Assembly: GCA_000092065.1 (NCBI GenBank)
Contig: CP000589.1
Strand: one strand, 5' to 3'
From: Ostreococcus lucimarinus
Taxonomy: Eukaryota
DNA: 64,000 nucleotides
Shown here: positions 1 through 64,000 of the stretch, one piece after another
Layout of the letters: every line of letters begins with the position of its first letter
Position numbering within the stretch: the stretch's first letter is position 1
Position numbers and translations under genes: made by a program
The notes under the pieces: model-generated
Database searches by the model: none
Told to the model about the DNA's origin: nothing
What the model saw: the letters and a program-made list of their open reading frames with translations, nothing else

Positions 1-126
1 ACGGCGGACGCTATCGAAGAGAGCAGACAAGAGTGCTTCGATGCGGGCTTCGATTCGTACCTCACGAAGCCTTTCAGAATCGAACAAATCCAAAAGGCAA
101 TTCGTACGTTTTGTAAACTTCAGTAA
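1..126 (+). CDS. 3'-terminal fragment of a response-regulator receiver-domain protein (5' end lies before the window)
   Basis: Frame 1 reads ...AIEESRQECFDAGFDSYLTKPFRIEQIQKAIRTFCKLQ then TAA at 124-126. This is the typical C-terminal helix of a CheY-like receiver domain (D-x-YLTKPF). Only 41 codons are visible. Confidence 0.45.
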   Translation, partial: TADAIEESRQECFDAGFDSYLTKPFRIEQIQKAIRTFCKLQ

Positions 127-208
127 ACAGGCGAGATACATGGAAATGACTAGCATTAATCTCAATTCTGGTTGCAATCTACACTACAGTACACTCGGTT
201 TGGGGAAT

Positions 209-1765
209 TTATTCACTGTCCGAAGACGACTCGGCGAGGAGCGCTTCCTCGTCGGCGCGGCGTCTTGGTTGCGTCGTTCCCGAGGGCCTGAACAGCCGAC
301 CGCACGTGCGCTTCAACCAAGCAATGAACGTCAATGTCATCGGAACACGAACAGCGGACGCGGTGTCTCCGTTTACGGTCGTGTCGTTTTGCACCGGCGC
401 CATCACCGCCGCGAGCGCGTGCGCGCCCTCGTGAGGCATCTCCTCCAAGACAATCTTTAACGCGCAGGTCAAGGGCACACCCAGCACCGCCCCAGCGGCT
501 CCCCAAACCGAGTACCAGAACACAAGCGCGAGCAAGACCGTGACTTCATTCAAATCTAGTCCTTTGCGATATACCACCGGCCCTATCAAATCTCCGACTA
601 AAAACGAAACCAAGTTTGGAATGATCGATCCTGCGACGCGCTGGCGTTCCGTCAAATCCGGCAGCAGCACGATCATTGGCAAAGGCAGGATCGACGCCAC
701 GATGGATCCTAAAGTCGGAATGAAGAAGAGCCAGAACGAAACGATCGCCACGGCGATCGCCAGCGGCCACGGCACACCGCACAGTCCCAGCAACGATCCC
801 ACGGAAAGCGCCCGCACGACGGCAATTTGCACCATGATGGAAACGAACCGCCGCGTCGCCTTGTGAATTCGTCTCGCCACGAGCGAACGCGCCCTCGATA
901 ACTCTCGGCGCGGTGCGAGCAAGAACAAAGTGTAGAACAGCATGAGCATGATATCTTGCATGTAGTGAAACACTCCTACGCCGAGCGTCTCCCAAAACTC
1001 TTCATCCTTCAGCGTGGCTTCGATGTTCGCCAACAAACGCGCCCATGCCTCCTCCGCAACGTCATCTTTCTTGAACACGCGCTTCGCCATCTCGCTCATG
1101 CTTCGTCCTAAGTCATTAATTCGACTCGTGAACCTCGAATTCCAGTCGGGGTCGTTCCAGTGCACCAAGAAGTACACGCGCCCGAGATATAACGCCCACA
1201 CCAACGTCCCGAACACCGCGCACACAACCACTAGCGCCAGCACGATCGCCACGATCCTCGGTACCGTGAACACTCGCGGACAGCACAATCGCAATCGATT
1301 CCTTCGCAATGTTTCGCGCTGATACGCCGCGTCGCTCACGAAATCAACTAGCGGTCGCAGCAGCAGCGCCGCTCCGGTCGCCGTCACCAACGGTCTCAGC
1401 AAATACGCCAGCACCTGGAGCAACCAACAGGCGCACGCGCTCGCGATGACGGCCACACCCATGGTGATCACCGTGACGTCTCGCGCGCTCGCCGTGTGGT
1501 GTCCAGGGGCGAATATCGGGCTCGGGCTTAAATTCTCGTTGAAATTGAATGGCCGAGACGGCGACGGCGTGTCGTCGCTCTCGCGCGGCGCCGACGTCGA
1601 TGTCGGGAAGGCAAACTCGTCGTCATCGTGCGCCGCGCTGGCGCGCGCGCCAGGGGCGGTACCGCCGCGCCGGGGCATCGCGCGCGGTCGTTTGAGGACA
1701 AAGGCTAATCTTTGCGCGAGTCTTTTTGAGCTGGACGAGCTGGATGCGACGCGGCTATTGACCAT
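209..1765 (-). CDS. AI-2E / UPF0118 family membrane transporter-like protein
   Basis: 518-aa ORF with multiple hydrophobic helices and the C-terminal signature IPNLVSFLVGDLIGPVVYRKGLDLNEVTVLLALVFWYSVWGAAGAVLGVPLTCALKIVLEE, typical of the AI-2E (PF01594) family. The N-terminal 100 aa are S/P-rich, so the start is uncertain. Confidence 0.6.
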   Translation of the reverse strand: MVNSRVASSSSSSKRLAQRLAFVLKRPRAMPRRGGTAPGARASAAHDDDEFAFPTSTSAPRESDDTPSPSRPFNFNENLSPSPIFAPGHHTASARDVTVITMGVAVIASACACWLLQVLAYLLRPLVTATGAALLLRPLVDFVSDAAYQRETLRRNRLRLCCPRVFTVPRIVAIVLALVVVCAVFGTLVWALYLGRVYFLVHWNDPDWNSRFTSRINDLGRSMSEMAKRVFKKDDVAEEAWARLLANIEATLKDEEFWETLGVGVFHYMQDIMLMLFYTLFLLAPRRELSRARSLVARRIHKATRRFVSIMVQIAVVRALSVGSLLGLCGVPWPLAIAVAIVSFWLFFIPTLGSIVASILPLPMIVLLPDLTERQRVAGSIIPNLVSFLVGDLIGPVVYRKGLDLNEVTVLLALVFWYSVWGAAGAVLGVPLTCALKIVLEEMPHEGAHALAAVMAPVQNDTTVNGDTASAVRVPMTLTFIAWLKRTCGRLFRPSGTTQPRRRADEEALLAESSSDSE

Positions 1766-1800
1766 CGGCTAAGCATGCTAATAAATACGACTACACTTCG

Positions 1801-2805
1801 CTACGGCACGCATCCGACGCGCTCGAGGTACAACACGTGCGAATATAAAACAACGGGCTCGAACGCGACTTGAGAAGCCGCGCCGACGCGAGGGACGGGG
1901 GCGCCGTTTGGATTGGCGGCGTCCGACGCCGTGTACTTCAACGCGTCGTTAGGCTGTAAATATCCCGCCGTACTGAGCGTCGCCTTGACGCGATTCACCA
2001 CTTTAACTCCTGTGACACCGATGCGCGGCTCACCGGCGCTCGCGCCGTCGACGCCGTCGACGTCCGGCAGAGGCGTGAACGTCCACACGTGCGTGTAATC
2101 CGTCGGCACCATTCTCGCGACTCCGTACGAAGTCGAGTATCCCAGCGTCACCTGCCTCAACGATTCGAGCGCGAAGAACGTCCCATCCGACTCCCTCGTC
2201 TCGCTGTCTCGCGCGTTCGTGAACAACTCGATCCTTTCGGCGTTATTACTCGCGCCGCGCTTCAATCGAATCGTCGTTCGATTCGCGTCTCTCCGCGCGT
2301 CGTACTCCACCGCCTCCACCGCGCCCTCGCCGACGTACGCGTCCACGATTTCCCTTAAATTAAATCCACGATCTTCGATCACGTCACCGCCGTCCCGCGC
2401 GAATCGCATTCTGTACTCCGTCTTTCCCTCGCGTCCCACGTCTGGCGCGTACGCCAGCGACAGCTTTTGAAACCCCGGCGTCGTCGCCTCTCGCGCCACC
2501 GCCTCGCGCGCGACGACCGCGCTCGGAAACTCGTATCCCGCGAAGTCGATCGTCGCGCGCCACTCGCCCTCGAGCCAATCCGGGTACGCTTGCGCGCGCG
2601 GTCGTCCACCGTTGAAGACTGGCTTGTTCAGCCGCTTGACCCGCAGGTCGTCGATGAGCGACGATTTCGCCTCGGCGCGACGCGCGCGCGCGAGAAGCGG
2701 CGCGCAGACGGTGGCGACGACCACCGCGCGTCGATCGACGCGCGCGCTGGGGCGCGCGGGCGCGACGTCGCGCGCGGACGGCGGTGCGAACGGCACCGTC
2801 GGCAT
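1801..2805 (-). CDS. conserved hypothetical protein with transit-peptide-like N-terminus
   Basis: ORF 1801..3255; the upper part is Arg/Ser/Pro low-complexity antisense to the next gene, so I start at the ATG at 2805 (MPTVPFAPPSARD...). The body (DWLEGEWRATIDFAGYEF...LSLAYAPDVGREGKTEYRMRF...) looks globular and non-repetitive; family not recognised. Confidence 0.45.
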   Translation of the reverse strand: MPTVPFAPPSARDVAPARPSARVDRRAVVVATVCAPLLARARRAEAKSSLIDDLRVKRLNKPVFNGGRPRAQAYPDWLEGEWRATIDFAGYEFPSAVVAREAVAREATTPGFQKLSLAYAPDVGREGKTEYRMRFARDGGDVIEDRGFNLREIVDAYVGEGAVEAVEYDARRDANRTTIRLKRGASNNAERIELFTNARDSETRESDGTFFALESLRQVTLGYSTSYGVARMVPTDYTHVWTFTPLPDVDGVDGASAGEPRIGVTGVKVVNRVKATLSTAGYLQPNDALKYTASDAANPNGAPVPRVGAASQVAFEPVVLYSHVLYLERVGCVP

Positions 2806-2867
2806 CGCGACCGCGCGTCGATGTGACGCGGCGCGCGCGTCACGCGGCGACGCGCGGCGCGTTCCAG

Positions 2868-3788
2868 ATGACGGACGCGTGGACGACGAAACTGCGCGCG
2901 ACGCGACAGCTCGTGAACGAGCTGCGCGCGGACGTGGGCGCGGTGCGCGCGACGAATGCGTCGAGCGAGCGCGACGGCGATCCGACGACGAAATCTTCCG
3001 AGACGGCGCGCGCGCGCGCGCTGGCGCTCGCGCGACGGAAGCTGAACCGACTGGATGACTTGCTGGACGTGCTGGACGATTGCGCGCGCGAGGGCGCGCG
3101 CGATGACGCGGAGATCGAGGCGCGAGAGCGGACGGTGGAGGAATTTCAGCGCGAGGCGCGGCGACTGCGCGGCGACGTCGCGAAGGCGACGGAGACGCGA
3201 ACGACGACGAGCGCGACGACGACGACGGCGACGACGACGAGGGAGTTGGGGGCAAACGTGAGCGCGCTGGGGGCGGCGATCGGTAAGGGAGTGAGCGATG
3301 CGGCGACGAGCGTGAGTAACGCGGCGGGGGGGTTGGTGGCGAGCGCGAGTCGCGCGGCGGAATCCGTGCCGGCGCTGGAACGCGCGGCGACGATGGTGAT
3401 TCCCTCGAGGAAGGACGAGGAGAGTCGAGCGACGCGAGCGATGGACACGCGCGAGCTCATCGAACATCAAACGGCGCAGATTCGAGGGCAAGATGACGCG
3501 TTAGAGGGGTTGGACAAATTGGTCGAAAACTTGAAGACGACGAGCGAGGCGATTCACGGCGAAGTCGTGCTGCAGGCGAAATTGGTGGAGGATTTAGAAG
3601 CGGATTTCTCGCACACGAGCGATAGAATGAAAAAGTTACGCAAGCAGGGATTCAAACTTGCCGGTGAGAAGAACGAGGAAGAGCGAGAGAGGCTCGATCG
3701 GAACGAAGTCATCGAGGAGATGCGAGCGAAGCTTGGTCGCGAGCAGCGCGCGGCGGAGAGCGCCGACGGCGGTTGCGTGGTACAATGA
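2868..3788 (+). CDS. syntaxin-6/Tlg1-type Qc-SNARE without a transmembrane anchor, ending in a CaaX box (CVVQ)
   Basis: SNARE motif AQIRGQDDALEGLDKLVENLKTTSEAIHGEVVLQAKLVEDLEADFSHTSDRMKKLRK aligns closely with the syntaxin-6 Qc motif, with the zero-layer Q in VVLQAKL. The N-terminal part resembles the syntaxin-6 N domain. The ORF ends ...ADGGCVVQ-stop with no hydrophobic helix. Start taken at the ATG at 2868 (MTDAWTTKL). Confidence 0.6.
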   Translation: MTDAWTTKLRATRQLVNELRADVGAVRATNASSERDGDPTTKSSETARARALALARRKLNRLDDLLDVLDDCAREGARDDAEIEARERTVEEFQREARRLRGDVAKATETRTTTSATTTTATTTRELGANVSALGAAIGKGVSDAATSVSNAAGGLVASASRAAESVPALERAATMVIPSRKDEESRATRAMDTRELIEHQTAQIRGQDDALEGLDKLVENLKTTSEAIHGEVVLQAKLVEDLEADFSHTSDRMKKLRKQGFKLAGEKNEEERERLDRNEVIEEMRAKLGREQRAAESADGGCVVQ

Positions 3789-3793
3789 CTCGT

Positions 3794-3798
3794 TGTAA
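3794..3798 (+). promoter_or_regulatory. TGTAA candidate polyadenylation signal downstream of the SNARE gene
   Basis: TGTAA begins 6 nt after the stop. TGTAA is the green-algal poly(A) signal. A mirrored TGTAA on the minus strand (3813..3809) serves the convergent CPSF3 gene. Confidence 0.4.
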
Positions 3799-3846
3799 TT
3801 CATCTAATTTACACAAAACTGGCTACTGATTCTTCTCAAATCTACG

Positions 3847-6186
3847 TCACGCAAACTTGGTGCTCGAAGCCGACAGCGAGTGTACCGCGTGCGCGTACGC
3901 CGCGTCGCCGATGGCTTCATCGATTCGCGAAACCGTCGTCTCCACGCGTTGTTTCAACGCGTCGTTATCACACAAAACCGTACGCGTGCGGTACTCAAGC
4001 ACGGCATCGATACCGTCGATGTTCAGACTCAACGTTGCTTTTTTCTCATTCACCTTGAGCTCGCCGAACTGAGCGGAGAGCATGGCTGCGACGACGCGCA
4101 GGCGCCACTTCTCCGCGGAAGTCTCGTCCTTCTTCTTGATGGCGTCGCGTAATCCAGCCTCGGCTTCCTTTAATGCTTCTGGTTCACTTTCGAGCTGTAA
4201 GATTGCGCTCAGCGTCGCGTCGACGATCATGTCCGTCAAAGGATCGCTATTCCATTCGATGACGACATGTTCGACGCCGGTGATTTCGTCCGCGAAGCGC
4301 TTGCGTATCGTCACCATGCCGTCGTTGATGGACAAACCATCCGCCTTGTCGACGTCAAACTTGTCTTCGCCCTCGCGCGCTTCAACTTCAGACGGTTCTG
4401 TCTTCGCTTTCTTCGCGCGACTCGTCGTTGCCTTCTTCTTCGGCGCCGCTTTCTTCTTCGCGGCCGGCTTATTTGCCTCCTCCTCTGCGTCTTCCTCCTC
4501 TTCTTCGTCCTCCTCTGGCGCGAGCGTGGAGACGACGTGCAAGCCTTCGAAAAGAGCTTCGAGTGCGAACCGCAGCGTGCTGATCGGGATCTTACTCGGC
4601 ACAAGCTGACGCTGCGTCACTAAAGACGTTCGTAGCTTGGTGTAGTTGTTCACGTCTTCCGGGGCGATGAGCATGGTGCCGAAATCTTTTTGAACCAGCA
4701 CTCCGGCGACGTGGTCGCCCTCTTCGATTTCTTGCTCGGCTAACAAACCGGTGATTTTGGCGATGCGCTCGCCTTTGTGAATGATCTCGACCGGTTGGCA
4801 GTTCTTGGGCGTGTAGACGCTCATCTTTTTATCATCCGCCGCCGCCTTGTTGTCCAACGCGCGCTTCAATCGACCCATCTCCCCCGCTTCGCCGTGGACC
4901 AGAATGACGTGCGGCGGCGCCAAGGCGTCCAAAAACGCCTGAGTCTGCGGGTAATCCGCGTGCGCGCTAAACGAAATGGCATCGACAGACATGTTGAGCT
5001 GCAACTCTCGTCCGTCTCGTGCGATGATTTTGTTAACATCACTCAAAATTTCGCGCGCCAAAGTGCCTTGTACGGCGAAATCGGCGATGATTACACCATT
5101 CTTCGGATCTTCGCACCACGACTCGAAGAGTTCGCGAGACAAACCGCTTTGCAACATCGACGGCGTCGCGAGAACGACGCACGGACCGACGTCGTCCAAC
5201 TCACTCGATTTGCTGACGTGCTTAACATGATTGAACACGAACGGATTCGCCTCCTCGAACGCCGCCTTCATGTCCGAGTTCAACACGTTGATGTACGTTT
5301 GGTAAATCGTCATCGCTTTGCGCGCAAGCGCCGACGCTTGATAAATTGGCACACGCTGCAAATCCGGATTTTGCGCCCAAAAGTCCTCTAAAATCAGCAA
5401 CAACTCTTGCGCGCGACCGAGCGCGACGACGGGAAGCAAAACTCGCCCTCCCCGACGCAAAATCGTCTGCACTTTCTCCGTAAACCGAATCTCCCGCTCC
5501 TCCCGCGGCGAGTGCGGCGACACCCCGTACGTCGACTCCACGATCACCACGTGCGGCGGAATCGCCGGGACGTCCGCCGCGGGCAGGTGTCTATCCGCGA
5601 TTCTGGAGTAATCTCCCGTATACAGCACGCGCAACCCCCCAATATCGACGTTAAACATGCACGCCCCCAGCACGTGCCCCGCTCGATACGGCGTCACCTT
5701 GACCCCGTCCACGTCCACCTCTTGATGAAAATCAATCACCTCAATCTTCTTCATCGACGCCTCCAGGTCCTTCTCTCCGAACAACTGTTCGCTCGGCTCT
5801 TGATTCTTCAGCAATCGACAGAAATCTTGCATGAGCATGTGATATATCGCCTTCGTCGGGTGCGTCATGAAGATTCGTCCATTGAAATCCGTCCTTCCGC
5901 ACAAAAACGGCACCGCGGCGCAGTGATCGAGATGAAAGTGCGTCACGAACAGCGCGTCGACGTCGGCGAGATCGATCTCATCAAAGTACGGCAGCGACGC
6001 GAGGCCGGCGTAGCCGGGATGGATGCCGCAGTCGAACATGAGCGTCTTTTGTTTGTAGCGCGCGATCACGCAACTTCGACCGACTTCGCTCCCGGCGCCG
6101 AGCGGGATGATCTCCAGCAAGTCACCGGCGTGCGCGTCGTCGTCGGGCATCGTCGGCTGCGGCACCGCGGGCGCGAGCGAGGTCAT
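3847..6186 (-). CDS. CPSF3: cleavage and polyadenylation specificity factor 73 kDa subunit (metallo-beta-lactamase / beta-CASP endonuclease)
   Basis: LLEIIPLGAGSEVGRSC, HFHLDHCAAVP (HxHxDH), beta-CASP and RMMBL regions (SAHADY) and the CPSF73-type C-terminal domain are all present. The real start is the ATG at 6186 (MTSLAPAV...); the upstream 130 codons of the ORF are Arg-rich read-through. Confidence 0.9.
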   Translation of the reverse strand: MTSLAPAVPQPTMPDDDAHAGDLLEIIPLGAGSEVGRSCVIARYKQKTLMFDCGIHPGYAGLASLPYFDEIDLADVDALFVTHFHLDHCAAVPFLCGRTDFNGRIFMTHPTKAIYHMLMQDFCRLLKNQEPSEQLFGEKDLEASMKKIEVIDFHQEVDVDGVKVTPYRAGHVLGACMFNVDIGGLRVLYTGDYSRIADRHLPAADVPAIPPHVVIVESTYGVSPHSPREEREIRFTEKVQTILRRGGRVLLPVVALGRAQELLLILEDFWAQNPDLQRVPIYQASALARKAMTIYQTYINVLNSDMKAAFEEANPFVFNHVKHVSKSSELDDVGPCVVLATPSMLQSGLSRELFESWCEDPKNGVIIADFAVQGTLAREILSDVNKIIARDGRELQLNMSVDAISFSAHADYPQTQAFLDALAPPHVILVHGEAGEMGRLKRALDNKAAADDKKMSVYTPKNCQPVEIIHKGERIAKITGLLAEQEIEEGDHVAGVLVQKDFGTMLIAPEDVNNYTKLRTSLVTQRQLVPSKIPISTLRFALEALFEGLHVVSTLAPEEDEEEEEDAEEEANKPAAKKKAAPKKKATTSRAKKAKTEPSEVEAREGEDKFDVDKADGLSINDGMVTIRKRFADEITGVEHVVIEWNSDPLTDMIVDATLSAILQLESEPEALKEAEAGLRDAIKKKDETSAEKWRLRVVAAMLSAQFGELKVNEKKATLSLNIDGIDAVLEYRTRTVLCDNDALKQRVETTVSRIDEAIGDAAYAHAVHSLSASSTKFA

Positions 6187-6317
6187 CGCGCGCGCGCGAC
6201 TGGCGATGCGCGCGCGAATGCGCGCACGAGTCGGTGGGTCGGTCGCCGCGGCGACGGCGGCGCGGGGCGAACGAACGACGCGAGACGGGGCGAAACGCGA
6301 CGATGGATTGAAATCGG

Positions 6318-8081
6318 TCAATCGTCGGTGAAAAATATGTCCTGGACGTGCGCGAGCGCGCGCCGGAGCTTGGTGACGTCGGCGAGGGCGTGCGCGCGCT
6401 CGATGTGGACGAGCTCGCGAGACGCGCGGAGCGCGTCGTTTTCGCGCTCCAGGCGACGGTTTTCCTCGGCGTAGCGCGAGAGGAGGCGCTCGACCTCGCT
6501 GACGCGCGTGATGACGTCGGAGGTGTGGTAGATGGAGTTGGAGACGCGCCGCTGGCGCGAGGATGGGGTTGGGCAAATGGCGGTGGAGGCGTCGGCGGCG
6601 CGCGTCAACGCGGCGATTCGACGGCGAAGCGCGCAGTTTTCTGCCCTCAATTCGTCCACGAGCGCGTCGGGAGACGCGCGCGCGTCGATGGTTTCGGTGG
6701 TGCGAGATGTGTTCGACTCGGGAATGTTCACTATGGACGTCACGCGCGCGGCGTATTGAAGCGTGCGGATGGTCTCTTCCACGTGTCGCTCGTTGGCAGA
6801 GCAGCAGGCGATCATGAGCGTCAGAGAGCGACCGCCGAGCGAATCCATCAAAAGTTTCGTGAGCTTGCTGTCGCGATACGGCACGTGTGGTGTCGTGGCT
6901 TTGGCATCTCGCGATTCGTCGGCGAGAATCGATATCACTTTGCCGAGCGCGAAAAGACTCTTGTTGATCAGGCTCGTCTCTCGCGAACCGGCGTCTTCGC
7001 TCCCGCTGTGCTTTAAACGTTCGCTCCCAGCCAAATCCACGAAAGTCATTTTCCCGCGCGTGATCTCCACATCTCCGGAATCATCGCAAGAAGCGCCGAC
7101 GTCATCGTCGCGATCACCACCACCGTTCGCGCGCGGCGCTCCAAAGTAGCGCTCGACGTGCACGGTGAGCACGGCGTGCGAGCGCGAGCTCTCGGCGTTC
7201 ATCTTGTGCGATCGCACGCGGCGTCTGGCGGCGCCCTCGCGCACGCAATCCAAAGCTTCGCCGGCGTTCGCGCACTCCCGTCGCGAGAGATTTGGAACAT
7301 AGAACCCATCACGGCTTCGCCAACGCACGCGAAGCGATTTCGACGACTCGTCCGCCAGCAAATCGATGACTTTCTCCTTGTAAATCTCGTAACTCGTGAC
7401 GGAGACGACGACCTTCGTCGGCGCCTTTTCCCCACCACCCGCAGCCTCGCGCCCGAGCGCGTCGAACAAGTACTCGATCGAGCGCCCAATAAGACCATCG
7501 TCCGATCCGACGTCATTCATCGTCGGCGACGAGGTCGACGCCGTCTCGACGTCGTCGCGCGTCGACGACGCGCTCTCGCTCGCCCCGCGTCGCGCCCCCG
7601 CGCGTCCCAACATCGTGTACGTCTTTCCGCTACCAGTCTGCCCGTACGCGAACACGGCGCTCGCGTACCCATCCAACGTCTTCATCAACAACGCCTTCAC
7701 CCCCGACACGTCGAAGAACGCGTCCTGCGTCGTCCGCGTCCCCGCGCACGGCCCTCGAAACGCCACCTTTTCCCGCTCCGCCGCGCCGCGCCGTCGTCTC
7801 GTTCGTCCTCCTCCCGCGACGCGCACCGCGCGTCCGTCCGCGCTCACCGCGCTCGGTCCATCCCCAGGGCGCACTCGCACGACGACGCGCACGCGATCGA
7901 CGCCCTCGCGCGCGTCCTCGCGCGCGTCCTCGCGCGCGTCCTCCTCCTCGCGCGTCCGTTCGGTCCTCGCCGTCGCGTCTTCCTCGCTTTCCGCGTCGCC
8001 GTCCGCCGCCGTCGTCGCGCCGTCGACGCGATCGACGCGCGATTCTTCCTCGTCCTCGCCGTCCCGCGTCGCGTCGTCCAT
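6318..8081 (-). CDS. kinesin-like protein (N-terminal motor domain plus coiled-coil tail)
   Basis: RVVVRVRP, P-loop GQTGSGKT, switch I SSRSH, switch II DLAGSE, HVPYRDSKLTKLL and LQYAARV are all intact. Confidence 0.88.
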   Translation of the reverse strand: MDDATRDGEDEEESRVDRVDGATTAADGDAESEEDATARTERTREEEDAREDAREDAREGVDRVRVVVRVRPGDGPSAVSADGRAVRVAGGGRTRRRRGAAEREKVAFRGPCAGTRTTQDAFFDVSGVKALLMKTLDGYASAVFAYGQTGSGKTYTMLGRAGARRGASESASSTRDDVETASTSSPTMNDVGSDDGLIGRSIEYLFDALGREAAGGGEKAPTKVVVSVTSYEIYKEKVIDLLADESSKSLRVRWRSRDGFYVPNLSRRECANAGEALDCVREGAARRRVRSHKMNAESSRSHAVLTVHVERYFGAPRANGGGDRDDDVGASCDDSGDVEITRGKMTFVDLAGSERLKHSGSEDAGSRETSLINKSLFALGKVISILADESRDAKATTPHVPYRDSKLTKLLMDSLGGRSLTLMIACCSANERHVEETIRTLQYAARVTSIVNIPESNTSRTTETIDARASPDALVDELRAENCALRRRIAALTRAADASTAICPTPSSRQRRVSNSIYHTSDVITRVSEVERLLSRYAEENRRLERENDALRASRELVHIERAHALADVTKLRRALAHVQDIFFTDD

Positions 8082-8177
8082 CGGCGCGTCGCGTCGCGCG
8101 CGTCAAACAGAGCGGGAAGACGAACGGACAGTTTCGCGTCTCCGTCGGTCGCGCTATGTTTAGCGCGCGTTTTTTAG

Positions 8178-9167
8178 ATGGATGATTTTCAACCGCGAAT
8201 TCGCGACAAAACGCGCCCCGCGCGGGTCGTCGCGCGCGTCGCCATGCGCGATCGCACGGCGCAGTTCGCGACGATGTGCGCGGCGTCGACCGCGACCGTC
8301 GCGCGCGTCGACGACGTCGACGTCGGCGCGCGCGTGAAGGAAACGCGGGCGAATGCGCGGGCGAATGCGAAAGTCGCGACGTGCGAGACGGTGCGCGCGT
8401 ACGCGCGGACGGCGGCGATCGCGCTGGAGGCGACGCGGACGTACGTGGAGGAACACCGCGGACGGTACAAGGGCGCGAGCGATCGGGAGAGGGACGCGTT
8501 CGAGGCGGAGACGTCGGAATCCATCAGGGAGTGTCAGCGGTGCGTGGCGAGCGCGAGAGACGCGGTGGAAAACGCGCGGGACGGCGGGGCGCTGGCGCGG
8601 GCGCCGCAGTGCGCGGCGCACTTGCACGGGATCGGGTTGATTTTGAGTGAGTCGCTGAACGACGTGGCGAGGGCGTTCGATAAGGTGCGAGAGACGAGGT
8701 TCGCGGCGACGCTGGAACGCGCCGAACGCGAGCGTCAACGGAAGCGCGCGGCGACGAGGGCGAGATACGACGACGCGGGGACGGGTGCGTCGGGAGCGGA
8801 CGACGATGGCGTCGCGCGCGCGGTACGCGTCGAGGGGGTGGAGATGAGGCAAGAGCAAGTGCACGCGGAGCGGCAGGATGGATTGGAGGAGGAGTTGACG
8901 CAGTTGCTCGATGAGGTGCGAATGGCGGAGAAGAACGTCATCGAGATGTCGGCGTTGAGTTCGTTGTTCGCCACGCACGTACAAGCGCAGGCGGAGCAGA
9001 TAGAGTCACTTTACCAAGACGCCATCGAGAGTTCGCGGCATTTAGACATGGGCAACGTGGAGATGAAGAAAACCATCGCGCGAAAGGGAAGCGCGCAGCG
9101 CTACGTCGCGTTGATTTTGCTCGTCGCCACGCTCGGGCTGTTGTTCCTCGATTGGTACTCGGGATGA
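8178..9167 (+). CDS. syntaxin-18/Ufe1-like Qa-SNARE with C-terminal membrane anchor
   Basis: C-terminal SNARE heptads (...QAQAEQIESLYQDAIESSRHLDMGNVEMKKT...) are followed by a single TM (YVALILLVATLGLLFLDWYSG) at the extreme C-terminus. The N-terminal DRTAQFATM segment resembles the syntaxin-18 N-terminal motif. Start could be 8178 or 8244. Confidence 0.55.
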   Translation: MDDFQPRIRDKTRPARVVARVAMRDRTAQFATMCAASTATVARVDDVDVGARVKETRANARANAKVATCETVRAYARTAAIALEATRTYVEEHRGRYKGASDRERDAFEAETSESIRECQRCVASARDAVENARDGGALARAPQCAAHLHGIGLILSESLNDVARAFDKVRETRFAATLERAERERQRKRAATRARYDDAGTGASGADDDGVARAVRVEGVEMRQEQVHAERQDGLEEELTQLLDEVRMAEKNVIEMSALSSLFATHVQAQAEQIESLYQDAIESSRHLDMGNVEMKKTIARKGSAQRYVALILLVATLGLLFLDWYSG

Positions 9168-9346
9168 CGCGGGCGGGATCAACGCATAGCAAACGTGTAG
9201 CGCGAAGCATTCGCACGATCACCGCGCCGCACGCGCGATCCATCCTTCGCTCGCGCGGTCGATTCCGTTCGTTTCGTTCGCCGCCGACGCCTCGCGCGCG
9301 ATGTCGCGGTCCGCCCTATCCACGGACCTAGGCGAGATGGCGCGGG

Positions 9347-9351
9347 TGTAA
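9347..9351 (+). promoter_or_regulatory. TGTAA candidate polyadenylation signal
   Basis: TGTAA sits in the AT-richer 3' region after the syntaxin-18-like gene. Confidence 0.35.
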
Positions 9352-9418
9352 TACATAGTAAATTTTTAGGGCTAACAATTCGTACATCTACTGCGCTACT
9401 CGTGTGATCTATGTTTCG

Positions 9419-10525
9419 CTAGTGCGTCCGCTCGGCGGACATCACGTCGTTGAACGATTCCGGCGGCTCCGTCGCGAATGTCAACGTCTCCTCCTCAAAC
9501 GGCATGACGAGCTCGAGGGCGTGTAAGAACATCCTATACGAATCGGTATCGTCAGAGTACGCCATATCGCCCAAAATTGGATGCCCCGAATGCATCAAGT
9601 GCAAACGAATCTGGTGTCGCCGACCGGTGACGGGCCTGCACTCCAAGCGACTCACCTCGACGCCGCGATTGGCGCCGTCGAGCGTGCAGTAGCCGCGTTG
9701 CAACACTTTAAAGCTCGTCTCGCTCGCCTTTCCGTTTTCTTCGTCCACGCGTTCGCGAAATCCCTTCACGTCCGTCGGATCTTTCCCGAGTTTCGCGTTC
9801 ACCGTCCATTCGTCCTCCTTCGGCCAACCGAAGACGACGGCTAAATACTTCTTCTTCGCCAGGCGATCGCGAAACAATTTCGCCGCGTTCCCCGCGGCTT
9901 CTCGCGTGTGCGCCGTGAGCACCACTCCGCTCGTCGCCGTGTCCAGCTGATGACAAAACCGATGGTGCTTACCCGGATACTTCAAGTTCAACCAATCCTC
10001 GCAGCTCGCGTCGCCGTCCCATCGCGGCGTGAACCGCGTCTTCTCCACTCGATTTCCATCCGCGTCGTTCTCCATCCATCCTCGAGGCGTGTCCAGCCGC
10101 ACCGCGAACGGTTTATTCACCGCGACGTACCCTCGCTTTTCGCACTCGTACACGGTTTCGTATTTCCGTTCGAGCACGCCCGGCTGTCGCAGCGCGCACG
10201 CCGTCGCCGTCTCGTCCCCGAGCTCGCCGCGTCGCTCCAAAAATTCCAAGTACGACATTCTCGGCGCGATCTCCGTCGCCACGTCGTACGTTTGCGCGCG
10301 CGGGTGTTCGCGGAGCATCGCGTCGACGTCTTCGGCGCGCGCGCCGCGAGAGACGAGGCACTCGCGCGCGGTTTCGCCGTCGCGCGCGCCGGCGGCTCGA
10401 ACGCTGACCCAAGGCTGCGGGTCGTGTTTCATGACGCGTCGCGCGCGTTTGGACGCGCGCGCGGCCGAAGACGCGAGTCTGGCGCGAGCGAAGCGTTCGG
10501 TTCGCCTGGCGAGGGCGATTCGCAT
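9419..10525 (-). CDS. RluA-family pseudouridine synthase (RPUSD-like), possible mitochondrial presequence
   Basis: Catalytic-loop HQLDTATSGVVL and the conserved GRRHQIRLHL motif are present. The N-terminus is Arg-rich and amphipathic. An alternative start is the ATG at 10432. Confidence 0.8.
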   Translation of the reverse strand: MRIALARRTERFARARLASSAARASKRARRVMKHDPQPWVSVRAAGARDGETARECLVSRGARAEDVDAMLREHPRAQTYDVATEIAPRMSYLEFLERRGELGDETATACALRQPGVLERKYETVYECEKRGYVAVNKPFAVRLDTPRGWMENDADGNRVEKTRFTPRWDGDASCEDWLNLKYPGKHHRFCHQLDTATSGVVLTAHTREAAGNAAKLFRDRLAKKKYLAVVFGWPKEDEWTVNAKLGKDPTDVKGFRERVDEENGKASETSFKVLQRGYCTLDGANRGVEVSRLECRPVTGRRHQIRLHLMHSGHPILGDMAYSDDTDSYRMFLHALELVMPFEEETLTFATEPPESFNDVMSAERTH

Positions 10526-10594
10526 CGAGCGCGGCGCGGAATGCGGCGCGGCGCGGCGCGCGCGGAGAGCGCTCGGCGGCGCGCGGCGTCGCTA

Positions 10595-11578
10595 TTAAAA
10601 ATTAAACGCGGTGCTCCCCGCGCTGTCGGGAGTGCCGCGTTGGACTATGCCGGATATCGGAGGACTCGGGAAATCGTCTTCGTCGGGCGTGGCGTAACCG
10701 TCGTCGCTCGCCGCGGGCGACGGCGAACGCTCGGACGACGGCGCGACCGGAGCGACGTCCGCGCCGAGCAGCGCGCGCTCGGCGACCGCCATGAACTCGC
10801 GCGGATCGACGCCAGATAATTTATTCATCTCCCGAACCATTTCGGCGAGCATGACGCACTCGGCTTCGACGAGCGCGAGTCGCTCGCCTCGCTCGGCGGA
10901 TTCTCGTTCGCTCGCCTCGAGCGCGCGCGCCGTCTTTCTACACGTTTCCCGCGTCGACGCCGCGCGCGCGAGCCGCTTTTCCAGCTCGAGCGCGTCGTCT
11001 CGCAGACGCCGCTCGTTCGCGCGCATCGACTCGATCGTCTCGCGCTGCGTCTCGCACTCCACTTTCAGCGCCGCGCGTTCGCCGAGCGTCTCCGTCAACC
11101 GTTTTCGCAGCGCCAGCTTTTCCTCCGCCTCCGCGTCCGCGATCGCCTCCGCCTTCCCAAGCGCCCCTCTGAGCTCTTTCTCTCGATCCTCCAGCGCGCG
11201 CATCTCCTCGCGCGCCGTCTTCAATCGCGCCTCGAGCGCCGCGATCCTCTCGAGCGCTCGCGCGTCGTCGCCGTCGTCGCGCGTCGCCGTCGACGCGTCC
11301 GCGCGCGTCTCCTCGCGCGCCCTTCGCGTCGTCGACGCCGTCGCGCGCACCGTCGCTCGCACGCGCGCGTGTCGCAGCGCGCGATTCTCGCGCCGCAGCG
11401 TCTCGCACTCTCGCCGCAGCGCCGTCGTCTCGCCGTCGCTCGCCCGCGCGTTCGTCGTCGCCGTCGTCGTCGCGCGGTCGTCGTCGCCGTCGCGCATCTG
11501 TCGCAGCGCGCGCTCGAGCGCCGCGCTGCTCGCGCCGCGCGGCAGCCCGAATCGCGCGCGCAGGTCCTCGACCGACAT
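10595..11578 (-). CDS. coiled-coil protein of unknown function
   Basis: Heptad-rich E/R/A/L sequence (ALERIAALEARLKTAREEMRALEDREKELRG...). Start chosen at the ATG at 11578 (MSVEDLRARFGL). The ORF continues upstream to 12307 but is antisense to the WD40 gene there. Confidence 0.45.
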   Translation of the reverse strand: MSVEDLRARFGLPRGASSAALERALRQMRDGDDDRATTTATTNARASDGETTALRRECETLRRENRALRHARVRATVRATASTTRRAREETRADASTATRDDGDDARALERIAALEARLKTAREEMRALEDREKELRGALGKAEAIADAEAEEKLALRKRLTETLGERAALKVECETQRETIESMRANERRLRDDALELEKRLARAASTRETCRKTARALEASERESAERGERLALVEAECVMLAEMVREMNKLSGVDPREFMAVAERALLGADVAPVAPSSERSPSPAASDDGYATPDEDDFPSPPISGIVQRGTPDSAGSTAFNF

Positions 11579-11702
11579 ATCGCTCGCGCGCGACGCCGAG
11601 ACGCGCGCGACGCGCGATAGACGCGACGCGACGCGTCGCGAGCTGTCGCGATGCGATTTGAATTCGCAAAAGTCATTCGAATCGACACTCCGCGTCGCGC
11701 GC

Positions 11703-13172
11703 ATGCGACGCGCGCGCGCGACGCGCGATGCGTTCGCGCGCGACGCGTCGTCGCGCGGTCGTCGCGACGCGCCGCGCGCGCGCGACGTCGCGGGCGTCGT
11801 CGAGTCGCCGTACGTCGTGCGGTTCAACTTTAATCGCGACGACCGCGGCGCGGCGCTCGCGATCGGCGACGAGCGCGGGCGCGCGACGATCGCGCGCGCG
11901 AGCGTGTCGCAGCGCGACGACGGGCGGCGGCGCGCGACGGCGATCGCGGCGCACGAGAACGCGGTGTACGACGTCGCGTGGACGCGCGACGACGCGCGGG
12001 TGCTCACGGCGAGCGCGGATCGCGCGGTGGCGATGTTCGACGCGGAGACGGGACGGATGCTGGCGAAAATGATGGGACACGGCGCGAGCGTGAAAGCCGT
12101 GGCGACGGCGCCGACGCAGCGGGAGGTGTTCGCGAGCGGAGGACGGGACGGGCGGTTGATTCTGAGCGACGCGCGGACGAGGCGGGGCGCGGCGAACGAG
12201 GCGGAGGACGCGGACGCGGGCGAAGTGACGCCGACGCGGACGGTGCGACGGGCGCACAGGGCGCCGGGGGCGGGGACGCGGGCGAGCGCGGCGCTGCACA
12301 GCGTCACGTCGGTGGCGTTCGATGGGTCGGGGAGCGTCGTGCTGAGCTCGGGAGGGTCGGACGGGTTGGTGAAAATGTGGGACGCGCGGAAGATGAAGGG
12401 CGCGATAGGAGTTTTAGAGGACGAGCGCGAGGACGCGTTCGTGCGAGGTTCGTTCTACGATGTCGGATTGGGCGCGCGGTTCGGCGGTGAGGGCGCGCGC
12501 GCGACGCGGGCGTCGCGAGGGATCTCCGGGATCGCCGTCGATCCGACGTCGTCGCGCGTCGTCGTTTCGTATCTCGACGACCACATGGCGATGTTTGACG
12601 CGAACGATCCGCGAGGGAAGCCGCTGCGACACTTCGTCGGTCACAGGTCGAGATCGTATTACATCAAGCCGACGTTTTCGCCCGACGGCGATCGCGTCGC
12701 GTGCGGCTCGCTGGACAACGACGTGCACGTGTGGGACGTCCGCGACGCGAGCGCGCCGTCCGTCGCGCTCGATGGTCACACCGCGAGCGTGAGCTGCGTG
12801 CACTGGTCGCCGACGGATCCTCACGCCCTTGCGTCGTGTTGCGACGACGGCGAAATCAGACTGTGGCGCTTTGACGGCGCGCGAAAGCCCAGCGTCCGCG
12901 CTCGCGTCGACTCGCGAGCCAAGCGCCCGGCGCCGCCGTTGCACCCGAACATCCTCCGCGCCCTCGGGCGCGCGCCCACCTTCGACGACTCCGCCTCGGC
13001 GGACCACGACATCGCCATCCCCGGCGCCTTCGCGCCCGCGTCTCCGTCGGCGCCGACGCGCGTCCTCGCCGCCGACGTCCCGCCCGCGAAGCGTCGCGAG
13101 CGCGTCGAGCCATCGCCGCGCCGCCCGTTTCGCGACGTCGCCAACGTCCGCGGCCGACGCGCGCTTTCCTAG
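11703..13172 (+). CDS. DTL: WD40-repeat protein DTL/CDT2-like (CRL4 substrate receptor)
   Basis: Seven WD repeats align with denticleless/CDT2 (HENAVYDVAWTRDDARVLTASADRAVAMFD..., GGRDGRLILSD, CDDGEIRLWRF). The ORF upstream of the ATG at 11703 is Ser-rich junk antisense to the previous gene. Confidence 0.8.
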   Translation: MRRARATRDAFARDASSRGRRDAPRARDVAGVVESPYVVRFNFNRDDRGAALAIGDERGRATIARASVSQRDDGRRRATAIAAHENAVYDVAWTRDDARVLTASADRAVAMFDAETGRMLAKMMGHGASVKAVATAPTQREVFASGGRDGRLILSDARTRRGAANEAEDADAGEVTPTRTVRRAHRAPGAGTRASAALHSVTSVAFDGSGSVVLSSGGSDGLVKMWDARKMKGAIGVLEDEREDAFVRGSFYDVGLGARFGGEGARATRASRGISGIAVDPTSSRVVVSYLDDHMAMFDANDPRGKPLRHFVGHRSRSYYIKPTFSPDGDRVACGSLDNDVHVWDVRDASAPSVALDGHTASVSCVHWSPTDPHALASCCDDGEIRLWRFDGARKPSVRARVDSRAKRPAPPLHPNILRALGRAPTFDDSASADHDIAIPGAFAPASPSAPTRVLAADVPPAKRRERVEPSPRRPFRDVANVRGRRALS

Positions 13173-13433
13173 CCCTCAGCGCGTCGCGAGGTCGCGACGA
13201 ACCACCATCGCGCGCGCGTCCACGCGCGCGTTTCGAGCGCGAACGCGCGCGCGACGCGTCGAATCGACCCCCCGTAGCGCGTCGGGACTCGCGAAATCTC
13301 TCGAGTTCGTTGAAACGACAAAAAAATCTCTCTTCGTTCAAACCGTCGCGCGCGCCGATCGTCACCGCGCGCCGCGCGCCGCGCCGCGCCGCGCTCGACG
13401 CGAGAAGCGAACGCGCGTCGATTTCGCCGCGCC

Positions 13434-15910
13434 ATGGCGCTGCTCGAGCGCGCGCGAAGCGAACTGGACGCCCTCGAGCGCTCCGTCGCCGAAGGGGACA
13501 CCGCGCGCGCGACGCGCGACGACGACGACGCGACGCCGGCGAAACGCTCGACGACGGCGACGCCCGATCCGTGGACGCGAGCGGCGCCGGATGACGCGCG
13601 CGCGACGCGCGCGGGGCTGACGGTGAAGACGAAGACGCGAGGGGACGGCGAGGGACGGCGGGACGCGACGACGACGACGTTCGCGGAGGCGCTGGCGGAA
13701 GAGTTGAAGGACGCGCGAGGGAATCCCGCGACGCCGGCGTCGAGGGACGTGAGCGATGTGCCGTTGCACGATGCGGTGAAACGGGCGGACGCGGAGGCGG
13801 TGCGAACGATGGTGAGACGAGCGACGGAGGGGGGCGCGAGACGAGAGCCGTCGTGGCCGCCGAGCAAAGCGGCGTTGAATCGAATAGATTCGCTCGGCGA
13901 TTGCAGAAGCGCGCCGCGAGGAGTGGACGCGAAGAATGCGAACGGAGACACCGCGCTGGCGGTGGCGTGCGCGCTGGAGGATGGGAAGGCGTGCGAAGAG
14001 ATGGTGAAGATTTTGGTGGACGCCGGCGCGGACGCGAGCGCGCTTTCAAACGGAATGGCGCCGGTGCACTGGGCGTGCGCGCTAGGGCATCGCGACGCGC
14101 TCGCGTGCATGGTCGACGCGTCGTCGACGTCAATCGTGAATCTTCGTGCCGAAGATGGGTCGACGCCGTTGCTCGTGGCGGCGGAACACGGTAAAATCGA
14201 AGTCATACGATGGTTGCTCGAGCGCGGCGACGTCGACGCGATGGCGAGAAACGCGCATGGACGCGACGTACTCGGCGCGCTCGGCGCGAAGATGCGTCGA
14301 CAGAGTCAATCGGCGAGGAGTGAGTTACGTGCGGAGATATTTGAACTCATTCCTTCGCTGCGTTTGGCGTTTTTGTCCCATCCTGATTGCGAAGAACACG
14401 TGTCGTTCAAGCCACATCAAGAGAGCCCCGAGCGCATAGTCGCCATTCTCGCCGAGTTGCAGCGCGTGATCGACCGCGGTGAACTCGCAATGGGAGAGCT
14501 AGATAAGACATGCACGTTCGGCGCCGCCGAACCGTCGGATATCCTCCGAGCGCACGATGAGAATTACGTCCGCGTGTTGGCCGAACTCAGCGATCGCGTC
14601 GGGCAAACGCCCATCGCGTTCACGCCGTACTGTCAAAACCATAACGGCGTGCCAGAAAAACTACAAAAACCCGCGGAGAACAGTGACACATTCTTTTCAC
14701 CGGGCACGTTGCAAGCGGCGCTTAGAGCTGCGGGCGGGGTCATTCACGCCGTGGATAGAGTCTTGGATGGGAAGAATAGGAGCGCTTTCGTATGCTGTCG
14801 CCCGCCCGGTCATCACGCCGGGATCAACGGCGCCACGGAAGGCGCGCCGTCGAGCGGCTTTTCCATTTTGAACAACGCCATGATCGGTATGTGCGCACTT
14901 TGCGCGAGCGACGCGAGCGATCGATTTTTCTTGAAACGGACGCACACGCATAACCGCGGCGCTTCTACGACACGCGTCGCGGACATGATGCGCGTCCTAC
15001 ATCGACGTCCACTTTCAATGACAGAGAGTTCTGAGCGTGGCTCTGCTGACAGATACGGGTGGTACATTTCGCGCGACTCGACTAACTGACTGACGCTGAC
15101 GTTCACAACGCAGGCGCTTTGCACGCCATCGACGTTCGCAAATGCATGCGGGTCGCCGTGGTTGATTTCGACGTGCATCACGGGAACGGCACCGAAGAAA
15201 TCGCCAGGCATTGGCTCACGAAGCAGCGCGCGAGAGACGACTATCACCGGCACAAATCTCCTGACTTGTTCTTCGCGTCGATTCACTTGGCGGATGATGG
15301 AACGTCTTCGGGCATGCTTCCATTCTACCCGGGCAGCGGCGTGCAGGATGATTTGATGAACAATATCGTCAATGTCGTCGTCCCACCGATGTGGCTCGCC
15401 AAGGGCGCAAGCGCCACGGCACACGCGGAAACCGGCGAGCGCGCTCGGAAAAAAACAAAACGCTTCGCTGACTCTGAAGATGCCGCCGCCGCGCCGCCGC
15501 CGAAGACCATCGCCATTGAACCCGAGCAGCAACAAGGTGGGCGCCTAGAGTGGATGAAGGCGTTTCGAGAGCGCTTGATTCCCGCTCTCAGGGCGTTCGG
15601 TCCTGAGCTCATAATCGTGTCCGCGGGATTCGACGCGGCGGCTTCGGACGTAGGAAACTTGGGCGTCGATCCGCGTCGAAACACGAGGCACCAAGGCGCT
15701 AACCTTCGCGCTGAAGACTACGAGGACATGACGAAGTTGCTCGTAAACGTGTCGAACGTTTGCGATGGGCGAGTTGTATCTATTTTAGAAGGGGGCTACG
15801 GACACTTGATGAGCGTCGGAAAATCGAGCGACGGCGCGCAAAATGCGTTGACGCTCGGTAGAGACGTCTTCGCCAAATGCGTCAAAGCGCACGTCCAGGC
15901 GCTCATCTGA
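13434..15910 (+). CDS. histone deacetylase (class II-like) with N-terminal ankyrin repeats; two exons joined as 13434..14886 + 15114..15910
   Basis: Ankyrin repeats (GDTALAVACALEDG..., DGSTPLLVAAEHGKIEV...) are followed by the HDAC domain split over two frames: ...CCRPPGHHAG...FSILNNAMIG | ALHAIDVRKCMRVAVVDFDVHHGNGTEE...SAGFDAAASD...LEGGY. Splicing at G|GTATGT...CAG|GC restores the frame. Confidence 0.8.
14887..15113 (+). other. intron (227 nt) of the ankyrin-HDAC gene
   Basis: GTATGT donor at 14887; ACTAAC and CTGAC branch-like motifs lie 20-35 nt upstream of the CAG acceptor at 15111-15113; phase 1. Joining gives the canonical HDAC sequence. Confidence 0.75.
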
Positions 15911-15927
15911 TGTTGTACTTTTCACTC

Positions 15928-15932
15928 TGTAA
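15928..15932 (+). promoter_or_regulatory. TGTAA candidate polyadenylation signal after the HDAC gene
   Basis: TGTAA is about 18 nt after the stop, in a 63-bp AT-rich gap between convergent genes. Confidence 0.35.
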
Positions 15933-15973
15933 ATAACGTATCTTGTATTGTACACACGCAGCTCGTGTTGTTA

Positions 15974-17386
15974 TTAATTTGACACGTTCGCACGCAGCGT
16001 CTGGATCTCACGCGCGAACGCTTCACCGATGTAGTCGGCGTCCGGCGTCGCGTCTGGGTCGACGACTAACGTTAGGCGAAGGTTACCGGCGTAACTGAAC
16101 ACGCTTACTTGATTGACGAGGTTCGAACACGCAAAAACAATATCGCGCACGCGAGAGCCCATTAATAAAATCGGTTCCGTCGGCCCCGGGACGTTGGTGA
16201 AGACCATACTGTGCCGAGACATGTAATCGAAGACGACTTGACGCTGCACGTCGGGACCCGCCGTGGCAACGACTTCGTTCAACGCGCGGGTGACGTACGG
16301 TTCAGGCGATCGCTTCATAAAGTTGCAAACCTTTTGCGCCTTTGACAGGCGCTCGGCAGCACTCATGACACCCATGGGAAACGTCAAAGAGACAAACGTC
16401 CAGGAATTTGTCAGCGCGCCGACGACGCGATTGGGGAAAGCGTACGGCGTCGCCGCGCGAATGAGCGGCTTCTTCGCCGCGCTCTTATCGCCCATCTCTT
16501 CCAGGTACTGCTGAATCGCCCCCGCCAAAGCAGCGACGACGATGTCGTTCACCGTACACCCGCTGCCGTTTTTAATCTTCTTAACATCTTCCATGGGTAT
16601 CGGCGGACACACAACGACGCGCCGCTTGCCTGAAAACGCATACGGCGGACGCGACCCTTTAAACGTGGTCTTCGTGTCATACGGCCCCGCCGCGGTGAAC
16701 ACAGCCTTCAACGCGCCGTAAATGCACACGAAAATAAACGTGATGAACGCCCAAATAACAGCTAAAACGGATTTGTGCGCCTTGGCCGCGCGCCGCTTGA
16801 AATCCAACAAACGCATGTCGCCCCCGTCGAGCGCCGTGGACACCTTTTTCAAAACATCCACGAGCGCGATCCCATCCCCGATCGCGTGGCTCACTCGAAA
16901 CATCACCACCGGTGGTTCTGGGCTCGTTTTCGCGTCCCCATCCCACGCCGCGCTCGTCTTCTTCCGCGTCACCACGACGCAGTCCCACAGCGGCGACTCC
17001 GCGTCGAACGGTTTCAGCGTCGCCTCGTTCATCACCCTCGCCAGCTCCCTCGCGCTCTCCACCTCAACGCGCGCGAACCGTTTCATCACATCGTACCCTC
17101 CCCCCTCGATCACCTCCCATCGCAATCGCCGCAGCGTCTTTTCGCTCTTCGCGTTCGCCGGTCGCGCTCGGCTCCGCAGCTCGGGAAACGCCTCCAGCTT
17201 CTCCGCGAACGTCCTGACGTCCTCGTCCGTCGGCGCGCGCTCGAGATAAAACGTCGAGACGAGCGGGAAGTCCGGCGCGTTCGCCTTGCGCGGGAACGCG
17301 CCGCCCGGTCCGCGCAGCGTCGCGCGCGCGAGCGTTTCCGTGAGCGTGTTCATCGCCATCGTCGTCGTCGTCGTCGTCGTCGTCAT
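15974..17386 (-). CDS. wax ester synthase / diacylglycerol O-acyltransferase (WS/DGAT, WSD1-like)
   Basis: Condensation-type active-site motif VSHAIGDG (HHxxxDG variant), a hydrophobic middle segment and a C-terminal DUF1298-like region. Start placed at the ATG at 17386 ([14 protein letters not shown]...); upstream ORF codons are Arg-rich. Confidence 0.72.
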
Positions 17387-17577
17387 CGCGCGTCCGCGTC
17401 GCGCGCGCGCGGCGATCGAACCCGTCCCTCGCGCGTCGTTCGCGCGCGTCGTCGCCGCGTCGTCGCGCGCGAGAGTGGCGCGCGCGCGGCGCGCGCGCGG
17501 CGACCGTTGCCGCAGATTGACGCGCGGCGAACGCGCGACGAACGCGCGCGATGGCGACCGCGGTCGCGGCGGCGGTG

Positions 17578-17665
17578 CGCGACGCGCGACGCGCGCGACG
17601 CGCGACGCGCGACGCGCGACGGCGCGCGACGGCGACGGCGCGACGCGACGCGACGCGACGCGATC
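17578..17665. repeat. (GACGCGC)n / (GACGC)n simple tandem repeat in the divergent promoter between WS/DGAT and RPT2
   Basis: gacgcgcgacgcgcgacgcgcgacgcgcgacg...cgacgcgacgcgacgcgacgcgatcgcgacgatcg is directly visible. Confidence 0.7.
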
Positions 17666-17726
17666 GCGACGATCGAAACGATCGTCGAGTCGACGTCGCG
17701 ACGCCGACGCGCGACGACGCGACGCG

Positions 17727-18980
17727 ATGGAACGACTGACGACGACGCGCGCGGTGTGCGATGACGCGCAGATGCCGGCGACGCACGCGAACGCGAGCGG
17801 GGCGACGACGACGAGCGAGGGATCCTCGACGACGACGGATCTGTACGCGCGACTCAAGTCGCTTCAACGCGAACTGGAGCTGGTGGAGATTCAAGAGGAG
17901 TACATCAAGGATGAACAAAAGAACTTGAAGATTGAATTGCTCAGGGCGCAGGAAGAGGTGAAGCGGATACAGAGCGTGCCGTTGGTGATTGGACAGTTTT
18001 TGGAGATGGTGGACGCGGAGACGGGGATCATATCGTCGACGACGGGGTCGAATTATTACGTGCGGATTTTGTCGACGCTGAACCGGGAGCTGTTGAAACC
18101 GTCGAGCTCGGTGGCGTTGCACAGACATTCGAACGCGCTGGTGGAGATTTTACCTCCCGAGGCGGATTCGTCGATTTCTTTGTTGAGCGACGCGGAACGG
18201 CCGGATGTGAAGTACAGCGACATCGGGGGGGCGGATGTGCAAAAGCAAGAGATTCGCGAGGCGGTCGAGCTTCCGTTGACGCACTTCGATTTGTATAGGC
18301 AGATTGGAATCGATCCACCGCGTGGGGTCTTGCTGTACGGACCACCCGGGACGGGGAAAACGATGTTGGCCAAGGCGGTGGCGCACCACACCACGGCGGC
18401 GTTTATTCGCGTCGTCGGGAGCGAGTTCGTGCAGAAGTACCTCGGCGAAGGGCCGAGAATGGTGAGAGATGTGTTTCGATTGGCGAAGGAAAACGCCCCA
18501 GCGATCATCTTCATCGACGAGGTCGATTCCATCGCGACTGCGCGTTTCGACGCGCACACCGGCGCGGATCGTGAGGTGCAGCGTATTTTGATGGAGCTCT
18601 TGAACCAAATGGACGGATTCGATCAAACGGTCAACGTCAAAGTAATCATGGCGACGAACCGTGCGGATACCCTCGATCCGGCGTTATTGCGCCCCGGTCG
18701 TCTCGATCGAAAGATTGAGTGCCCGCATCCCGATCGTCGTCAAAAGCGTTTGGTGTTCCAGGTGTGCGTGAACAAGATGAGCCTCAGCGACGAAGTAGAT
18801 TTGGAGGATTACGTCAGTCGACCGGACAAGATCTCCGCCGCGGACATTCGCTCCATCTGCCAAGAAGCCGGGTTGCAAGCCGTTCGGAAGAATCGATACG
18901 TGGTTTTACCGAAAGACTTTGAAGTCGCGTACAAGACGAACGTGCGCAAACCTGACAACGACTTTGAATTTTACCGATAG
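17727..18980 (+). CDS. PSMC1: 26S proteasome regulatory subunit 4 (Rpt2 / PSMC1), AAA-ATPase
   Basis: Walker A GPPGTGKT, Walker B IIFIDEVD, the second region of homology and a C-terminal HbYX-type ...DFEFYR. Residue-by-residue alignment with Rpt2 across the whole length. Confidence 0.9.
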
Positions 18981-19162
18981 ACGAGATGGTTTAGTTTTTG
19001 CTAGCGATCGGGCGGCGGTCAACGGCTGTAGTAAAATTTCCTCATATTGAACATGAACAATACATTCCTGTAACTCTCGTACGGTTATTCAGACACTCGC
19101 GCCGTCGCGTTGGCAAACGCGCCGACGCGGGCGAGCGATTTCAATCATAACACCGGAACGCC

Positions 19163-21364
19163 TCAAGCGCCCGCGGGACGAGCTGACGAGCAACGGAAAC
19201 ACGTCTGGCGCGAACTGAAGCAATGCGCGGAACAGCTCCCACAGATCCAATCCCCACTTCTGAAGTTTTCCGTCTGCGGACCGCCGTCGCGAGAACCTTC
19301 GGACTGCGGCGGAGCTTCGTTGCCCGTCTTCGCGTTGCTGCACTTGAAACAATGATCACGCGACTGAAAATTGTGCGCGGAACAGCTCCCACAGATCCAA
19401 TCCCCAGCACGAAACACGCCAGCTCCCGGACCACCCGCTTCCGAGCTCGCCTTGGACGTCCCGCCCGGCGGCGAAAAGCTCCCTTCCGCGCCTTCGTCTT
19501 TGCCTCTTTTACATCGAAAGCACGAATTTCGGCTCGCGAAGCAATGCGCGTTGCATCGAGCACACGTCCAATCGCCCGGTCGCCGCGCTCCTTGCGGCGC
19601 AGGCACCTCTGAAGACGTCGCCGCCGGAAAATTCTCCTGCGCCGGCGCGCCACCGGCGACGCGTAACCCCAACCACGCAAACGTCAGCGTTAGGTACGGC
19701 GTCCCCGACGGCGCGTTCACGTTGGCGATGGGATCAAGGTGCAAAGCCAATGGAGCGATACGCAACAACCCACTCGCGGCATCGACGCCGCGCTCGCGCA
19801 CCGAACCGACCACGACGCAACTCCCAGTGTTGCTGTGACCCATGGCGCCTACGACGGCTTGATTCACCGGCGCACACACCAAACGCACGTTCGCTCCTTG
19901 GTTCGAAACGACGACCGGCGTGCTTTCGATATCAGCCAACAGGTGCGTGTCCTGCACGATCTCCAACCGAGCCCCTTTGCTCAATCGCGCGCCGAGCTCA
20001 GCCGCGAGACTTGTGCCGTACGGATTCGCCACGCGATCCAACATTGACAAAAACCGCGCCGACCCGACGTTGGCGAGCGTCGATTGCATCATGTTCACCA
20101 GAGGCGCCAAACGCTGCGACCAAGCCGCGGCGTTTTGAGGACGCACGGCGTGTCCACCCGTCAGACTCGTGCATAAAATTCCCGAACCCTCCGCCCCAGA
20201 CGTGAGTTGTTGAAACACGCTGAGTAGTTGCTCGGGCGTCTCCACTTGCATCGATGCCACACCGCCGCCACCGTGCGGCGTCGGGTGCGAAGACACACCT
20301 GCAGCCGCACGCTGCGCGAAGGACCCGCCCGGCGGCGTCGGCGGCGGAACAGCCGCCACGGGCGTGACGGTGGGACCCACCGCCGCTGGTGCCGCCGCTG
20401 AGTGCGCCTTCATCGCCCCGATCGCGCTCGCGTACGAAGGCGGCGCCGCAGCCGCCGCAGGCGCCATAGCCGCTCGCTGCGGTGGCGGCGTGCTCGGCAT
20501 CGGAGGCGCCACCGGCGCCGCGGGCGCCGCCGCGCCGACGCTCGCCGAAGCCGGCGCCGCGCCGAACGCCGCCGTCCCGCTCGAAGCCGCGCCGGACCCG
20601 AAGCCACCACCCCCAGTGGAAAACGACGACACGCTTTCAAACCCACCGAACCCACCACCCAAGCCGAGCCCTAACCCGAGGTTCAACCCGAGCCCCGGCC
20701 CGAGGCCCCCGCCCAAGCCGCCGCCGTCGCCCGCGCCGCTCATCCCCGTCAGCGCGATTTGCGGATTCGGAAACGGATGCGCCTCCTCGCTCAACTGCAC
20801 GCTCACGCATCGCAGCTCCGGCAGCAGCGTCCGCTGTCCCGCGAGGGACTCAGACAACCACGCCGCGAACCCCGCGGCGTCCGTCCCCGCGAACCGCCCC
20901 AGCGTAATCAGTTGCTGATCGGGCCGCTGACTCGCGTAATACGTATCCGCCCCCGGCAACGCCGCGCTCAGCGCCTGCGCGATCCTCAACGACGCGGGAC
21001 AATCGATCCCGACCAACACGCACCCATTCTGCATCACTTTACACTTCGGCAACACTCGCCCGGACGCCGGTCCGTGCGCGCTCGCCACGCGCCGCAGCGC
21101 CTCCGTCACGCCTTCGCCTCCCAAGCCCGTGCCTTCGAGCCCAGACACGAGCGCCACGTGCGGCGGCGCGCATCCCATCCCTATCATCGAGTCCGCGGTC
21201 CCGCGCGTCGTCAGTCGTCCGAGATCGCGCGCGCGCGTTCGATTCTTTCGCCAATTCTCAAAACTCGCGATCGCATCATCGATCGCATCATCGCGCTTCT
21301 CGCGCTTCTCCCGTCGTCTCGCGCGTCCTTCGTCGCGCGAGCGCCGCGCGAGACGCGCACGCAC
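19163..21364 (-). CDS. RanBP2-type zinc-finger protein with Gly/Ala/Pro-rich FG-containing low-complexity region
   Basis: Three C-terminal RanBP2 ZnF units (GDWTCARCNAHCFASRNSCFRC, GDWICGSCSAHNFQSRDHCFKC, GDWICGSCSAHCFSSRQTCFRC). The central region (GLGGGLGPGLGLNLGLG...GGFGGF...GGFGSG) is low complexity. The N-terminal domain is unassigned and the start is uncertain. Confidence 0.6.
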   Translation of the reverse strand: MRARLARRSRDEGRARRREKREKRDDAIDDAIASFENWRKNRTRARDLGRLTTRGTADSMIGMGCAPPHVALVSGLEGTGLGGEGVTEALRRVASAHGPASGRVLPKCKVMQNGCVLVGIDCPASLRIAQALSAALPGADTYYASQRPDQQLITLGRFAGTDAAGFAAWLSESLAGQRTLLPELRCVSVQLSEEAHPFPNPQIALTGMSGAGDGGGLGGGLGPGLGLNLGLGLGLGGGFGGFESVSSFSTGGGGFGSGAASSGTAAFGAAPASASVGAAAPAAPVAPPMPSTPPPQRAAMAPAAAAAPPSYASAIGAMKAHSAAAPAAVGPTVTPVAAVPPPTPPGGSFAQRAAAGVSSHPTPHGGGGVASMQVETPEQLLSVFQQLTSGAEGSGILCTSLTGGHAVRPQNAAAWSQRLAPLVNMMQSTLANVGSARFLSMLDRVANPYGTSLAAELGARLSKGARLEIVQDTHLLADIESTPVVVSNQGANVRLVCAPVNQAVVGAMGHSNTGSCVVVGSVRERGVDAASGLLRIAPLALHLDPIANVNAPSGTPYLTLTFAWLGLRVAGGAPAQENFPAATSSEVPAPQGARRPGDWTCARCNAHCFASRNSCFRCKRGKDEGAEGSFSPPGGTSKASSEAGGPGAGVFRAGDWICGSCSAHNFQSRDHCFKCSNAKTGNEAPPQSEGSRDGGPQTENFRSGDWICGSCSAHCFSSRQTCFRCSSARPAGA

Positions 21365-21595
21365 CCGCTCGCGGTTCGCTCTGCGCGATGAACTGCCCCT
21401 CGAACGCGCTGCCGCGGTGCCACTGCAGCGCCTGCGCGAGATGCGACACCGCGTGTTCGCTCACGTCGTCGAAGCGCAGGCGCGCGTACGCGTGCGCGCC
21501 GAGCGCGTCGCTCGACATCGCGCGTCGCGCGTCCTCGCGGCGCGGTGCTCGCGCGTTCGCGCGTCGCGCTGTGCGGCGTCGGCACTCTCGCGCGC

Positions 21596-24500
21596 ATGGC
21601 GACGTTCGACGCGCGCAAGGCGCTCGAGCGCGACGCCGTCGTGCTCGGCGACGCCGAGGCGAGCGCGAGGGATCGCAGTCGCGCCGGACGCGTGGACGCG
21701 CGGTGCGAGGCGATCGTGCGCGAGGTGTTCGCGTCGGATGATTTCTTCACGACGAGCTCGTGCTCGGGACGCGTGAGCGTGTTCGCGGAGCGCGGACGCG
21801 GGAAGCGCGAGGGCAAGGGCGAGGGCGGGACGTGGGCGTACGTGTCGCACGAACCGGCGCTGGGCGAGGCGGTGGCGGCGGCGGTGCGCGCGCACGCGGG
21901 GGAGGGGGAGGAGGGCGACGGCGACGGCGAAGGCGGCGGCTGGGCGAAACCGACGCTGACGCTGCGGTTTGAACCGTTCATATTAGCGGTCGAGGCGCGG
22001 GATTTAGACGCGGGAGAGGCGTTCGTGCGGTGCGCGCGAGAGTGTGGGTACAGGGAGAGCGGGATCACGGCGAGTGAGAAACGGGTGATTTGCGCGGCGC
22101 GATGTCAGCTTCGGTTGGACGCGCCGGTGGTGGTGGACGGCGAACGCTTGGTGAGCGATGAGGGGTTGGAGACGCTCGTGCGGTTGGCGAACGAGAAGTT
22201 TCAAGTGAACGCCGATCGAATGGAGCGGTTTCGGGAGGCTTTTAACGCGATGTGCGCGAAGAGGGCGGCCGCGAAGGCGGGGCCGAGCGACGAAGGAGGC
22301 GCGCTCAAGTGCGTCGAGGCAAAGAAGCAAGTCGCGAAGGCTGTGAAAGACGCGCTGAAGCGGGGTGGGTGGTTAGATAACGCCCGTAGATCTGCGACGA
22401 AGAAGAACGACGTGGGTGACGTGGAGTGCGTGATTTTACCCATCAAGCGCGGCGCGGAGACGGCGATTTCCTCAACCGTGACTTCGGACGCAAAGCTCGT
22501 GTTGGCGGCGATTGAAGCGGGAGACGTCGTCGTGTGCGACGACAGCGGGCACGTAAACGGTGGTCTTGGTCTGATGTCTGCGAAGAAGACGCAGAATCCA
22601 GTGACGCAAATGAAACAAGAAGTGGCGGCGATGCTTGAGGCCAAAGGCTTAAATGTCAACTTGGCGCAAGAAGCGCCGACGCGCTGGGAAAAGTTGGGTG
22701 ATTTGGTGTTGCTTCCCGCGAACGCGTTTACGGCGAGCGACTTTAGCGCGTTCGGTGCCGAGTTGTACGCCTGTGTGGCGCGAGTTCTCGGCGCATCGCG
22801 CGTTGCGCGCCAAGCGCCGGTGAGCCAAGGGCCAAAGCGCGAATCTCGCGCGGTGATGCTTTACCCCGAAGGTGCCGATGGTTGGGTCGAGACGAAAGAG
22901 CTCGGCGTAACGTATGGATTAGATGTCACGAAAGTTATGTTTAGCAGTGGTAACGGCACGGAGAAAAACCGCATGGGCGCGGTCGGCGCAAACGGCGAAA
23001 CCGTCGTGGACCTGTTCGCTGGCATCGGTTACTACACTTTGCAGTTACTCAAGAACGCGGGCGCGGCCAAGGTGTACGCGTGTGAGTGGAACCCTAATAG
23101 TTGCGAAGCCTTGCGTCATAATCTGCGCGTGAACGGCGTGGAGTCACGGTGTGAAGTGTTAGAGGGCGACAATCGTCGAACCGCGCCGACGGGCGTCGCC
23201 GATCGCGTCTTACTAGGATTGCTCCCGCACGCTGAGATGTCGTGGGAAACCGCGATTAAAGCGCTGAAACCGAAAGGTGGGGTATTACACGTGCACTCAA
23301 ACGTTAACAGTGGCGATGAGGACGAGTGGATGGTGCGTTTGGTGAGCGAGCTGAAGTCACTGGCCGAGACGAACGGTCGCGGCGATTTAGACATCGTCGT
23401 GGAACACCTCGAGCGCGTGAAATGGTACGGTCCGCGCATTCGACACGTCGTGTGTGACGTTCGCTGTACCAGTCGAACGCATAAAGATGACCTCGCCGCG
23501 ACGCGAAATATGGCCCCGAAAAGCGCTGTCTTGGCGAGACAACCTGCGAGGACGTCGGGAACGAATGTGAGACGCGTTCATCGTCCGTTGCCCGCGGACT
23601 TCAAGAACACGATCGCCGCGCAGCGCGTCCCGGCTGTCATCAGTGGACTCGATATCGGCCAAGCGCCGTGGACGTGGACGCCAAGTTATCTGGCTTCCCT
23701 CGACGGCGTTCCAGAGAAGCTTGTGAGCGTTCACGTCAGTCGTGATCCCAAGCTGGACTTCGTGCGCAAAAACTTCAAATACGTCGTGATGCCTTTTGGT
23801 GAACTACTGGCGAAAGTGAACGATGCGAGCGATGACAATTTCTACTATTTGCGAAGCATTGGGGAGAATCCGCGAAAAGAGCCGGCGCACGCGCTTCTAC
23901 AATTCCCATCGTTTGCGCGCGATTTGAAACTTCCGAGCGAGTTTTGGGGATCCGAAGACAACTACTTCAGCGCCGTCGTTCGCGTGAGCAGTGGCGATTT
24001 ACAGCTCTGGACGCATTATGACGCCATGGATAACATGTTGATTCAGCTTCATGGCGAGAAGCGTGTGCTTCTGTTCCCACCGTCCGTGTCAGGCGACTTA
24101 TATCTTGAAGGTTCGTCATCCGTCGTCCGCGACGTGGACGATCACGATCGAGAATCGTTCCCACGATTCGCGCGCGCTCGAAAAGCGGCGTTGGAAGTCA
24201 TCTTACAACCAGGTGACGTATTGTACATCCCCGCGCTTTGGGCGCACCACGTCACCGCCTTGCACGGCCCGTCGATTGCGCTCAACGTATTTTTCCGACA
24301 CCTCCCCACGAGTGGATACCCATCGAAAGATTTGTACGGGAACGCCGACCCAATCGCGGCTGCGAGTGCGCTCAAATCAATAAACTCCGCGATCGAATCC
24401 TTGAAAGAGTTGCCGCTAGATTACCGTGTATTTTACGCTGGCGTCGCAGCGGCGAGACTGGAGAGTGAGCTTGGCGTCGAATCCGCTCGAAGAGCGCTTG

Positions 24501-24631
24501 CAACGGTGAACGACGACACGCCGAAATCGCGCGGGATGAATTCGCGCGCAACAAAAGGTACAGGCGTGGTCGGCACAGTCTTATCTGCTCTTGCATGCCT
24601 GCTCATTACACGCCGCGCTTCGCGGAAGTGA
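21596..24631 (+). CDS. TYW3/TYW2/TYW5: tRNA wybutosine-synthesis fusion protein: TYW3 - TYW2 (Trm12-type methyltransferase) - TYW5 (JmjC hydroxylase)
   Basis: The N-terminal part matches TYW3 (FFTTSSCSGR, FEPFILAVEARDL, GITASEKR). The middle matches TYW2 (VVDLFAGIGYYTL, VYACEWNP, ADRVLLGLLP). The C-terminal part matches TYW5 JmjC (YYLRSIGENPRKE, LQLWTHYDAMDNMLIQLHGEKRVLLFPP, DVLYIPALWAHHV, LKELPLDYRVFYAG). The tail is hydrophobic (GVVGTVLSALACLLITRRASRK). Start at the ATG at 21596. Confidence 0.85.
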   Translation: MATFDARKALERDAVVLGDAEASARDRSRAGRVDARCEAIVREVFASDDFFTTSSCSGRVSVFAERGRGKREGKGEGGTWAYVSHEPALGEAVAAAVRAHAGEGEEGDGDGEGGGWAKPTLTLRFEPFILAVEARDLDAGEAFVRCARECGYRESGITASEKRVICAARCQLRLDAPVVVDGERLVSDEGLETLVRLANEKFQVNADRMERFREAFNAMCAKRAAAKAGPSDEGGALKCVEAKKQVAKAVKDALKRGGWLDNARRSATKKNDVGDVECVILPIKRGAETAISSTVTSDAKLVLAAIEAGDVVVCDDSGHVNGGLGLMSAKKTQNPVTQMKQEVAAMLEAKGLNVNLAQEAPTRWEKLGDLVLLPANAFTASDFSAFGAELYACVARVLGASRVARQAPVSQGPKRESRAVMLYPEGADGWVETKELGVTYGLDVTKVMFSSGNGTEKNRMGAVGANGETVVDLFAGIGYYTLQLLKNAGAAKVYACEWNPNSCEALRHNLRVNGVESRCEVLEGDNRRTAPTGVADRVLLGLLPHAEMSWETAIKALKPKGGVLHVHSNVNSGDEDEWMVRLVSELKSLAETNGRGDLDIVVEHLERVKWYGPRIRHVVCDVRCTSRTHKDDLAATRNMAPKSAVLARQPARTSGTNVRRVHRPLPADFKNTIAAQRVPAVISGLDIGQAPWTWTPSYLASLDGVPEKLVSVHVSRDPKLDFVRKNFKYVVMPFGELLAKVNDASDDNFYYLRSIGENPRKEPAHALLQFPSFARDLKLPSEFWGSEDNYFSAVVRVSSGDLQLWTHYDAMDNMLIQLHGEKRVLLFPPSVSGDLYLEGSSSVVRDVDDHDRESFPRFARARKAALEVILQPGDVLYIPALWAHHVTALHGPSIALNVFFRHLPTSGYPSKDLYGNADPIAAASALKSINSAIESLKELPLDYRVFYAGVAAARLESELGVESARRALATVNDDTPKSRGMNSRATKGTGVVGTVLSALACLLITRRASRK

Positions 24632-24683
24632 GACGCGACTCAGCTCAGCCTAGAATGATGAATAGATCTATATAGCTACCTAT

Positions 24684-25520
24684 CTAGCGCGTACTCGCCT
24701 TCAAAATATCGATAATGTGCTTCAAGAGCACTGGTGTCGTCTCTGGAATTCCACCCATGATCGGGAAATCGCTCAACAACCCTTTACCTCTGTAGTAATT
24801 CTCCACCGGAATCGTCGACTTTTTGTACACCTCCAATCGCGCGCGAACGACTTCCTCCGTGTCGTCCGGTCTTTGGGTGAGCTTAGCGAAGCACTCCTGC
24901 GGTGGATTCAGCGGAGGCATAATAATCGTTTGCTCTCCCGCCTTTTCGCTTCTGATGTCGGCGATATTAAACGACTTCCCGCACTCCCCGCACTCTCTCC
25001 GTCCGCAGCACTTTTCCACCAAAATGTCCTCGCGAAGCGTCAAATTCAACACCTGCGTCACTTCCACCATCGTGCTAAGCGTCTCCGCCTGCGGCACCGT
25101 TCGAGGGAATCCATCTAACAAAAATCCTCGCTCACCCTCCGCCTCGCCGCGCTTGACGCGCTTGTCGAGGATATCCAGCACCAACGCGTCCGGGACGAGT
25201 TCGCCTCGCGCCGCGATGGCTTTCATCTCCTTCCCGAGCGCCGTCTCCCCCTTGATCTCCGCGCGAACGAGATCACCCATGGATATGTGCGGCACGCCCA
25301 TCTGCTTCGCCATTCTCGACGCGTACGTGCCCTTGCCGACGCCGGGAGCGCCCAAGAAGACCCAGTTTAGCTTTTTGCCTTGCTCGAGCACGCCGTCGCA
25401 CGTCGACGCGAGTTCGTCGCGCAGCGCGTCCACGGCAGCGCCCGTGGCGTCGAACGGGGTCGAGGCATACTTTCTAGAGAGCGCACGCGCGGTGACGACG
25501 GAAAGACGCCGCGCGAACAT
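24684..25520 (-). CDS. ADK: adenylate kinase with organellar presequence and Cys-rich LID insertion
   Basis: P-loop GAPGVGKGT, the FLLDGFPRT NMP-binding motif and an ARLEVY C-terminal segment. The LID carries CCGRRECGECGK...QEC. The N-terminus MFARRLSVVTARALSRKYAS is presequence-like. Confidence 0.85.
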   Translation of the reverse strand: MFARRLSVVTARALSRKYASTPFDATGAAVDALRDELASTCDGVLEQGKKLNWVFLGAPGVGKGTYASRMAKQMGVPHISMGDLVRAEIKGETALGKEMKAIAARGELVPDALVLDILDKRVKRGEAEGERGFLLDGFPRTVPQAETLSTMVEVTQVLNLTLREDILVEKCCGRRECGECGKSFNIADIRSEKAGEQTIIMPPLNPPQECFAKLTQRPDDTEEVVRARLEVYKKSTIPVENYYRGKGLLSDFPIMGGIPETTPVLLKHIIDILKASTR

Positions 25521-25772
25521 GATGGGCGCGGGAAAGATTATGGCGACTCGCTCGGCGGCTCGGGGCCACGAAACATCCGGGACGAACGCGCGGGACGCCG
25601 GCCGCGCGCCGGCGTCGGCCGCGCGCCTTGAGTGGACAACTGGGGACGCTGATGTTACAAACGAATAATGAACAATGAATATTGGCGAGGCGCGCGCGAC
25701 GGTTCGCGCGGCTCGAAAGAATGACGAATATTAGCGCCGCGCTCGCGACTGGCGAAAAACGCCGATTCGACG

Positions 25773-26426
25773 TCACCCCTCGGCGCTCGACGCCACGAGC
25801 ACCGAAGCGTCGCCGCCCTGACTTTTACCATCGTCGCTCGCGCTCACGACGTGGCTCATGTACGCGTTCCACGCGACGCCCGCGGCGTTGAGAAACAAAA
25901 TCCTCCCCGCTCGCGGCACGTACGCGAAATTGAACGCGTTCGCGAACGGCCAATAGCACGTGCCGCTGATGAACGTCTCCGCCGCCTTATCCCTAAACCT
26001 ATCGTACGCCGCCGTCATCGTCTCCCCCTCCAGCGCGCTCATGAAGAAGAAAAACCCAGCCGTGTACGTCGGGAACAGCACCGTGTGTCCGACGGCGACT
26101 TTCCTCGCCACCGTCGCCGCGTTCGTCGACGCCCCCATCGCGCGCTCGAGCGCGCGAAACGCCACGTGAAAGAACGGTCCGTGCAGCGCCGCGCCGACGA
26201 CGAAGAATCTCGCCGTGCGTTCGAAATCGTGTTCGAATCCCGCGCGCGCGTCGCGCGCCGTCGCCCGCGGCGCGTCATCTTTCGTCTTCAACCCTCGTCG
26301 CGACGCGGACGCGCGCGGCGCCGTCCCGCGCGCGTCCTCGCCCTCGCGCGCCGCGCGCGCCTGCAGCGCCTGGCACAGGACGTCACCGAGCGACATGACG
26401 CTCGCGGACGTCATCGCGGCGCGAAG
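25773..26426 (-). CDS. MPV17: Mpv17 / PMP22 family membrane protein
   Basis: TSASVMSLGDVLCQ..., FFVVGAALHGPFFHVAFRALE..., VLFPTYTAGFFFFMSALEG and YWPFANAFNFAYVP match the Mpv17/PXMP2 family. Start taken at the ATG at 26426; a missing short N-terminal exon cannot be excluded. Confidence 0.7.
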   Translation of the reverse strand, partial: LRAAMTSASVMSLGDVLCQALQARAAREGEDARGTAPRASASRRGLKTKDDAPRATARDARAGFEHDFERTARFFVVGAALHGPFFHVAFRALERAMGASTNAATVARKVAVGHTVLFPTYTAGFFFFMSALEGETMTAAYDRFRDKAAETFISGTCYWPFANAFNFAYVPRAGRILFLNAAGVAWNAYMSHVVSASDDGKSQGGDASVLVASSAEG

Positions 26427-26495
26427 CATGGCGATCGCGACGCGCCCGCGAGTGGCGACACCGGCGGCACTCCTCGACGGCCGGCGCGCGCGAGC

Positions 26496-27359
26496 ATGCG
26501 CGTCGTCGGCGTCGACGCGCGCGCGACGACGCGCGCGATCGTCTTCGGCGACCGCGCGACGCCGCGACGGCCCGCGCGCCCGCGCGCGCGCGGCGGGGCG
26601 GCGGCGAACGCGCGGACGCGGCGCGCGGTGACGCGGCGACGCGACGCGCGCGCGCGCGCGACGAACGACGAGGACGACGAGGCGGAGGACGACGAGGACG
26701 CGTCGACGACGCCGCGACGCGCGGGCGCGGACGCGAGCGATCCCGCGCGCGCGCGCGCGGAGGGGGACGCGTACGTCCAGGACAAGCTCGAGCGCGAGCT
26801 CAGGCTGCGAGGGAAAATATATCGCGCCGAACGCGAATTGGAAGAGAAAAAGGAAGAGATCGCGGACATGGGGGAGACGAATAAGAACACGATCGACGCG
26901 GAGGCGGATCTGGTGCGCGATCGGGCGTCGCTGGAGATCGGAATGGTGGCGGGTGAGCTGGACGCGGAGCTGGCGGCGCTCGCGGACGAGGCGCAGGCGG
27001 CGAGAGAGCGAAACGCGAGAGTGAAGAAAGAGATCGAAGAATTGGCGGAAGAGTTGCTCGGGAGCGGACAGAGGGTGAATAATGATTCGAAACCCGCGCC
27101 TGGGTCGCTGTCGGAGCTGAAGATGAAGGCGGTGGAGGCGGAGGCGGACGCGGTGGATAAACGCATGCAGGCGACGCTGCAGGACACGCAACGCGCGACG
27201 ACGTACACGATGGTGCTGCTGCTTCTGAGTTTCTTAGGGTTTACCCTCGTCGCCGAGGGCGCGTACGATAAGTTTGCCGCCGTCGCGGGTGCGTTCGCGC
27301 TCGTCGCGTATCAATCGCGCGCCGAGTTGCAGGCGAAGAGCAAAGGCAAGCAGCGGTGA
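26496..27359 (+). CDS. coiled-coil protein with a single C-terminal transmembrane helix (tail-anchored-like)
   Basis: The real-looking part begins near MRVVGVD. It has an acidic stretch, a long E/K/R/L coiled coil, then TYTMVLLLLSFLGFTLVAEGAY near the C-terminus. The part of the ORF upstream of 26496 is antisense to MPV17. Confidence 0.4.
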   Translation: MRVVGVDARATTRAIVFGDRATPRRPARPRARGGAAANARTRRAVTRRRDARARATNDEDDEAEDDEDASTTPRRAGADASDPARARAEGDAYVQDKLERELRLRGKIYRAERELEEKKEEIADMGETNKNTIDAEADLVRDRASLEIGMVAGELDAELAALADEAQAARERNARVKKEIEELAEELLGSGQRVNNDSKPAPGSLSELKMKAVEAEADAVDKRMQATLQDTQRATTYTMVLLLLSFLGFTLVAEGAYDKFAAVAGAFALVAYQSRAELQAKSKGKQR

Positions 27360-27461
27360 CGCGACGTCAACGAAATGATGCGGTGTTGATACACTACTAA
27401 AACTATAGCCGCGGCGCGATTTGTGACGCAAACAACGATGTTCACGCGCCGAAATGTTCTC

Positions 27462-28208
27462 TCACCCGTACGGCGACGAATTCGCCCTGAACTGCATCGC
27501 CGTCGAGAGCTCTGGACACTTTTGACGAAAACCGAGCCGTTCGTACAACCCGACAACCTTGTTTTCCGAATACAACCCCACGTTGCAAATGTCTTCCTCT
27601 AAAATTTTATCCACGATGCGTTCCATCAACCCTTGCCCTATGCCGTGTCGTTGCCACGCCGGCGACACGACGACGTCCCACACCGTCGCGTGAAACGTCC
27701 CGTCGCTCGTCGCTCGCGCGAATCCCACCACCTCCCCCTCCTTCGCGAACCGACTGTCTCGCGTCGTCGTCACCCACAGCGCGAGGTATGAATTATCCAC
27801 CGCCTTTTGCAGCTTATCGCACGCCCTGGAGCTGAATCCGACGGACACGAACAGCGCGTTCAGGCGCTCGAAGTCTCGCGACGGCGCCGCGACGGCGTCG
27901 TCAAAGTCAAACCGCAGTCCCATCTCCGCGAAGTACGCGTCCGGTCTCGACAGCTCCCGGCGGAGCGTTTCGGCTTTTCGCGTCGCGCGCGAGGCGTCGA
28001 GCGCGCCCAGGACGCCGTCGCTATCGTCGGCGCGTCGACGATCGGCTTCGGTCATTCGGTTCGGGGCGTCGGGGACGTTCAGAAACGGGTTCCACTTCGC
28101 CGGGAACGCGCGCGAGGGCGCCGCGCGACGTCGGCGCGCGCGCGCGCGGTGTCGACCGCGCGTCGACGTCGACGCGGGCGATGGAAGACGCGCGACGGGC
28201 GCGGACAT
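27462..28208 (-). CDS. GNAT-family N-acetyltransferase (NSI/plastid-type)
   Basis: Acetyl-CoA-binding motif QRHGIGQGLMERIVDKI and the typical GNAT beta strands (VVGFARATSDGTFHATVWDVVVSPAWQ). The alternative internal start MTEADRRR would give 28055. Confidence 0.72.
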   Translation of the reverse strand: MSAPVARLPSPASTSTRGRHRARARRRRAAPSRAFPAKWNPFLNVPDAPNRMTEADRRRADDSDGVLGALDASRATRKAETLRRELSRPDAYFAEMGLRFDFDDAVAAPSRDFERLNALFVSVGFSSRACDKLQKAVDNSYLALWVTTTRDSRFAKEGEVVGFARATSDGTFHATVWDVVVSPAWQRHGIGQGLMERIVDKILEEDICNVGLYSENKVVGLYERLGFRQKCPELSTAMQFRANSSPYG

Positions 28209-28345
28209 GTCCCGTCTCGTCGAGGCGCGTTTTGACGCGACGCGACGCCGCGATACCGCGCGTGACTACACGTGCTATCTCGACGACGCCGTCGCGGCGT
28301 CGACGATCGTTTAGAGTGCCTAACTATTCGCGCGCTCTCGCGCGA

Positions 28346-28885
28346 TCACGACGCTTTCTTCGACCTCGATCGCGTCGTTCGCGTCCTCGACTTCGCCTCG
28401 GCGTCCGCCGCGGCGTCCCCGCGTTCGCGAAACATCCGCGCCGTCACCTCCGCCTGCGAGATGTCCCGAAACAGCGGAATCGACGACCGCAACCCCTCGT
28501 CTAAATCGAACGTCTCGTTCGCGCGTCTGCCACCGTCCAGGACGTACTCGCTCGGGTCCGGGTCCGTCGCCCCGAACGTCGTCGCCGCGTCGTCCGGCGT
28601 CGACATCAAGTTCAAGCACTCGTACCCGACGAACGCGTACAGGCAGCTCGCGATGAGCCACATCGGCAGCGCGCGCGCGTAGTGCCTCGCCGCCGCGCCC
28701 GACGGCGCGCCGAGCCGCTCGAGCGCCGCTTCGCTCGCGAAGACGCCGACGAGCCAGAGCGCGAACGCGAGCGTCGTGAGCGCCATGCCGGCGAATCCGT
28801 ACGCCTCGCTCGGCGAGACGTCGCGAAGTTCGTCGTCGTCGCGCGCGTCGTCGCGCGGCGCGCGCGCGCGTCGTCCGCGCGGCAT
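28346..28885 (-). CDS. small predicted membrane protein, unknown function
   Basis: Two hydrophobic helices (MALTTLAFALWLVGVFA, LPMWLIASCLYAFVGY) after the ATG at 28885. The long ORF upstream (to 29710) is Arg-rich and antisense to the ECT gene. Confidence 0.3.
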   Translation of the reverse strand: MPRGRRARAPRDDARDDDELRDVSPSEAYGFAGMALTTLAFALWLVGVFASEAALERLGAPSGAAARHYARALPMWLIASCLYAFVGYECLNLMSTPDDAATTFGATDPDPSEYVLDGGRRANETFDLDEGLRSSIPLFRDISQAEVTARMFRERGDAAADAEAKSRTRTTRSRSKKAS

Positions 28886-28981
28886 GACGCGTCGCGATGT
28901 GAATCGCGATGCGAATCGACGCGACGCGACGCGACGGCAGAAGCGCGCGCGGTCGCGGCGTCGGTCGACGCGCGCGACGCG

Positions 28982-30157
28982 ATGGCGCACGTCTTCGTCG
29001 CGGGCGCGTTGGTCGGGTACGGCGTCGCGCGCGCGCGGCGTCGCGCGCGCGCCGGCGGCGACGACGCGGGCGATGTCGACGACGCCCCGCGCGCGACGAA
29101 AACCGACGACGACGCGCCGAAGAAGCGCCCGATCGTCGTCTACATGGACGGATGCTTCGACACGATGCACTACGGACACGCGAACGCGCTGCGACAGGCG
29201 CGGGCGTGCGGGGATAAGCTGCTGGTGGGGGTGGTGAACGACGCGGAGATTCGACGGTGCAAAGGACCGCCGGTGTGCGACGAACGAGAGCGCGTCGAGG
29301 CGGTGGAGGCGTGCAAATGGGTGGACGGTGTCATCACCGACGTGCCGTATGAAGTCACGGACGCGTTCACGGATGAGCTGTTCGCGAAGCACGAGGTGGA
29401 TTACGTGATACACGGCGACGACCCGTGCCTGTTGCCGGACGGCTCGGACGCGTACGCGTATCCGAAGCGGATCGGGAGGTACAAGGAGATAAAACGCACG
29501 GAGGGGGTGAGCACGACGGATATCGTTGGGAGATTGCTTCGAATGGGCGCGCGCGCGGCGGGTGAGGAGGTGAAGGAGGAAGAGGCGAAGGAGGCGACGT
29601 TTTGTACGACGTCGGCGCGCATCGCGCAGTTCGGGACGAACGCCGGCGTGCCGACGGATGCCAAGGTGGTGTACGTGCACGGCGCGTTCGATGTGTTTAA
29701 TCGTGGACATATTGATTTATTACGCCAGGCGAAGACTCGCGGTGATTTCGTGCTCGTCGGCGTGCACGCGGACGCGGAAGTGCGCGCGAGACGCGGCGCC
29801 GAACATCCGGTTTTGAACGAGAAGGAGCGCGCGTTGAGCGTCTTGGCGTGTAGATACGCCGACGAGGTCGTCATCGGTGCCCCGGCGATGATAACGAATG
29901 ACTTATTAACCACGTTCAACGTCAAGGTCGTCATCGCGGAGGATGACGAGCCGTACGCCGTCGGCGGCGTCGACGTCAACGCGCTCGCCGTCGAGCGCGG
30001 GTTGTACGAGCGCGTCCCTCGCCGACACGATTGCTCCGTGCTCGGCGTGGCGAAGCGCATCATGGAGAATCGCGCCGAGTTCGAGGCCAGAAACGCGCGA
30101 AAGACGAAATCCGAATCGGCGTATTACGCCGAGAAGAAGCACGTCGCCGAGTCTTGA
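28982..30157 (+). CDS. PCYT2: ethanolamine-phosphate cytidylyltransferase (PCYT2/ECT) with N-terminal membrane anchor
   Basis: Two tandem cytidylyltransferase domains, each with an HxGH motif (CFDTMHYGHANAL and AFDVFNRGHIDLL), plus RTEGVSTTDIV. The N-terminus has a hydrophobic helix (MAHVFVAGALVGYGV), as in plant ECT. Confidence 0.85.
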   Translation: MAHVFVAGALVGYGVARARRRARAGGDDAGDVDDAPRATKTDDDAPKKRPIVVYMDGCFDTMHYGHANALRQARACGDKLLVGVVNDAEIRRCKGPPVCDERERVEAVEACKWVDGVITDVPYEVTDAFTDELFAKHEVDYVIHGDDPCLLPDGSDAYAYPKRIGRYKEIKRTEGVSTTDIVGRLLRMGARAAGEEVKEEEAKEATFCTTSARIAQFGTNAGVPTDAKVVYVHGAFDVFNRGHIDLLRQAKTRGDFVLVGVHADAEVRARRGAEHPVLNEKERALSVLACRYADEVVIGAPAMITNDLLTTFNVKVVIAEDDEPYAVGGVDVNALAVERGLYERVPRRHDCSVLGVAKRIMENRAEFEARNARKTKSESAYYAEKKHVAES

Positions 30158-30295
30158 CACCCCCGCGGCGCGCGTTCGCCTCGCGCGCTCGACGTCTACA
30201 TTTAAACGATTGATTGATACGCTAAAATTACACGCATTCGACGATAAACTCACTCGCGCGCCACCCCCACCGTCGCCCTCCGCCTTCCTCGCGGC

Positions 30296-30664
30296 TCACG
30301 GAATCTGTCGATTATACGGTTGCGACCCCCCCAGCGCGGTTCGCTCCGCGCGCTCCGCCTTGACCCGCTCCACGATCGGCGTCAGGTAAAAATCAAACGG
30401 CGTCTGCGTCGCCTGCTCCTCCTTCGTCAGATACGAGTGTTTCATCGACAGATCGATCGCTCGCTTCAACCGCTGCGCGCGCATGTCCCGCTCCTCCGCC
30501 GTCAGCCGCTTCAGCGCCTCGCCGACGTCCAAGTCTTGGCCCTCGTCGAGCAGATCGTCGTATCGCAAGCCGTATTTCCGCAGTTCATCCCCCACCGTGC
30601 GTCGGTAGTTGACGGACATCGACTTGAGCATCGGTTCGAGCATCTTTCGCATCGCGCGCGACAT
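30296..30664 (-). CDS. QCR7: ubiquinol-cytochrome c reductase complex 14 kDa subunit (QCR7 / UQCRB)
   Basis: 122 aa from the ATG at 30664: ...NYRRTVGDELRKYGLRYDDLLDEG...KRLTAEERDMRAQRLKRAIDLSMKHSYLTKEEQ...FDFYLTP. The rest of the 224-aa ORF is upstream read-through. Confidence 0.8.
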   Translation of the reverse strand: MSRAMRKMLEPMLKSMSVNYRRTVGDELRKYGLRYDDLLDEGQDLDVGEALKRLTAEERDMRAQRLKRAIDLSMKHSYLTKEEQATQTPFDFYLTPIVERVKAERAERTALGGSQPYNRQIP

Positions 30665-30870
30665 GGCGCGCGTCGTCGTGTCGCGTCGCGTCGCCGGCGA
30701 TCGCGATCGCGGTCGAGTCTCGGTGTCGGTTCGAGTCACCACACGGATCATTACGTCGTTTGAGACTGTGTACCACACGGACGACGACCGCGCGACGCCG
30801 GACGCGACGCCGCGCGCGCCAGACGACGGCGCGCGGGCGACGGCGGCGCGCGAGGTCGCGCGCGCGCGCG

Positions 30871-33585
30871 ATGACGTCGTCGTCGATCGACGACGCGCTC
30901 GACGTGCGATATCGCTGCGTGGAGACGACGACGCGACGCGATGAAGATTCAAACGCGCGGGAAACGTCAACCGTCGCGACGCGCGATTTCGAACGCGCGC
31001 GCGCGCTGATGGCGCGCGTCGGACGACGAGGGGCGCGCGACGCGCGAACGATCGTCGAGGACGCGTCGACGGGAGATGGGCTCGCGCGGACGATCGCGGC
31101 GGCGGCGAAGCGAGGGATGGAGCGAGGCGAGGACTGCGCGACGATTTTCGCGCGAGGCGCGGGCGACGACGACGCGGACGCGGCGCGAGCGGTGCGGGAG
31201 ATGGGAGCGGTGGCGATGGTGGTGGATGCGATGGTGGAGTCGTGCGAGGGGATCGATCGGGGGAAGTGGGAGGTGAGCGCGACGTGCGTGGGGTGGTCGA
31301 CGAGGGAACGGGCGGGCGGCGGCGCGGTGGATTTGTTGGACGACGCGTCGGCGGGGGACGAGGGGGCGGGAGTCGGGCGAGGGATGACGGTGGTGCACGT
31401 GGAACGCGCGGAGGACGGAGTTGTGGCGTTTGAGAGCGCGATGGCGCGCGCGGATGAGGTGTTTCGCGAAGGTGCGTCGACGACGGGGCGGCACGCGGTG
31501 TTTACGTTACGCTTGAAGTTGTGGGCGGAGGCGACGACGGAGACGGATGACGAGAGCGGGCTCGCGAACGAGCCCACGGTGACGCGCGTGCACTTTGTGT
31601 TTTTGGCGCCGTACGTGCCGGCGCCGGGGGCGTTCGATGGGCGAGACAGTCGCTCGGTGGCGGCGCGCATCGAGTGCACAAAGTCGACGACGGCGATGAT
31701 GGCGGTGCTGCGCGGTTTGCGGCGAAATCAGGGGCAACGAGGGACGACATTTCGCAACTTGAACGCCTGGCGGGAATCACCCCTCACGCGTTTGATGTGG
31801 GCGAGCGGGATGTCGGAACTTCGAAGCGCCATGCTCATCGTTCTTTGCTCGGACGCGCTGCGATACGCCGTGGAGGGTGACGAAACGTCGCCTCTCGTGT
31901 TGGCACCCGGGACCGAGGGCGCGTTGAAATTCGCGTTACAACTCAAGGAACATTCGGATGATGGCGATCCCGCACCGAGAACGCGTGCGCCTCCGGTGCC
32001 CACGCCTACGAAGAATTCGAACGCGCGCGGTAGCGGTCGTGGAATGAAGACGTTGCGCGCGGAAGCGCCCCCGTCGACATCCGCGGCGGCGCGGCAAAGG
32101 CAACCGACAGCGGCACCGCCCGCGACGCAACCCAATCGCGCGTCGGACGTCGCTGCCTCAACAAACGGAAACATTACGAACGAACAGATCGACGCTATCG
32201 TGCGCGTCATCCGCACGCACTCGAGCGGGCTCGCGGGACGTCGTATGGAGAGCACGATTCGAAATTTGAGCGCCGAATGGACGCGAATGGCCAGCGCGCA
32301 CGAAACGATTCTCGAAGAGTTCTCCGTGCTCGAAGACCAACTTTTAGCTGCGCAAACTCGTGAAGACGAGGCGGTGCAATATGCCGAACAAGTCGCCGCT
32401 GATCTCGCGGTGACTTCGAGGTGGTGCGAGACGCTCGAAGCGGAGCAAGCGAGCGCAAAAGCGCTCGCGGAAAAGGCGGCGAAGGATGCGGCGCGAGTAG
32501 CTGAAACGCGTGCCGTGGAGTTGGAGAATCGCATCAAGGAATTAGAACTAGAGCTTTTGCGTAATTCTGTGCCGGAAATGGAGCGTACGCGAGATGAAGC
32601 GGAGAAAGCAGCGCGAGAGGCGCGCGAAAAGTATCAAGAAGCGCACGATCAACGCGAGAGCGCTTTGGAGGCGCTGGAGAACGAAACCGCCGCCAAGCGA
32701 GAGTTGATGGAGCAAGTCGCCACCTTACAGCGTCAATTGGAAGATGTGGAACGTGTCCGCGCGAACGATCGGGCGGAAATCGATCGTACTCGCGAAGAGC
32801 TACGTGCTCGATACCAAGCGGAGAAAGACTCGCAAGATCGCTTCGCCAAGGCACAGAGAGAACACGAATTGGAGCTGAAGACGGCGCGCGAAGCAGTCGC
32901 AGAACGCGAGGATCAGTTGATTAAAATGCGTCGTGATCGCGACGACGTGCTGCACAAGCTACATCTCAAAGAAGAGGAAGTCGTCGAGGCGCGAGCAAAC
33001 ATGCGCGCGAGTTTATTAAACGTCGAGGCGCTGCAGACGGCGACAAATGAAGCCAAAGAGACGCGGCAAGCTTCAAACAAGGAACTCGAAGACCTCAGGT
33101 TATGCAACTCCGACTTGCTCGTTCAAGTCAAGCACGCAAAGCGAGAGCTCGAAGACACATCGGTGGCCCTGAACAAACTGACAGAGAAATTACAAGACCT
33201 CGAGGACGGATCGGAGAGTGCGATTCGCAAACGCCGAGAAGCTGAGGATGAGATTCACGATCTCAAGCACTCCATAATCGATCTCGAAGCCAAGAACAAG
33301 GCACTTGAAATGGACCGCGAGGTGGCTTATCAAGCCGCCGACGTGGCGCGCACGGAGAACGCGAAGGTTTCGGCGTCTGTTTTGGATCTGACTGAGGAAG
33401 TCGCGCGACTCAAATCCGCCCTCGTTGCGGCTCAAGATTCCACGCGCGCGCTTCTCGATGAAGAAGCCGCGCGGTTACAACGACTCGCGCCAACGGTTCA
33501 AGATAGCGATTACGTCAGTCCGGCGTGGTTACATGATAATAGCTGGCAGCAGCCGAGCGTAACGCTTGTATCGTCGTCCTCGTAG
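30871..33585 (+). CDS. kinesin-like protein with a degenerate (predicted ATPase-dead) motor domain plus about 550-aa coiled-coil tail
   Basis: The N-terminal 330 aa keep the kinesin motor scaffold, but every catalytic motif is changed. The P-loop TIFAYGQTGSGKT becomes TIFARGAGDDDAD. Switch I SSRSH becomes TTGRHAVFTLRL. Switch II LVDLAGSE becomes VFLAPYVP. The neck-proximal LTRLM...MLIVLCSDALRYA is retained. A long ELK/R coiled coil follows. Confidence 0.55.
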   Translation: MTSSSIDDALDVRYRCVETTTRRDEDSNARETSTVATRDFERARALMARVGRRGARDARTIVEDASTGDGLARTIAAAAKRGMERGEDCATIFARGAGDDDADAARAVREMGAVAMVVDAMVESCEGIDRGKWEVSATCVGWSTRERAGGGAVDLLDDASAGDEGAGVGRGMTVVHVERAEDGVVAFESAMARADEVFREGASTTGRHAVFTLRLKLWAEATTETDDESGLANEPTVTRVHFVFLAPYVPAPGAFDGRDSRSVAARIECTKSTTAMMAVLRGLRRNQGQRGTTFRNLNAWRESPLTRLMWASGMSELRSAMLIVLCSDALRYAVEGDETSPLVLAPGTEGALKFALQLKEHSDDGDPAPRTRAPPVPTPTKNSNARGSGRGMKTLRAEAPPSTSAAARQRQPTAAPPATQPNRASDVAASTNGNITNEQIDAIVRVIRTHSSGLAGRRMESTIRNLSAEWTRMASAHETILEEFSVLEDQLLAAQTREDEAVQYAEQVAADLAVTSRWCETLEAEQASAKALAEKAAKDAARVAETRAVELENRIKELELELLRNSVPEMERTRDEAEKAAREAREKYQEAHDQRESALEALENETAAKRELMEQVATLQRQLEDVERVRANDRAEIDRTREELRARYQAEKDSQDRFAKAQREHELELKTAREAVAEREDQLIKMRRDRDDVLHKLHLKEEEVVEARANMRASLLNVEALQTATNEAKETRQASNKELEDLRLCNSDLLVQVKHAKRELEDTSVALNKLTEKLQDLEDGSESAIRKRREAEDEIHDLKHSIIDLEAKNKALEMDREVAYQAADVARTENAKVSASVLDLTEEVARLKSALVAAQDSTRALLDEEAARLQRLAPTVQDSDYVSPAWLHDNSWQQPSVTLVSSSS

Positions 33586-33738
33586 GCTCGTAGGCGCGTT
33601 TGTAAAGATTTGAACCGTCACCGAGACAGAGACAGAGACGACACGAGACGACGCGGTGCGCACAGTGACGCGCGTGACGAAACAGCGCGTCAACCTTCCG
33701 AGAGACATAACGAATAGTCCGATACTCGAGCGCGCGAG

Positions 33739-36222
33739 ATGTCGTCACGCGGTGGGCGTCAAGACACCGCGAGGGAAGCGCACGTGGAGGACGTTGCGCG
33801 AGTTTTCTCGAGCGCTTACGCAGGGAAAAACACAGTTGGCTTTTGCACGTTCGATCGAGACGCGAACGCGTTCTCGTTGGCGCAGGCGATCGTGAGAGAT
33901 GATGACGAGGATGTGCTGAAGCTATTCTTTCGTACGAGTGGTGCGGACGTCGTGTATTGTTCGAGTGAGTTCAAAGCCGCAATCGAGAAGATGAGCGACG
34001 CGCGCGCGACTACGATTGTGGGAATGCCACGAAGGGAGTTTGGAAACTCAATCGACGCCATGGAAAAGCTACGCGACGTTGGGAAGTTTGAGAGTCGCGG
34101 AGATTTGGCTTCGGTGATAGAGTTGCACGACAACGAAGACGCGGTCATCGCCGCGGGCGGTCTGATCGGCGCCTTGCGGCGAAACGAAGGTCTGAACTTG
34201 CAATTGAAGACGTTCCCGGCAAACGTACAAGAGTTCAACGTCGCAAACTACCTCAGCATTGATATCGAATCGCTATGCGCGATTGGCGTGTTCGTTCCGG
34301 AAGAGTTCCGCGAAAATCAGTTCACAAAAGACATGTTTCAAATCTTTCGTGAAGCCTGCGGAACGTCGAGCGGAAGGAAGCTTCTCGAGCTTTGGTTCAA
34401 GCGCCCAATCTTGAACATGGACGTGTTGCAAGAGCGCCGCGACGCGGTTGAGCATTTCGTCAAGTCTGGATGCCTGAACGCATTGCGCAAACGCATGACG
34501 CCCACGATCGACGCGCATCGTCTACTGTCCGCGATGTCATCCAATGACGCACGAGTGGTGCTACAAACGAAGAGCGACTGGACAAAAATCACAAAATACC
34601 TCGGCGCAGTCTCGTCTTTGTACGATTTCTGCGTAGACGCGTATTTTGATGAAGGTTTGAACGAGCCATCAGCCACTACACCGACCGCAATACGAGACTT
34701 CATGGCCTGTGTGATGTATCGCTTGCCCAAGCTCCGAGCAATCGTCGATCGCGTCATATGCGTAGAAGAGATTTACCCCTTGACTGAACACGAATCTGCG
34801 GTGTATACGTCGTACGTGCGCTCGGGCGTGTGTCAAGAGCTAGACGAATTACGATCGGTGTATCATGGACTGCCGGACCTACTGAAACATGTGCTGGACG
34901 CCGAGCTAACAAAGGTGCCAAACTTTCTTAGGCGCGCGAACGACGTCTGTGAGAAACTAGCAATCTGCTACCTCCCGCAAACGGGTTACCTGTTGAAGAT
35001 CGACGATGAAACCGTGCCCGACGCACTATTGGAAGAAATGGATTGGAAGTACGTGTTCGGCGACGCTACGACAAGCTATTACGAGTTTGCCGCCGGATTA
35101 TGCCTAGCGAACGAGCTCGGCGATGTGTTGCATTCCATCGTCGACTTGCAAGAATCCATATTGCGAGAGCTTCGAGAGGAAATTCTGGCACACGCATCGT
35201 TGATGCGCGATATCTCACGATGCGTGAGCGAAATCGACGTTCTACTAGCATTCGCGGACATTGCCGTCAATTACAACATGTGTCGGCCGACCCTGCGCGA
35301 CGACGACGCGTTCGAAGTCGCCGGCGCGAGGCACCCACTCTACGAATCCTTCATCGAAGGGGAATTCATTGGCAACGACGTTCACATGCCGACAGATCGC
35401 GACCGCGTCATCGTCCTTACCGGGCCTAATGGCAGTGGTAAGACTGTGATGATGCAAACGATTGGTCTTATCACGTATCTGGCGCACTGCGGATCGTTCG
35501 TTCCAGCCACTCGCGCCGTCATCGGCTTGACGGATCGCATATATACAGCGATGACTGCGCTCCGCGAAGATGCCGAGCGCAAGACAAGAGTCCCTGAGAG
35601 TGGTTTCACATACGCGCTGCATCAGGTGGCGCGCATGATTAACAACGCGACTAGACGTTCTTTATGTCTGCTGGATGAGTTCGGCATCCAGACCCAATCC
35701 ACCGACGGCGCGGCGCTCTTAGCCGCCATCGTCGAACATTTCGGGAAGCGAAAGCATCCACCGCGTGTACTCTTCACGACACACTTTCGCGAGGTGTGTG
35801 ATCCCACGATCGTCGGCCCGATCCCACACATGGTCGCACACTGGTGCATGCGCGCCATGGTAAATCCATCGGCCACCGACGATGACGACGTGCACGAAGT
35901 CGAGATGCTCTTCAAACTCGAACGCGGCGTCGCCGATTCCAGCTTCGCGCTTAGTGCGTGCAAGCGCGTCGGTTTTCCCGACGAATTCATGGACCGCTTG
36001 AAATACATCATTCAGCGCGAAAAACGCGCGCGGGCGGGCGAAGACGTTCCTCCGCTCGATCCTTGGGCCGACCCCAAACAGGACGCCAAGCAAGAGGTTT
36101 ACAAAGCCATCTGGGAGCGCTTCGAGCGCGCTCGAGCCGACCCCACCGACGCGGCGATGGAAGATTTCTTGGCCTTTTTCGACTCGCTCGCGCTCGACAA
36201 ATACGGCGTGCCCATCGTTTGA
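33739..36222 (+). CDS. MSH5: MutS homolog 5 (meiosis-specific MSH5-type; no mismatch-binding domain I)
   Basis: Walker A TGPNGSGKT, MutS signature LLDEFGIQTQSTDG (compare human MSH5 IDEFGKGTNTVDG) and the TTHF motif. Length 827 aa and absence of the N-terminal mismatch-recognition domain fit MSH5. Confidence 0.78.
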   Translation: MSSRGGRQDTAREAHVEDVARVFSSAYAGKNTVGFCTFDRDANAFSLAQAIVRDDDEDVLKLFFRTSGADVVYCSSEFKAAIEKMSDARATTIVGMPRREFGNSIDAMEKLRDVGKFESRGDLASVIELHDNEDAVIAAGGLIGALRRNEGLNLQLKTFPANVQEFNVANYLSIDIESLCAIGVFVPEEFRENQFTKDMFQIFREACGTSSGRKLLELWFKRPILNMDVLQERRDAVEHFVKSGCLNALRKRMTPTIDAHRLLSAMSSNDARVVLQTKSDWTKITKYLGAVSSLYDFCVDAYFDEGLNEPSATTPTAIRDFMACVMYRLPKLRAIVDRVICVEEIYPLTEHESAVYTSYVRSGVCQELDELRSVYHGLPDLLKHVLDAELTKVPNFLRRANDVCEKLAICYLPQTGYLLKIDDETVPDALLEEMDWKYVFGDATTSYYEFAAGLCLANELGDVLHSIVDLQESILRELREEILAHASLMRDISRCVSEIDVLLAFADIAVNYNMCRPTLRDDDAFEVAGARHPLYESFIEGEFIGNDVHMPTDRDRVIVLTGPNGSGKTVMMQTIGLITYLAHCGSFVPATRAVIGLTDRIYTAMTALREDAERKTRVPESGFTYALHQVARMINNATRRSLCLLDEFGIQTQSTDGAALLAAIVEHFGKRKHPPRVLFTTHFREVCDPTIVGPIPHMVAHWCMRAMVNPSATDDDDVHEVEMLFKLERGVADSSFALSACKRVGFPDEFMDRLKYIIQREKRARAGEDVPPLDPWADPKQDAKQEVYKAIWERFERARADPTDAAMEDFLAFFDSLALDKYGVPIV

Positions 36223-36372
36223 CGACGCGTCGCGGATTAGAAACGTTGAAATGAAACTCGCGACGCGCGCTCGGCGACTGTAAAGCTCACCGCGCTGGAG
36301 GATCGCACAATTTCGTCAAACGAGCGCGCGCACGCGCGCCACGCGACCCACGAACGCGCGAAGCCCGCAAAT

Positions 36373-37182
36373 ATGATGCTCGTGAACACCAGCGCCTTCG
36401 CCGTCCCTCGTCTGGCGCGCGCGGCGCGTCGGTCGTCGACGAACGCGCGCGATGCGACGCGTGTGACGATTCCTCGCGCGCGCGGTGAATTCAGCGCGGC
36501 GACGACGAAACGCGGCGCTGTGAGGCAGACGATCTCGAGTCGGGCCGCGGTTAAGGCGCGCGCGGCGTCGAGCGAGGACGACGCGGTTGATAAGAAGGAG
36601 GGAAGCGATGAGGCGGTGGCGAACATTTCGCGAAAGGTGGCGCGAACGGCGCGCGCGTGCAAATCCCTCGGACGCTGGTCGTTTTGGTCCCAGCTCGTGC
36701 TGACCACTGTCGCGGCGGTGATCGTGGTGTTTTCGTTTCTGTACAAGGGTTTGACCAAGAGCACGGATGCTGGGTTGTATTTTATCCTGTTCGGCTTGGT
36801 CGCGGGGTACTTTACGACAGTTTGGTCGCTGGGCGTCGTGCGATTGGGCGATAAGCTTCGCAAGGGGTCGAAGGATCTGGATTTAGTGCCTCCGCGCACG
36901 GATGTCATTCGAACTCTCAGCACAGGGCTCACGGTGAACGTCATCGGACTCGGGGCGACCATCGTCGGGTTGCAAGCCACGACGGGGATGTTGTTCGCCA
37001 AGACGCTCACGGCGGCGGCGCAAATGCCCATGTACGGTGCTCCAGTCGTCGGCACGGGCGTGGCGTTGGACATTTTCTTGGTGCAAGCTGCGTCGAACGC
37101 CATGCTCGGGCACTGGTTCGGCTTGGCGACAAGCTTGTGGCTTCTCCGTACGGTTAACTTGCCTTCGCCGCCGCCGAAGTAG
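36373..37182 (+). CDS. TIC21: TIC21 / PIC1 chloroplast inner-envelope membrane protein (DUF3611)
   Basis: Near-collinear match to Arabidopsis TIC21/PIC1: LGRWSFWSQLVLTTVAAVIVVFS, VWSLGVVRLGDKLRK, NVIGLGATIVGLQATTGMLFAKTLT and DIFLVQAASNAMLGHWFGLATSLWLLRTV. The N-terminal part is transit-peptide-like. Confidence 0.8.
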   Translation: MMLVNTSAFAVPRLARAARRSSTNARDATRVTIPRARGEFSAATTKRGAVRQTISSRAAVKARAASSEDDAVDKKEGSDEAVANISRKVARTARACKSLGRWSFWSQLVLTTVAAVIVVFSFLYKGLTKSTDAGLYFILFGLVAGYFTTVWSLGVVRLGDKLRKGSKDLDLVPPRTDVIRTLSTGLTVNVIGLGATIVGLQATTGMLFAKTLTAAAQMPMYGAPVVGTGVALDIFLVQAASNAMLGHWFGLATSLWLLRTVNLPSPPPK

Positions 37183-37194
37183 TTTGCCTCCTTT

Positions 37195-37199
37195 TGTAA
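37195..37199 (+). promoter_or_regulatory. TGTAA candidate polyadenylation signal after TIC21
   Basis: TGTAA is 13 nt after the stop, in the AT-richer 117-bp convergent gap. Confidence 0.35.
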
Positions 37200-37299
37200 T
37201 AAGAATACTCAAGCCAGCTTTTTATCATGAAGTGCTGGATGTGTGATTAAACGGTCAAATAATTCGCGCGCGCGCGTGCTAGATGATTAGTAGAAATGT

Positions 37300-38784
37300 T
37301 TAGAATTGTAGCCAAGGGTGCTCGAGCATTTGCTCGGCGCTCGCTCTCTTCGATGGATTGAAATCGAGCATGGGCGAGAGAAAGTCGCTCAACTCCTTCG
37401 AGTCTGTTTCACTCATGTTGTACTTCTCCATCAACACCCGTTCGCACGGCCAAAACTTGAGCGAGCGGATGTGTCGAAGTTCACCATTACGGTTGAAGAA
37501 CTCTTTGCTGTATTTGCCCGATAACGCAAGATGTTTGGGCATGCGTCCGATGAGCTCCATCATGAGCGCCAGGTGGTCCTCGTCGCGATCGTAGTCCTTC
37601 CCACTTCTGGGGTCGAACAACACGTCCCCGGTGGCGAGCTCGAAAACGATGCACGCGAGACTCCATATATCAGCGCTCGTGTCATACTTCGCACCGAGGA
37701 TGACCTCGGGCGAGCGATATTGTCTCGTCTGAATGTCTTGCGTGAACTGGCGATCGACCCAGCACGCGTTACCCAAATCACAAATTTTCGCGTCAAGATT
37801 CTTCAGCGTGTTGTACGGAAGTAAGTCAACGCAGTCACCGTCGTCGTCATCATCGTCATCGTCGTTGTCGTCGTCGTCGTCGCTCTCTTCTTCCGTATCG
37901 TCTTTGTCCTCTTCCATTTCGTCCGCGCGCTCGCCAGTCTCCGCGCTTCCGTTCGTCGCCGCCTTCTTCCTGAGCTTCTTCTTCAGTTTCTTCTTTTGAT
38001 TCTTCGTCAGTTCCGCCGTTGAATCACCGTTCGCTCCCGCGCCAACGTCCAAGGCCTCAATCTGGGATTCAATCGTCGGCTTCGCTTCGTCCTCGGTCGC
38101 CTTTTTCTTGCTCGACTTGCCGCGTTTCTTCCTCCTTCGCTTCTTCTCCGGAAGCTTGAAAGTCAAGAGCACGTTCTCGGGCTTCAAATCGGTGTGAATT
38201 ATATTCTTCTTTCCGTGCAAATACCTCAATCCCTTCAACATCGCCCTCGTCAGCGCCTTCACTCCCAACAACGGCACCCCCAAGTACTCGTACCGCTTGA
38301 TCAGCGTCAACAAGTTATCCCCCAACACGTCGAACACCATGCACACGTGCGTCCCATTCGGTCCTTCGTGCGTGAAACTATCGTACAAGCACACAACATT
38401 CGTCGCTTCGTCGCCGTCTCCCGTGTCTCCCTCCTTCACTTGTTTCAATATCTCAATCTCGTCCCGCGCCGCCTCGGTGTAACTCCCGCTGCTCTTCTGA
38501 ATTTTCAGCGCTCGCAGCGTCTTCACCGCGCCGTCTTCGCCCGACGCGCCGCGCGCGCGCGCGTCCTCGACGAGCCAACACGTGGAGAAGTGTCCCCAGC
38601 CCAGCTTTTTCACGACGACGTAGCGGTCGTCGTTGTATCGCTCGCCGATCGACACGGGATGGTAGCCGCCGCGCTTGTACCCGTCGGTGCCTTCGTCCTC
38701 GTCGGACGACGACGCCGAGCGCGAGTCGACGTCGTCGACGTCGCGCGCGTCGCTCGAGGACGTGTCGCTCGACGATCGCGTCAT
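37300..38784 (-). CDS. SRPK: SR-protein-specific kinase (SRPK family Ser/Thr kinase) with acidic/basic spacer insert
   Basis: LGWGHFSTCWL, VALKIQKS, HTDLKPENVLL, an about 100-aa K/E/D-rich spacer between subdomains VIb and VII (poly-Asp from the (GTC)n run at 37836-37880), then ICDLGNACW and YRSPEVILG. Confidence 0.85.
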   Translation of the reverse strand: MTRSSSDTSSSDARDVDDVDSRSASSSDEDEGTDGYKRGGYHPVSIGERYNDDRYVVVKKLGWGHFSTCWLVEDARARGASGEDGAVKTLRALKIQKSSGSYTEAARDEIEILKQVKEGDTGDGDEATNVVCLYDSFTHEGPNGTHVCMVFDVLGDNLLTLIKRYEYLGVPLLGVKALTRAMLKGLRYLHGKKNIIHTDLKPENVLLTFKLPEKKRRRKKRGKSSKKKATEDEAKPTIESQIEALDVGAGANGDSTAELTKNQKKKLKKKLRKKAATNGSAETGERADEMEEDKDDTEEESDDDDDNDDDDDDDDGDCVDLLPYNTLKNLDAKICDLGNACWVDRQFTQDIQTRQYRSPEVILGAKYDTSADIWSLACIVFELATGDVLFDPRSGKDYDRDEDHLALMMELIGRMPKHLALSGKYSKEFFNRNGELRHIRSLKFWPCERVLMEKYNMSETDSKELSDFLSPMLDFNPSKRASAEQMLEHPWLQF

Positions 38785-38910
38785 CGCGCGCGACGAACTG
38801 CGACACGAGAGTGGGAATCAAATCAAGATGCGAATCGGCGAGCGGCGAACCGGCGACGCGACGCGAGACGACGCGCCGACGCGCCGACGCGACGACGCGT
38901 CTCGCGGCGC

Positions 38911-39672
38911 TCACGCGAAGACTAACAAAACTAAGGCTAACGATACACCGAGCGCGGACGCGGCGACGGCGCGGGCGTCGCGAAAGGCGCGCGCGGACGG
39001 CGCGCCGACGTAGTTGCAGACGCAGTGACACGCCGTCGCCGCGGATAACGACTCGCGGCGCAAGAAGACGCGACACGCCGCGAGCCCGAAGGCGAACGTG
39101 AACGCGAACTGCGTCGCCGACGCGCGAAGCGCGGTTCGAGCGTCGGCGCCCTTGGCGCGCATGCCGAAATAATGATGCGCGTGCGCCGCGCCGAAGAGCG
39201 CGCTCGAGAGCGCGCTCGCGCTCGCCGCGCTCGCCCCCGATCGCATCAGCGTCGCCAGCGCGCACGCCCTGAAGCACCACTCCTCGCACAGCGGCGCGTG
39301 CGCGTAATCCCTGAACGCCGCGAGCGTCGTCCGCCTCGTCCGTCGTCCGTCTCGTCGTCCTTCTCTCGCGCGCGCCGCCGTCTCGCCGAGCGTCGCCGCG
39401 AGCGCCACGCTCATCCCGTACGCCACCGCTCGCGCCTCCCCTAACGGCGGCGCGAGCCCGAGCGTTCGACGCCAAGCGTCGAGCGTCATCGTTTCGTCGC
39501 TCGCGACGCGCGCGGGCGCCCACGCGAGCGCGCACACGACGCTCAGCGACGCAAAGCGCCGTTTCATGACCCGCGCGTCGTCTCGGTCGTCGTCGATCGC
39601 CGTCGTCGCGAACAGCGCCGCGACGTACGCGAGCGCGAGCGCGCACGCGCACGCGACGCCCAGCGCGCGCAT
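38911..39672 (-). CDS. RCE1: CAAX prenyl protease 2 (RCE1, CPBP/Abi family)
   Basis: Multi-TM protein with the three CPBP motifs: EExxxR (APLCEEWCFRAC), FxxxH (FGAAHAHHY) and HxxxN (CHCVCNY). The overlapping 430-aa ORF in another frame is Arg-rich and rejected. Confidence 0.72.
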   Translation of the reverse strand: MRALGVACACALALAYVAALFATTAIDDDRDDARVMKRRFASLSVVCALAWAPARVASDETMTLDAWRRTLGLAPPLGEARAVAYGMSVALAATLGETAARAREGRRDGRRTRRTTLAAFRDYAHAPLCEEWCFRACALATLMRSGASAASASALSSALFGAAHAHHYFGMRAKGADARTALRASATQFAFTFAFGLAACRVFLRRESLSAATACHCVCNYVGAPSARAFRDARAVAASALGVSLALVLLVFA

Positions 39673-39743
39673 GACGCGCCGCGCGCGCGCGCGAGTGACG
39701 AGTGACGCGATTCATCACGTTCGTCATCACTTCGCGGCGCGTC

Positions 39744-40748
39744 ATGGCGCGCGACGACGCCGATTCGTGGTCCTACGCCCTGGACTGCGCGACGACGAGC
39801 GTGAAATCCTTCACCGCGTGCCTGCAGGCGATCAAGCTGAGCAAGCGATGCCGCGCGCGCGTCCGCGCGGACGCGCGAGGCGTGACGTTCGCGACGATGG
39901 ATGAATCGAAGAGCTGCGGGGCGAGCGTAAACTTTCGCGCGGAGACGTTCGCGCGGTACGCGTGCGATGAGACGTGCGCGGCGCTGGTCGGAGGACGAGC
40001 GCAGCGCGGCGGCGCGCGCGCGGTGGCGTTCGACGTGAACCTCGGGGCGCTGATCGACGCGCTGGGGGCGTTCGGCCGGGGCGACGGCGAGTTGGTCGCG
40101 CGGTGGCCGAATCGAGAGGGAATGCTGACGCTCGAGCTGGAGAGCGCCAAGGGACAGGGGGGGGAGAGAGAATTGAGACAGTGCGTGTACGCGGAGATCG
40201 CGCCGGAGATGGTGCCGGAGGACGAGGAACGAGGGGAGGAGGTGAGTTTTAGGGACGAGGCGAACGCGTTCATGCTGCCGACGGCGACGCTCAAGGAAAT
40301 CGTGGACGATTTGGAGTGGCCGAACGGGGACGTTTTGTTGGAGTGTGACGTGGACATGCTGAAGTTTAGCGCGCATGGGGCGGAAATAGGTGATCTAGCC
40401 GTGGACGTGGACGTCGGGGCGACCGGGAGGTTGACCGAGTTCTCGTGCGCGCAGCCGAGCGCGTCGAGGTACAAGTATCGATTCCTGAAGAGCGCGACGG
40501 CGGTGGGCGGGAGTTTCCTCGGCGGTGGGGGCGCGGGCGCAGGTGGCGGTGGAGGCGATGACACGGTGACGATGACGCGCGTGTCCATATCAAACGTTGG
40601 ATTTTTGAAAATCGTCCACCTGTTGCACCTGAGTCGCGGCCAAGTGTCGTTCGGCGCCGAGGGCGGTTTGAACGCGTTCATGGTGCCCGTGACGTACATT
40701 TTGCACCCGATCGAGGCCGACGCGGATGAATACGCGGATGAGGAGTGA
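39744..40748 (+). CDS. RAD1: checkpoint clamp protein RAD1 (9-1-1 complex, PCNA-like fold)
   Basis: Aligns with RAD1/Rec1 along the length: YSYALDCATTSVKSFTACLQAIK..., AFDVNLGALIDALGAFG (human INLTVLLDCLSIFG) and a C-terminal GFLKIVHLL...VSFGAEGG...ILHPIEADADEYADEE acidic tail. Confidence 0.68.
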   Translation: MARDDADSWSYALDCATTSVKSFTACLQAIKLSKRCRARVRADARGVTFATMDESKSCGASVNFRAETFARYACDETCAALVGGRAQRGGARAVAFDVNLGALIDALGAFGRGDGELVARWPNREGMLTLELESAKGQGGERELRQCVYAEIAPEMVPEDEERGEEVSFRDEANAFMLPTATLKEIVDDLEWPNGDVLLECDVDMLKFSAHGAEIGDLAVDVDVGATGRLTEFSCAQPSASRYKYRFLKSATAVGGSFLGGGGAGAGGGGGDDTVTMTRVSISNVGFLKIVHLLHLSRGQVSFGAEGGLNAFMVPVTYILHPIEADADEYADEE

Positions 40749-40819
40749 TGAAATGTATGACTGTCGATTGTTTGAGAAGACGCGATGCGTCGAGTAGAGG
40801 GAAACGTTTGTTAAAAATA

Positions 40820-43411
40820 TCAACGCAAAGCCGAGGCGAGAAGCACCCACGGGAGCTGACACGCGACGCAAGTAGCCATCACCACACATCCGCGCACTCG
40901 CGCATTTCGCAGAGCCCGTCTTACGCGAACCACAGAGTCGTCTGCGACGCAGGCTTCGTCTCTATCTCGATCGTACCACGCGATGACGGCGATATCATCT
41001 ATGTTTTGTGTCAACGCAACGACGCGACCGAGGGCGTCCACAAATGGCTCGCGCGCAAAGTTCATAGACGCGTACGATAGGACGAGAAGCAACGCGCGCT
41101 GAATCCAATCGTGCGCGTAACGCTCGACAGCACACGTGGTTTCGATCGCGTGCGCGCGAAGGAGGTCGTCGATGGGACCGACGCACGAGGTCGCCGCTGA
41201 ACACGTCGGCGGCTGGCATTCGGACGCGGCGCCGCCGTCGTCGAGTTTGAACGATTCAAGTGCGCACGACTGCGCCGCGCGCGCGTGCGTTTGAAAGATC
41301 TCGCTCTCATCGCCGTGAATCACATCCACGCACGCATCGATGGCGAGTAATGTTTCACGTGAAGCGTCCAGCGTGGTTTCTAGGCGATGTCGCTCGACGT
41401 CGGCTACGTTGAATCGCTCTGCCGTCGCCACGCGCCGCGCGTCGCACGTTTTCGTGAAGTTGTACGCCAAGTACGAGTCGAACGCCAACGCTCGTGTGCG
41501 CGGTGCGGTATTGACGTAAGAGTGCGCGAATACGAAGGCGTAATCGGCCGCCAAAGTACCGTTTCTACTTTCCACGCATCCCTTCACATACGAGCGATGG
41601 GTTTGGCGATACACGTGCAGCGAAGCGACGGTGATGGCGATGAAGATGGTGAAGCGCACGAAGGCGACCATGGCCGGATCGGCAACGAATCTTGCAAACT
41701 GCTCAAGAGAACTTATTTTGCGCTCGCCGGCGTCGCGGTCGCCATCGATCAAGTTGAGCGGCTCGAGCTCGAGCGCGCCGTAAGATAAATGTTTGGACAC
41801 CACGGAGACACATCGAATGACGCGGTACGTCAGATCAATGTTTACCAAACCAGCGAATGCAAACTCGGCGATTGAGAAAAACCCGTGAATGTGTACACCA
41901 CGAAACGTGATGTTGAAGAAATCGAAATCATCTGCGTCGGGCGCAACGTCAGGTGAAGAGAAATTTGTCGTCGTCAAGTACATCACGGCGGCCGCGCTTT
42001 GGTTCAAACCAAAACGCACAAAGTCAGACGTCTGCGCCGATGAAGCGTTCGTTGATTCTACGAACAAGTCAGATCGTTCTCGAATCGCTTGGAGGGTTTC
42101 TTCACCGAATTGCGTCGAGTTGTCTGTTGTAGAGCCATCCGAGCTCTCAAACGGCGGCGGGTCATAATCACTCAAGAGCGAAGGAATGCCCAGATCGACA
42201 CCGATGTCCACAGAAGTGGCTTCAGTGAGAGCATTATTTATTGTTGAACCCGCAATCGTCGCTGAAGCAGACATTAGTGTCGTGAAGTCGTCTGAGAGCC
42301 CGTCAAACCCGCCTATTGGTAAATCCGGCGACAGCCATTGAAAATCTGGCACCGAGACGACGGGCGCGTTTGGAAGTGATATCAGGGGCGTATTCGGGAG
42401 GTTCAAGCCGTGCGAGTCTTCAAGCGACTGAATCACCGGTCTCACATTCGTTTCAAAATCATCAAACCACGTGAGAACGTTTTCAAACGTTGCATCAACG
42501 TTTATGGCGTACGCTGCCATTTCGTCTGCGATTTCGCCTACTTCGGACATCATGAGCGCCAGTGAGGCGTTGACGACGTTCGTGCGCATCGTGTCTACAG
42601 CTGTACTCACACCGTACGAAAACGCATTTAATCCAGTCCCCACGCTCGAGTTGAAGTCTTGAATCGCCTCGATCGATCTATCATGGATGGCCGCGTATCC
42701 CGATTCGGCGAATCGCTTCACATCGAGCGATACGTTTTGCAAGCGTTCTGACTTATTGTCCATGTACTCGAGGTCATACTTTGAACGGGCGTCAATATTC
42801 GTCAACAGAAGTGCGACTGAACGCTCAATATCACTCGTGTACGATTCGCTGGATGAATGATACCTCGCCATCGTCTCTCGGGCACCGCTTTCGTTCATCG
42901 CGAGCAACACCGAGCGCTTAGGAGCGGTGGTCGCGCTCGCATTCAAGCATCTCTCATTCCAGAATGTCGATGAATTCGCAACGTACGCCGGCTTGAGCTT
43001 AGCCGAGAGATTGCTCAAAGCGCGTTCGCACCGTCGAATCTTACGTCGTAGCGCGCGAAGCTTTGCGTCGTTTGCGCCGCCGACGACTTCAGCCGCCGAG
43101 CGTCGCGTCTCCGCGTCTTCGCGAGCGCGACGCGCGCATCCGTCGCGAACACGGTGCACACACGCATCATACCACGCACGCTCACGCGTCACCTCTTCTT
43201 GCGCTCCGCGCCACCGCACCGCCGCCTCTTCGAATGTCACCTTTGTATTCCCTCGAGCAAAGTCCGCGACGCGTTTCGCCGACTCGAGCGAGGCGGCCCA
43301 AATCGTCGCCGCCGACGTCGCCGCCATGACCACTCGACGCACGCGCTCCGCGCGCACCCGCTCGCGCCGTCGCATCTCTCGCTTCCACACGACATCTTCC
43401 GCGCGCCGCAT
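40820..43411 (-). CDS. large sequon-rich multi-pass membrane protein of unknown function, in a local low-GC island
   Basis: 863 aa with an N-terminal basic region plus signal-anchor-like helix and a long domain carrying at least 14 N-x-S/T sequons (NSST, NASA, NESG, NKSE, NVSL, NSSV, NASL, NSTQ, NASS, NQSA, NFSS, NITF, NGTL, NFTK). Several hydrophobic helices follow (AMVAFVRFTIFIAITVASLHVY, ALLLVLSYASMNF, VVMATCVACQLPWVLLASAL). Cys-rich C-terminal segments. GC is about 48-52% versus about 68% in flanks. Confidence 0.55.
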   Translation of the reverse strand: MRRAEDVVWKREMRRRERVRAERVRRVVMAATSAATIWAASLESAKRVADFARGNTKVTFEEAAVRWRGAQEEVTRERAWYDACVHRVRDGCARRAREDAETRRSAAEVVGGANDAKLRALRRKIRRCERALSNLSAKLKPAYVANSSTFWNERCLNASATTAPKRSVLLAMNESGARETMARYHSSSESYTSDIERSVALLLTNIDARSKYDLEYMDNKSERLQNVSLDVKRFAESGYAAIHDRSIEAIQDFNSSVGTGLNAFSYGVSTAVDTMRTNVVNASLALMMSEVGEIADEMAAYAINVDATFENVLTWFDDFETNVRPVIQSLEDSHGLNLPNTPLISLPNAPVVSVPDFQWLSPDLPIGGFDGLSDDFTTLMSASATIAGSTINNALTEATSVDIGVDLGIPSLLSDYDPPPFESSDGSTTDNSTQFGEETLQAIRERSDLFVESTNASSAQTSDFVRFGLNQSAAAVMYLTTTNFSSPDVAPDADDFDFFNITFRGVHIHGFFSIAEFAFAGLVNIDLTYRVIRCVSVVSKHLSYGALELEPLNLIDGDRDAGERKISSLEQFARFVADPAMVAFVRFTIFIAITVASLHVYRQTHRSYVKGCVESRNGTLAADYAFVFAHSYVNTAPRTRALAFDSYLAYNFTKTCDARRVATAERFNVADVERHRLETTLDASRETLLAIDACVDVIHGDESEIFQTHARAAQSCALESFKLDDGGAASECQPPTCSAATSCVGPIDDLLRAHAIETTCAVERYAHDWIQRALLLVLSYASMNFAREPFVDALGRVVALTQNIDDIAVIAWYDRDRDEACVADDSVVRVRRALRNARVRGCVVMATCVACQLPWVLLASALR

Positions 43412-43490
43412 TCATCTCGCGCGCCGCATTCTATTTTCGTCCTCGTCCGCGGCGTCGCCCGCCCGTCGTCGGTTGTTAAGTCATGTTCAA

Positions 43491-44000
43491 ATGCCACCCA
43501 TTGTCAGAAGCCGAAGCGGCATCGCGGGCCCCTGGACGCGCGCGCGACTCGCGATGCCCGACGAACGCGCGACGGAGACGCAAAAACACCCCCGCATCGG
43601 CGTCGGCGTCATCATCCGTCGCGAAGACGGCCGCATCGTCGTCGGTCGTCGTCGCGGCTCGCACGGTTTGGGACAGCTCGCGCTGCCCGGTGGCGCTTTA
43701 GAGTGGAAAGAATCCATCGCGCAGTGCGCGAGTCGAGAGACGATGGAGGAGACGGGTCTGGACATCGCGCCCGAGGCGTGGATCGCGCCGTTCGCGATGT
43801 GCGAGTCCGTGATAGACGAGAACAATCATTGGTTGACGGTGTTCGCGCTCGCCGACGTCGCCGCGGACTGCGAGCCCGCGAACGTCGAACCGCACAAGTG
43901 CGAGGGGTGGACGTTCATGTCCATCGGCGACGTGCGCGAGGCGGATAATTTGTTTTTACCGCTTCGGAAGCTCGTGAACGATCGCACGGTGGCGCTCTAG
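43491..44000 (+). CDS. Nudix hydrolase
   Basis: Nudix box GGALEWKESIAQCASRETMEETG (GX5EX7REUXEEXGU). Start at the ATG at 43491; the ORF upstream is antisense to the previous gene. Confidence 0.75.
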   Translation: MPPIVRSRSGIAGPWTRARLAMPDERATETQKHPRIGVGVIIRREDGRIVVGRRRGSHGLGQLALPGGALEWKESIAQCASRETMEETGLDIAPEAWIAPFAMCESVIDENNHWLTVFALADVAADCEPANVEPHKCEGWTFMSIGDVREADNLFLPLRKLVNDRTVAL

Positions 44001-44204
44001 TCGTTCGACGGGACGCGGCGAGAGCGAGCGGGACGCCGCGCCGCGGCGACCGCAGAGTGAGACGCGCGCGGCGCGAGAGTCGTCACCACCGCGCGCGCTC
44101 TAGCGCTCGCGCGCACGGTCGCGCGGACCACGATCGTCGAGTGAGCGACGCGCGCGCGGCGAACGAGCCGAGGAGCGAGACGCGTTTGGCGACTTTCATT
44201 CGCC

Positions 44205-44906
44205 ATGCCGCCAAAGAAGGTGCTCGGAGAAAAGCGCCTGACCGCGGAGGAGAAGAAGCGCAAGGAAGAAAAGGAGAAGCGCGAGAAGGATAAAGAGCGG
44301 AAGGAGCGAAAGGCGCAGCTCGCGGCGGACAGAACGTTCGGTTTGAAGAATAAAAACGTCTCCGCGAAAGTCGCGGCCAAGGTTGATGATTTGAAACGGG
44401 ACGCGCCGACCAAGGAGGCGGAACGCGCGCGCGCCGAGGCGCGCGCGCGCGAAAAGAAGAAACAGAAGGACGCGGAAGAAGCCGCGAAGCGAGAGTTGGA
44501 AATTCTGATGGGGGTACGATCGGCGATACCGGAGCGGAGGAAAGTCGCGGCGGAGGGCGAGGACGCGTTGGCGGGCGAGCTCGAAAGTATGGTCGTCACC
44601 GCGGAGCCGAAAAACTTCGTGCGGAAGACTGTCGAGACGCAAAACGAAGCGACAGAGCCGACGAAGGAGCTCACGGAGGAGGAGCGTCGGGAAATCATAG
44701 CTAAAATTGAGTTGGAAAAGGCGCGCGTGAAGGAGGCGGAGCTCAAGGCGAAGGTGGACGTGAATCCATTCCACGTCGACGACGAGGGCTGGTACGATTC
44801 CGATGAAGATCCGTTCGAGTTGTTGAAGATGGTTGCGGGTAATAAGCGCGCGATCATCATGCCTAAAGGTTACGAAGATCCGGACGAGGACGCCATGGAA
44901 ACTTGA
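44205..44906 (+). CDS. Lys/Glu-rich charged protein (nucleolar/ribosome-biogenesis-like), unassigned
   Basis: MPPKKVLGEKRLTAEEKKRKEEKEKREKDKERKERK... plus an acidic C-terminus (DDEGWYDSDEDPFELL). Low complexity, but a clean ORF with a defined start. Confidence 0.45.
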   Translation: MPPKKVLGEKRLTAEEKKRKEEKEKREKDKERKERKAQLAADRTFGLKNKNVSAKVAAKVDDLKRDAPTKEAERARAEARAREKKKQKDAEEAAKRELEILMGVRSAIPERRKVAAEGEDALAGELESMVVTAEPKNFVRKTVETQNEATEPTKELTEEERREIIAKIELEKARVKEAELKAKVDVNPFHVDDEGWYDSDEDPFELLKMVAGNKRAIIMPKGYEDPDEDAMET

Positions 44907-44950
44907 GCTTCCCGGTACCAGTACACTAAACGAATTGAAACACTACAATA

Positions 44951-45757
44951 CTAATACCTAACCGCCTTACTCTGCGTCTCTCGCTCCTCGCGAAATAGTA
45001 AAGCGAGCCTACCAACACCGTACCCATCGACACCGTTCGCTCCGACGAGCGCGCGTGCCCATTCGTCGTGCCCCACTACAGGTTCGCCCGCGAAGCCGTC
45101 GACGCTGTGAAACACACGGTCGCCGCGAAAAATGACCGCATCACCGTCGTTCACGACGATTTCGACGCCTAAATCCTGCCCCTCTACCGGTCGGCTTTGC
45201 GCGTAGGCATCGTACATCGACCCGCGAGCGGGCGGTTTACCTATAGTCATCCGCGTCGGCCGACCGCCCAGCGAAATCGAGACGACCCAACCGACTCCTC
45301 TGTCGAGGTGCGGCGCCATCGTCTCTCGCCGTTTCCCATCTCCCGAAGCCGCCTCGCCGTACACCAGCGCCCAAAAGTGACTCGCCTCGAACGGGTCGTC
45401 GTTCGCGAACGCTCGCCGTAGCGCCCCGTCGTCGTCGTCTTTCGTCTTCGCCGTCGCGACGACGCGCGCGCTCAGCTCAAACAAGTCAATCGGCGCTTCG
45501 CTCAGCGCGCCGACGTCGCCACCGCACGCGCCGGTGCATCGCTTCAATCCGCACGCGCGCACGCACGCCATCGCGCGCTCGCGCTGCCCTCGCGCGTGCG
45601 AGGCGACGATTGTCGGGTGGTCGTTCGCCGCCGCGCGCGCCCAGGCCTCGCGCGAGGCGTACCGCGCGACGGATTCCGTCGCCCGCGCGCGCTCGCGCGC
45701 GTCGAGCGCGTCGCGCAGGACGTAACACTCGAACGGCAATCGCTCGAGGCGCGCCAT
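44951..45757 (-). CDS. ALKBH: AlkB-like 2OG-Fe(II) oxygenase
   Basis: HxD...H iron triad and the AlkB core: APHLDRG, VVSISLGG, GDAVIFRGDRVFHSV. Confidence 0.68.
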   Translation of the reverse strand: MARLERLPFECYVLRDALDARERARATESVARYASREAWARAAANDHPTIVASHARGQRERAMACVRACGLKRCTGACGGDVGALSEAPIDLFELSARVVATAKTKDDDDGALRRAFANDDPFEASHFWALVYGEAASGDGKRRETMAPHLDRGVGWVVSISLGGRPTRMTIGKPPARGSMYDAYAQSRPVEGQDLGVEIVVNDGDAVIFRGDRVFHSVDGFAGEPVVGHDEWARALVGANGVDGYGVGRLALLFREERETQSKAVRY

Positions 45758-45843
45758 GACGCGCGCGCGCGCGCGCGCCGCGAGGTGACGCTTCGGGACA
45801 CTTTATCCAACTCGCGTCCTGGACAGCAGACACGCGCGCGCGC

Positions 45844-46887
45844 ATGCGCGACGGCGCCGTCGTCGACAGCACGGGCGTGGACGCGGTGCTCGATACCATG
45901 GGCGCGATCCGCCAGCGGTTCTCGCGCGCGCATCGCGCGCAGTGCGCGCGCGCGGTGATTCTGTCGCTGCTCTGGGCCTGCGCGAGCTCGAGCTTGATCT
46001 TCCTGAACAATCATCTCCTGCGCGAGCGCGGGTTTTCGTACCCGATGATGCTGTGCACGATGGGCATGTTGAGCTCTTGGTTGATCGCGTGCGCGCTGGT
46101 GCACACGGGGCGGGTGAAGTTGAAGCACGAGGCGGTGGTGACGCGAAGGTGGTACGCGAGGCACATCTTACCCATCGGGAGCTTGGGCGCGGTTTCACTC
46201 GGGTTTGGGAATTACGTGTACTTGTATCTCAGCGTTAGTTTCATACAAATGCTGAAGAGCGCGGTGCCGGCGGTGACGCTGGTGGTGATGACGACGGCGG
46301 GGCTGGAAAAGTTGCACGGGACGACGCTGCTGGGCGTCGGCATCGTGACGCTCGGCACTTTCATAGCGGCGTACGGGGAGGTGAAGTTCAGCGCGATTGG
46401 AGTGGTGATGATGATAGTAAGTGAATTCGCGGAGGCGATAAGGATGGCGTTTTATCAGTACGTTCTCGGGAATTTGAAGTTTGATTTGATCGAAGGCTTG
46501 TATGTGATGGGACCGGCGGCGTTGCTGTTTCTCGGACTCGGAATCGTGATGTTTGAGCTGAGAGACTTTTTGGATAACGGAGCGTGGTACATCCCGATGG
46601 ACTCGCCGCACCATTTTTTCGCCGCGGCGCTACTGGGCTTTGGAGTGAATTATTTGACACTTGGCGTTATCAAGGCCACAAGCGGGTTGACGTTCAAAGT
46701 CATGGGCCAGGTCAAGAACGCCGTGGTCATCCTGCTCGCTGTCGTCATCTTCGGCAATCCCGTGACCAGTATTCAACTGTTTGGTTACACGTTGTCGTTA
46801 GTTGGGTTTTTCATCTATCAGCGCGGGAAGTCTCAACAGCTCGTCGCCGCAATTCGAGACCGAGACGCCGCTTCTGCCAAGGAATGA
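45844..46887 (+). CDS. triose-phosphate-transporter-family / nucleotide-sugar transporter (DMT superfamily)
   Basis: About 10 TM helices and TPT-family patterns (SLIFLNNHLL, SVSFIQMLKSAVPAVT, KVMGQVKNAVVILLAVVIFGNPVT). Confidence 0.78.
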   Translation: MRDGAVVDSTGVDAVLDTMGAIRQRFSRAHRAQCARAVILSLLWACASSSLIFLNNHLLRERGFSYPMMLCTMGMLSSWLIACALVHTGRVKLKHEAVVTRRWYARHILPIGSLGAVSLGFGNYVYLYLSVSFIQMLKSAVPAVTLVVMTTAGLEKLHGTTLLGVGIVTLGTFIAAYGEVKFSAIGVVMMIVSEFAEAIRMAFYQYVLGNLKFDLIEGLYVMGPAALLFLGLGIVMFELRDFLDNGAWYIPMDSPHHFFAAALLGFGVNYLTLGVIKATSGLTFKVMGQVKNAVVILLAVVIFGNPVTSIQLFGYTLSLVGFFIYQRGKSQQLVAAIRDRDAASAKE

Positions 46888-47010
46888 CAAAGTTCGAGCG
46901 CGTTGTTGAACACATAGTTGCCAGTTTCATAGTCCGTACCGTTTGTATGACAATGTTGAGCTTTCTTCTAAATCTAAAATTACCAGAACGCGCGCATGCA
47001 TGATGGACGT

Positions 47011-48156
47011 TTACTTTCGCACCGTCCCCTTGTCGGCGTGCGAACTGCGATCGTTTTGCTGCTGCTCTTGGCCCGGCATCGGCACACCCGCCGACTCGTA
47101 TTGTGCTTGTTGTTGCGCCAACAAACGCTCGTAATCTTGGGCTTCCATCACGTTCAAGCCCTTGGTGATGACCTTGTCGATTAAACCGTACTCGATCGCT
47201 TGGTTCGGGGTGAAGTAACGCGTACGGTCGAGGTCCTTGCGCACTACGTCAATGTCCTTTCCAGAGAACTCGGACATGAAACCCATATAAGTGTCTTCGT
47301 ACAGCGCGCACTCGTTGGCACGGATTTGAACGTTTTGCGTCGAGTCGAACGTGCGGTTCAACTTGGGCGGCTGCGTGGAAATTTGCACGTGCGGCAGCGC
47401 GTGTCTGCATCCTTTATCGCCCGCCGCCAAAATCAACGACGCGTTCCCGTGGCACTTCCCGACAGCCACGGTGTGAATTTTCGGTCGAATGTAACGCATG
47501 GTGTCCAAAATAGCGTACGCCTCGTTGTCCATCCCCACAACTTCGCCCTTCTCGTTCAGCGACCCCCCAGAGTTGATGTACACATAGCACGGCTTTTCCG
47601 CCTGCTCGTATCCAAGATACAACAACTCCGCCACGACTAACTCCGTCACCGCGGGCACGAGCGACATACCGATGTAACAAATGCGCGCGTTCAACAACAG
47701 CGACGGAAGATCCGGCGGTGCGACCGCACCCGCCGGCGCCATACCCCCGTGCGTCATCGTCGCCCCGCTCATCACCGTTCTGTACCTCGTCGGCTCATTA
47801 TTGTCGCTCGGCATCTCCTTCGCGTACGCCGCACGCGCGCCTAAATCAAGCGCCTTCACGCTGAATCGTTCTCTCGCCTCGCTTCCCGCCAACCCGAGCG
47901 CTTCGATTTGATTCTTAGTCAGCCCGCGCCCGGCGCCCTTCACGTCTGGAAACCTTTCCTCCAAAATCAAGTCCCGCTCCGTGCCCACGACGTCGAAAAA
48001 GTCCTCGTGTCCAAAGTTCATACTCTTCGTCACATTTACCGCGCCTCGATTCGCGCGCGCGGGCGTCACCGCGCGCGTCGCGAGCGCATTCTTCGCGATG
48101 TGGCCTCTTAGGGTTACTCGCTGCGTCGTCGTCGACGTCGCGCGCGCGCCGAGCAT
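47011..48156 (-). CDS. CLPR: ClpP/ClpR-family protease subunit, plastid-targeted (probably ClpR-like)
   Basis: ClpP fold: LLLNARICYIGMSL...YVYINSGG...AYAILDTMRYIRPKIHTVAVGKCHGNASLILAAGDKG...YEDTYMGFMSEFSGKDIDVVRKDLDRTRYFTPNQAIEYGLID. Long S/T/R-rich N-terminal extension. The catalytic Ser context is altered (GNAS rather than GxAAS). Confidence 0.78.
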   Translation of the reverse strand: MLGARATSTTTQRVTLRGHIAKNALATRAVTPARANRGAVNVTKSMNFGHEDFFDVVGTERDLILEERFPDVKGAGRGLTKNQIEALGLAGSEARERFSVKALDLGARAAYAKEMPSDNNEPTRYRTVMSGATMTHGGMAPAGAVAPPDLPSLLLNARICYIGMSLVPAVTELVVAELLYLGYEQAEKPCYVYINSGGSLNEKGEVVGMDNEAYAILDTMRYIRPKIHTVAVGKCHGNASLILAAGDKGCRHALPHVQISTQPPKLNRTFDSTQNVQIRANECALYEDTYMGFMSEFSGKDIDVVRKDLDRTRYFTPNQAIEYGLIDKVITKGLNVMEAQDYERLLAQQQAQYESAGVPMPGQEQQQNDRSSHADKGTVRK

Positions 48157-48418
48157 CGTTGGACTCGTTCGCGCCTTCGTTCGGCGTGTTTAAAGTCTTT
48201 CGATCGATCGAGCGCGTTTACGACGAGGCGTGAACGTCGCGCGTACGAATGTGAGGACGATGTCGCGATGCGCGCTGAAGCTTCGGGCTGGGCGCGCGCG
48301 CGCTTCGTTGCGAAACAGCGCGGCCGAGCGCTCGATCTGTACAGGAAAAGTCCAATATTCCAATATTATTGCGAAGAAACAATACGAAGACTAGTGAAAC
48401 GACCACACTACGCGACTA

Positions 48419-49315
48419 TCAATCGATCTTACGGCTTCGAGTGCGCCTGGTTGCCGGTTTGGCGGCGGAGACGCGCGTCGAGGATTTGCCCGACGGTTTG
48501 GCGGCGTACGCCTTGAGGTAGAAGTTACCGAATAACACGAGCATGTTCGCCATGACGAACATTTGCGCCCATGGTAATGAGACTGGGCAGTGCTTTTCTC
48601 GTAAGACGAACACGGCGTGGACGAAAACGATGACAAATTGTAACATTTGCGCCTGCGTGATGTAACGCTTCCAGGGGCATCGCACGCCGAGCGCCGCCAT
48701 TAAATAGTACGAGTACATCACGATGTGAATGAACGAGTTACACGCCGCACCAAAGTACGCGTCGACGCAATCGTTCGTCGCCATCAGATGACACACGAAC
48801 CACCATGCCCAAATCAACAGTGCGTGATGATACACGTGCAAAAAGCTCAGTTGATTCGTCTTCTTGCGGGCAATCATAAACGCCGTGTCCAGCAATTCCA
48901 AATACTTGTTGTTGTAATGAAACCACACCCCGAGCAAGATGTTAAACGACCGTTTATCGCTCCACGGCATCTTCGACCCCCACGTCGGTTGTTTCAGCGT
49001 CACGATCTCCCGAATAAACATCCCGAGCACGCACACGTTGAACGCCGTCTGATACGCGTTGTACGCCAGCATGAGCCCTTTCGGATCGAACGCCTCTCGC
49101 TTCGCCATCACGCGCGGCCCGACGAGGCAAAACATCAAGTACGCCGTCGTCGCGCACGCCGGGAGCGCGAACGAGAGATCACCGATCCATCGCTGCGCGT
49201 CGACGTTCGCCAAACCTCCGGGCGTGCGCGCGTGCGACCATTCGAACGCGTACGCGTACGTCGCGTAGCCGTACACCGCGAAAGCACACAGCGAAACGAG
49301 CGGAAACTGCGCCAT
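48419..49315 (-). CDS. ELO: ELO-family fatty-acid elongase (PUFA-elongase-type Q motif)
   Basis: Histidine box NQLSFLHVYHHALL (the Q at -5 of HxxHH is typical of PUFA elongases such as ELOVL2/5), KxxExxDT-like LELLDTAFMIARKK, a tyrosine box and C-terminal KxKxx-like basic residues. Confidence 0.85.
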   Translation of the reverse strand: MAQFPLVSLCAFAVYGYATYAYAFEWSHARTPGGLANVDAQRWIGDLSFALPACATTAYLMFCLVGPRVMAKREAFDPKGLMLAYNAYQTAFNVCVLGMFIREIVTLKQPTWGSKMPWSDKRSFNILLGVWFHYNNKYLELLDTAFMIARKKTNQLSFLHVYHHALLIWAWWFVCHLMATNDCVDAYFGAACNSFIHIVMYSYYLMAALGVRCPWKRYITQAQMLQFVIVFVHAVFVLREKHCPVSLPWAQMFVMANMLVLFGNFYLKAYAAKPSGKSSTRVSAAKPATRRTRSRKID

Positions 49316-51437
49316 GTCTCCGCGTGCGCGCGCGCGAGCGACGAGCGACGGGCGACGCGCGCGTCAGTGGCGACGATGTCGCGGTGGCGAACGGATAGCG
49401 CACGCTCGGCGACATTTCGCGGCGCTCGACGCACGACGCGCGCGAGAGAGACGGAGCGACGCGCGCGAGACGGCGGCGAACGTAACGTTTGACATGTCGG
49501 CGTTCGCGCGACGCGCGACGACGGCGCAGTGCGCGACGGCGCGCGGTGGGCGAAAAAGTGCGCGCGCGATGACGACGTCGTGCGCGACCTCGCACGCGTC
49601 GCGAGCCGCGGCGTGCGCGGTCGTCGTGACGCCGAACGCGCGATGGTCGCGCGCGCGCGCGACCGCGCGCCGTGGACGCGCGATCGGTGCGATCGAAGAC
49701 CCGTCGGAGGTGTTCAAAGAGGAGGACCTGGATAACATCGTCTTCGTCGACCTCGCGAACGAGGAGGCGGCCATCTCGAATAAGTCTGGCGCCGGTGCGA
49801 CGATGGCGGCGCCGGATTGGATGACCCAGTTGAACCGACTGTGGGGTGGGGCGTCGGAGATTCCCGTGGCGGACGCGAAACTGGAGGATATCACGGGATT
49901 GCTCGGAGGCGGGTTGTTTCAGCCGCTGTTCAAGTGGATGCGAGAGAGCGGGCCGGTGTATTTGCTTCCCACGGGACCCATCACGTCGTACGTCGTCGTG
50001 AGCGATCCCGACTGCATTAAACAGGTGTTATTCAACTACGGAAGCCGGTACATCAAGGGCACAATCGCGGAGGCGGGTGAATTTTTGTTTGGATTGGGCG
50101 TCGCGTTGCAAGAGTTGGAGCCGTGGAAGATTCGACGGAAGGCGGTGGCGCCCTCTTTGCATCGCAAATACGTCGAAGCGATGGTGGATAGATGCTTTGG
50201 TCCGTGCGCCGATCGGATGGTGAGTATTTTGGAGGGCGAAGCTGGCGCTGGCGGCGTCGGTGGCGTGAACATGGAGAGTCGATTTAGCAAGACGGCGCTC
50301 GACATCATCGGCATCTCCGTGTTCAATTACGACTTTGAGGCGCTCACGACGGCGGCGCCGGTGATTCAAGCCACGTATACTGCGCTCAAGGAGGTCGAGA
50401 CACGATCGATGGATCTTTTGCCCACGTGGCGCTTGCCTGAGAAGTTCTTGCGCGTCGTTAGCCCGCGCCAACGCGACGCGCAAGACGCCGTCACCGTCAT
50501 TCGCGACGTCACCCAGCGACTCGTGGACGACTGCAAGCGCATGGTCGAGGAGGAAGAAAAGGTCGGTGGCGCTGAAGAGTGGGCTCGCGATTACTTGAAC
50601 GAGTCAAATCCTTCGGTGTTGCGCTATCTCATCGCTGCGCGCGAAGAAGTGTCTTCGACGCAGCTCAGAGACGATTTGCTCTCGCTTCTCGTCGCCGGTC
50701 ACGAAACCACCGCATCGGTGCTCACGTGGGGCACGTACGAGCTTCTCAAGCCTGAAAACGCGGAGCAGCTTCGCTTACTTCGAGCCGAGCTCGATGAAGT
50801 GCTAGGCACGCGTCCGTTCCCGACGTTTGCGGATTTACCAAAGATGCCCTACCTCGAGCGATGCTTTCACGAGTCCATGCGGCTTTATCCGCAACCTCCC
50901 GTGTACACGCGACGCGCCGTCGTGGAGGATGTCTTGCCCAACGGCATGACGATACCAAAGAACCAAGATTTATTGGTATCGATTTACAACCTCCACCGTT
51001 CGCCCACGAGTTGGGGGCCGACATCGCAAGAGTTCGAGCCCATGCGCTTCGGACCGCTGGCGAACGGGCAACCGAACGAGTTAAACACGGACTACCGCTA
51101 CGTGCCGTTTAGCGCCGGACCGAGGCGATGCCCCGGGGATAAGTTTGCCGTCTACGAGGGCATCGTCATTTGGGCCACGATGTTCAGGCGATTAGACTTG
51201 GAGTTAAAGGCTGGTCACGACGTTGTCATGACGTCTGGGGCGACGATTCACACGAAGAGCGGTTTGTTAGCCACCGTCAAAGCGCGCGCCATGCGAGAAG
51301 TCGCCGAGGCGGACCGTGTCGACTGGGCTAACTTGAAGCCTGCGAAGGATATCGGCGAGGAGTGGATGGAAAAGGCACTCTTCAATAGCGAAGCGACCGG
51401 TGCGGTGAGCGCGGGTAAATGCCCCATGGGTCATTAA
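49314..51437 (+). CDS. CYP97: cytochrome P450, CYP97 family (carotenoid hydroxylase-type), plastid-targeted
   Basis: Heme loop FSAGPRRCPGDKFAVYEG, LLVAGHETTASVLTWG and an N-terminal core closely matching CYP97 (IPVADAKLEDITGLLGGGLFQPLFKWMRESGPVYLLPTGP, SLHRKYVEAMVDRCFGPCADRM). The first ATG at 49314 overlaps the ELO ATG on a CATG palindrome, so the true start may be the ATG at 49494. Confidence 0.8.
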   Translation: MSPRARARATSDGRRARQWRRCRGGERIAHARRHFAALDARRARERRSDARETAANVTFDMSAFARRATTAQCATARGGRKSARAMTTSCATSHASRAAACAVVVTPNARWSRARATARRGRAIGAIEDPSEVFKEEDLDNIVFVDLANEEAAISNKSGAGATMAAPDWMTQLNRLWGGASEIPVADAKLEDITGLLGGGLFQPLFKWMRESGPVYLLPTGPITSYVVVSDPDCIKQVLFNYGSRYIKGTIAEAGEFLFGLGVALQELEPWKIRRKAVAPSLHRKYVEAMVDRCFGPCADRMVSILEGEAGAGGVGGVNMESRFSKTALDIIGISVFNYDFEALTTAAPVIQATYTALKEVETRSMDLLPTWRLPEKFLRVVSPRQRDAQDAVTVIRDVTQRLVDDCKRMVEEEEKVGGAEEWARDYLNESNPSVLRYLIAAREEVSSTQLRDDLLSLLVAGHETTASVLTWGTYELLKPENAEQLRLLRAELDEVLGTRPFPTFADLPKMPYLERCFHESMRLYPQPPVYTRRAVVEDVLPNGMTIPKNQDLLVSIYNLHRSPTSWGPTSQEFEPMRFGPLANGQPNELNTDYRYVPFSAGPRRCPGDKFAVYEGIVIWATMFRRLDLELKAGHDVVMTSGATIHTKSGLLATVKARAMREVAEADRVDWANLKPAKDIGEEWMEKALFNSEATGAVSAGKCPMGH

Positions 51438-51508
51438 GCGATAGCGCGAATGTTTTAGTACGAAGCGAAAAAGCCCGAAAATAATTTCTCAAACCGTGCG
51501 TCGCGTCA

Positions 51509-51513
51509 TTACA
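51509..51513 (-). promoter_or_regulatory. TGTAA candidate polyadenylation signal (minus strand) after RPS9
   Basis: The reverse complement of ttaca at 51509-51513 gives TGTAA about 50 nt downstream of the RPS9 stop. Confidence 0.35.
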
Positions 51514-51563
51514 ATCTAGACGTTAATTATCACGCGACCACCCCCAATCGACCGAAGAATCCT

Positions 51564-52142
51564 CTATTCATCTTCTTCTTCTTCATCACCGTCGCCACCG
51601 GCGGCCGCAGCCATGCGCTTTCTCTTGACGCGACCCGGTCGACCGCCGCCCAACGGAGAGTTGAGCGCGAAGTCGATGTGCTTTTGGCTGTCCGTGCGCA
51701 CCAAAAAGCTCGGCACATTCACGATTTGCTTACCGACGCGGATGTGACGTTGACGAATCAACACACGCGCGTGGTGCACAGACTTCGCCAAGCCAAGCTT
51801 GAAGACGAGCGTCTGCAAGCGGCGTTCCAAGAATTGCTCCGGCCCGAGCGCCAAGACGTAATCGAGCTTGTCCTGCGTCTCGTCCAACAACCCATAGTTG
51901 CGCATGCGTCGCATGATGGCCTCGCCTTCGAAGATTCGCTTCGGGTCCTTCTCATCGAGCGTCAACAAAACGCGCGCCGCGTTACGAAGCTTGTTCAGCG
52001 CGAATTGCACGCGCCACAACTCGCGCTTGTTGCGCAAGCCAAACTCACCGACGATCTTCAACTCGGCATCCAAACGTTCCTTCTCGAACGGACGTCTCGG
52101 CTTCTTGAACGTCTTCCCGTCTGCGCGCGTACGAAAATACAA
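51564..52142 (-). CDS. RPS9: 40S ribosomal protein S9 (uS4); 5' end incomplete in this model
   Basis: ...[44 protein letters not shown]... is collinear with RPS9. The open frame has no ATG before these codons (the track uses TTG) and a TGA lies just upstream. A short 5' exon is therefore likely but could not be placed in phase (nearest ATG at 52195). Confidence 0.8.
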
Positions 52143-52776
52143 ATCACAGTCAGTCTTTCATTCCCTCTCGCACTCGCGCGTCGTTCCACGTCGCCATCGC
52201 GACGCCGACGCCGCGTCCGCCCGCGCCGACGGAAACCCCACGCGACCCGCGTCGTGGCGCGAACATCCCCACCCTCGCCGCCTCCGAGCGCGCCGCGCCC
52301 CGTTCGCCGCCCGCGAACGCGCGATCGCAAATGTTTCCATCGTCCCACGCCATCGCATCGCCCGCCCGCGCATCGCCCGCGCGCCCGCGCGTCGCATCGC
52401 TCGCTCCCGCGCCAAAGCCCTAACGATGCGATCGATCGACGCGCGCGCGCGTCGTCCTCGCGCGTCGCGCGCGCGCCGCGTCCGCGCGTCGCGCGCGCCG
52501 TCGCATCGCTCGATACGCGCACGTACAGTTACGGTAGTAGGTGGACGACGGCATCTTGCGGCTGTCGCGTCACGAAGAGACGGACCGCGCGCGCGCGCGC
52601 GCGAGGTTCGGTCGGCCGCGCGCGGCGAGTCCTCGACGCTTTGAGTCGCGAACCGTCGATTTCACGGGTCACGTATTTTATGGATGAAACGCCCATGTGC
52701 GCGAAAGTAAACGGATCGCCCGGTCGGTCGCCCGACCGGGCGGTTGGGCAGTCGACGACGCGTCGGCCGCGTCGCC

Positions 52777-53682
52777 ATGGCGACGTGCGGCGTCGCCGCG
52801 CCGAGGGCCGTCGTGGACGTCGTCCTGAGCCGCGAGCAGGGCGAGGGACGCGGCGCGCGCGTGCGGCGATCGATCGGCACGGCGCGCTTGAAGCACTTCG
52901 ACCCATTCGTGATGCTCGACGAGTTCAAGGTGGCCACGCCGGCGGGGTTTCCCGATCACCCGCACCGCGGGATGACGACCGTGACGTACGTGCTGCCGAA
53001 TGCGGGGAACGGGTGCGTGGAGCACGAGGACAGCGTCGGGAACGCCGGGATGCTGCGACCCGGGGATCTGCAGTTCATGACGGCGGGACGAGGGATTTTG
53101 CACGCCGAGGTGCCGGAGAACGAGACGACGTGTCACGGGTTGCAGCTTTGGGTGAATTTGCCGGCGAAACATAAGATGGACGCGCCGGAGTATCAAGAGC
53201 TGCGAGCGAGCGAACTGCGGGAGGCGTCGAAGGACGGCGTTCGCGCCGTCGTCATCGCGGGCGAGGCGTTCGGGGCGGAGAGCCAGATTCGGACGAAACA
53301 AGCGCCCATGCATTACATTCACTTCACCATGTCGCCGTCGTCGCGGTTGGTGCAAAACGTGCCCGAAGGTTGGAACTGCTTGGCGTACACGCTGCGAGGA
53401 CGCGCGGATTTCGGTCGCTGCGAGGACGTGGACGCGCACAACACGGTGACGTTTAGCAATGAACCCGGCCAAGACGGCGTCGTGGTGCAAACGACGAGCG
53501 AAAGCGCGGAGTTCGTGCTCATTTCCGGGCGCCCCAACGACGAACCGATCGTCCAGCACGGACCGTTCGTGATGAACACGCGAGAGGAAATCTCTCAAGC
53601 GTTCGCCGACTTTCAGGGCGGCAAGAACGGCTTCGAATCCGTTCGAGGTTGGCGAAGCGAGATTCAATACCGAACGCGATAG
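52777..53682 (+). CDS. PIR: pirin (bicupin)
   Basis: N-terminal cupin with the GFPDHPHRGMTTVTYVL His motif, then a C-terminal cupin. Start at the ATG at 52777. Confidence 0.8.
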   Translation: MATCGVAAPRAVVDVVLSREQGEGRGARVRRSIGTARLKHFDPFVMLDEFKVATPAGFPDHPHRGMTTVTYVLPNAGNGCVEHEDSVGNAGMLRPGDLQFMTAGRGILHAEVPENETTCHGLQLWVNLPAKHKMDAPEYQELRASELREASKDGVRAVVIAGEAFGAESQIRTKQAPMHYIHFTMSPSSRLVQNVPEGWNCLAYTLRGRADFGRCEDVDAHNTVTFSNEPGQDGVVVQTTSESAEFVLISGRPNDEPIVQHGPFVMNTREEISQAFADFQGGKNGFESVRGWRSEIQYRTR

Positions 53683-53800
53683 CTCGACGCGAAGATGCTC
53701 CATTTGTATTTTACATTCCTTCTTATTTCCGTCGCTCGCCCTCGTCCGCCCGTCGCCCGCCCTCATCGTTCCCGCACACGCCGACGCGACGCGCGGCGGC

Positions 53801-54578
53801 ATGGCCAACGCCCTCAGGCGTCTCGCGACCGCGTCGTCGCGAGTCGCGCTCTCGCGCGTCGCCGCGGGCGCACCACGCGCGTTCGTCTCCGACGCCAGCG
53901 CGACCGCGACGCCGTGCTGGAGCTGCGACGCGCGAACGACGGCGTTGAATGATGACGCGTCGGCAAACTTTTTCTGCGACGCGTGCGGGGCGATTCAACC
54001 GCCCGTCGCCGCGGATTACTTCGCGCTGCTCGGAGTGTGCGTTTGCGATGTGACCGCGCGCGTTTTGCCCCGGACTGACGCGCGCGCGCGCGATGGACAG
54101 GGAACCAAAGTACGCGCTCGAGTCGGCGGCGCTCGAGGACGCGATGAAGCGTCGACAGAAACTGTTGCATCCGGATAAGTTTAGCACGAAGAGCGAACGC
54201 GAGCGAAGGTACAGCGCGGATCAAGCGTCGGCGGTGAACGAGGCGTACGGCACGCTGAGGGATCCGCTGCGAAGGGCGAAGTATATTTTGGAGGCGCGCG
54301 GTTGGGGGGTGACGGAGCGCGACGGGAGAGACGCGCCCGTGGATCCGGGGCTGTTGATGGAAGTCATGGAGGCTCGCGAGGCGATCGATGAGGCGAATGG
54401 GGACGCGGAGAAGCTGCGAGAGCTGTTGAGGGAGCACAGCGCGCGAGTGACTGCGTGTGAGGAGGAGACTCGCGCGGCGCTGGACGCGACGCCGATGGTT
54501 GGGGAGTCGGCAAAGGAAGCCGTCGTACGCTTGACGTACTTCGTTCGCATCGTAGAAGAAATAAAGGCGCTGCTTTGA
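53801..54578 (+). CDS. HSCB: Fe-S cluster co-chaperone HscB/Jac1 (J-type) with N-terminal tetracysteine zinc finger; two exons 53801..54036 + 54101..54578
   Basis: Presequence, then CWSCD...CDACG zinc finger, then the J domain DYFALLGV|EPKYALESAALEDAMKRRQKLLHPDKF (aligns with E. coli HscB [35 protein letters not shown]) and a C-terminal helical domain. The two halves are in different frames and are joined by removing a 64-nt intron. Confidence 0.75.
54037..54100 (+). other. intron (64 nt) of HSCB
   Basis: Donor GTGCGT at 54037, branch-like ACTGAC about 25 nt upstream of the acceptor, acceptor CAG at 54098-54100, phase 2. Splicing gives an HscB J-domain of exactly the expected length. Confidence 0.7.
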
Positions 54579-54633
54579 TGCCGTTGCCGCTACATTAGCT
54601 TGATTATTTAGATATTACTACTCGTTGCTCGCC

Positions 54634-57204
54634 TTAAAACGAAATCAGATCGTCGTCTACTGACACGGCCGAGACAGAAGTTTCACTCGCTTTGGATTCT
54701 TCGCGCATTCGCTTGGACAATTTTCGGATGTGATCCTCCACGATCGAGATCGCTGCCTGTAGCTCGGGATGCGTGACAAATTTTCGCCCGTAATCCAACG
54801 AGTTTGCGCTGCGCGGAATGTGCATTTCTGCGTTTTCGGAACCAAATTTATTGAAGTCGCGCAGTGTCTGCGTCTCCATCTTTGTGCAACGATCGTCGAC
54901 GTATGTGCGAAGCTCAGTGAGCGTACGTTTCGTCTTGCTGCGTTCAACTTTGTCCCACTCGATACTCTCTTGCATCGCTTCGACACGCTTGGAGACATCG
55001 TCAAAGAGCTCACGGACCGTTGACGTCGACGGTCGATCCTTGATGGTGCGTTCCATGCTCTCATGCATGCTGTGAATGATGAGATCCTGCTCTTCTTGCT
55101 TTCTCGTCAAGTTTGCGATGCGAGACTGCATTGATCCCGACTGTTCGGAATACGCTGACACCGAGTACACTTCAAGGTGCGTCAACTTGCTAGGCGTGCC
55201 CAAAGGCGAGCCCGCGGGGGAGTAGGCGTATTCGCTGCGCGCGCCACCGACGCCGCCGAAGACGGCGTCTTGGATCATCATCAACTCCTTTCTGAACTCG
55301 TTCGTCGAACGGTCGGACGCGAGGCGCAGCTCTTCGCGCAAATCTCTCTCCACAGCGGCAACAGCATGGTTTAGTCTCTTCTCTACCGTTTGGAGAGCGA
55401 CGGCTTGCGCCTCGGCGTTTGGTTTGGCCGCCTGCCTCTCGAGTTTCATCGACACCTCGCAAGATTCCACGCGAAGCTCACTCGCAGCGACGCGCGCCTC
55501 AAATCTCTCGAACCGTTCATCTAACCGATCGATTCGCGTCTTGTGTCCCGCATCCGTGATGCCACGCGTCGCCTCGGCTTCACCCAACACGCGCTTCATC
55601 GCCCTGGTGTGCTCCTCGGAGACCTTGGACAACATGTCGACAGAATTCTTCTCGCTTCCTCTCAAAGCCGCGATGCTTTCCTCGCGTAATTCCGCGAACG
55701 ATGTGAACTGATTGTTGATCCACTGTTTTAACTCATCCGCGCGTTCCGACGCAGCCTTCATTTGATTCACGCTCGAGAGTACGCTCTCCTTGAACGCGTT
55801 GTTTTCGTCATCCGCTTTGCGCATCGCCTCTTCCGCGAGCGCGACGCACTTTCGCGTCTCTTGTGCGGCCCGCTCGGCGTTTCGCGCGGCGGCGCTATCC
55901 GTCGACGACTCAATTTCTCGAATTCGATATTCCATGACTTCTGTCACGGCTGATTCAGCCTTTTGGGTGACTTTCTCCACAACCTTTGCGCCCCACTCCT
56001 TGAGCTGAGACGACAAAACTTCGCCTTGCTCCTGTACCAAGCTCGCGTGTTGCTCAGCCGTCGATGCAATTTCATCGCCCAACGTCCCGATACGCTGGAC
56101 GTCCTTCTCTATGCGATCGATAGTTTGCTGGCCTCGAGACTCGATGCGTTCGACAAAGTCATTTGCCATCGATTCCATCTTCTCCGTCTGCGCCAACGCT
56201 TCTTTGAACCGCGCATACGTCTGGTCGACGTGCTCACATCGATCGTGCACTCGCTTAGCATCCTCGGCACAATCATCACTCAAACGCTCCATGGAATTCG
56301 CGAGCTCGCGCACCTCGAGTAGAGCCTCGCTGACGGTGTTGGCGTCTTGCGAAGCGCGCGCCGCACGCGCCTTCACGATTTCCAACTCGCTCGCGATGGA
56401 CGGCACGTCCGCCGCAGCGAGTGACAGCGCAGTTTGATTCGCCTTTAGTCGCGTCTCCTGCACTTCAACCTCCAACTCTCGCACGAGCGTGGTGACGTCT
56501 GACATCTCGCCCGCCATGGTCTCCAGTCGAGCGTCCACGGCTTTCGCCGCCGCCGCCGCGCCCTCCGTCGCCTTCACACTAATCTGCGTCTCGAGTTCAA
56601 ACAAGTCCACCGCTACCTTACTCGCCGTTGACGCGTGCAGCGTCTCCAGCGCCGCCAAGCGATCGAGCGTCGCCGCGTGTATCGCCCTCGACGCTTGCAA
56701 CTCCTCTCGCAGCGCGTTCGTCGCGTCCTCCAGCGCCTCCACCCTTCGTTCCGCCGCCTCGTGTCTCGCCTCCGCCAGCTCCAACTTCAGCGCGTCGACC
56801 TCCGATCGCGCCGCGTTCGAAGCCACGATCGCCGTTTCCGCGCCAGCGCTCATCGAGCGCGTTCTCAGCGCCTCCAGCTCCGCGCGCGTCGCCTCGGCGC
56901 CGCGCTCGTGGCGACGCAGCACGTACGCCATTCCCTCAAACGCCCTCCGCACGCACGGTCGCACGCTCTGCCAGTCCCGTTCGCCCTTGACGACGTCTTC
57001 GACGCGCATGAAGTCATCCACGGTGAACACGCGTCGCGTCGTCGCGTCCGCGCGCGTCGGCGTCGCGTTTTCGTTCGCCGTTGGCGAATGCGATGTCCCG
57101 CGTCGCGCGGCGTCATCGCGTCTGGGCGTCGCGCGCGCGCCCGGCGTCGCGCGCGCGCTCGGCGACGCCGCGGGCGACGCCGCGGGCGTCGTCTCCGCCG
57201 ACAT
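54634..57204 (-). CDS. long coiled-coil protein (about 850 aa), unknown function
   Basis: About 700 aa of heptad-rich E/A/R/L sequence with no recognisable domain. Start taken at the ATG at 57204 (MSAETTPAAS...); the upstream ORF codons are Arg/Ala-rich. Confidence 0.45.
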   Translation of the reverse strand: MSAETTPAASPAASPSARATPGARATPRRDDAARRGTSHSPTANENATPTRADATTRRVFTVDDFMRVEDVVKGERDWQSVRPCVRRAFEGMAYVLRRHERGAEATRAELEALRTRSMSAGAETAIVASNAARSEVDALKLELAEARHEAAERRVEALEDATNALREELQASRAIHAATLDRLAALETLHASTASKVAVDLFELETQISVKATEGAAAAAKAVDARLETMAGEMSDVTTLVRELEVEVQETRLKANQTALSLAAADVPSIASELEIVKARAARASQDANTVSEALLEVRELANSMERLSDDCAEDAKRVHDRCEHVDQTYARFKEALAQTEKMESMANDFVERIESRGQQTIDRIEKDVQRIGTLGDEIASTAEQHASLVQEQGEVLSSQLKEWGAKVVEKVTQKAESAVTEVMEYRIREIESSTDSAAARNAERAAQETRKCVALAEEAMRKADDENNAFKESVLSSVNQMKAASERADELKQWINNQFTSFAELREESIAALRGSEKNSVDMLSKVSEEHTRAMKRVLGEAEATRGITDAGHKTRIDRLDERFERFEARVAASELRVESCEVSMKLERQAAKPNAEAQAVALQTVEKRLNHAVAAVERDLREELRLASDRSTNEFRKELMMIQDAVFGGVGGARSEYAYSPAGSPLGTPSKLTHLEVYSVSAYSEQSGSMQSRIANLTRKQEEQDLIIHSMHESMERTIKDRPSTSTVRELFDDVSKRVEAMQESIEWDKVERSKTKRTLTELRTYVDDRCTKMETQTLRDFNKFGSENAEMHIPRSANSLDYGRKFVTHPELQAAISIVEDHIRKLSKRMREESKASETSVSAVSVDDDLISF

Positions 57205-57301
57205 GCGCCGCCTCGACGCGCCTCGACGCGAGTCGCTGTCTGCGGTCGCGGCCGCGCGCCCAACGGCCGCGATCGCGACACCGCGACGCCGCGCCGTCGG
57301 C

Positions 57302-58720
57302 ATGCTCGCGACGACGACGACGTCGACGACGTCGCGCGCGATCGTTCCGCGCGCCGCGCGCGCGCGCGCGGGCGCGCGCGCGGGCGCGGCGCCGGTGGCT
57401 CGGTCGAGGGCAAGCGCGGCGCCGACGGCGCGAAACCGCGGTCGAGGCGCGCGAGGGATCGCGCGCGCGCGCGATCGACGCGAGGACGCGCGAGGGGGAG
57501 TCGTCATGAGCGCCGGGACGAGCGGCGACGAGCCCGTGGCGCGAGATCCGAAGGATTATAAGATCGCGACGAAGCTCGCGCACGCGAAGACGAGCGTGAC
57601 GGACCCGTACGGGGCGTCGGCGCCGCCGTTGTATCAAACGGCCACGTTCGCGCAGCCGAGTGCGACTGAAAATGGACCGTATGATTACACGCGCAGTGGG
57701 AACCCGACGAGGACGCAGTTGGAGGAACAGATGGCGAATTTGGAATGCGCGGACCGGGCGTTTGCGTTTTCTTCGGGGATGTCGGCGTTGATGTGCGTCA
57801 CGCGATTGGTGAACGCGGGCGAGAGGATCGTGACGGGGGATGATATATATGGTGGGACGTCGAGGTTGCTCGCGCAAGTGGTGCCGAAGGTTGGGATCGA
57901 GGTGGTTAACGTCGACATGAACGACCACGACGCGGTGCGCGCGGCGATTCAGGGCGGGAACACGACGATGGTGATGATGGAGTCGCCCACGAACCCTCGT
58001 TTGCAAGTGATTGACATCAAGGCTATCTGTGATATGGCACACGAAAAGGGCGCGCTCGTGTGCGTCGATAACTCCATCATGTGCCCGACGTTTCAGGCGC
58101 CGCTCGCGCTTGGTGCGGATATTTCCATGACGTCGGCGACGAAGTTTATCGCGGGTCACTCCGACGTCACGGGTGGATTGCTCGCGTGCAACGGCGAAGA
58201 GCTTGGAAATCGTATTTACTTTCACCAAAACGCCGAAGGTTTGCATCTCGGCCCGTTCGATTGTTGGTTGGCGCTTCGCGGTTTGAAGACGATGCAGTTG
58301 CGCATGGAGCGTCAACAAGAAAACGCGATGAAACTCACGGCGTGGCTTGAATCGCACCCCCGCGTGAACAAGGTGAACTACCCGGGTCTGAAGGCAAACG
58401 TTGGGCACGAACTGCACTCGAAGCAAGCCTCCGGCGCGGGGTCGATCTTTTCCTTTACCACCGGCGACGTCGAATTTTCCAAAATCGTCGTCGAAGAGAC
58501 AAAGCTTCACAAAATCACCGTCTCGTTCGGGGGCACGACGTCCTTGATCTCTCTTCCGTGCTTCATGTCCCATGCCAGTATACCCGCCGAGGTTCGCGCC
58601 GCGCGTGGCTTGCCAGACGATCTCGTTCGCATTAGCTGTGGCATCGAGGACGCCGACGACTTGTTGGCTGACTTGCAGTACGCTTTCGCCGTCGCCGAAA
58701 AGCGCGTGGGTAAGGCGTAA
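57302..58720 (+). CDS. CBL: cystathionine beta-lyase (PLP-dependent Cys/Met-metabolism family), plastid transit peptide
   Basis: YDYTRSGNPTR, the PLP-lysine region SATKFIAGHSDV and the whole mature part are collinear with plant cystathionine beta-lyase. The S/T/A/R-rich N-terminus looks like a transit peptide. An earlier ATG at 57203 overlaps the divergent gene start. Confidence 0.82.
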   Translation: MLATTTTSTTSRAIVPRAARARAGARAGAAPVARSRASAAPTARNRGRGARGIARARDRREDARGGVVMSAGTSGDEPVARDPKDYKIATKLAHAKTSVTDPYGASAPPLYQTATFAQPSATENGPYDYTRSGNPTRTQLEEQMANLECADRAFAFSSGMSALMCVTRLVNAGERIVTGDDIYGGTSRLLAQVVPKVGIEVVNVDMNDHDAVRAAIQGGNTTMVMMESPTNPRLQVIDIKAICDMAHEKGALVCVDNSIMCPTFQAPLALGADISMTSATKFIAGHSDVTGGLLACNGEELGNRIYFHQNAEGLHLGPFDCWLALRGLKTMQLRMERQQENAMKLTAWLESHPRVNKVNYPGLKANVGHELHSKQASGAGSIFSFTTGDVEFSKIVVEETKLHKITVSFGGTTSLISLPCFMSHASIPAEVRAARGLPDDLVRISCGIEDADDLLADLQYAFAVAEKRVGKA

Positions 58721-58964
58721 ATCGATGCTATCACGCCGAGAAGACCCATAGTACGGTCTTGAATGGCCACGCTCAACGCTAAACTTCTTATTTTTTCATT
58801 GAATCAAACCAATCCCAAACTTCTCCGCGTCGGCGTCTCCCGATATCGACCTGAACCGACATTCCTCGGAAGTCAGGCGGCAAACTGAGCCACACATTTC
58901 AACGCACGTAGCGCGCTCAGACCGCAGCGCGCGTACACCAAACCTCCAAACAAAATTCAACAGA

Positions 58965-60034
58965 ATGCGTGCACGCGGACGAGTACAGACGACGAAGCTG
59001 GCGACGAGGGCGGCGTCGTTCTCGAACCGTCACGCAGGGACGGCGAAGCTTCGTGCGCACTGTGCGACGAGGAGGATGACGTCGACGCGCACGCACGTGC
59101 GCGCGGCAAGCATTGACGAGGGTATAAGCGAACCAGTAAAAATAAATGGACGCGATTCTTCGCGCTCGCCGGCGTTCATGAACGTCGACGCCGAGTTAGA
59201 GGTGTTGGAGCGAGGCGCTTCCGCCGAGCCGCCAGCGACTCGAAGCGACAGGCTGCGGAGCCGGTGGTCGAATTCGTTTTGGGATGAGCTCGAGTTGAAC
59301 GCCATCGAGCCTTGGATGATGTGTAACGACGAACCGACGCCTGATGGTTTGCTTCGCTCGGACTCCTTGCTCAGTCCGGCTTGGCGAATGATGCTGCTGT
59401 CGGATGGTTCGGTGACGGTGCGTCGAATTCTCGACGCCTTTGTATTTCACCTTCAGACTAACATTCGCATCGTGTGTTCGCCTCACAGCGTCACTTAAAG
59501 CTGCTCACCGGGCGTGCTGATGTTAAAACGGATGTCCTGTGGCAGGGTAAGATCGATCTCGACCACCGAGGTGCGCGCGAGATCGGCGTTCCGGACGACG
59601 TCCACAAGCGACTCCTCGCCGCGTCTTCGGGCACGCTCCTACAACGCGAGGTGGACCTGTGTGATGCACACGGTGATCCGCTGTGTTACGCCGCGAGCTG
59701 GTGGAACACGAACACCTCCGATACGATCGTCCTCGACACCGACGCCGATAACGCGTACGGTGCGCTCGATCGTCCGGTATGGCTCAAACTCGCCGAGGAC
59801 AAGACGGAGCTCTTTCGCGAAGTCCGCCGCGTCTACCGCGGTCAATCCGAGCGCCTATCCTCAGCCTGGGGCCTTCCCACCGACACCTACTTCTGGGGTC
59901 GTCACTACATCTTCTGGCTCGCTCGCAAACCGCTGTGCGTGATCCACGAAGTCATGAGTCCCGCGCTCGAGACGTACCTCGGCCCGGCCGCGCCCGCGCC
60001 TCGCGCGCGTCGCGCGCGCTCGCGCCGAACCTAA
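58965..60034 (+). CDS. UbiC-fold (chorismate lyase-like, DUF98) protein; two exons 58965..59441 + 59489..60034
   Basis: Exon 1 ends ...LLSDGSVTVRRILDAF and exon 2 continues RHLKLLTGRADVKTDVLWQGKIDLD...REVDLCDAHGDPLCYAASWW...YFWGRHYIFWLARKPLCVIHEV, matching the UbiC/DUF98 pattern (E. coli LLLEDSMTKRFE..., REILLCADGEPWLAGR, LWGRRSRL..KPLLLTELF). The frames are reconciled by a 47-nt intron. Confidence 0.62.
59442..59488 (+). other. intron (47 nt) of the UbiC-fold gene
   Basis: GTATTT donor, a perfect ACTAAC branch motif 25 nt upstream of the acceptor, CAG acceptor, phase 0. Confidence 0.7.
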
Positions 60035-60070
60035 CTCACGACACGACGCCGAGCGACGCATCTCGCGCGC

Positions 60071-60143
60071 ACACGAACGACCACGCACACGACGACCACG
60101 CACACGACGACCACGACGACCACGACGACCACGACGACGACGA
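60071..60143. repeat. (CACGAC/GACGAC)n simple repeat upstream of AHCY
   Basis: cacgaacgaccacgcacacgacgaccacgcacacgacgaccacgacgaccacgacgaccacgacgacgacg is directly visible. It translates to a His/Asp run in a spurious ORF. Confidence 0.7.
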
Positions 60144-60286
60144 TTGTAATCCAGCCGCCGCCGTCGCGACTTCGCGCGAGCGCCCGATCACACACGCCAC
60201 CAGAATCCCGCGTAAACGTCGTCGCGCCGCGGCGCCGCCGCGACGTCACTACCACGCACACACTCACACCACCGCATCCACGCACC

Positions 60287-62156
60287 ATGAGCTCGTCCAT
60301 GTGCGTCGTCGAAACCTCCACCGCCGGTCGCGAATACAAAGTTCGCGACATGGCCCAAGCCGACTTCGGGTACGCGCGACGACGACGCGACGACGCGATG
60401 CGATGCGACGCGAAGCGATGCGCGCGACTTTTGCGCGATGGCGGCTGCGGACGATCGCGCGCGGTGACGGCGCGCGACGCGCGAAGACGGCGGGAGACGC
60501 GAGAAAACGATCGAGGAAAATTGTGACGATCGATGCGAGCGGTCGCGGTGCGCGTTGGACGGTCGACGGGGGCGGTGGATGCGCGAATGGATGATTATTC
60601 CGATTTCGATCGAGATCTATCCACAGCGGCGTTACTTTATCCACCCGACCGGCGACGAGTCGACGCGCGGAGGCTCGGCGGCGAGGATCGGGAAAGACGC
60701 GAAGACGACGGCGATTATGGGGGAAAAGTAGGAGATAACGATCGATGACTGACGATGCATGGGTTTTCGCCGCGATAGTCGCATGGAAATTGAACTCGCG
60801 CAAGTCGAAATGCCGGGTCTCATGTCGTGCATCGCCGAATTCGGGCCGGCGCAACCGCTCGCGGGCGCGAACATCTCCGGTTCTTTGCACATGACCATCC
60901 AAACCGCGGTGCTAATCGAAACGCTCGTTGCGCTCGGTGCCAACGTGCGTTGGTGCTCGTGCAACATCTTCTCTACGCAAGATCACGCCGCCGCCGCCGT
61001 CGCGCGCGACTCGGCCGCCGTCTTCGCGTGGAAGGGCGAGACGCTCGAGGAGTACTGGTGGTGCACGGACCAAATGCTCAACTGGGGCGAAGGCTCCTTG
61101 GACATCATCGTTGATGACGGTGGTGATGCCACCTTGTTGATCCACGAAGGTTACAAGGCTGAGCTCGAGTTCGCCAAGTCTGGCGCCATCCCGGACCCGG
61201 CGTCCACGGACAACGCCGAGATGAAGTGCGTGTTGAAGATCATCGCCGAAAACTTGAAGACCAACCCGAAGCGCTGGCAAAAGATCGTTTCCACCTGCGT
61301 CGGTGTCTCCGAAGAGACCACGACTGGTGTGAAGCGTCTTTACGAAATGCAAAAGGCGGGCGAACTCTTGTTCCCGGCCATCAACGTCAACGACTCCGTC
61401 ACCAAGTGCAAGTTCGACAACCTCTACGGTTGCCGTCACTCTTTGCCGGATGGTATCATGCGCGCCACTGACGTCATGATCGCGTCCAAGACGTGCTGGG
61501 TCGCTGGCTACGGTGATGTCGGTAAGGGTTCCGCCGCCGCGCTCAAGGCTGCCGGCGCTCGCGTCATCGTGTCTGAAATCGACCCGATTTGCGCGCTCCA
61601 AGCCGCCATGGAAGGTTACCAAGTCGCCCCGATCGAAGACGTCGTCGACCAAGTCGACATCTTCATCACCACCACGGGTAACAAGGACATCATCATGGTC
61701 CAACACATGGAAAAGATGAAGAACAACGCCATCGTCGGTAACATCGGTCACTTCGACAACGAAATCGACATGGCTGGCCTCGAATCGTACCCGGGCATCA
61801 AGCGCCAAAACATCAAGCCGCAATGCGACCGCTTTGAATTCCCGGATGGCCACGGTATCATCATGCTCGCCGAAGGTCGTCTCCTCAACCTTGGCTGCGC
61901 CACCGGTCACCCGTCCTTCGTCATGTCGTGCTCCTTCACCAACCAAGCCATCGCTCAGCTCGAGCTTTGGAACGAGCGCAAGTCCGGCAAGTACGAAAAG
62001 AAGGTGTACGTCCTCCCGAAGCACTTGGACGAAAAGGTTGCCATGCTCCACCTCGCGAAGATTGGTGTCAAGCTCACCAAGCTCTCCACCGATCAAGCGC
62101 AGTACATCAACGTCCCGGTCGAGGGTCCGTACAAGCCCGCGGCGTACCGCTACTAG
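60287..62156 (+). CDS. AHCY: S-adenosyl-L-homocysteine hydrolase (adenosylhomocysteinase); two exons 60287..60369 + 60779..62156
   Basis: Exon 1 [28 protein letters not shown] plus exon 2 [15 protein letters not shown]... reproduce the conserved SAHH N-terminus ([30 protein letters not shown]). The rest is collinear ([16 protein letters not shown] site [21 protein letters not shown]). Total 486 aa. Confidence 0.9.
60370..60778 (+). other. intron (409 nt) of AHCY
   Basis: Donor GTACGC at 60370, a TGACTGAC branch-like motif about 30 nt upstream of the acceptor, TAG acceptor at 60776-60778, phase 2. Only splicing restores the universally conserved SAHH N-terminus. Confidence 0.8.
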
Positions 62157-62450
62157 ATCCAGTGACCTTGCAGTCACCGTCGCCGAGCCTCGACGCCGCG
62201 CTTCGCGTCGTCGTCGCCTCGCGAGACATTTACCGCGCCCTCGCATTTCACCGGGGGAATCACGCGGTGTATCTACGTGAAACCAATGTTTGCTCAAGCG
62301 ACTAGTAGAGATTCTTCCATAAAACAACAAAACTAGGTTCAGTCGTTGTGATACATACGATACCAAACCTTCAAACGTCGCCGTCGCGGATACAGTCCAT
62401 CCGCCTTCGCCTTCGCCGTCGTCGTCACACCTCCGCGCCTTCGACTCGCG

Positions 62451-63416
62451 ATGTCGCTCGATTCGATCGTCGCCGCCATGACGGCCGCGTTCGGCGCCCT
62501 CGCGTCCGACGTCGACGCCGCGCGCGTCGACGTCGCCGCCTTCGCGCCCTCGCCCGCGGGACTGCGCGCGCTCGACGACCACCTCGCGTCGCGCGCCGCG
62601 CTCGCGGGCCACGCGCTGTCGCGCGCCGACGCCGCGTGCTACGCGAGCGTCGTCGACGCGCTGAACGCGTCGCCCGAGGCGCTGACGCACGCGAGACGGT
62701 GGGCGGCGCACGTGAGCGCGCGCGGCGACGCGGCGCGCGCGGGCGCGGCGACGGCGAGGACGCTCGAGGGCGCGGCGGCGCCGACGTTCGAAAGACCGGC
62801 GGCGACGGCGAACGCGGAAGACGCGAGCGCGAGCGAAGACGGGAAGAAGAAGAAGGAGAAGGAGAAGGAGAAGAAGACGAAGAAGGCGAGCGAGGGAAAG
62901 GCGGCGACGGCGTCGACGAAACGCGTGGACGTGTCGACGCTGGACGTACGCGTCGGCCGAGTGACGAAGGCGTGGGAACACCCGGACGCGGACAAATTGT
63001 GGTGCGAGAACATCGATCTCGGGGAGAAAGGCGTGCGACAGATTTGCAGTGGGTTGCGCGCGTTTAAGACGAAGGAACAGATGGAGGGCGCGCGCGTGTG
63101 CGTCATCGTCAACGTGAAGCCGGGGAAGCTTCGCGACGTCAAGTCGGACGGTTTGGTGCTGTGCGCGTCCAACGCCGACCACACCGAGGTTGATTTCGTG
63201 ATTCCGCCCGAAGGCGCGGCGATCGGCGAGCGCGTCGCGTTCCCGGGCTTCGAGGGCGAGCCGGAGGAAGTGCTCAATCCGAAGAAGAAGCAACTCGACG
63301 CGGTGTGTCTGGACTTGAAGACGAACGCGGAGGGCGTGGCGTGCTACAAAGACGTCCCGTTTACGACGTCGGCGGGCGCGTGCACTTCGTCGCTCAAGAA
63401 CTGCTTCATCAAGTAG
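62451..63416 (+). CDS. tRNA-binding protein of the Arc1p / AIMP1 (EMAP-II) family
   Basis: C-terminal Myf/EMAP-II OB-fold (DVRVGRVTKAWEHPDADKLWCENIDLGEKGVRQICSGLRAFKTKEQMEGARVCVIVNVKPGKLRDVKSDGLVLCAS) preceded by a Lys-rich linker (KKKKEKEKEKKTKK) and an N-terminal helical domain. Confidence 0.75.
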   Translation: MSLDSIVAAMTAAFGALASDVDAARVDVAAFAPSPAGLRALDDHLASRAALAGHALSRADAACYASVVDALNASPEALTHARRWAAHVSARGDAARAGAATARTLEGAAAPTFERPAATANAEDASASEDGKKKKEKEKEKKTKKASEGKAATASTKRVDVSTLDVRVGRVTKAWEHPDADKLWCENIDLGEKGVRQICSGLRAFKTKEQMEGARVCVIVNVKPGKLRDVKSDGLVLCASNADHTEVDFVIPPEGAAIGERVAFPGFEGEPEEVLNPKKKQLDAVCLDLKTNAEGVACYKDVPFTTSAGACTSSLKNCFIK

Positions 63417-63494
63417 ACGATGACCGCATCGGTGTGAATGATAATACACCTACTCGTCGTTTTGTTGAAAAAATCTCGCTACTCGCGCGCTACG

Positions 63495-64000
63495 CTATTC
63501 ACCGCACATGATTTCGACGTTGTCGAGCAAACGCACGCTACCAAACTTTGCCGCGACGGCTATCACGCACGGTGAATCCAGCACGCCCACGTACGGCGTC
63601 AACGATTCCGGTTCCATCGCCTGCACGTAATCTACCTCCCCTCCACCGTCTCTGATGCGTTCGCTCACTCGCGTCACGAGCGCGTCGCTCGTCGTCGGCG
63701 CGCGCTCCGCCGTCGCCTTCGCTTCGCTCAAACTTTGATAAATAACCGTCGCCTTCTCTCGATTCTCCGTCGTCAGCAACAAATTCCTCGAGCTCATCGC
63801 CAACCCATCGCTCTCTCGCACGATCTCCCCCCCCACGACGTCGATGTCAAAATCTAAATCTCGCGCCATCCTTCGTATCACGCGCCACTGCTGATAATCC
63901 TTCTTCCCGAACACCGCCGCGTCCGGCTCGACGACGTTGAACAATTTCGTCACGATCGTCGCCACGCCCTTGAAGAAGTGCGGTCGCGTTTTCGCGCACA
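63495..64000 (-). CDS. panC: pantoate-beta-alanine ligase (PanC), C-terminal part; N-terminus lies beyond the window end
   Basis: ...HFFKGVATIVTKLFNVVEPDAAVFGKKDYQQ...VVGGEIVRESDGLAMSSRN... matches the PanC core. The frame stays open to position 64000. Confidence 0.72.
   Translation of the reverse strand, partial: CAKTRPHFFKGVATIVTKLFNVVEPDAAVFGKKDYQQWRVIRRMARDLDFDIDVVGGEIVRESDGLAMSSRNLLLTTENREKATVIYQSLSEAKATAERAPTTSDALVTRVSERIRDGGGEVDYVQAMEPESLTPYVGVLDSPCVIAVAAKFGSVRLLDNVEIMCGE

Follow-up and report, generated by a model that had tools for sequence, protein, structure and literature searches.

A fused TYW3-TYW2-TYW5 gene of a green picoalga encodes a conserved C-terminal tail that resembles a membrane anchor

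In a 64,000-nucleotide stretch of Ostreococcus lucimarinus DNA (hereafter the window), one gene joins three enzymes of wybutosine (yW) synthesis. Its product is very likely a chlorophyte TYW3-TYW2-TYW5 fusion that carries out three consecutive steps on tRNA-Phe and ends in a tail whose most probable role is that of a membrane anchor. The locus is an ordinary nuclear gene, intact and made of a single exon, from a compact, GC-rich green picoalga. On the + strand, its reading frame opens with a GTG at 21545, has its first in-frame ATG at 21596 and runs without interruption until 24629-24631, where the translation meets its sole stop. The ATG at 21596 (MATFDARK...) is the start common to the homologues P0002, P0006 and P0015. 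An earlier sequence-only reading had proposed a single 1011-codon ORF with TYW3, TYW2 and TYW5 in this order, and both the translation and a Pfam search (TYW3, 3e-55; TYW2 MTfase, 4e-34; Cupin_8, 4e-40) bear this out. The junctions fall at approximately 22250-22640 (TYW3/TYW2) and 23492-23560 (TYW2/TYW5); that reading had put them near 22500 and near 23500, of which the second agrees with our data whereas the real first junction is slightly upstream. The features of the gene are as follows.

21596..24631, + strand: complete, single-exon TYW3-TYW2-TYW5 fusion gene, 1011 codons plus stop (ORF listing and translation)
21653..22246, + strand: TYW3 domain, aa 20-217, predicted N4-methyltransferase acting on yW-86 (Pfam PF02676, 3e-55; Taw3 structures 2drv/2qg3)
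22307..22864, + strand: TYW2 N-terminal region, aa ~238-423, small alpha/beta domain (Pfam PF25133, model and invariant columns)
22892..23467, + strand: TYW2 Rossmann domain, aa 433-624, predicted SAM-dependent aminocarboxypropyl transferase (PF02475, Taw2 structures)
23492..23560, + strand: disordered TYW2-TYW5 linker, aa 633-655 (pLDDT <50, AlphaFold2 model)
23579..24508, + strand: TYW5 JmjC/cupin domain with C-terminal helical bundle, aa 662-971, predicted hydroxylase (3al5 match, Cupin_8)
24512..24565, + strand: flexible tether, aa 973-990, linking the terminal helix to the folded TYW5 domain (pLDDT <50 at 973-991)
24566..24610, + strand: putative tail-anchor helix, aa 991-1005 (predicted helix 991-1008, KD19)
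24611..24628, + strand: basic C-terminal RRASRK, aa 1006-1011, net charge +4 (dibasic outer-mitochondrial-membrane motif test)

The conserved, membrane-anchor-like tail is apparently the only undescribed feature of this gene; no description of the tail of the algal fusion was found in the searchable literature. The last 22 residues are GVVGTVLSALACLLITRRASRK, exactly those which the sequence-only reading had singled out as looking like a tail anchor. The helix VVGTVLSALACLLIT has a GRAVY of 2.39 and a muH of 0.19, and mean H is 0.64-0.69 for residues 988/990-1005. The KD19 value of the tail, for the segment starting at aa 987, is 1.60, exactly the classical threshold, and the next best value in the protein is 1.26. 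The uncharged run comprises 15-18 residues, with Gly, Ala, Ser and Thr abundant, and the additive Hessa-scale dG of the 19-mer is +3.7 kcal/mol. Neither a second hydrophobic segment in the KD19 scan nor an N-terminal signal was found in the fusion protein, which has no hydrophobic leader at the first ATG; this agrees with the layout expected of tail-anchored proteins, a single hydrophobic segment within ~30-40 residues of the C-terminus. Only one of the 76 ATG-ORFs of the window has a tail of this kind. In the AlphaFold2 model, the predicted terminal helix (991-1008) has a pLDDT of ~60 and stops three residues before the end.

The character of the tail is conserved in close relatives. All 37 close-clade proteins contained a flexible linker, an uncharged hydrophobic helix of 11-23 residues and a basic end (net +1 to +4), and the tether is part of a clade-specific extension of 45-95 aa. 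The sequence of the tail diverges among these proteins while its character is retained. Many relatives have a Trp at the hydrophobic/basic boundary (…VAW-RR, …HVW-RRS). By comparison, none of 16 distant fused algal proteins had the tail. In one subgroup, P0021-P0031, the uncharged core is only 11 residues, a length at which a plain helix would not cross a bilayer. In the metagenomic contig L003 the hydrophobic run is 12 residues and the gene is frameshifted, but this contig looks error-prone.

We lean modestly towards the view that, only in Mamiellophyceae-type picoalgae, the fusion gained a genuine tail anchor, which would bring three wybutosine steps to the cytosolic side of an organelle or ER membrane; with N-terminally anchored TYW1, most of the pathway could possibly be located there. 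In this clade the chain continues past the TYW5 domain as a flexible tether, then as a helix of ~15-18 residues with moderate hydrophobicity, and finishes in a short dibasic end; we infer that this tail most likely tethers the catalytic body to the membrane. It is also possible, if rather unlikely, that the helix is a soluble element, such as a small-xxx-small oligomerisation helix, a helix docking on another protein (e.g., TYW1), or a signal for degradation or quality control. Its Gly/Ala-rich composition, its borderline hydrophobicity (KD19 1.60, positive additive dG), the 11-residue cores of P0021-P0031, which are below bilayer span, and the pLDDT of ~60 would all fit such a role, and TYW5 was crystallised with several chains per entry. 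However, the layout is that of a canonical tail anchor, in which an apolar, non-amphipathic helix (muH 0.19) is followed by 2-4 basic residues at the extreme C-terminus past a disordered tether. The boundary Trp of many relatives is typical of membrane interfaces, and free sequence drift with kept character is expected of a lipid-facing segment rather than of a specific protein interface. Moreover, tail anchors in the outer membrane of mitochondria (OMM) are typically short (<21 residues) and only moderately hydrophobic (PMC4154396). The tail-anchor reading was strengthened by clade conservation and by predicted structure, although the hydrophobicity itself remained borderline, and it is a reasonable prediction that the three-enzyme module may be held on a membrane by its tail. 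Because Ostreococcus is transformable, this idea can be tested.

The body of the protein consists of three domains, and the order of the yW pathway described previously (PMC5311493) suggests that they would act in succession at G37 of cytosolic tRNA-Phe. The TYW2 domain would add the aminocarboxypropyl group (imG-14 to yW-86), the TYW3 domain would carry out N4 methylation (yW-86 to yW-72), and the TYW5 domain would hydroxylate the side chain with Fe(II), 2-oxoglutarate and O2 (yW-72 to OHyW-72). The AlphaFold2 model (mean pLDDT 84.5) contained three confident domains and disordered linkers at 633-655 and 973-991, and its pTM of 0.42 implies no fixed packing between the domains. Three independently folded, catalytically competent domains on flexible linkers would provide three consecutive steps in one polypeptide. 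Fusion would keep the active sites at 1:1:1 and near each other, so that the anticodon loop of a bound tRNA could pass from site to site.

The TYW3 domain belongs to the TYW3/Taw3 family by both profile and signature, which predicts N4-methylation. The PF02676 match scored 187.3 bits (cut-off 27), with aa 20-217 aligned to profile positions 10-210 of 211. Residues essential for TYW3 include a (S/T)xSSCxGR motif, an N-terminal Asp and a His (PMC5311493); the window protein has the signature TTSSCSGR at aa 52-59 (21749-21772) together with Asp34 and His85, both of which were nearly invariant in our alignment.

Two regions make up the TYW2 part. The N-terminal region (pLDDT 80-92 in the AlphaFold2 model) contains the invariant residues A247, K251 and K255 and matched TYW2_N_2 (PF25133) at aa 350-423 with 27.7 bits, equal to the cut-off of 27.7. 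The Rossmann domain matched TRM5-TYW2_MTfase (PF02475) at aa 433-571 with 118.3 bits (cut-off 28; E 4e-34) and has the SAM motif DLFAGIG at aa 472-478 (23009-23029), beside which CEWNP, GDNR and ADRVLLG are conserved. Structure matches were better to Taw2 (PH0793/MJ1557, 1e-26 to 2e-29) than to Trm5b (1e-17) or aTrm5 MJ0883 (3e-11), which places the domain nearer to TYW2/Taw2, with the Trm5 m1G37 methyltransferases more distant, and predicts aminocarboxypropyl transfer. Plant orthologues of the window protein bear the name TYW2/3/4.

The TYW5 domain matched Cupin_8 at aa 666-905 (4e-40), and JmjC_2 was also matched. Human TYW5 (3al5) was recovered at 3e-70 / 6e-71 over 289 residues (aa 662-950), whereas the next JmjC structures (JMJD5, FIH) reached only ~5e-12. 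Based on the roles of human TYW5 residues in Fe(II) and 2-oxoglutarate (2-OG) binding (PMC3045595), residue mapping assigned the Fe(II) triad to H807/D809/H884 (human His160/Asp162/His235) and the 2-OG ligands to Y751, N813 and K822 (human Tyr106/Asn166/Lys175). The domain is orthologous to characterised TYW5 and not to other JmjC-only proteins, and hydroxylation of yW-72 is predicted.

It is very improbable that any of the fused domains is a remnant without catalytic activity, which would leave the protein with fewer than three steps to perform. The at-threshold TYW2_N_2 match could be read in this way, but all experimentally defined essentials of TYW3 (Asp, Cys and Arg of (S/T)xSSCxGR, His) and of TYW5 (HxD...H and the Tyr/Asn/Lys 2-OG ligands) are present, as are the SAM motif of TYW2 (DxFAGxG) and its flanking motifs, and the essential positions were invariant or nearly so in 29 diverse homologues. 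The sequence-only reading took the fusion to imply hydroxywybutosine. What stands is that TYW5 makes OHyW-72 from yW-72; the rest was overstated, because full OHyW also depends on TYW1 at an upstream step and on TYW4/LCMT-type chemistry at a downstream one, and neither TYW1 nor TYW4/LCMT is in the window. Specifically, neither a TYW1 (radical SAM/Wyosine_form) nor a TYW4 (LCM) domain was detected in 30 long ORFs from the window or in the genes called on L001, an independent assembly of the locus, and domain searches of the window ORFs and the L001 genes agreed with the earlier remark that no separate TYW genes lie nearby.

We regard it as hardly credible that the single ORF results from read-through or from the merging, during assembly, of a TYW3/TYW2 gene with a separate TYW5 gene, or that TYW5 is expressed separately: although gene callers gave two ORFs for the locus of L003 (96% identical), one of 715 aa with TYW3+TYW2 and one of 304 aa with Cupin_8, the split is due to one extra C at the window equivalent of 23590 (codon 665, just downstream of the TYW2-TYW5 linker), after which the sequence remains open and conserved, and other small indels occur in this contig, so that an assembly error is the simplest explanation. 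Two further assemblies, L001 and L002, were 100% identical to the window over the gene, and gene callers produced an identical 1011-aa product from each independently. One ORF was kept in more than 35 cluster representatives (39-98% identity), no stop interrupts the frame, TYW3 and TYW5 were recovered at significant scores, and the fusion is already documented in the literature (PMC2938197). A relative with ~52% identity has a complete MMETSP transcript that spans all domains and the tail, and an NCBI genome protein of a relative likewise contains the entire fusion and tail; a single transcript for the fusion gene is thereby supported indirectly. With dozens of relatives of the same architecture (34-98% identity) and this spanning transcript, the artefact explanation is effectively refuted.

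The core TYW3-TYW2-TYW5 fusion is already known, and its rediscovery adds no new biology; the exact protein of the window and many orthologues are present in public collections. Iyer, Abhiman, de Souza and Aravind (NAR 2010, PMC2938197) reported that chlorophyte algae have a JmjC domain C-terminal to a Tyw3+Tyw2 unit, and Ostreococcus tauri is among the sequences they aligned; from this fusion they predicted a wybutosine hydroxylase. The sequence-only reading considered the inclusion of TYW5 unusual, which does not hold, as both the algal TYW3+TYW2+JmjC fusion and the Rosetta-stone inference were published there. Domain set, order, green-algal lineage and Rosetta-stone logic are the same, the core is identical, and the clade-specific tail is the addition. 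In the text of that paper "transmembrane" does not occur, and "membrane" occurs once, for a TonB-class outer-membrane receptor. The importance of the fusion is mainly historical, as the Rosetta-stone link behind the 2010 prediction, and the JmjC protein was later confirmed experimentally as TYW5. Human TYW5 (C2orf60; 3al5/3al6) has the same Fe(II) triad, 2-OG ligands and C-terminal helical bundle as the window protein, but is a stand-alone soluble protein of 315 aa with neither fusion nor tail.

The window was assigned to the green-algal fusion group via its homologues. More than 45 cluster representatives, Coccomyxa, Bryopsis and Chlorokybus among them, share the fusion architecture, and P0016, P0035 and P0046 have TYW3, TYW2 and TYW5 in the same order as the window. 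Its presence in Chlorokybus suggests that the fusion is older than the chlorophyte/streptophyte split. Gene models of Edaphochlamys and Volvox contained TYW2-TYW5 with no Pfam TYW3 match. Land-plant TYW2/3/4 proteins (Marchantia P0078, rice P0080) likewise have TYW3 followed by TYW2 (38-46% identity over the shared domains), but differ in a TYW4-derived Kelch propeller between the two and have neither TYW5 nor the tail; the plant TYW3-TYW2 fusion has been cited in support of a multi-enzyme yW complex (PMC5311493). Four-module TYW3-Kelch-TYW2-TYW5 proteins of Coccomyxa and Bryopsis (P0040, P0041, P0043) contain all three window enzymes in the same order, but have the extra Kelch and no tail, ending ~50 residues past KDLYGN compared with 101 in the window protein. 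One four-module protein is named [quoted passage not shown] by NCBI. Domain comparison with the plant, Coccomyxa and Bryopsis homologues detected no Kelch propeller in the window protein, whose fusion is without this TYW4-derived module of the plant and Coccomyxa versions. TYW4-TYW5 fusions of ascomycetes (Aspergillus oryzae, Yarrowia), choanoflagellates and kinetoplastids also join TYW5 to a neighbouring yW enzyme; however, their partner is TYW4 (LCMT2 + Kelch), the step after TYW5, whereas TYW3 and TYW2 are the steps before it. Modules have thus been reshuffled within one pathway: TYW3-TYW2-TYW5, the same with a Kelch insert, without TYW5 (land plants), or TYW2-TYW5 without TYW3.

The tail itself resembles moderately hydrophobic tail anchors with a dibasic end, of the plant OMM type. 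Plant OMM tail-anchored proteins (Cb5-6, TraB, MIRO1, PMD) similarly have a TMD of <21 residues, moderate hydrophobicity and a dibasic end of 3-8 residues. The OMM dibasic motif, R/K/H-X(0,1, not E)-R/K/H-X(0,1, not E)-X(0,3) (Marty et al. 2014, PMC4154396), fits the tail of the window protein (RRASRK, 6 aa), but its definition comes from work in Arabidopsis and tobacco cells rather than prasinophytes, and only 20 of the 37 clade tails fit it strictly. Tails like the OMM class can also target the plastid outer envelope, peroxisomes or the ER (PMC4154396). Two other tRNA-modifying enzymes offer parallels. TYW1, which acts directly upstream in the yW pathway, is membrane-held by an N-terminal ER span with cytoplasmic domains, and CDKAL1, which modifies tRNA at position 37, is an ER protein with a tail anchor and a precedent for the tail. 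In both, catalytic domains exposed to the cytosol act on position 37 of cytosolic tRNAs, and one helix at an end of the chain ties them to the membrane. Unlike the window protein, both belong to radical SAM families, the anchor of TYW1 is N-terminal, and their localisation comes from experiments or established predictions, whereas that of the window tail is deduced from sequence. If the anchor reading is true, one of the smallest eukaryotic cells would have a membrane-organised assembly line for tRNA modification, and the tail, together with ER-anchored TYW1 and tail-anchored CDKAL1, would be a further case of membrane-organised hypermodification of position 37 in tRNA.

Three enzymes of the wybutosine pathway, TYW3, TYW2 and TYW5, were found in one uninterrupted reading frame in the window. 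A domain search of the translated ORF recovered all three in the order that the sequence-only reading had claimed, with both Pfam and solved structures. ORF listing and translation gave the following features:

Window, plus strand, GTG at 21545, first in-frame ATG at 21596, stop codon at 24629-24631: fusion ORF
Residues 20-217: TYW3 (Pfam E 3e-55; 187 bits versus a cut-off of 27)
Residues 350-423: TYW2_N_2 (Pfam 27.7 bits, exactly the cut-off)
Residues 433-571: TRM5-TYW2_MTfase (Pfam E 4e-34)
Residues 666-905: Cupin_8 (Pfam E 4e-40; JmjC_2 was also matched)

Counted from the ATG, the ORF has 1011 codons and its sole stop is the terminal one; the last 22 residues, GVVGTVLSALACLLITRRASRK, matched the translation, and in the alignment the start of the protein, MATFDARK, was common to homologs P0002, P0006 and P0015. 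Among solved structures, the TYW5 part was closest to human TYW5 (3al5, 3e-70), far ahead of the JmjC proteins that came next (JMJD5 and FIH, only ~5e-12). The TYW2 part matched archaeal Taw2 (PH0793, 1e-28; MJ1557, 1e-26) better than Trm5b (1e-17), and the TYW3 part matched archaeal Taw3 (PH1069 and AF_2059, 1e-10 to 1e-13). The TYW3 signature (S/T)xSSCxGR was present as TTSSCSGR (residues 52-59) together with Asp34 and His85, and the TYW2 SAM motif DLFAGIG occupied residues 472-478, with CEWNP, GDNR and ADRVLLG also aligning to Taw2. TYW5 residues were mapped through an alignment to 3al5 with a chain offset of 23: H807/D809/H884, the Fe(II) triad, correspond to human His160/Asp162/His235, and Y751/N813/K822, the 2-oxoglutarate ligands, to human Tyr106/Asn166/Lys175. 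Every residue defined as essential in the literature was thus present, and the possibility of dead domains was rejected on these grounds. An acidic Gly/Asp/Glu-rich loop in TYW3 (window 21890-21950, residues ~100-117, pLDDT <50) was hypervariable among near-identical strains (RSLMVEKMKESLRKSSS in P0001 versus DGDGEGGGWAKP in the window, and several small indels in contig L003), apparently through polymorphic indels or frame changes in GGC/GAG-rich DNA.

In the published pathway order, TYW2 (imG-14 to yW-86) is followed by TYW3 (to yW-72), TYW5 (to OHyW-72) and then TYW4 (PMC5311493), so that one polypeptide is predicted to carry three consecutive steps. This module would yield OHyW-72 as its direct product, and the earlier statement that the fusion implies hydroxywybutosine in this organism therefore over-reached without TYW1 and TYW4/LCMT. 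No TYW1 or TYW4/LCM domain was detected among the 30 long ORFs of the window (at least 330 aa) and the annotated stretch of contig L001, in agreement with the view that there are no separate TYW genes nearby.

The possibility that the fusion is a read-through or assembly artifact, which had been named as a potential refutation, was rejected because the fusion is conserved, a relative has a complete transcript of it, and independent assemblies carry the identical gene. The gene was 100% identical to that of the window in two independent Logan assemblies, in which gene callers gave the same 1011-aa product. The protein search returned 236 relatives, and in P0001-P0037 (39-98% identity) TYW2 and Cupin_8/JmjC occurred in a single protein, the sole exception being P0015, which is frameshifted and lacks Cupin_8; TYW3 was also present throughout this set apart from the N-terminally short P0034. 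All three domains and the C-terminal tail were also found in P0153 (1107 aa, an MMETSP transcript marked complete) and in P0161, an NCBI genome protein from the same cluster.

The only split version of the gene was observed in one metagenomic contig with 96% nucleotide identity to the window:

L003:6001-9040 (ENA ERZ10646527, contig_17894), equivalent to window 21596-24631: fusion locus with an extra C

In codon 665 (window-equivalent position 23590), a short way past the disordered linker between TYW2 and TYW5, this single extra C breaks the gene into two ORFs, TYW3+TYW2 (715 aa) and Cupin_8 (304 aa). The frame downstream of it is still open and conserved, and L003 contains further small indels, including 2+2+2-nt indels just before the tail, so the simplest reading is that the split is probably an assembly error and less likely a real strain-level split of TYW5.

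An AlphaFold2 model built from an input alignment of 29 sequences (mean pLDDT 84.5, pTM 0.42) contained three confident globular units and a small alpha/beta domain at the N-terminus of TYW2. Residues 633-655 and 973-991 were modeled as disordered linkers, and residues 991-1008 as a helix at the end of the protein. The low pTM indicates that the fusion would resemble beads on a string with no fixed super-structure. Such a flexible domain arrangement would fit active sites that are flexibly presented to one tRNA anticodon loop.

Several architectures were observed among the relatives:

TYW3-TYW2-TYW5: the window protein, P0016, P0035 and Chlorokybus P0046
TYW3-Kelch-TYW2-TYW5: Coccomyxa P0040 and Bryopsis P0043
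TYW3-Kelch-TYW2: Marchantia P0078 and other land plants
TYW2-TYW5 without TYW3: metagenomic group P0049-P0059

Proteins of the metagenomic group were 650-800 aa long and consisted of TYW2_N_2, TYW2 and Cupin_8, with neither TYW3 nor the tail. Chlorokybus is a streptophyte alga, and its TYW5-containing form, a single gene model, suggests that the fusion arose before chlorophytes and streptophytes separated, with TYW5 being lost on the way to land plants.

The C-terminus distinguished a close clade of 37 fused algal proteins from other fused sequences. Past the conserved KDLYGN motif, 97-154 residues remained in this clade versus 44-68 in all other motif-bearing fused algal proteins. Each of the 37 ended in an uncharged hydrophobic stretch (core of 11-23 residues, GRAVY 1.2-2.6; only 11 residues in the P0021-P0031 subgroup) followed directly by a basic C-terminal sequence with a net charge of +1 to +4, and 20 of them matched the expanded dibasic outer-mitochondrial-membrane motif as defined by Marty et al. 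2014 (PMC4154396). The character of the tail was kept across the clade while its sequence was not. The corresponding stretch of the window protein, VVGTVLSALACLLIT (GRAVY 2.39), precedes RRASRK (net +4). A chance hydrophobic tail in GC-rich sequence was rejected: among the 76 ATG-initiated ORFs that reach 150 aa across the six frames, only one in the window ended in such a tail, and it was present in 37/37 proteins of the clade versus 0/16 distant fused proteins. An amphipathic rather than transmembrane helix was excluded by the low hydrophobic moment (muH 0.19, mean Eisenberg H 0.64-0.69). The run in L003, an error-prone contig, had 12 residues.

The sequence-only reading had taken the tail for a membrane anchor. 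A conserved, clade-specific hydrophobic helix with a basic end favors this proposal, but its hydrophobicity is only borderline: the tail was the top Kyte-Doolittle 19-mer of the protein (next best 1.26), yet at 1.60 it lay exactly on the threshold, and its additive Hessa-type dG was +3.7. The terminal helix was modeled with pLDDT ~60. On balance, we lean slightly towards a real membrane anchor. According to published rules, a long, strongly hydrophobic TMD with a non-basic end directs proteins to the ER, whereas a shorter, moderately hydrophobic TMD with a basic or dibasic end directs them to the mitochondrial outer membrane, and overlap of such tails with the plastid envelope and peroxisomes is known (PMC4154396). 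Judged by these rules of TMD length, hydrophobicity and end charge, the window tail resembles an anchor for an organelle outer membrane more closely than it does a classical ER anchor. Eukaryotic TYW1, which catalyzes the step immediately upstream, is ER-associated: it spans the membrane at its N-terminus, and its domains lie on the cytoplasmic side. CDKAL1 also modifies position 37 and is an ER protein held by a tail anchor. By analogy with these precedents, membrane tethering of the fusion is plausible.

The window consists of compact nuclear DNA from a eukaryote. Composition, gene density, the fact that its relatives come from marine metagenomes and MMETSP, and the precedent of O. tauri point to a picoalga of the Mamiellophyceae, probably Ostreococcus. 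The fusion gene is closely flanked on both sides:

Window 19163-21364, minus strand: RanBP2-zinc-finger gene (733 aa), divergent, upstream of the fusion
Window 24684-25520, minus strand: adenylate kinase gene, convergent, downstream of the fusion

In the 733-aa protein, a long low-complexity middle rich in Gly, Ala and Pro is followed by RanBP2-type zinc fingers at the C-terminus (local GC up to 0.71). Its gene starts only 231 bp from the fusion ATG, suggesting a common bidirectional promoter region. The stop codons of the fusion and adenylate kinase genes are just 52 bp apart (window 24631-24684), and therefore their 3' transcript ends must overlap or abut; the pair was kept in relatives at ~52% protein identity (L001, L003, L004 and L005 compared). 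Other genes in the window encode CPSF73, kinesin, pseudouridine synthase, a WD40 protein, Ank-HDAC, WS/DGAT, a proteasomal AAA ATPase, Mpv17/PMP22, PIG-P, cytidylyltransferase, MutS, a kinase, Rad1, NUDIX, TPT, ClpP and P450. A Cys/Met-metabolism PLP enzyme (56489-58720, plus strand, E 2e-140) and S-adenosylhomocysteine hydrolase (60759-62156, plus strand, E 3e-136) are located ~32-36 kb downstream of the fusion, which itself has two SAM-dependent domains; the presence of these SAM-cycle genes on the same stretch is probably a coincidence. An Rfam scan of the window returned no match. Many antisense shadow ORFs of 100-500 aa without family matches lie over real genes in this GC-rich sequence, for example 21211-22068 (minus), 22201-22659 (minus) and 24823-25668 (plus), and are a trap for ORF-based annotation. 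Four ORFs of 498-957 aa had no Pfam match at 1e-5: 30760-33585 (plus), which is called as a 904-aa gene without Pfam matches in L001, 40820-43411 (minus), 51678-53174 (plus) and 54634-57507 (minus). These may be lineage-specific proteins, or some may be shadow ORFs.

The TYW3-TYW2-TYW5 fusion is already known and was the basis of the TYW5 prediction. A Coccomyxa protein is named [quoted passage not shown] at NCBI, and TYW4-TYW5 fusions are on record in Aspergillus oryzae and trypanosomes. A fusion of TYW2, TYW3 and part of TYW4 has been recorded in plants (PMC5311493), and Iyer et al. predicted a wybutosine hydroxylase/peroxidase from fusions of the present type (PMC2938197). The proposed Rosetta-stone link of TYW5 with TYW2 and TYW3 is thus correct but not new, having been made 16 years ago by Iyer et al. 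[quoted passage not shown] Compared with these known systems, the clade-specific, tail-anchor-like C-terminus appears to be a modest and previously undescribed addition to a known fusion.
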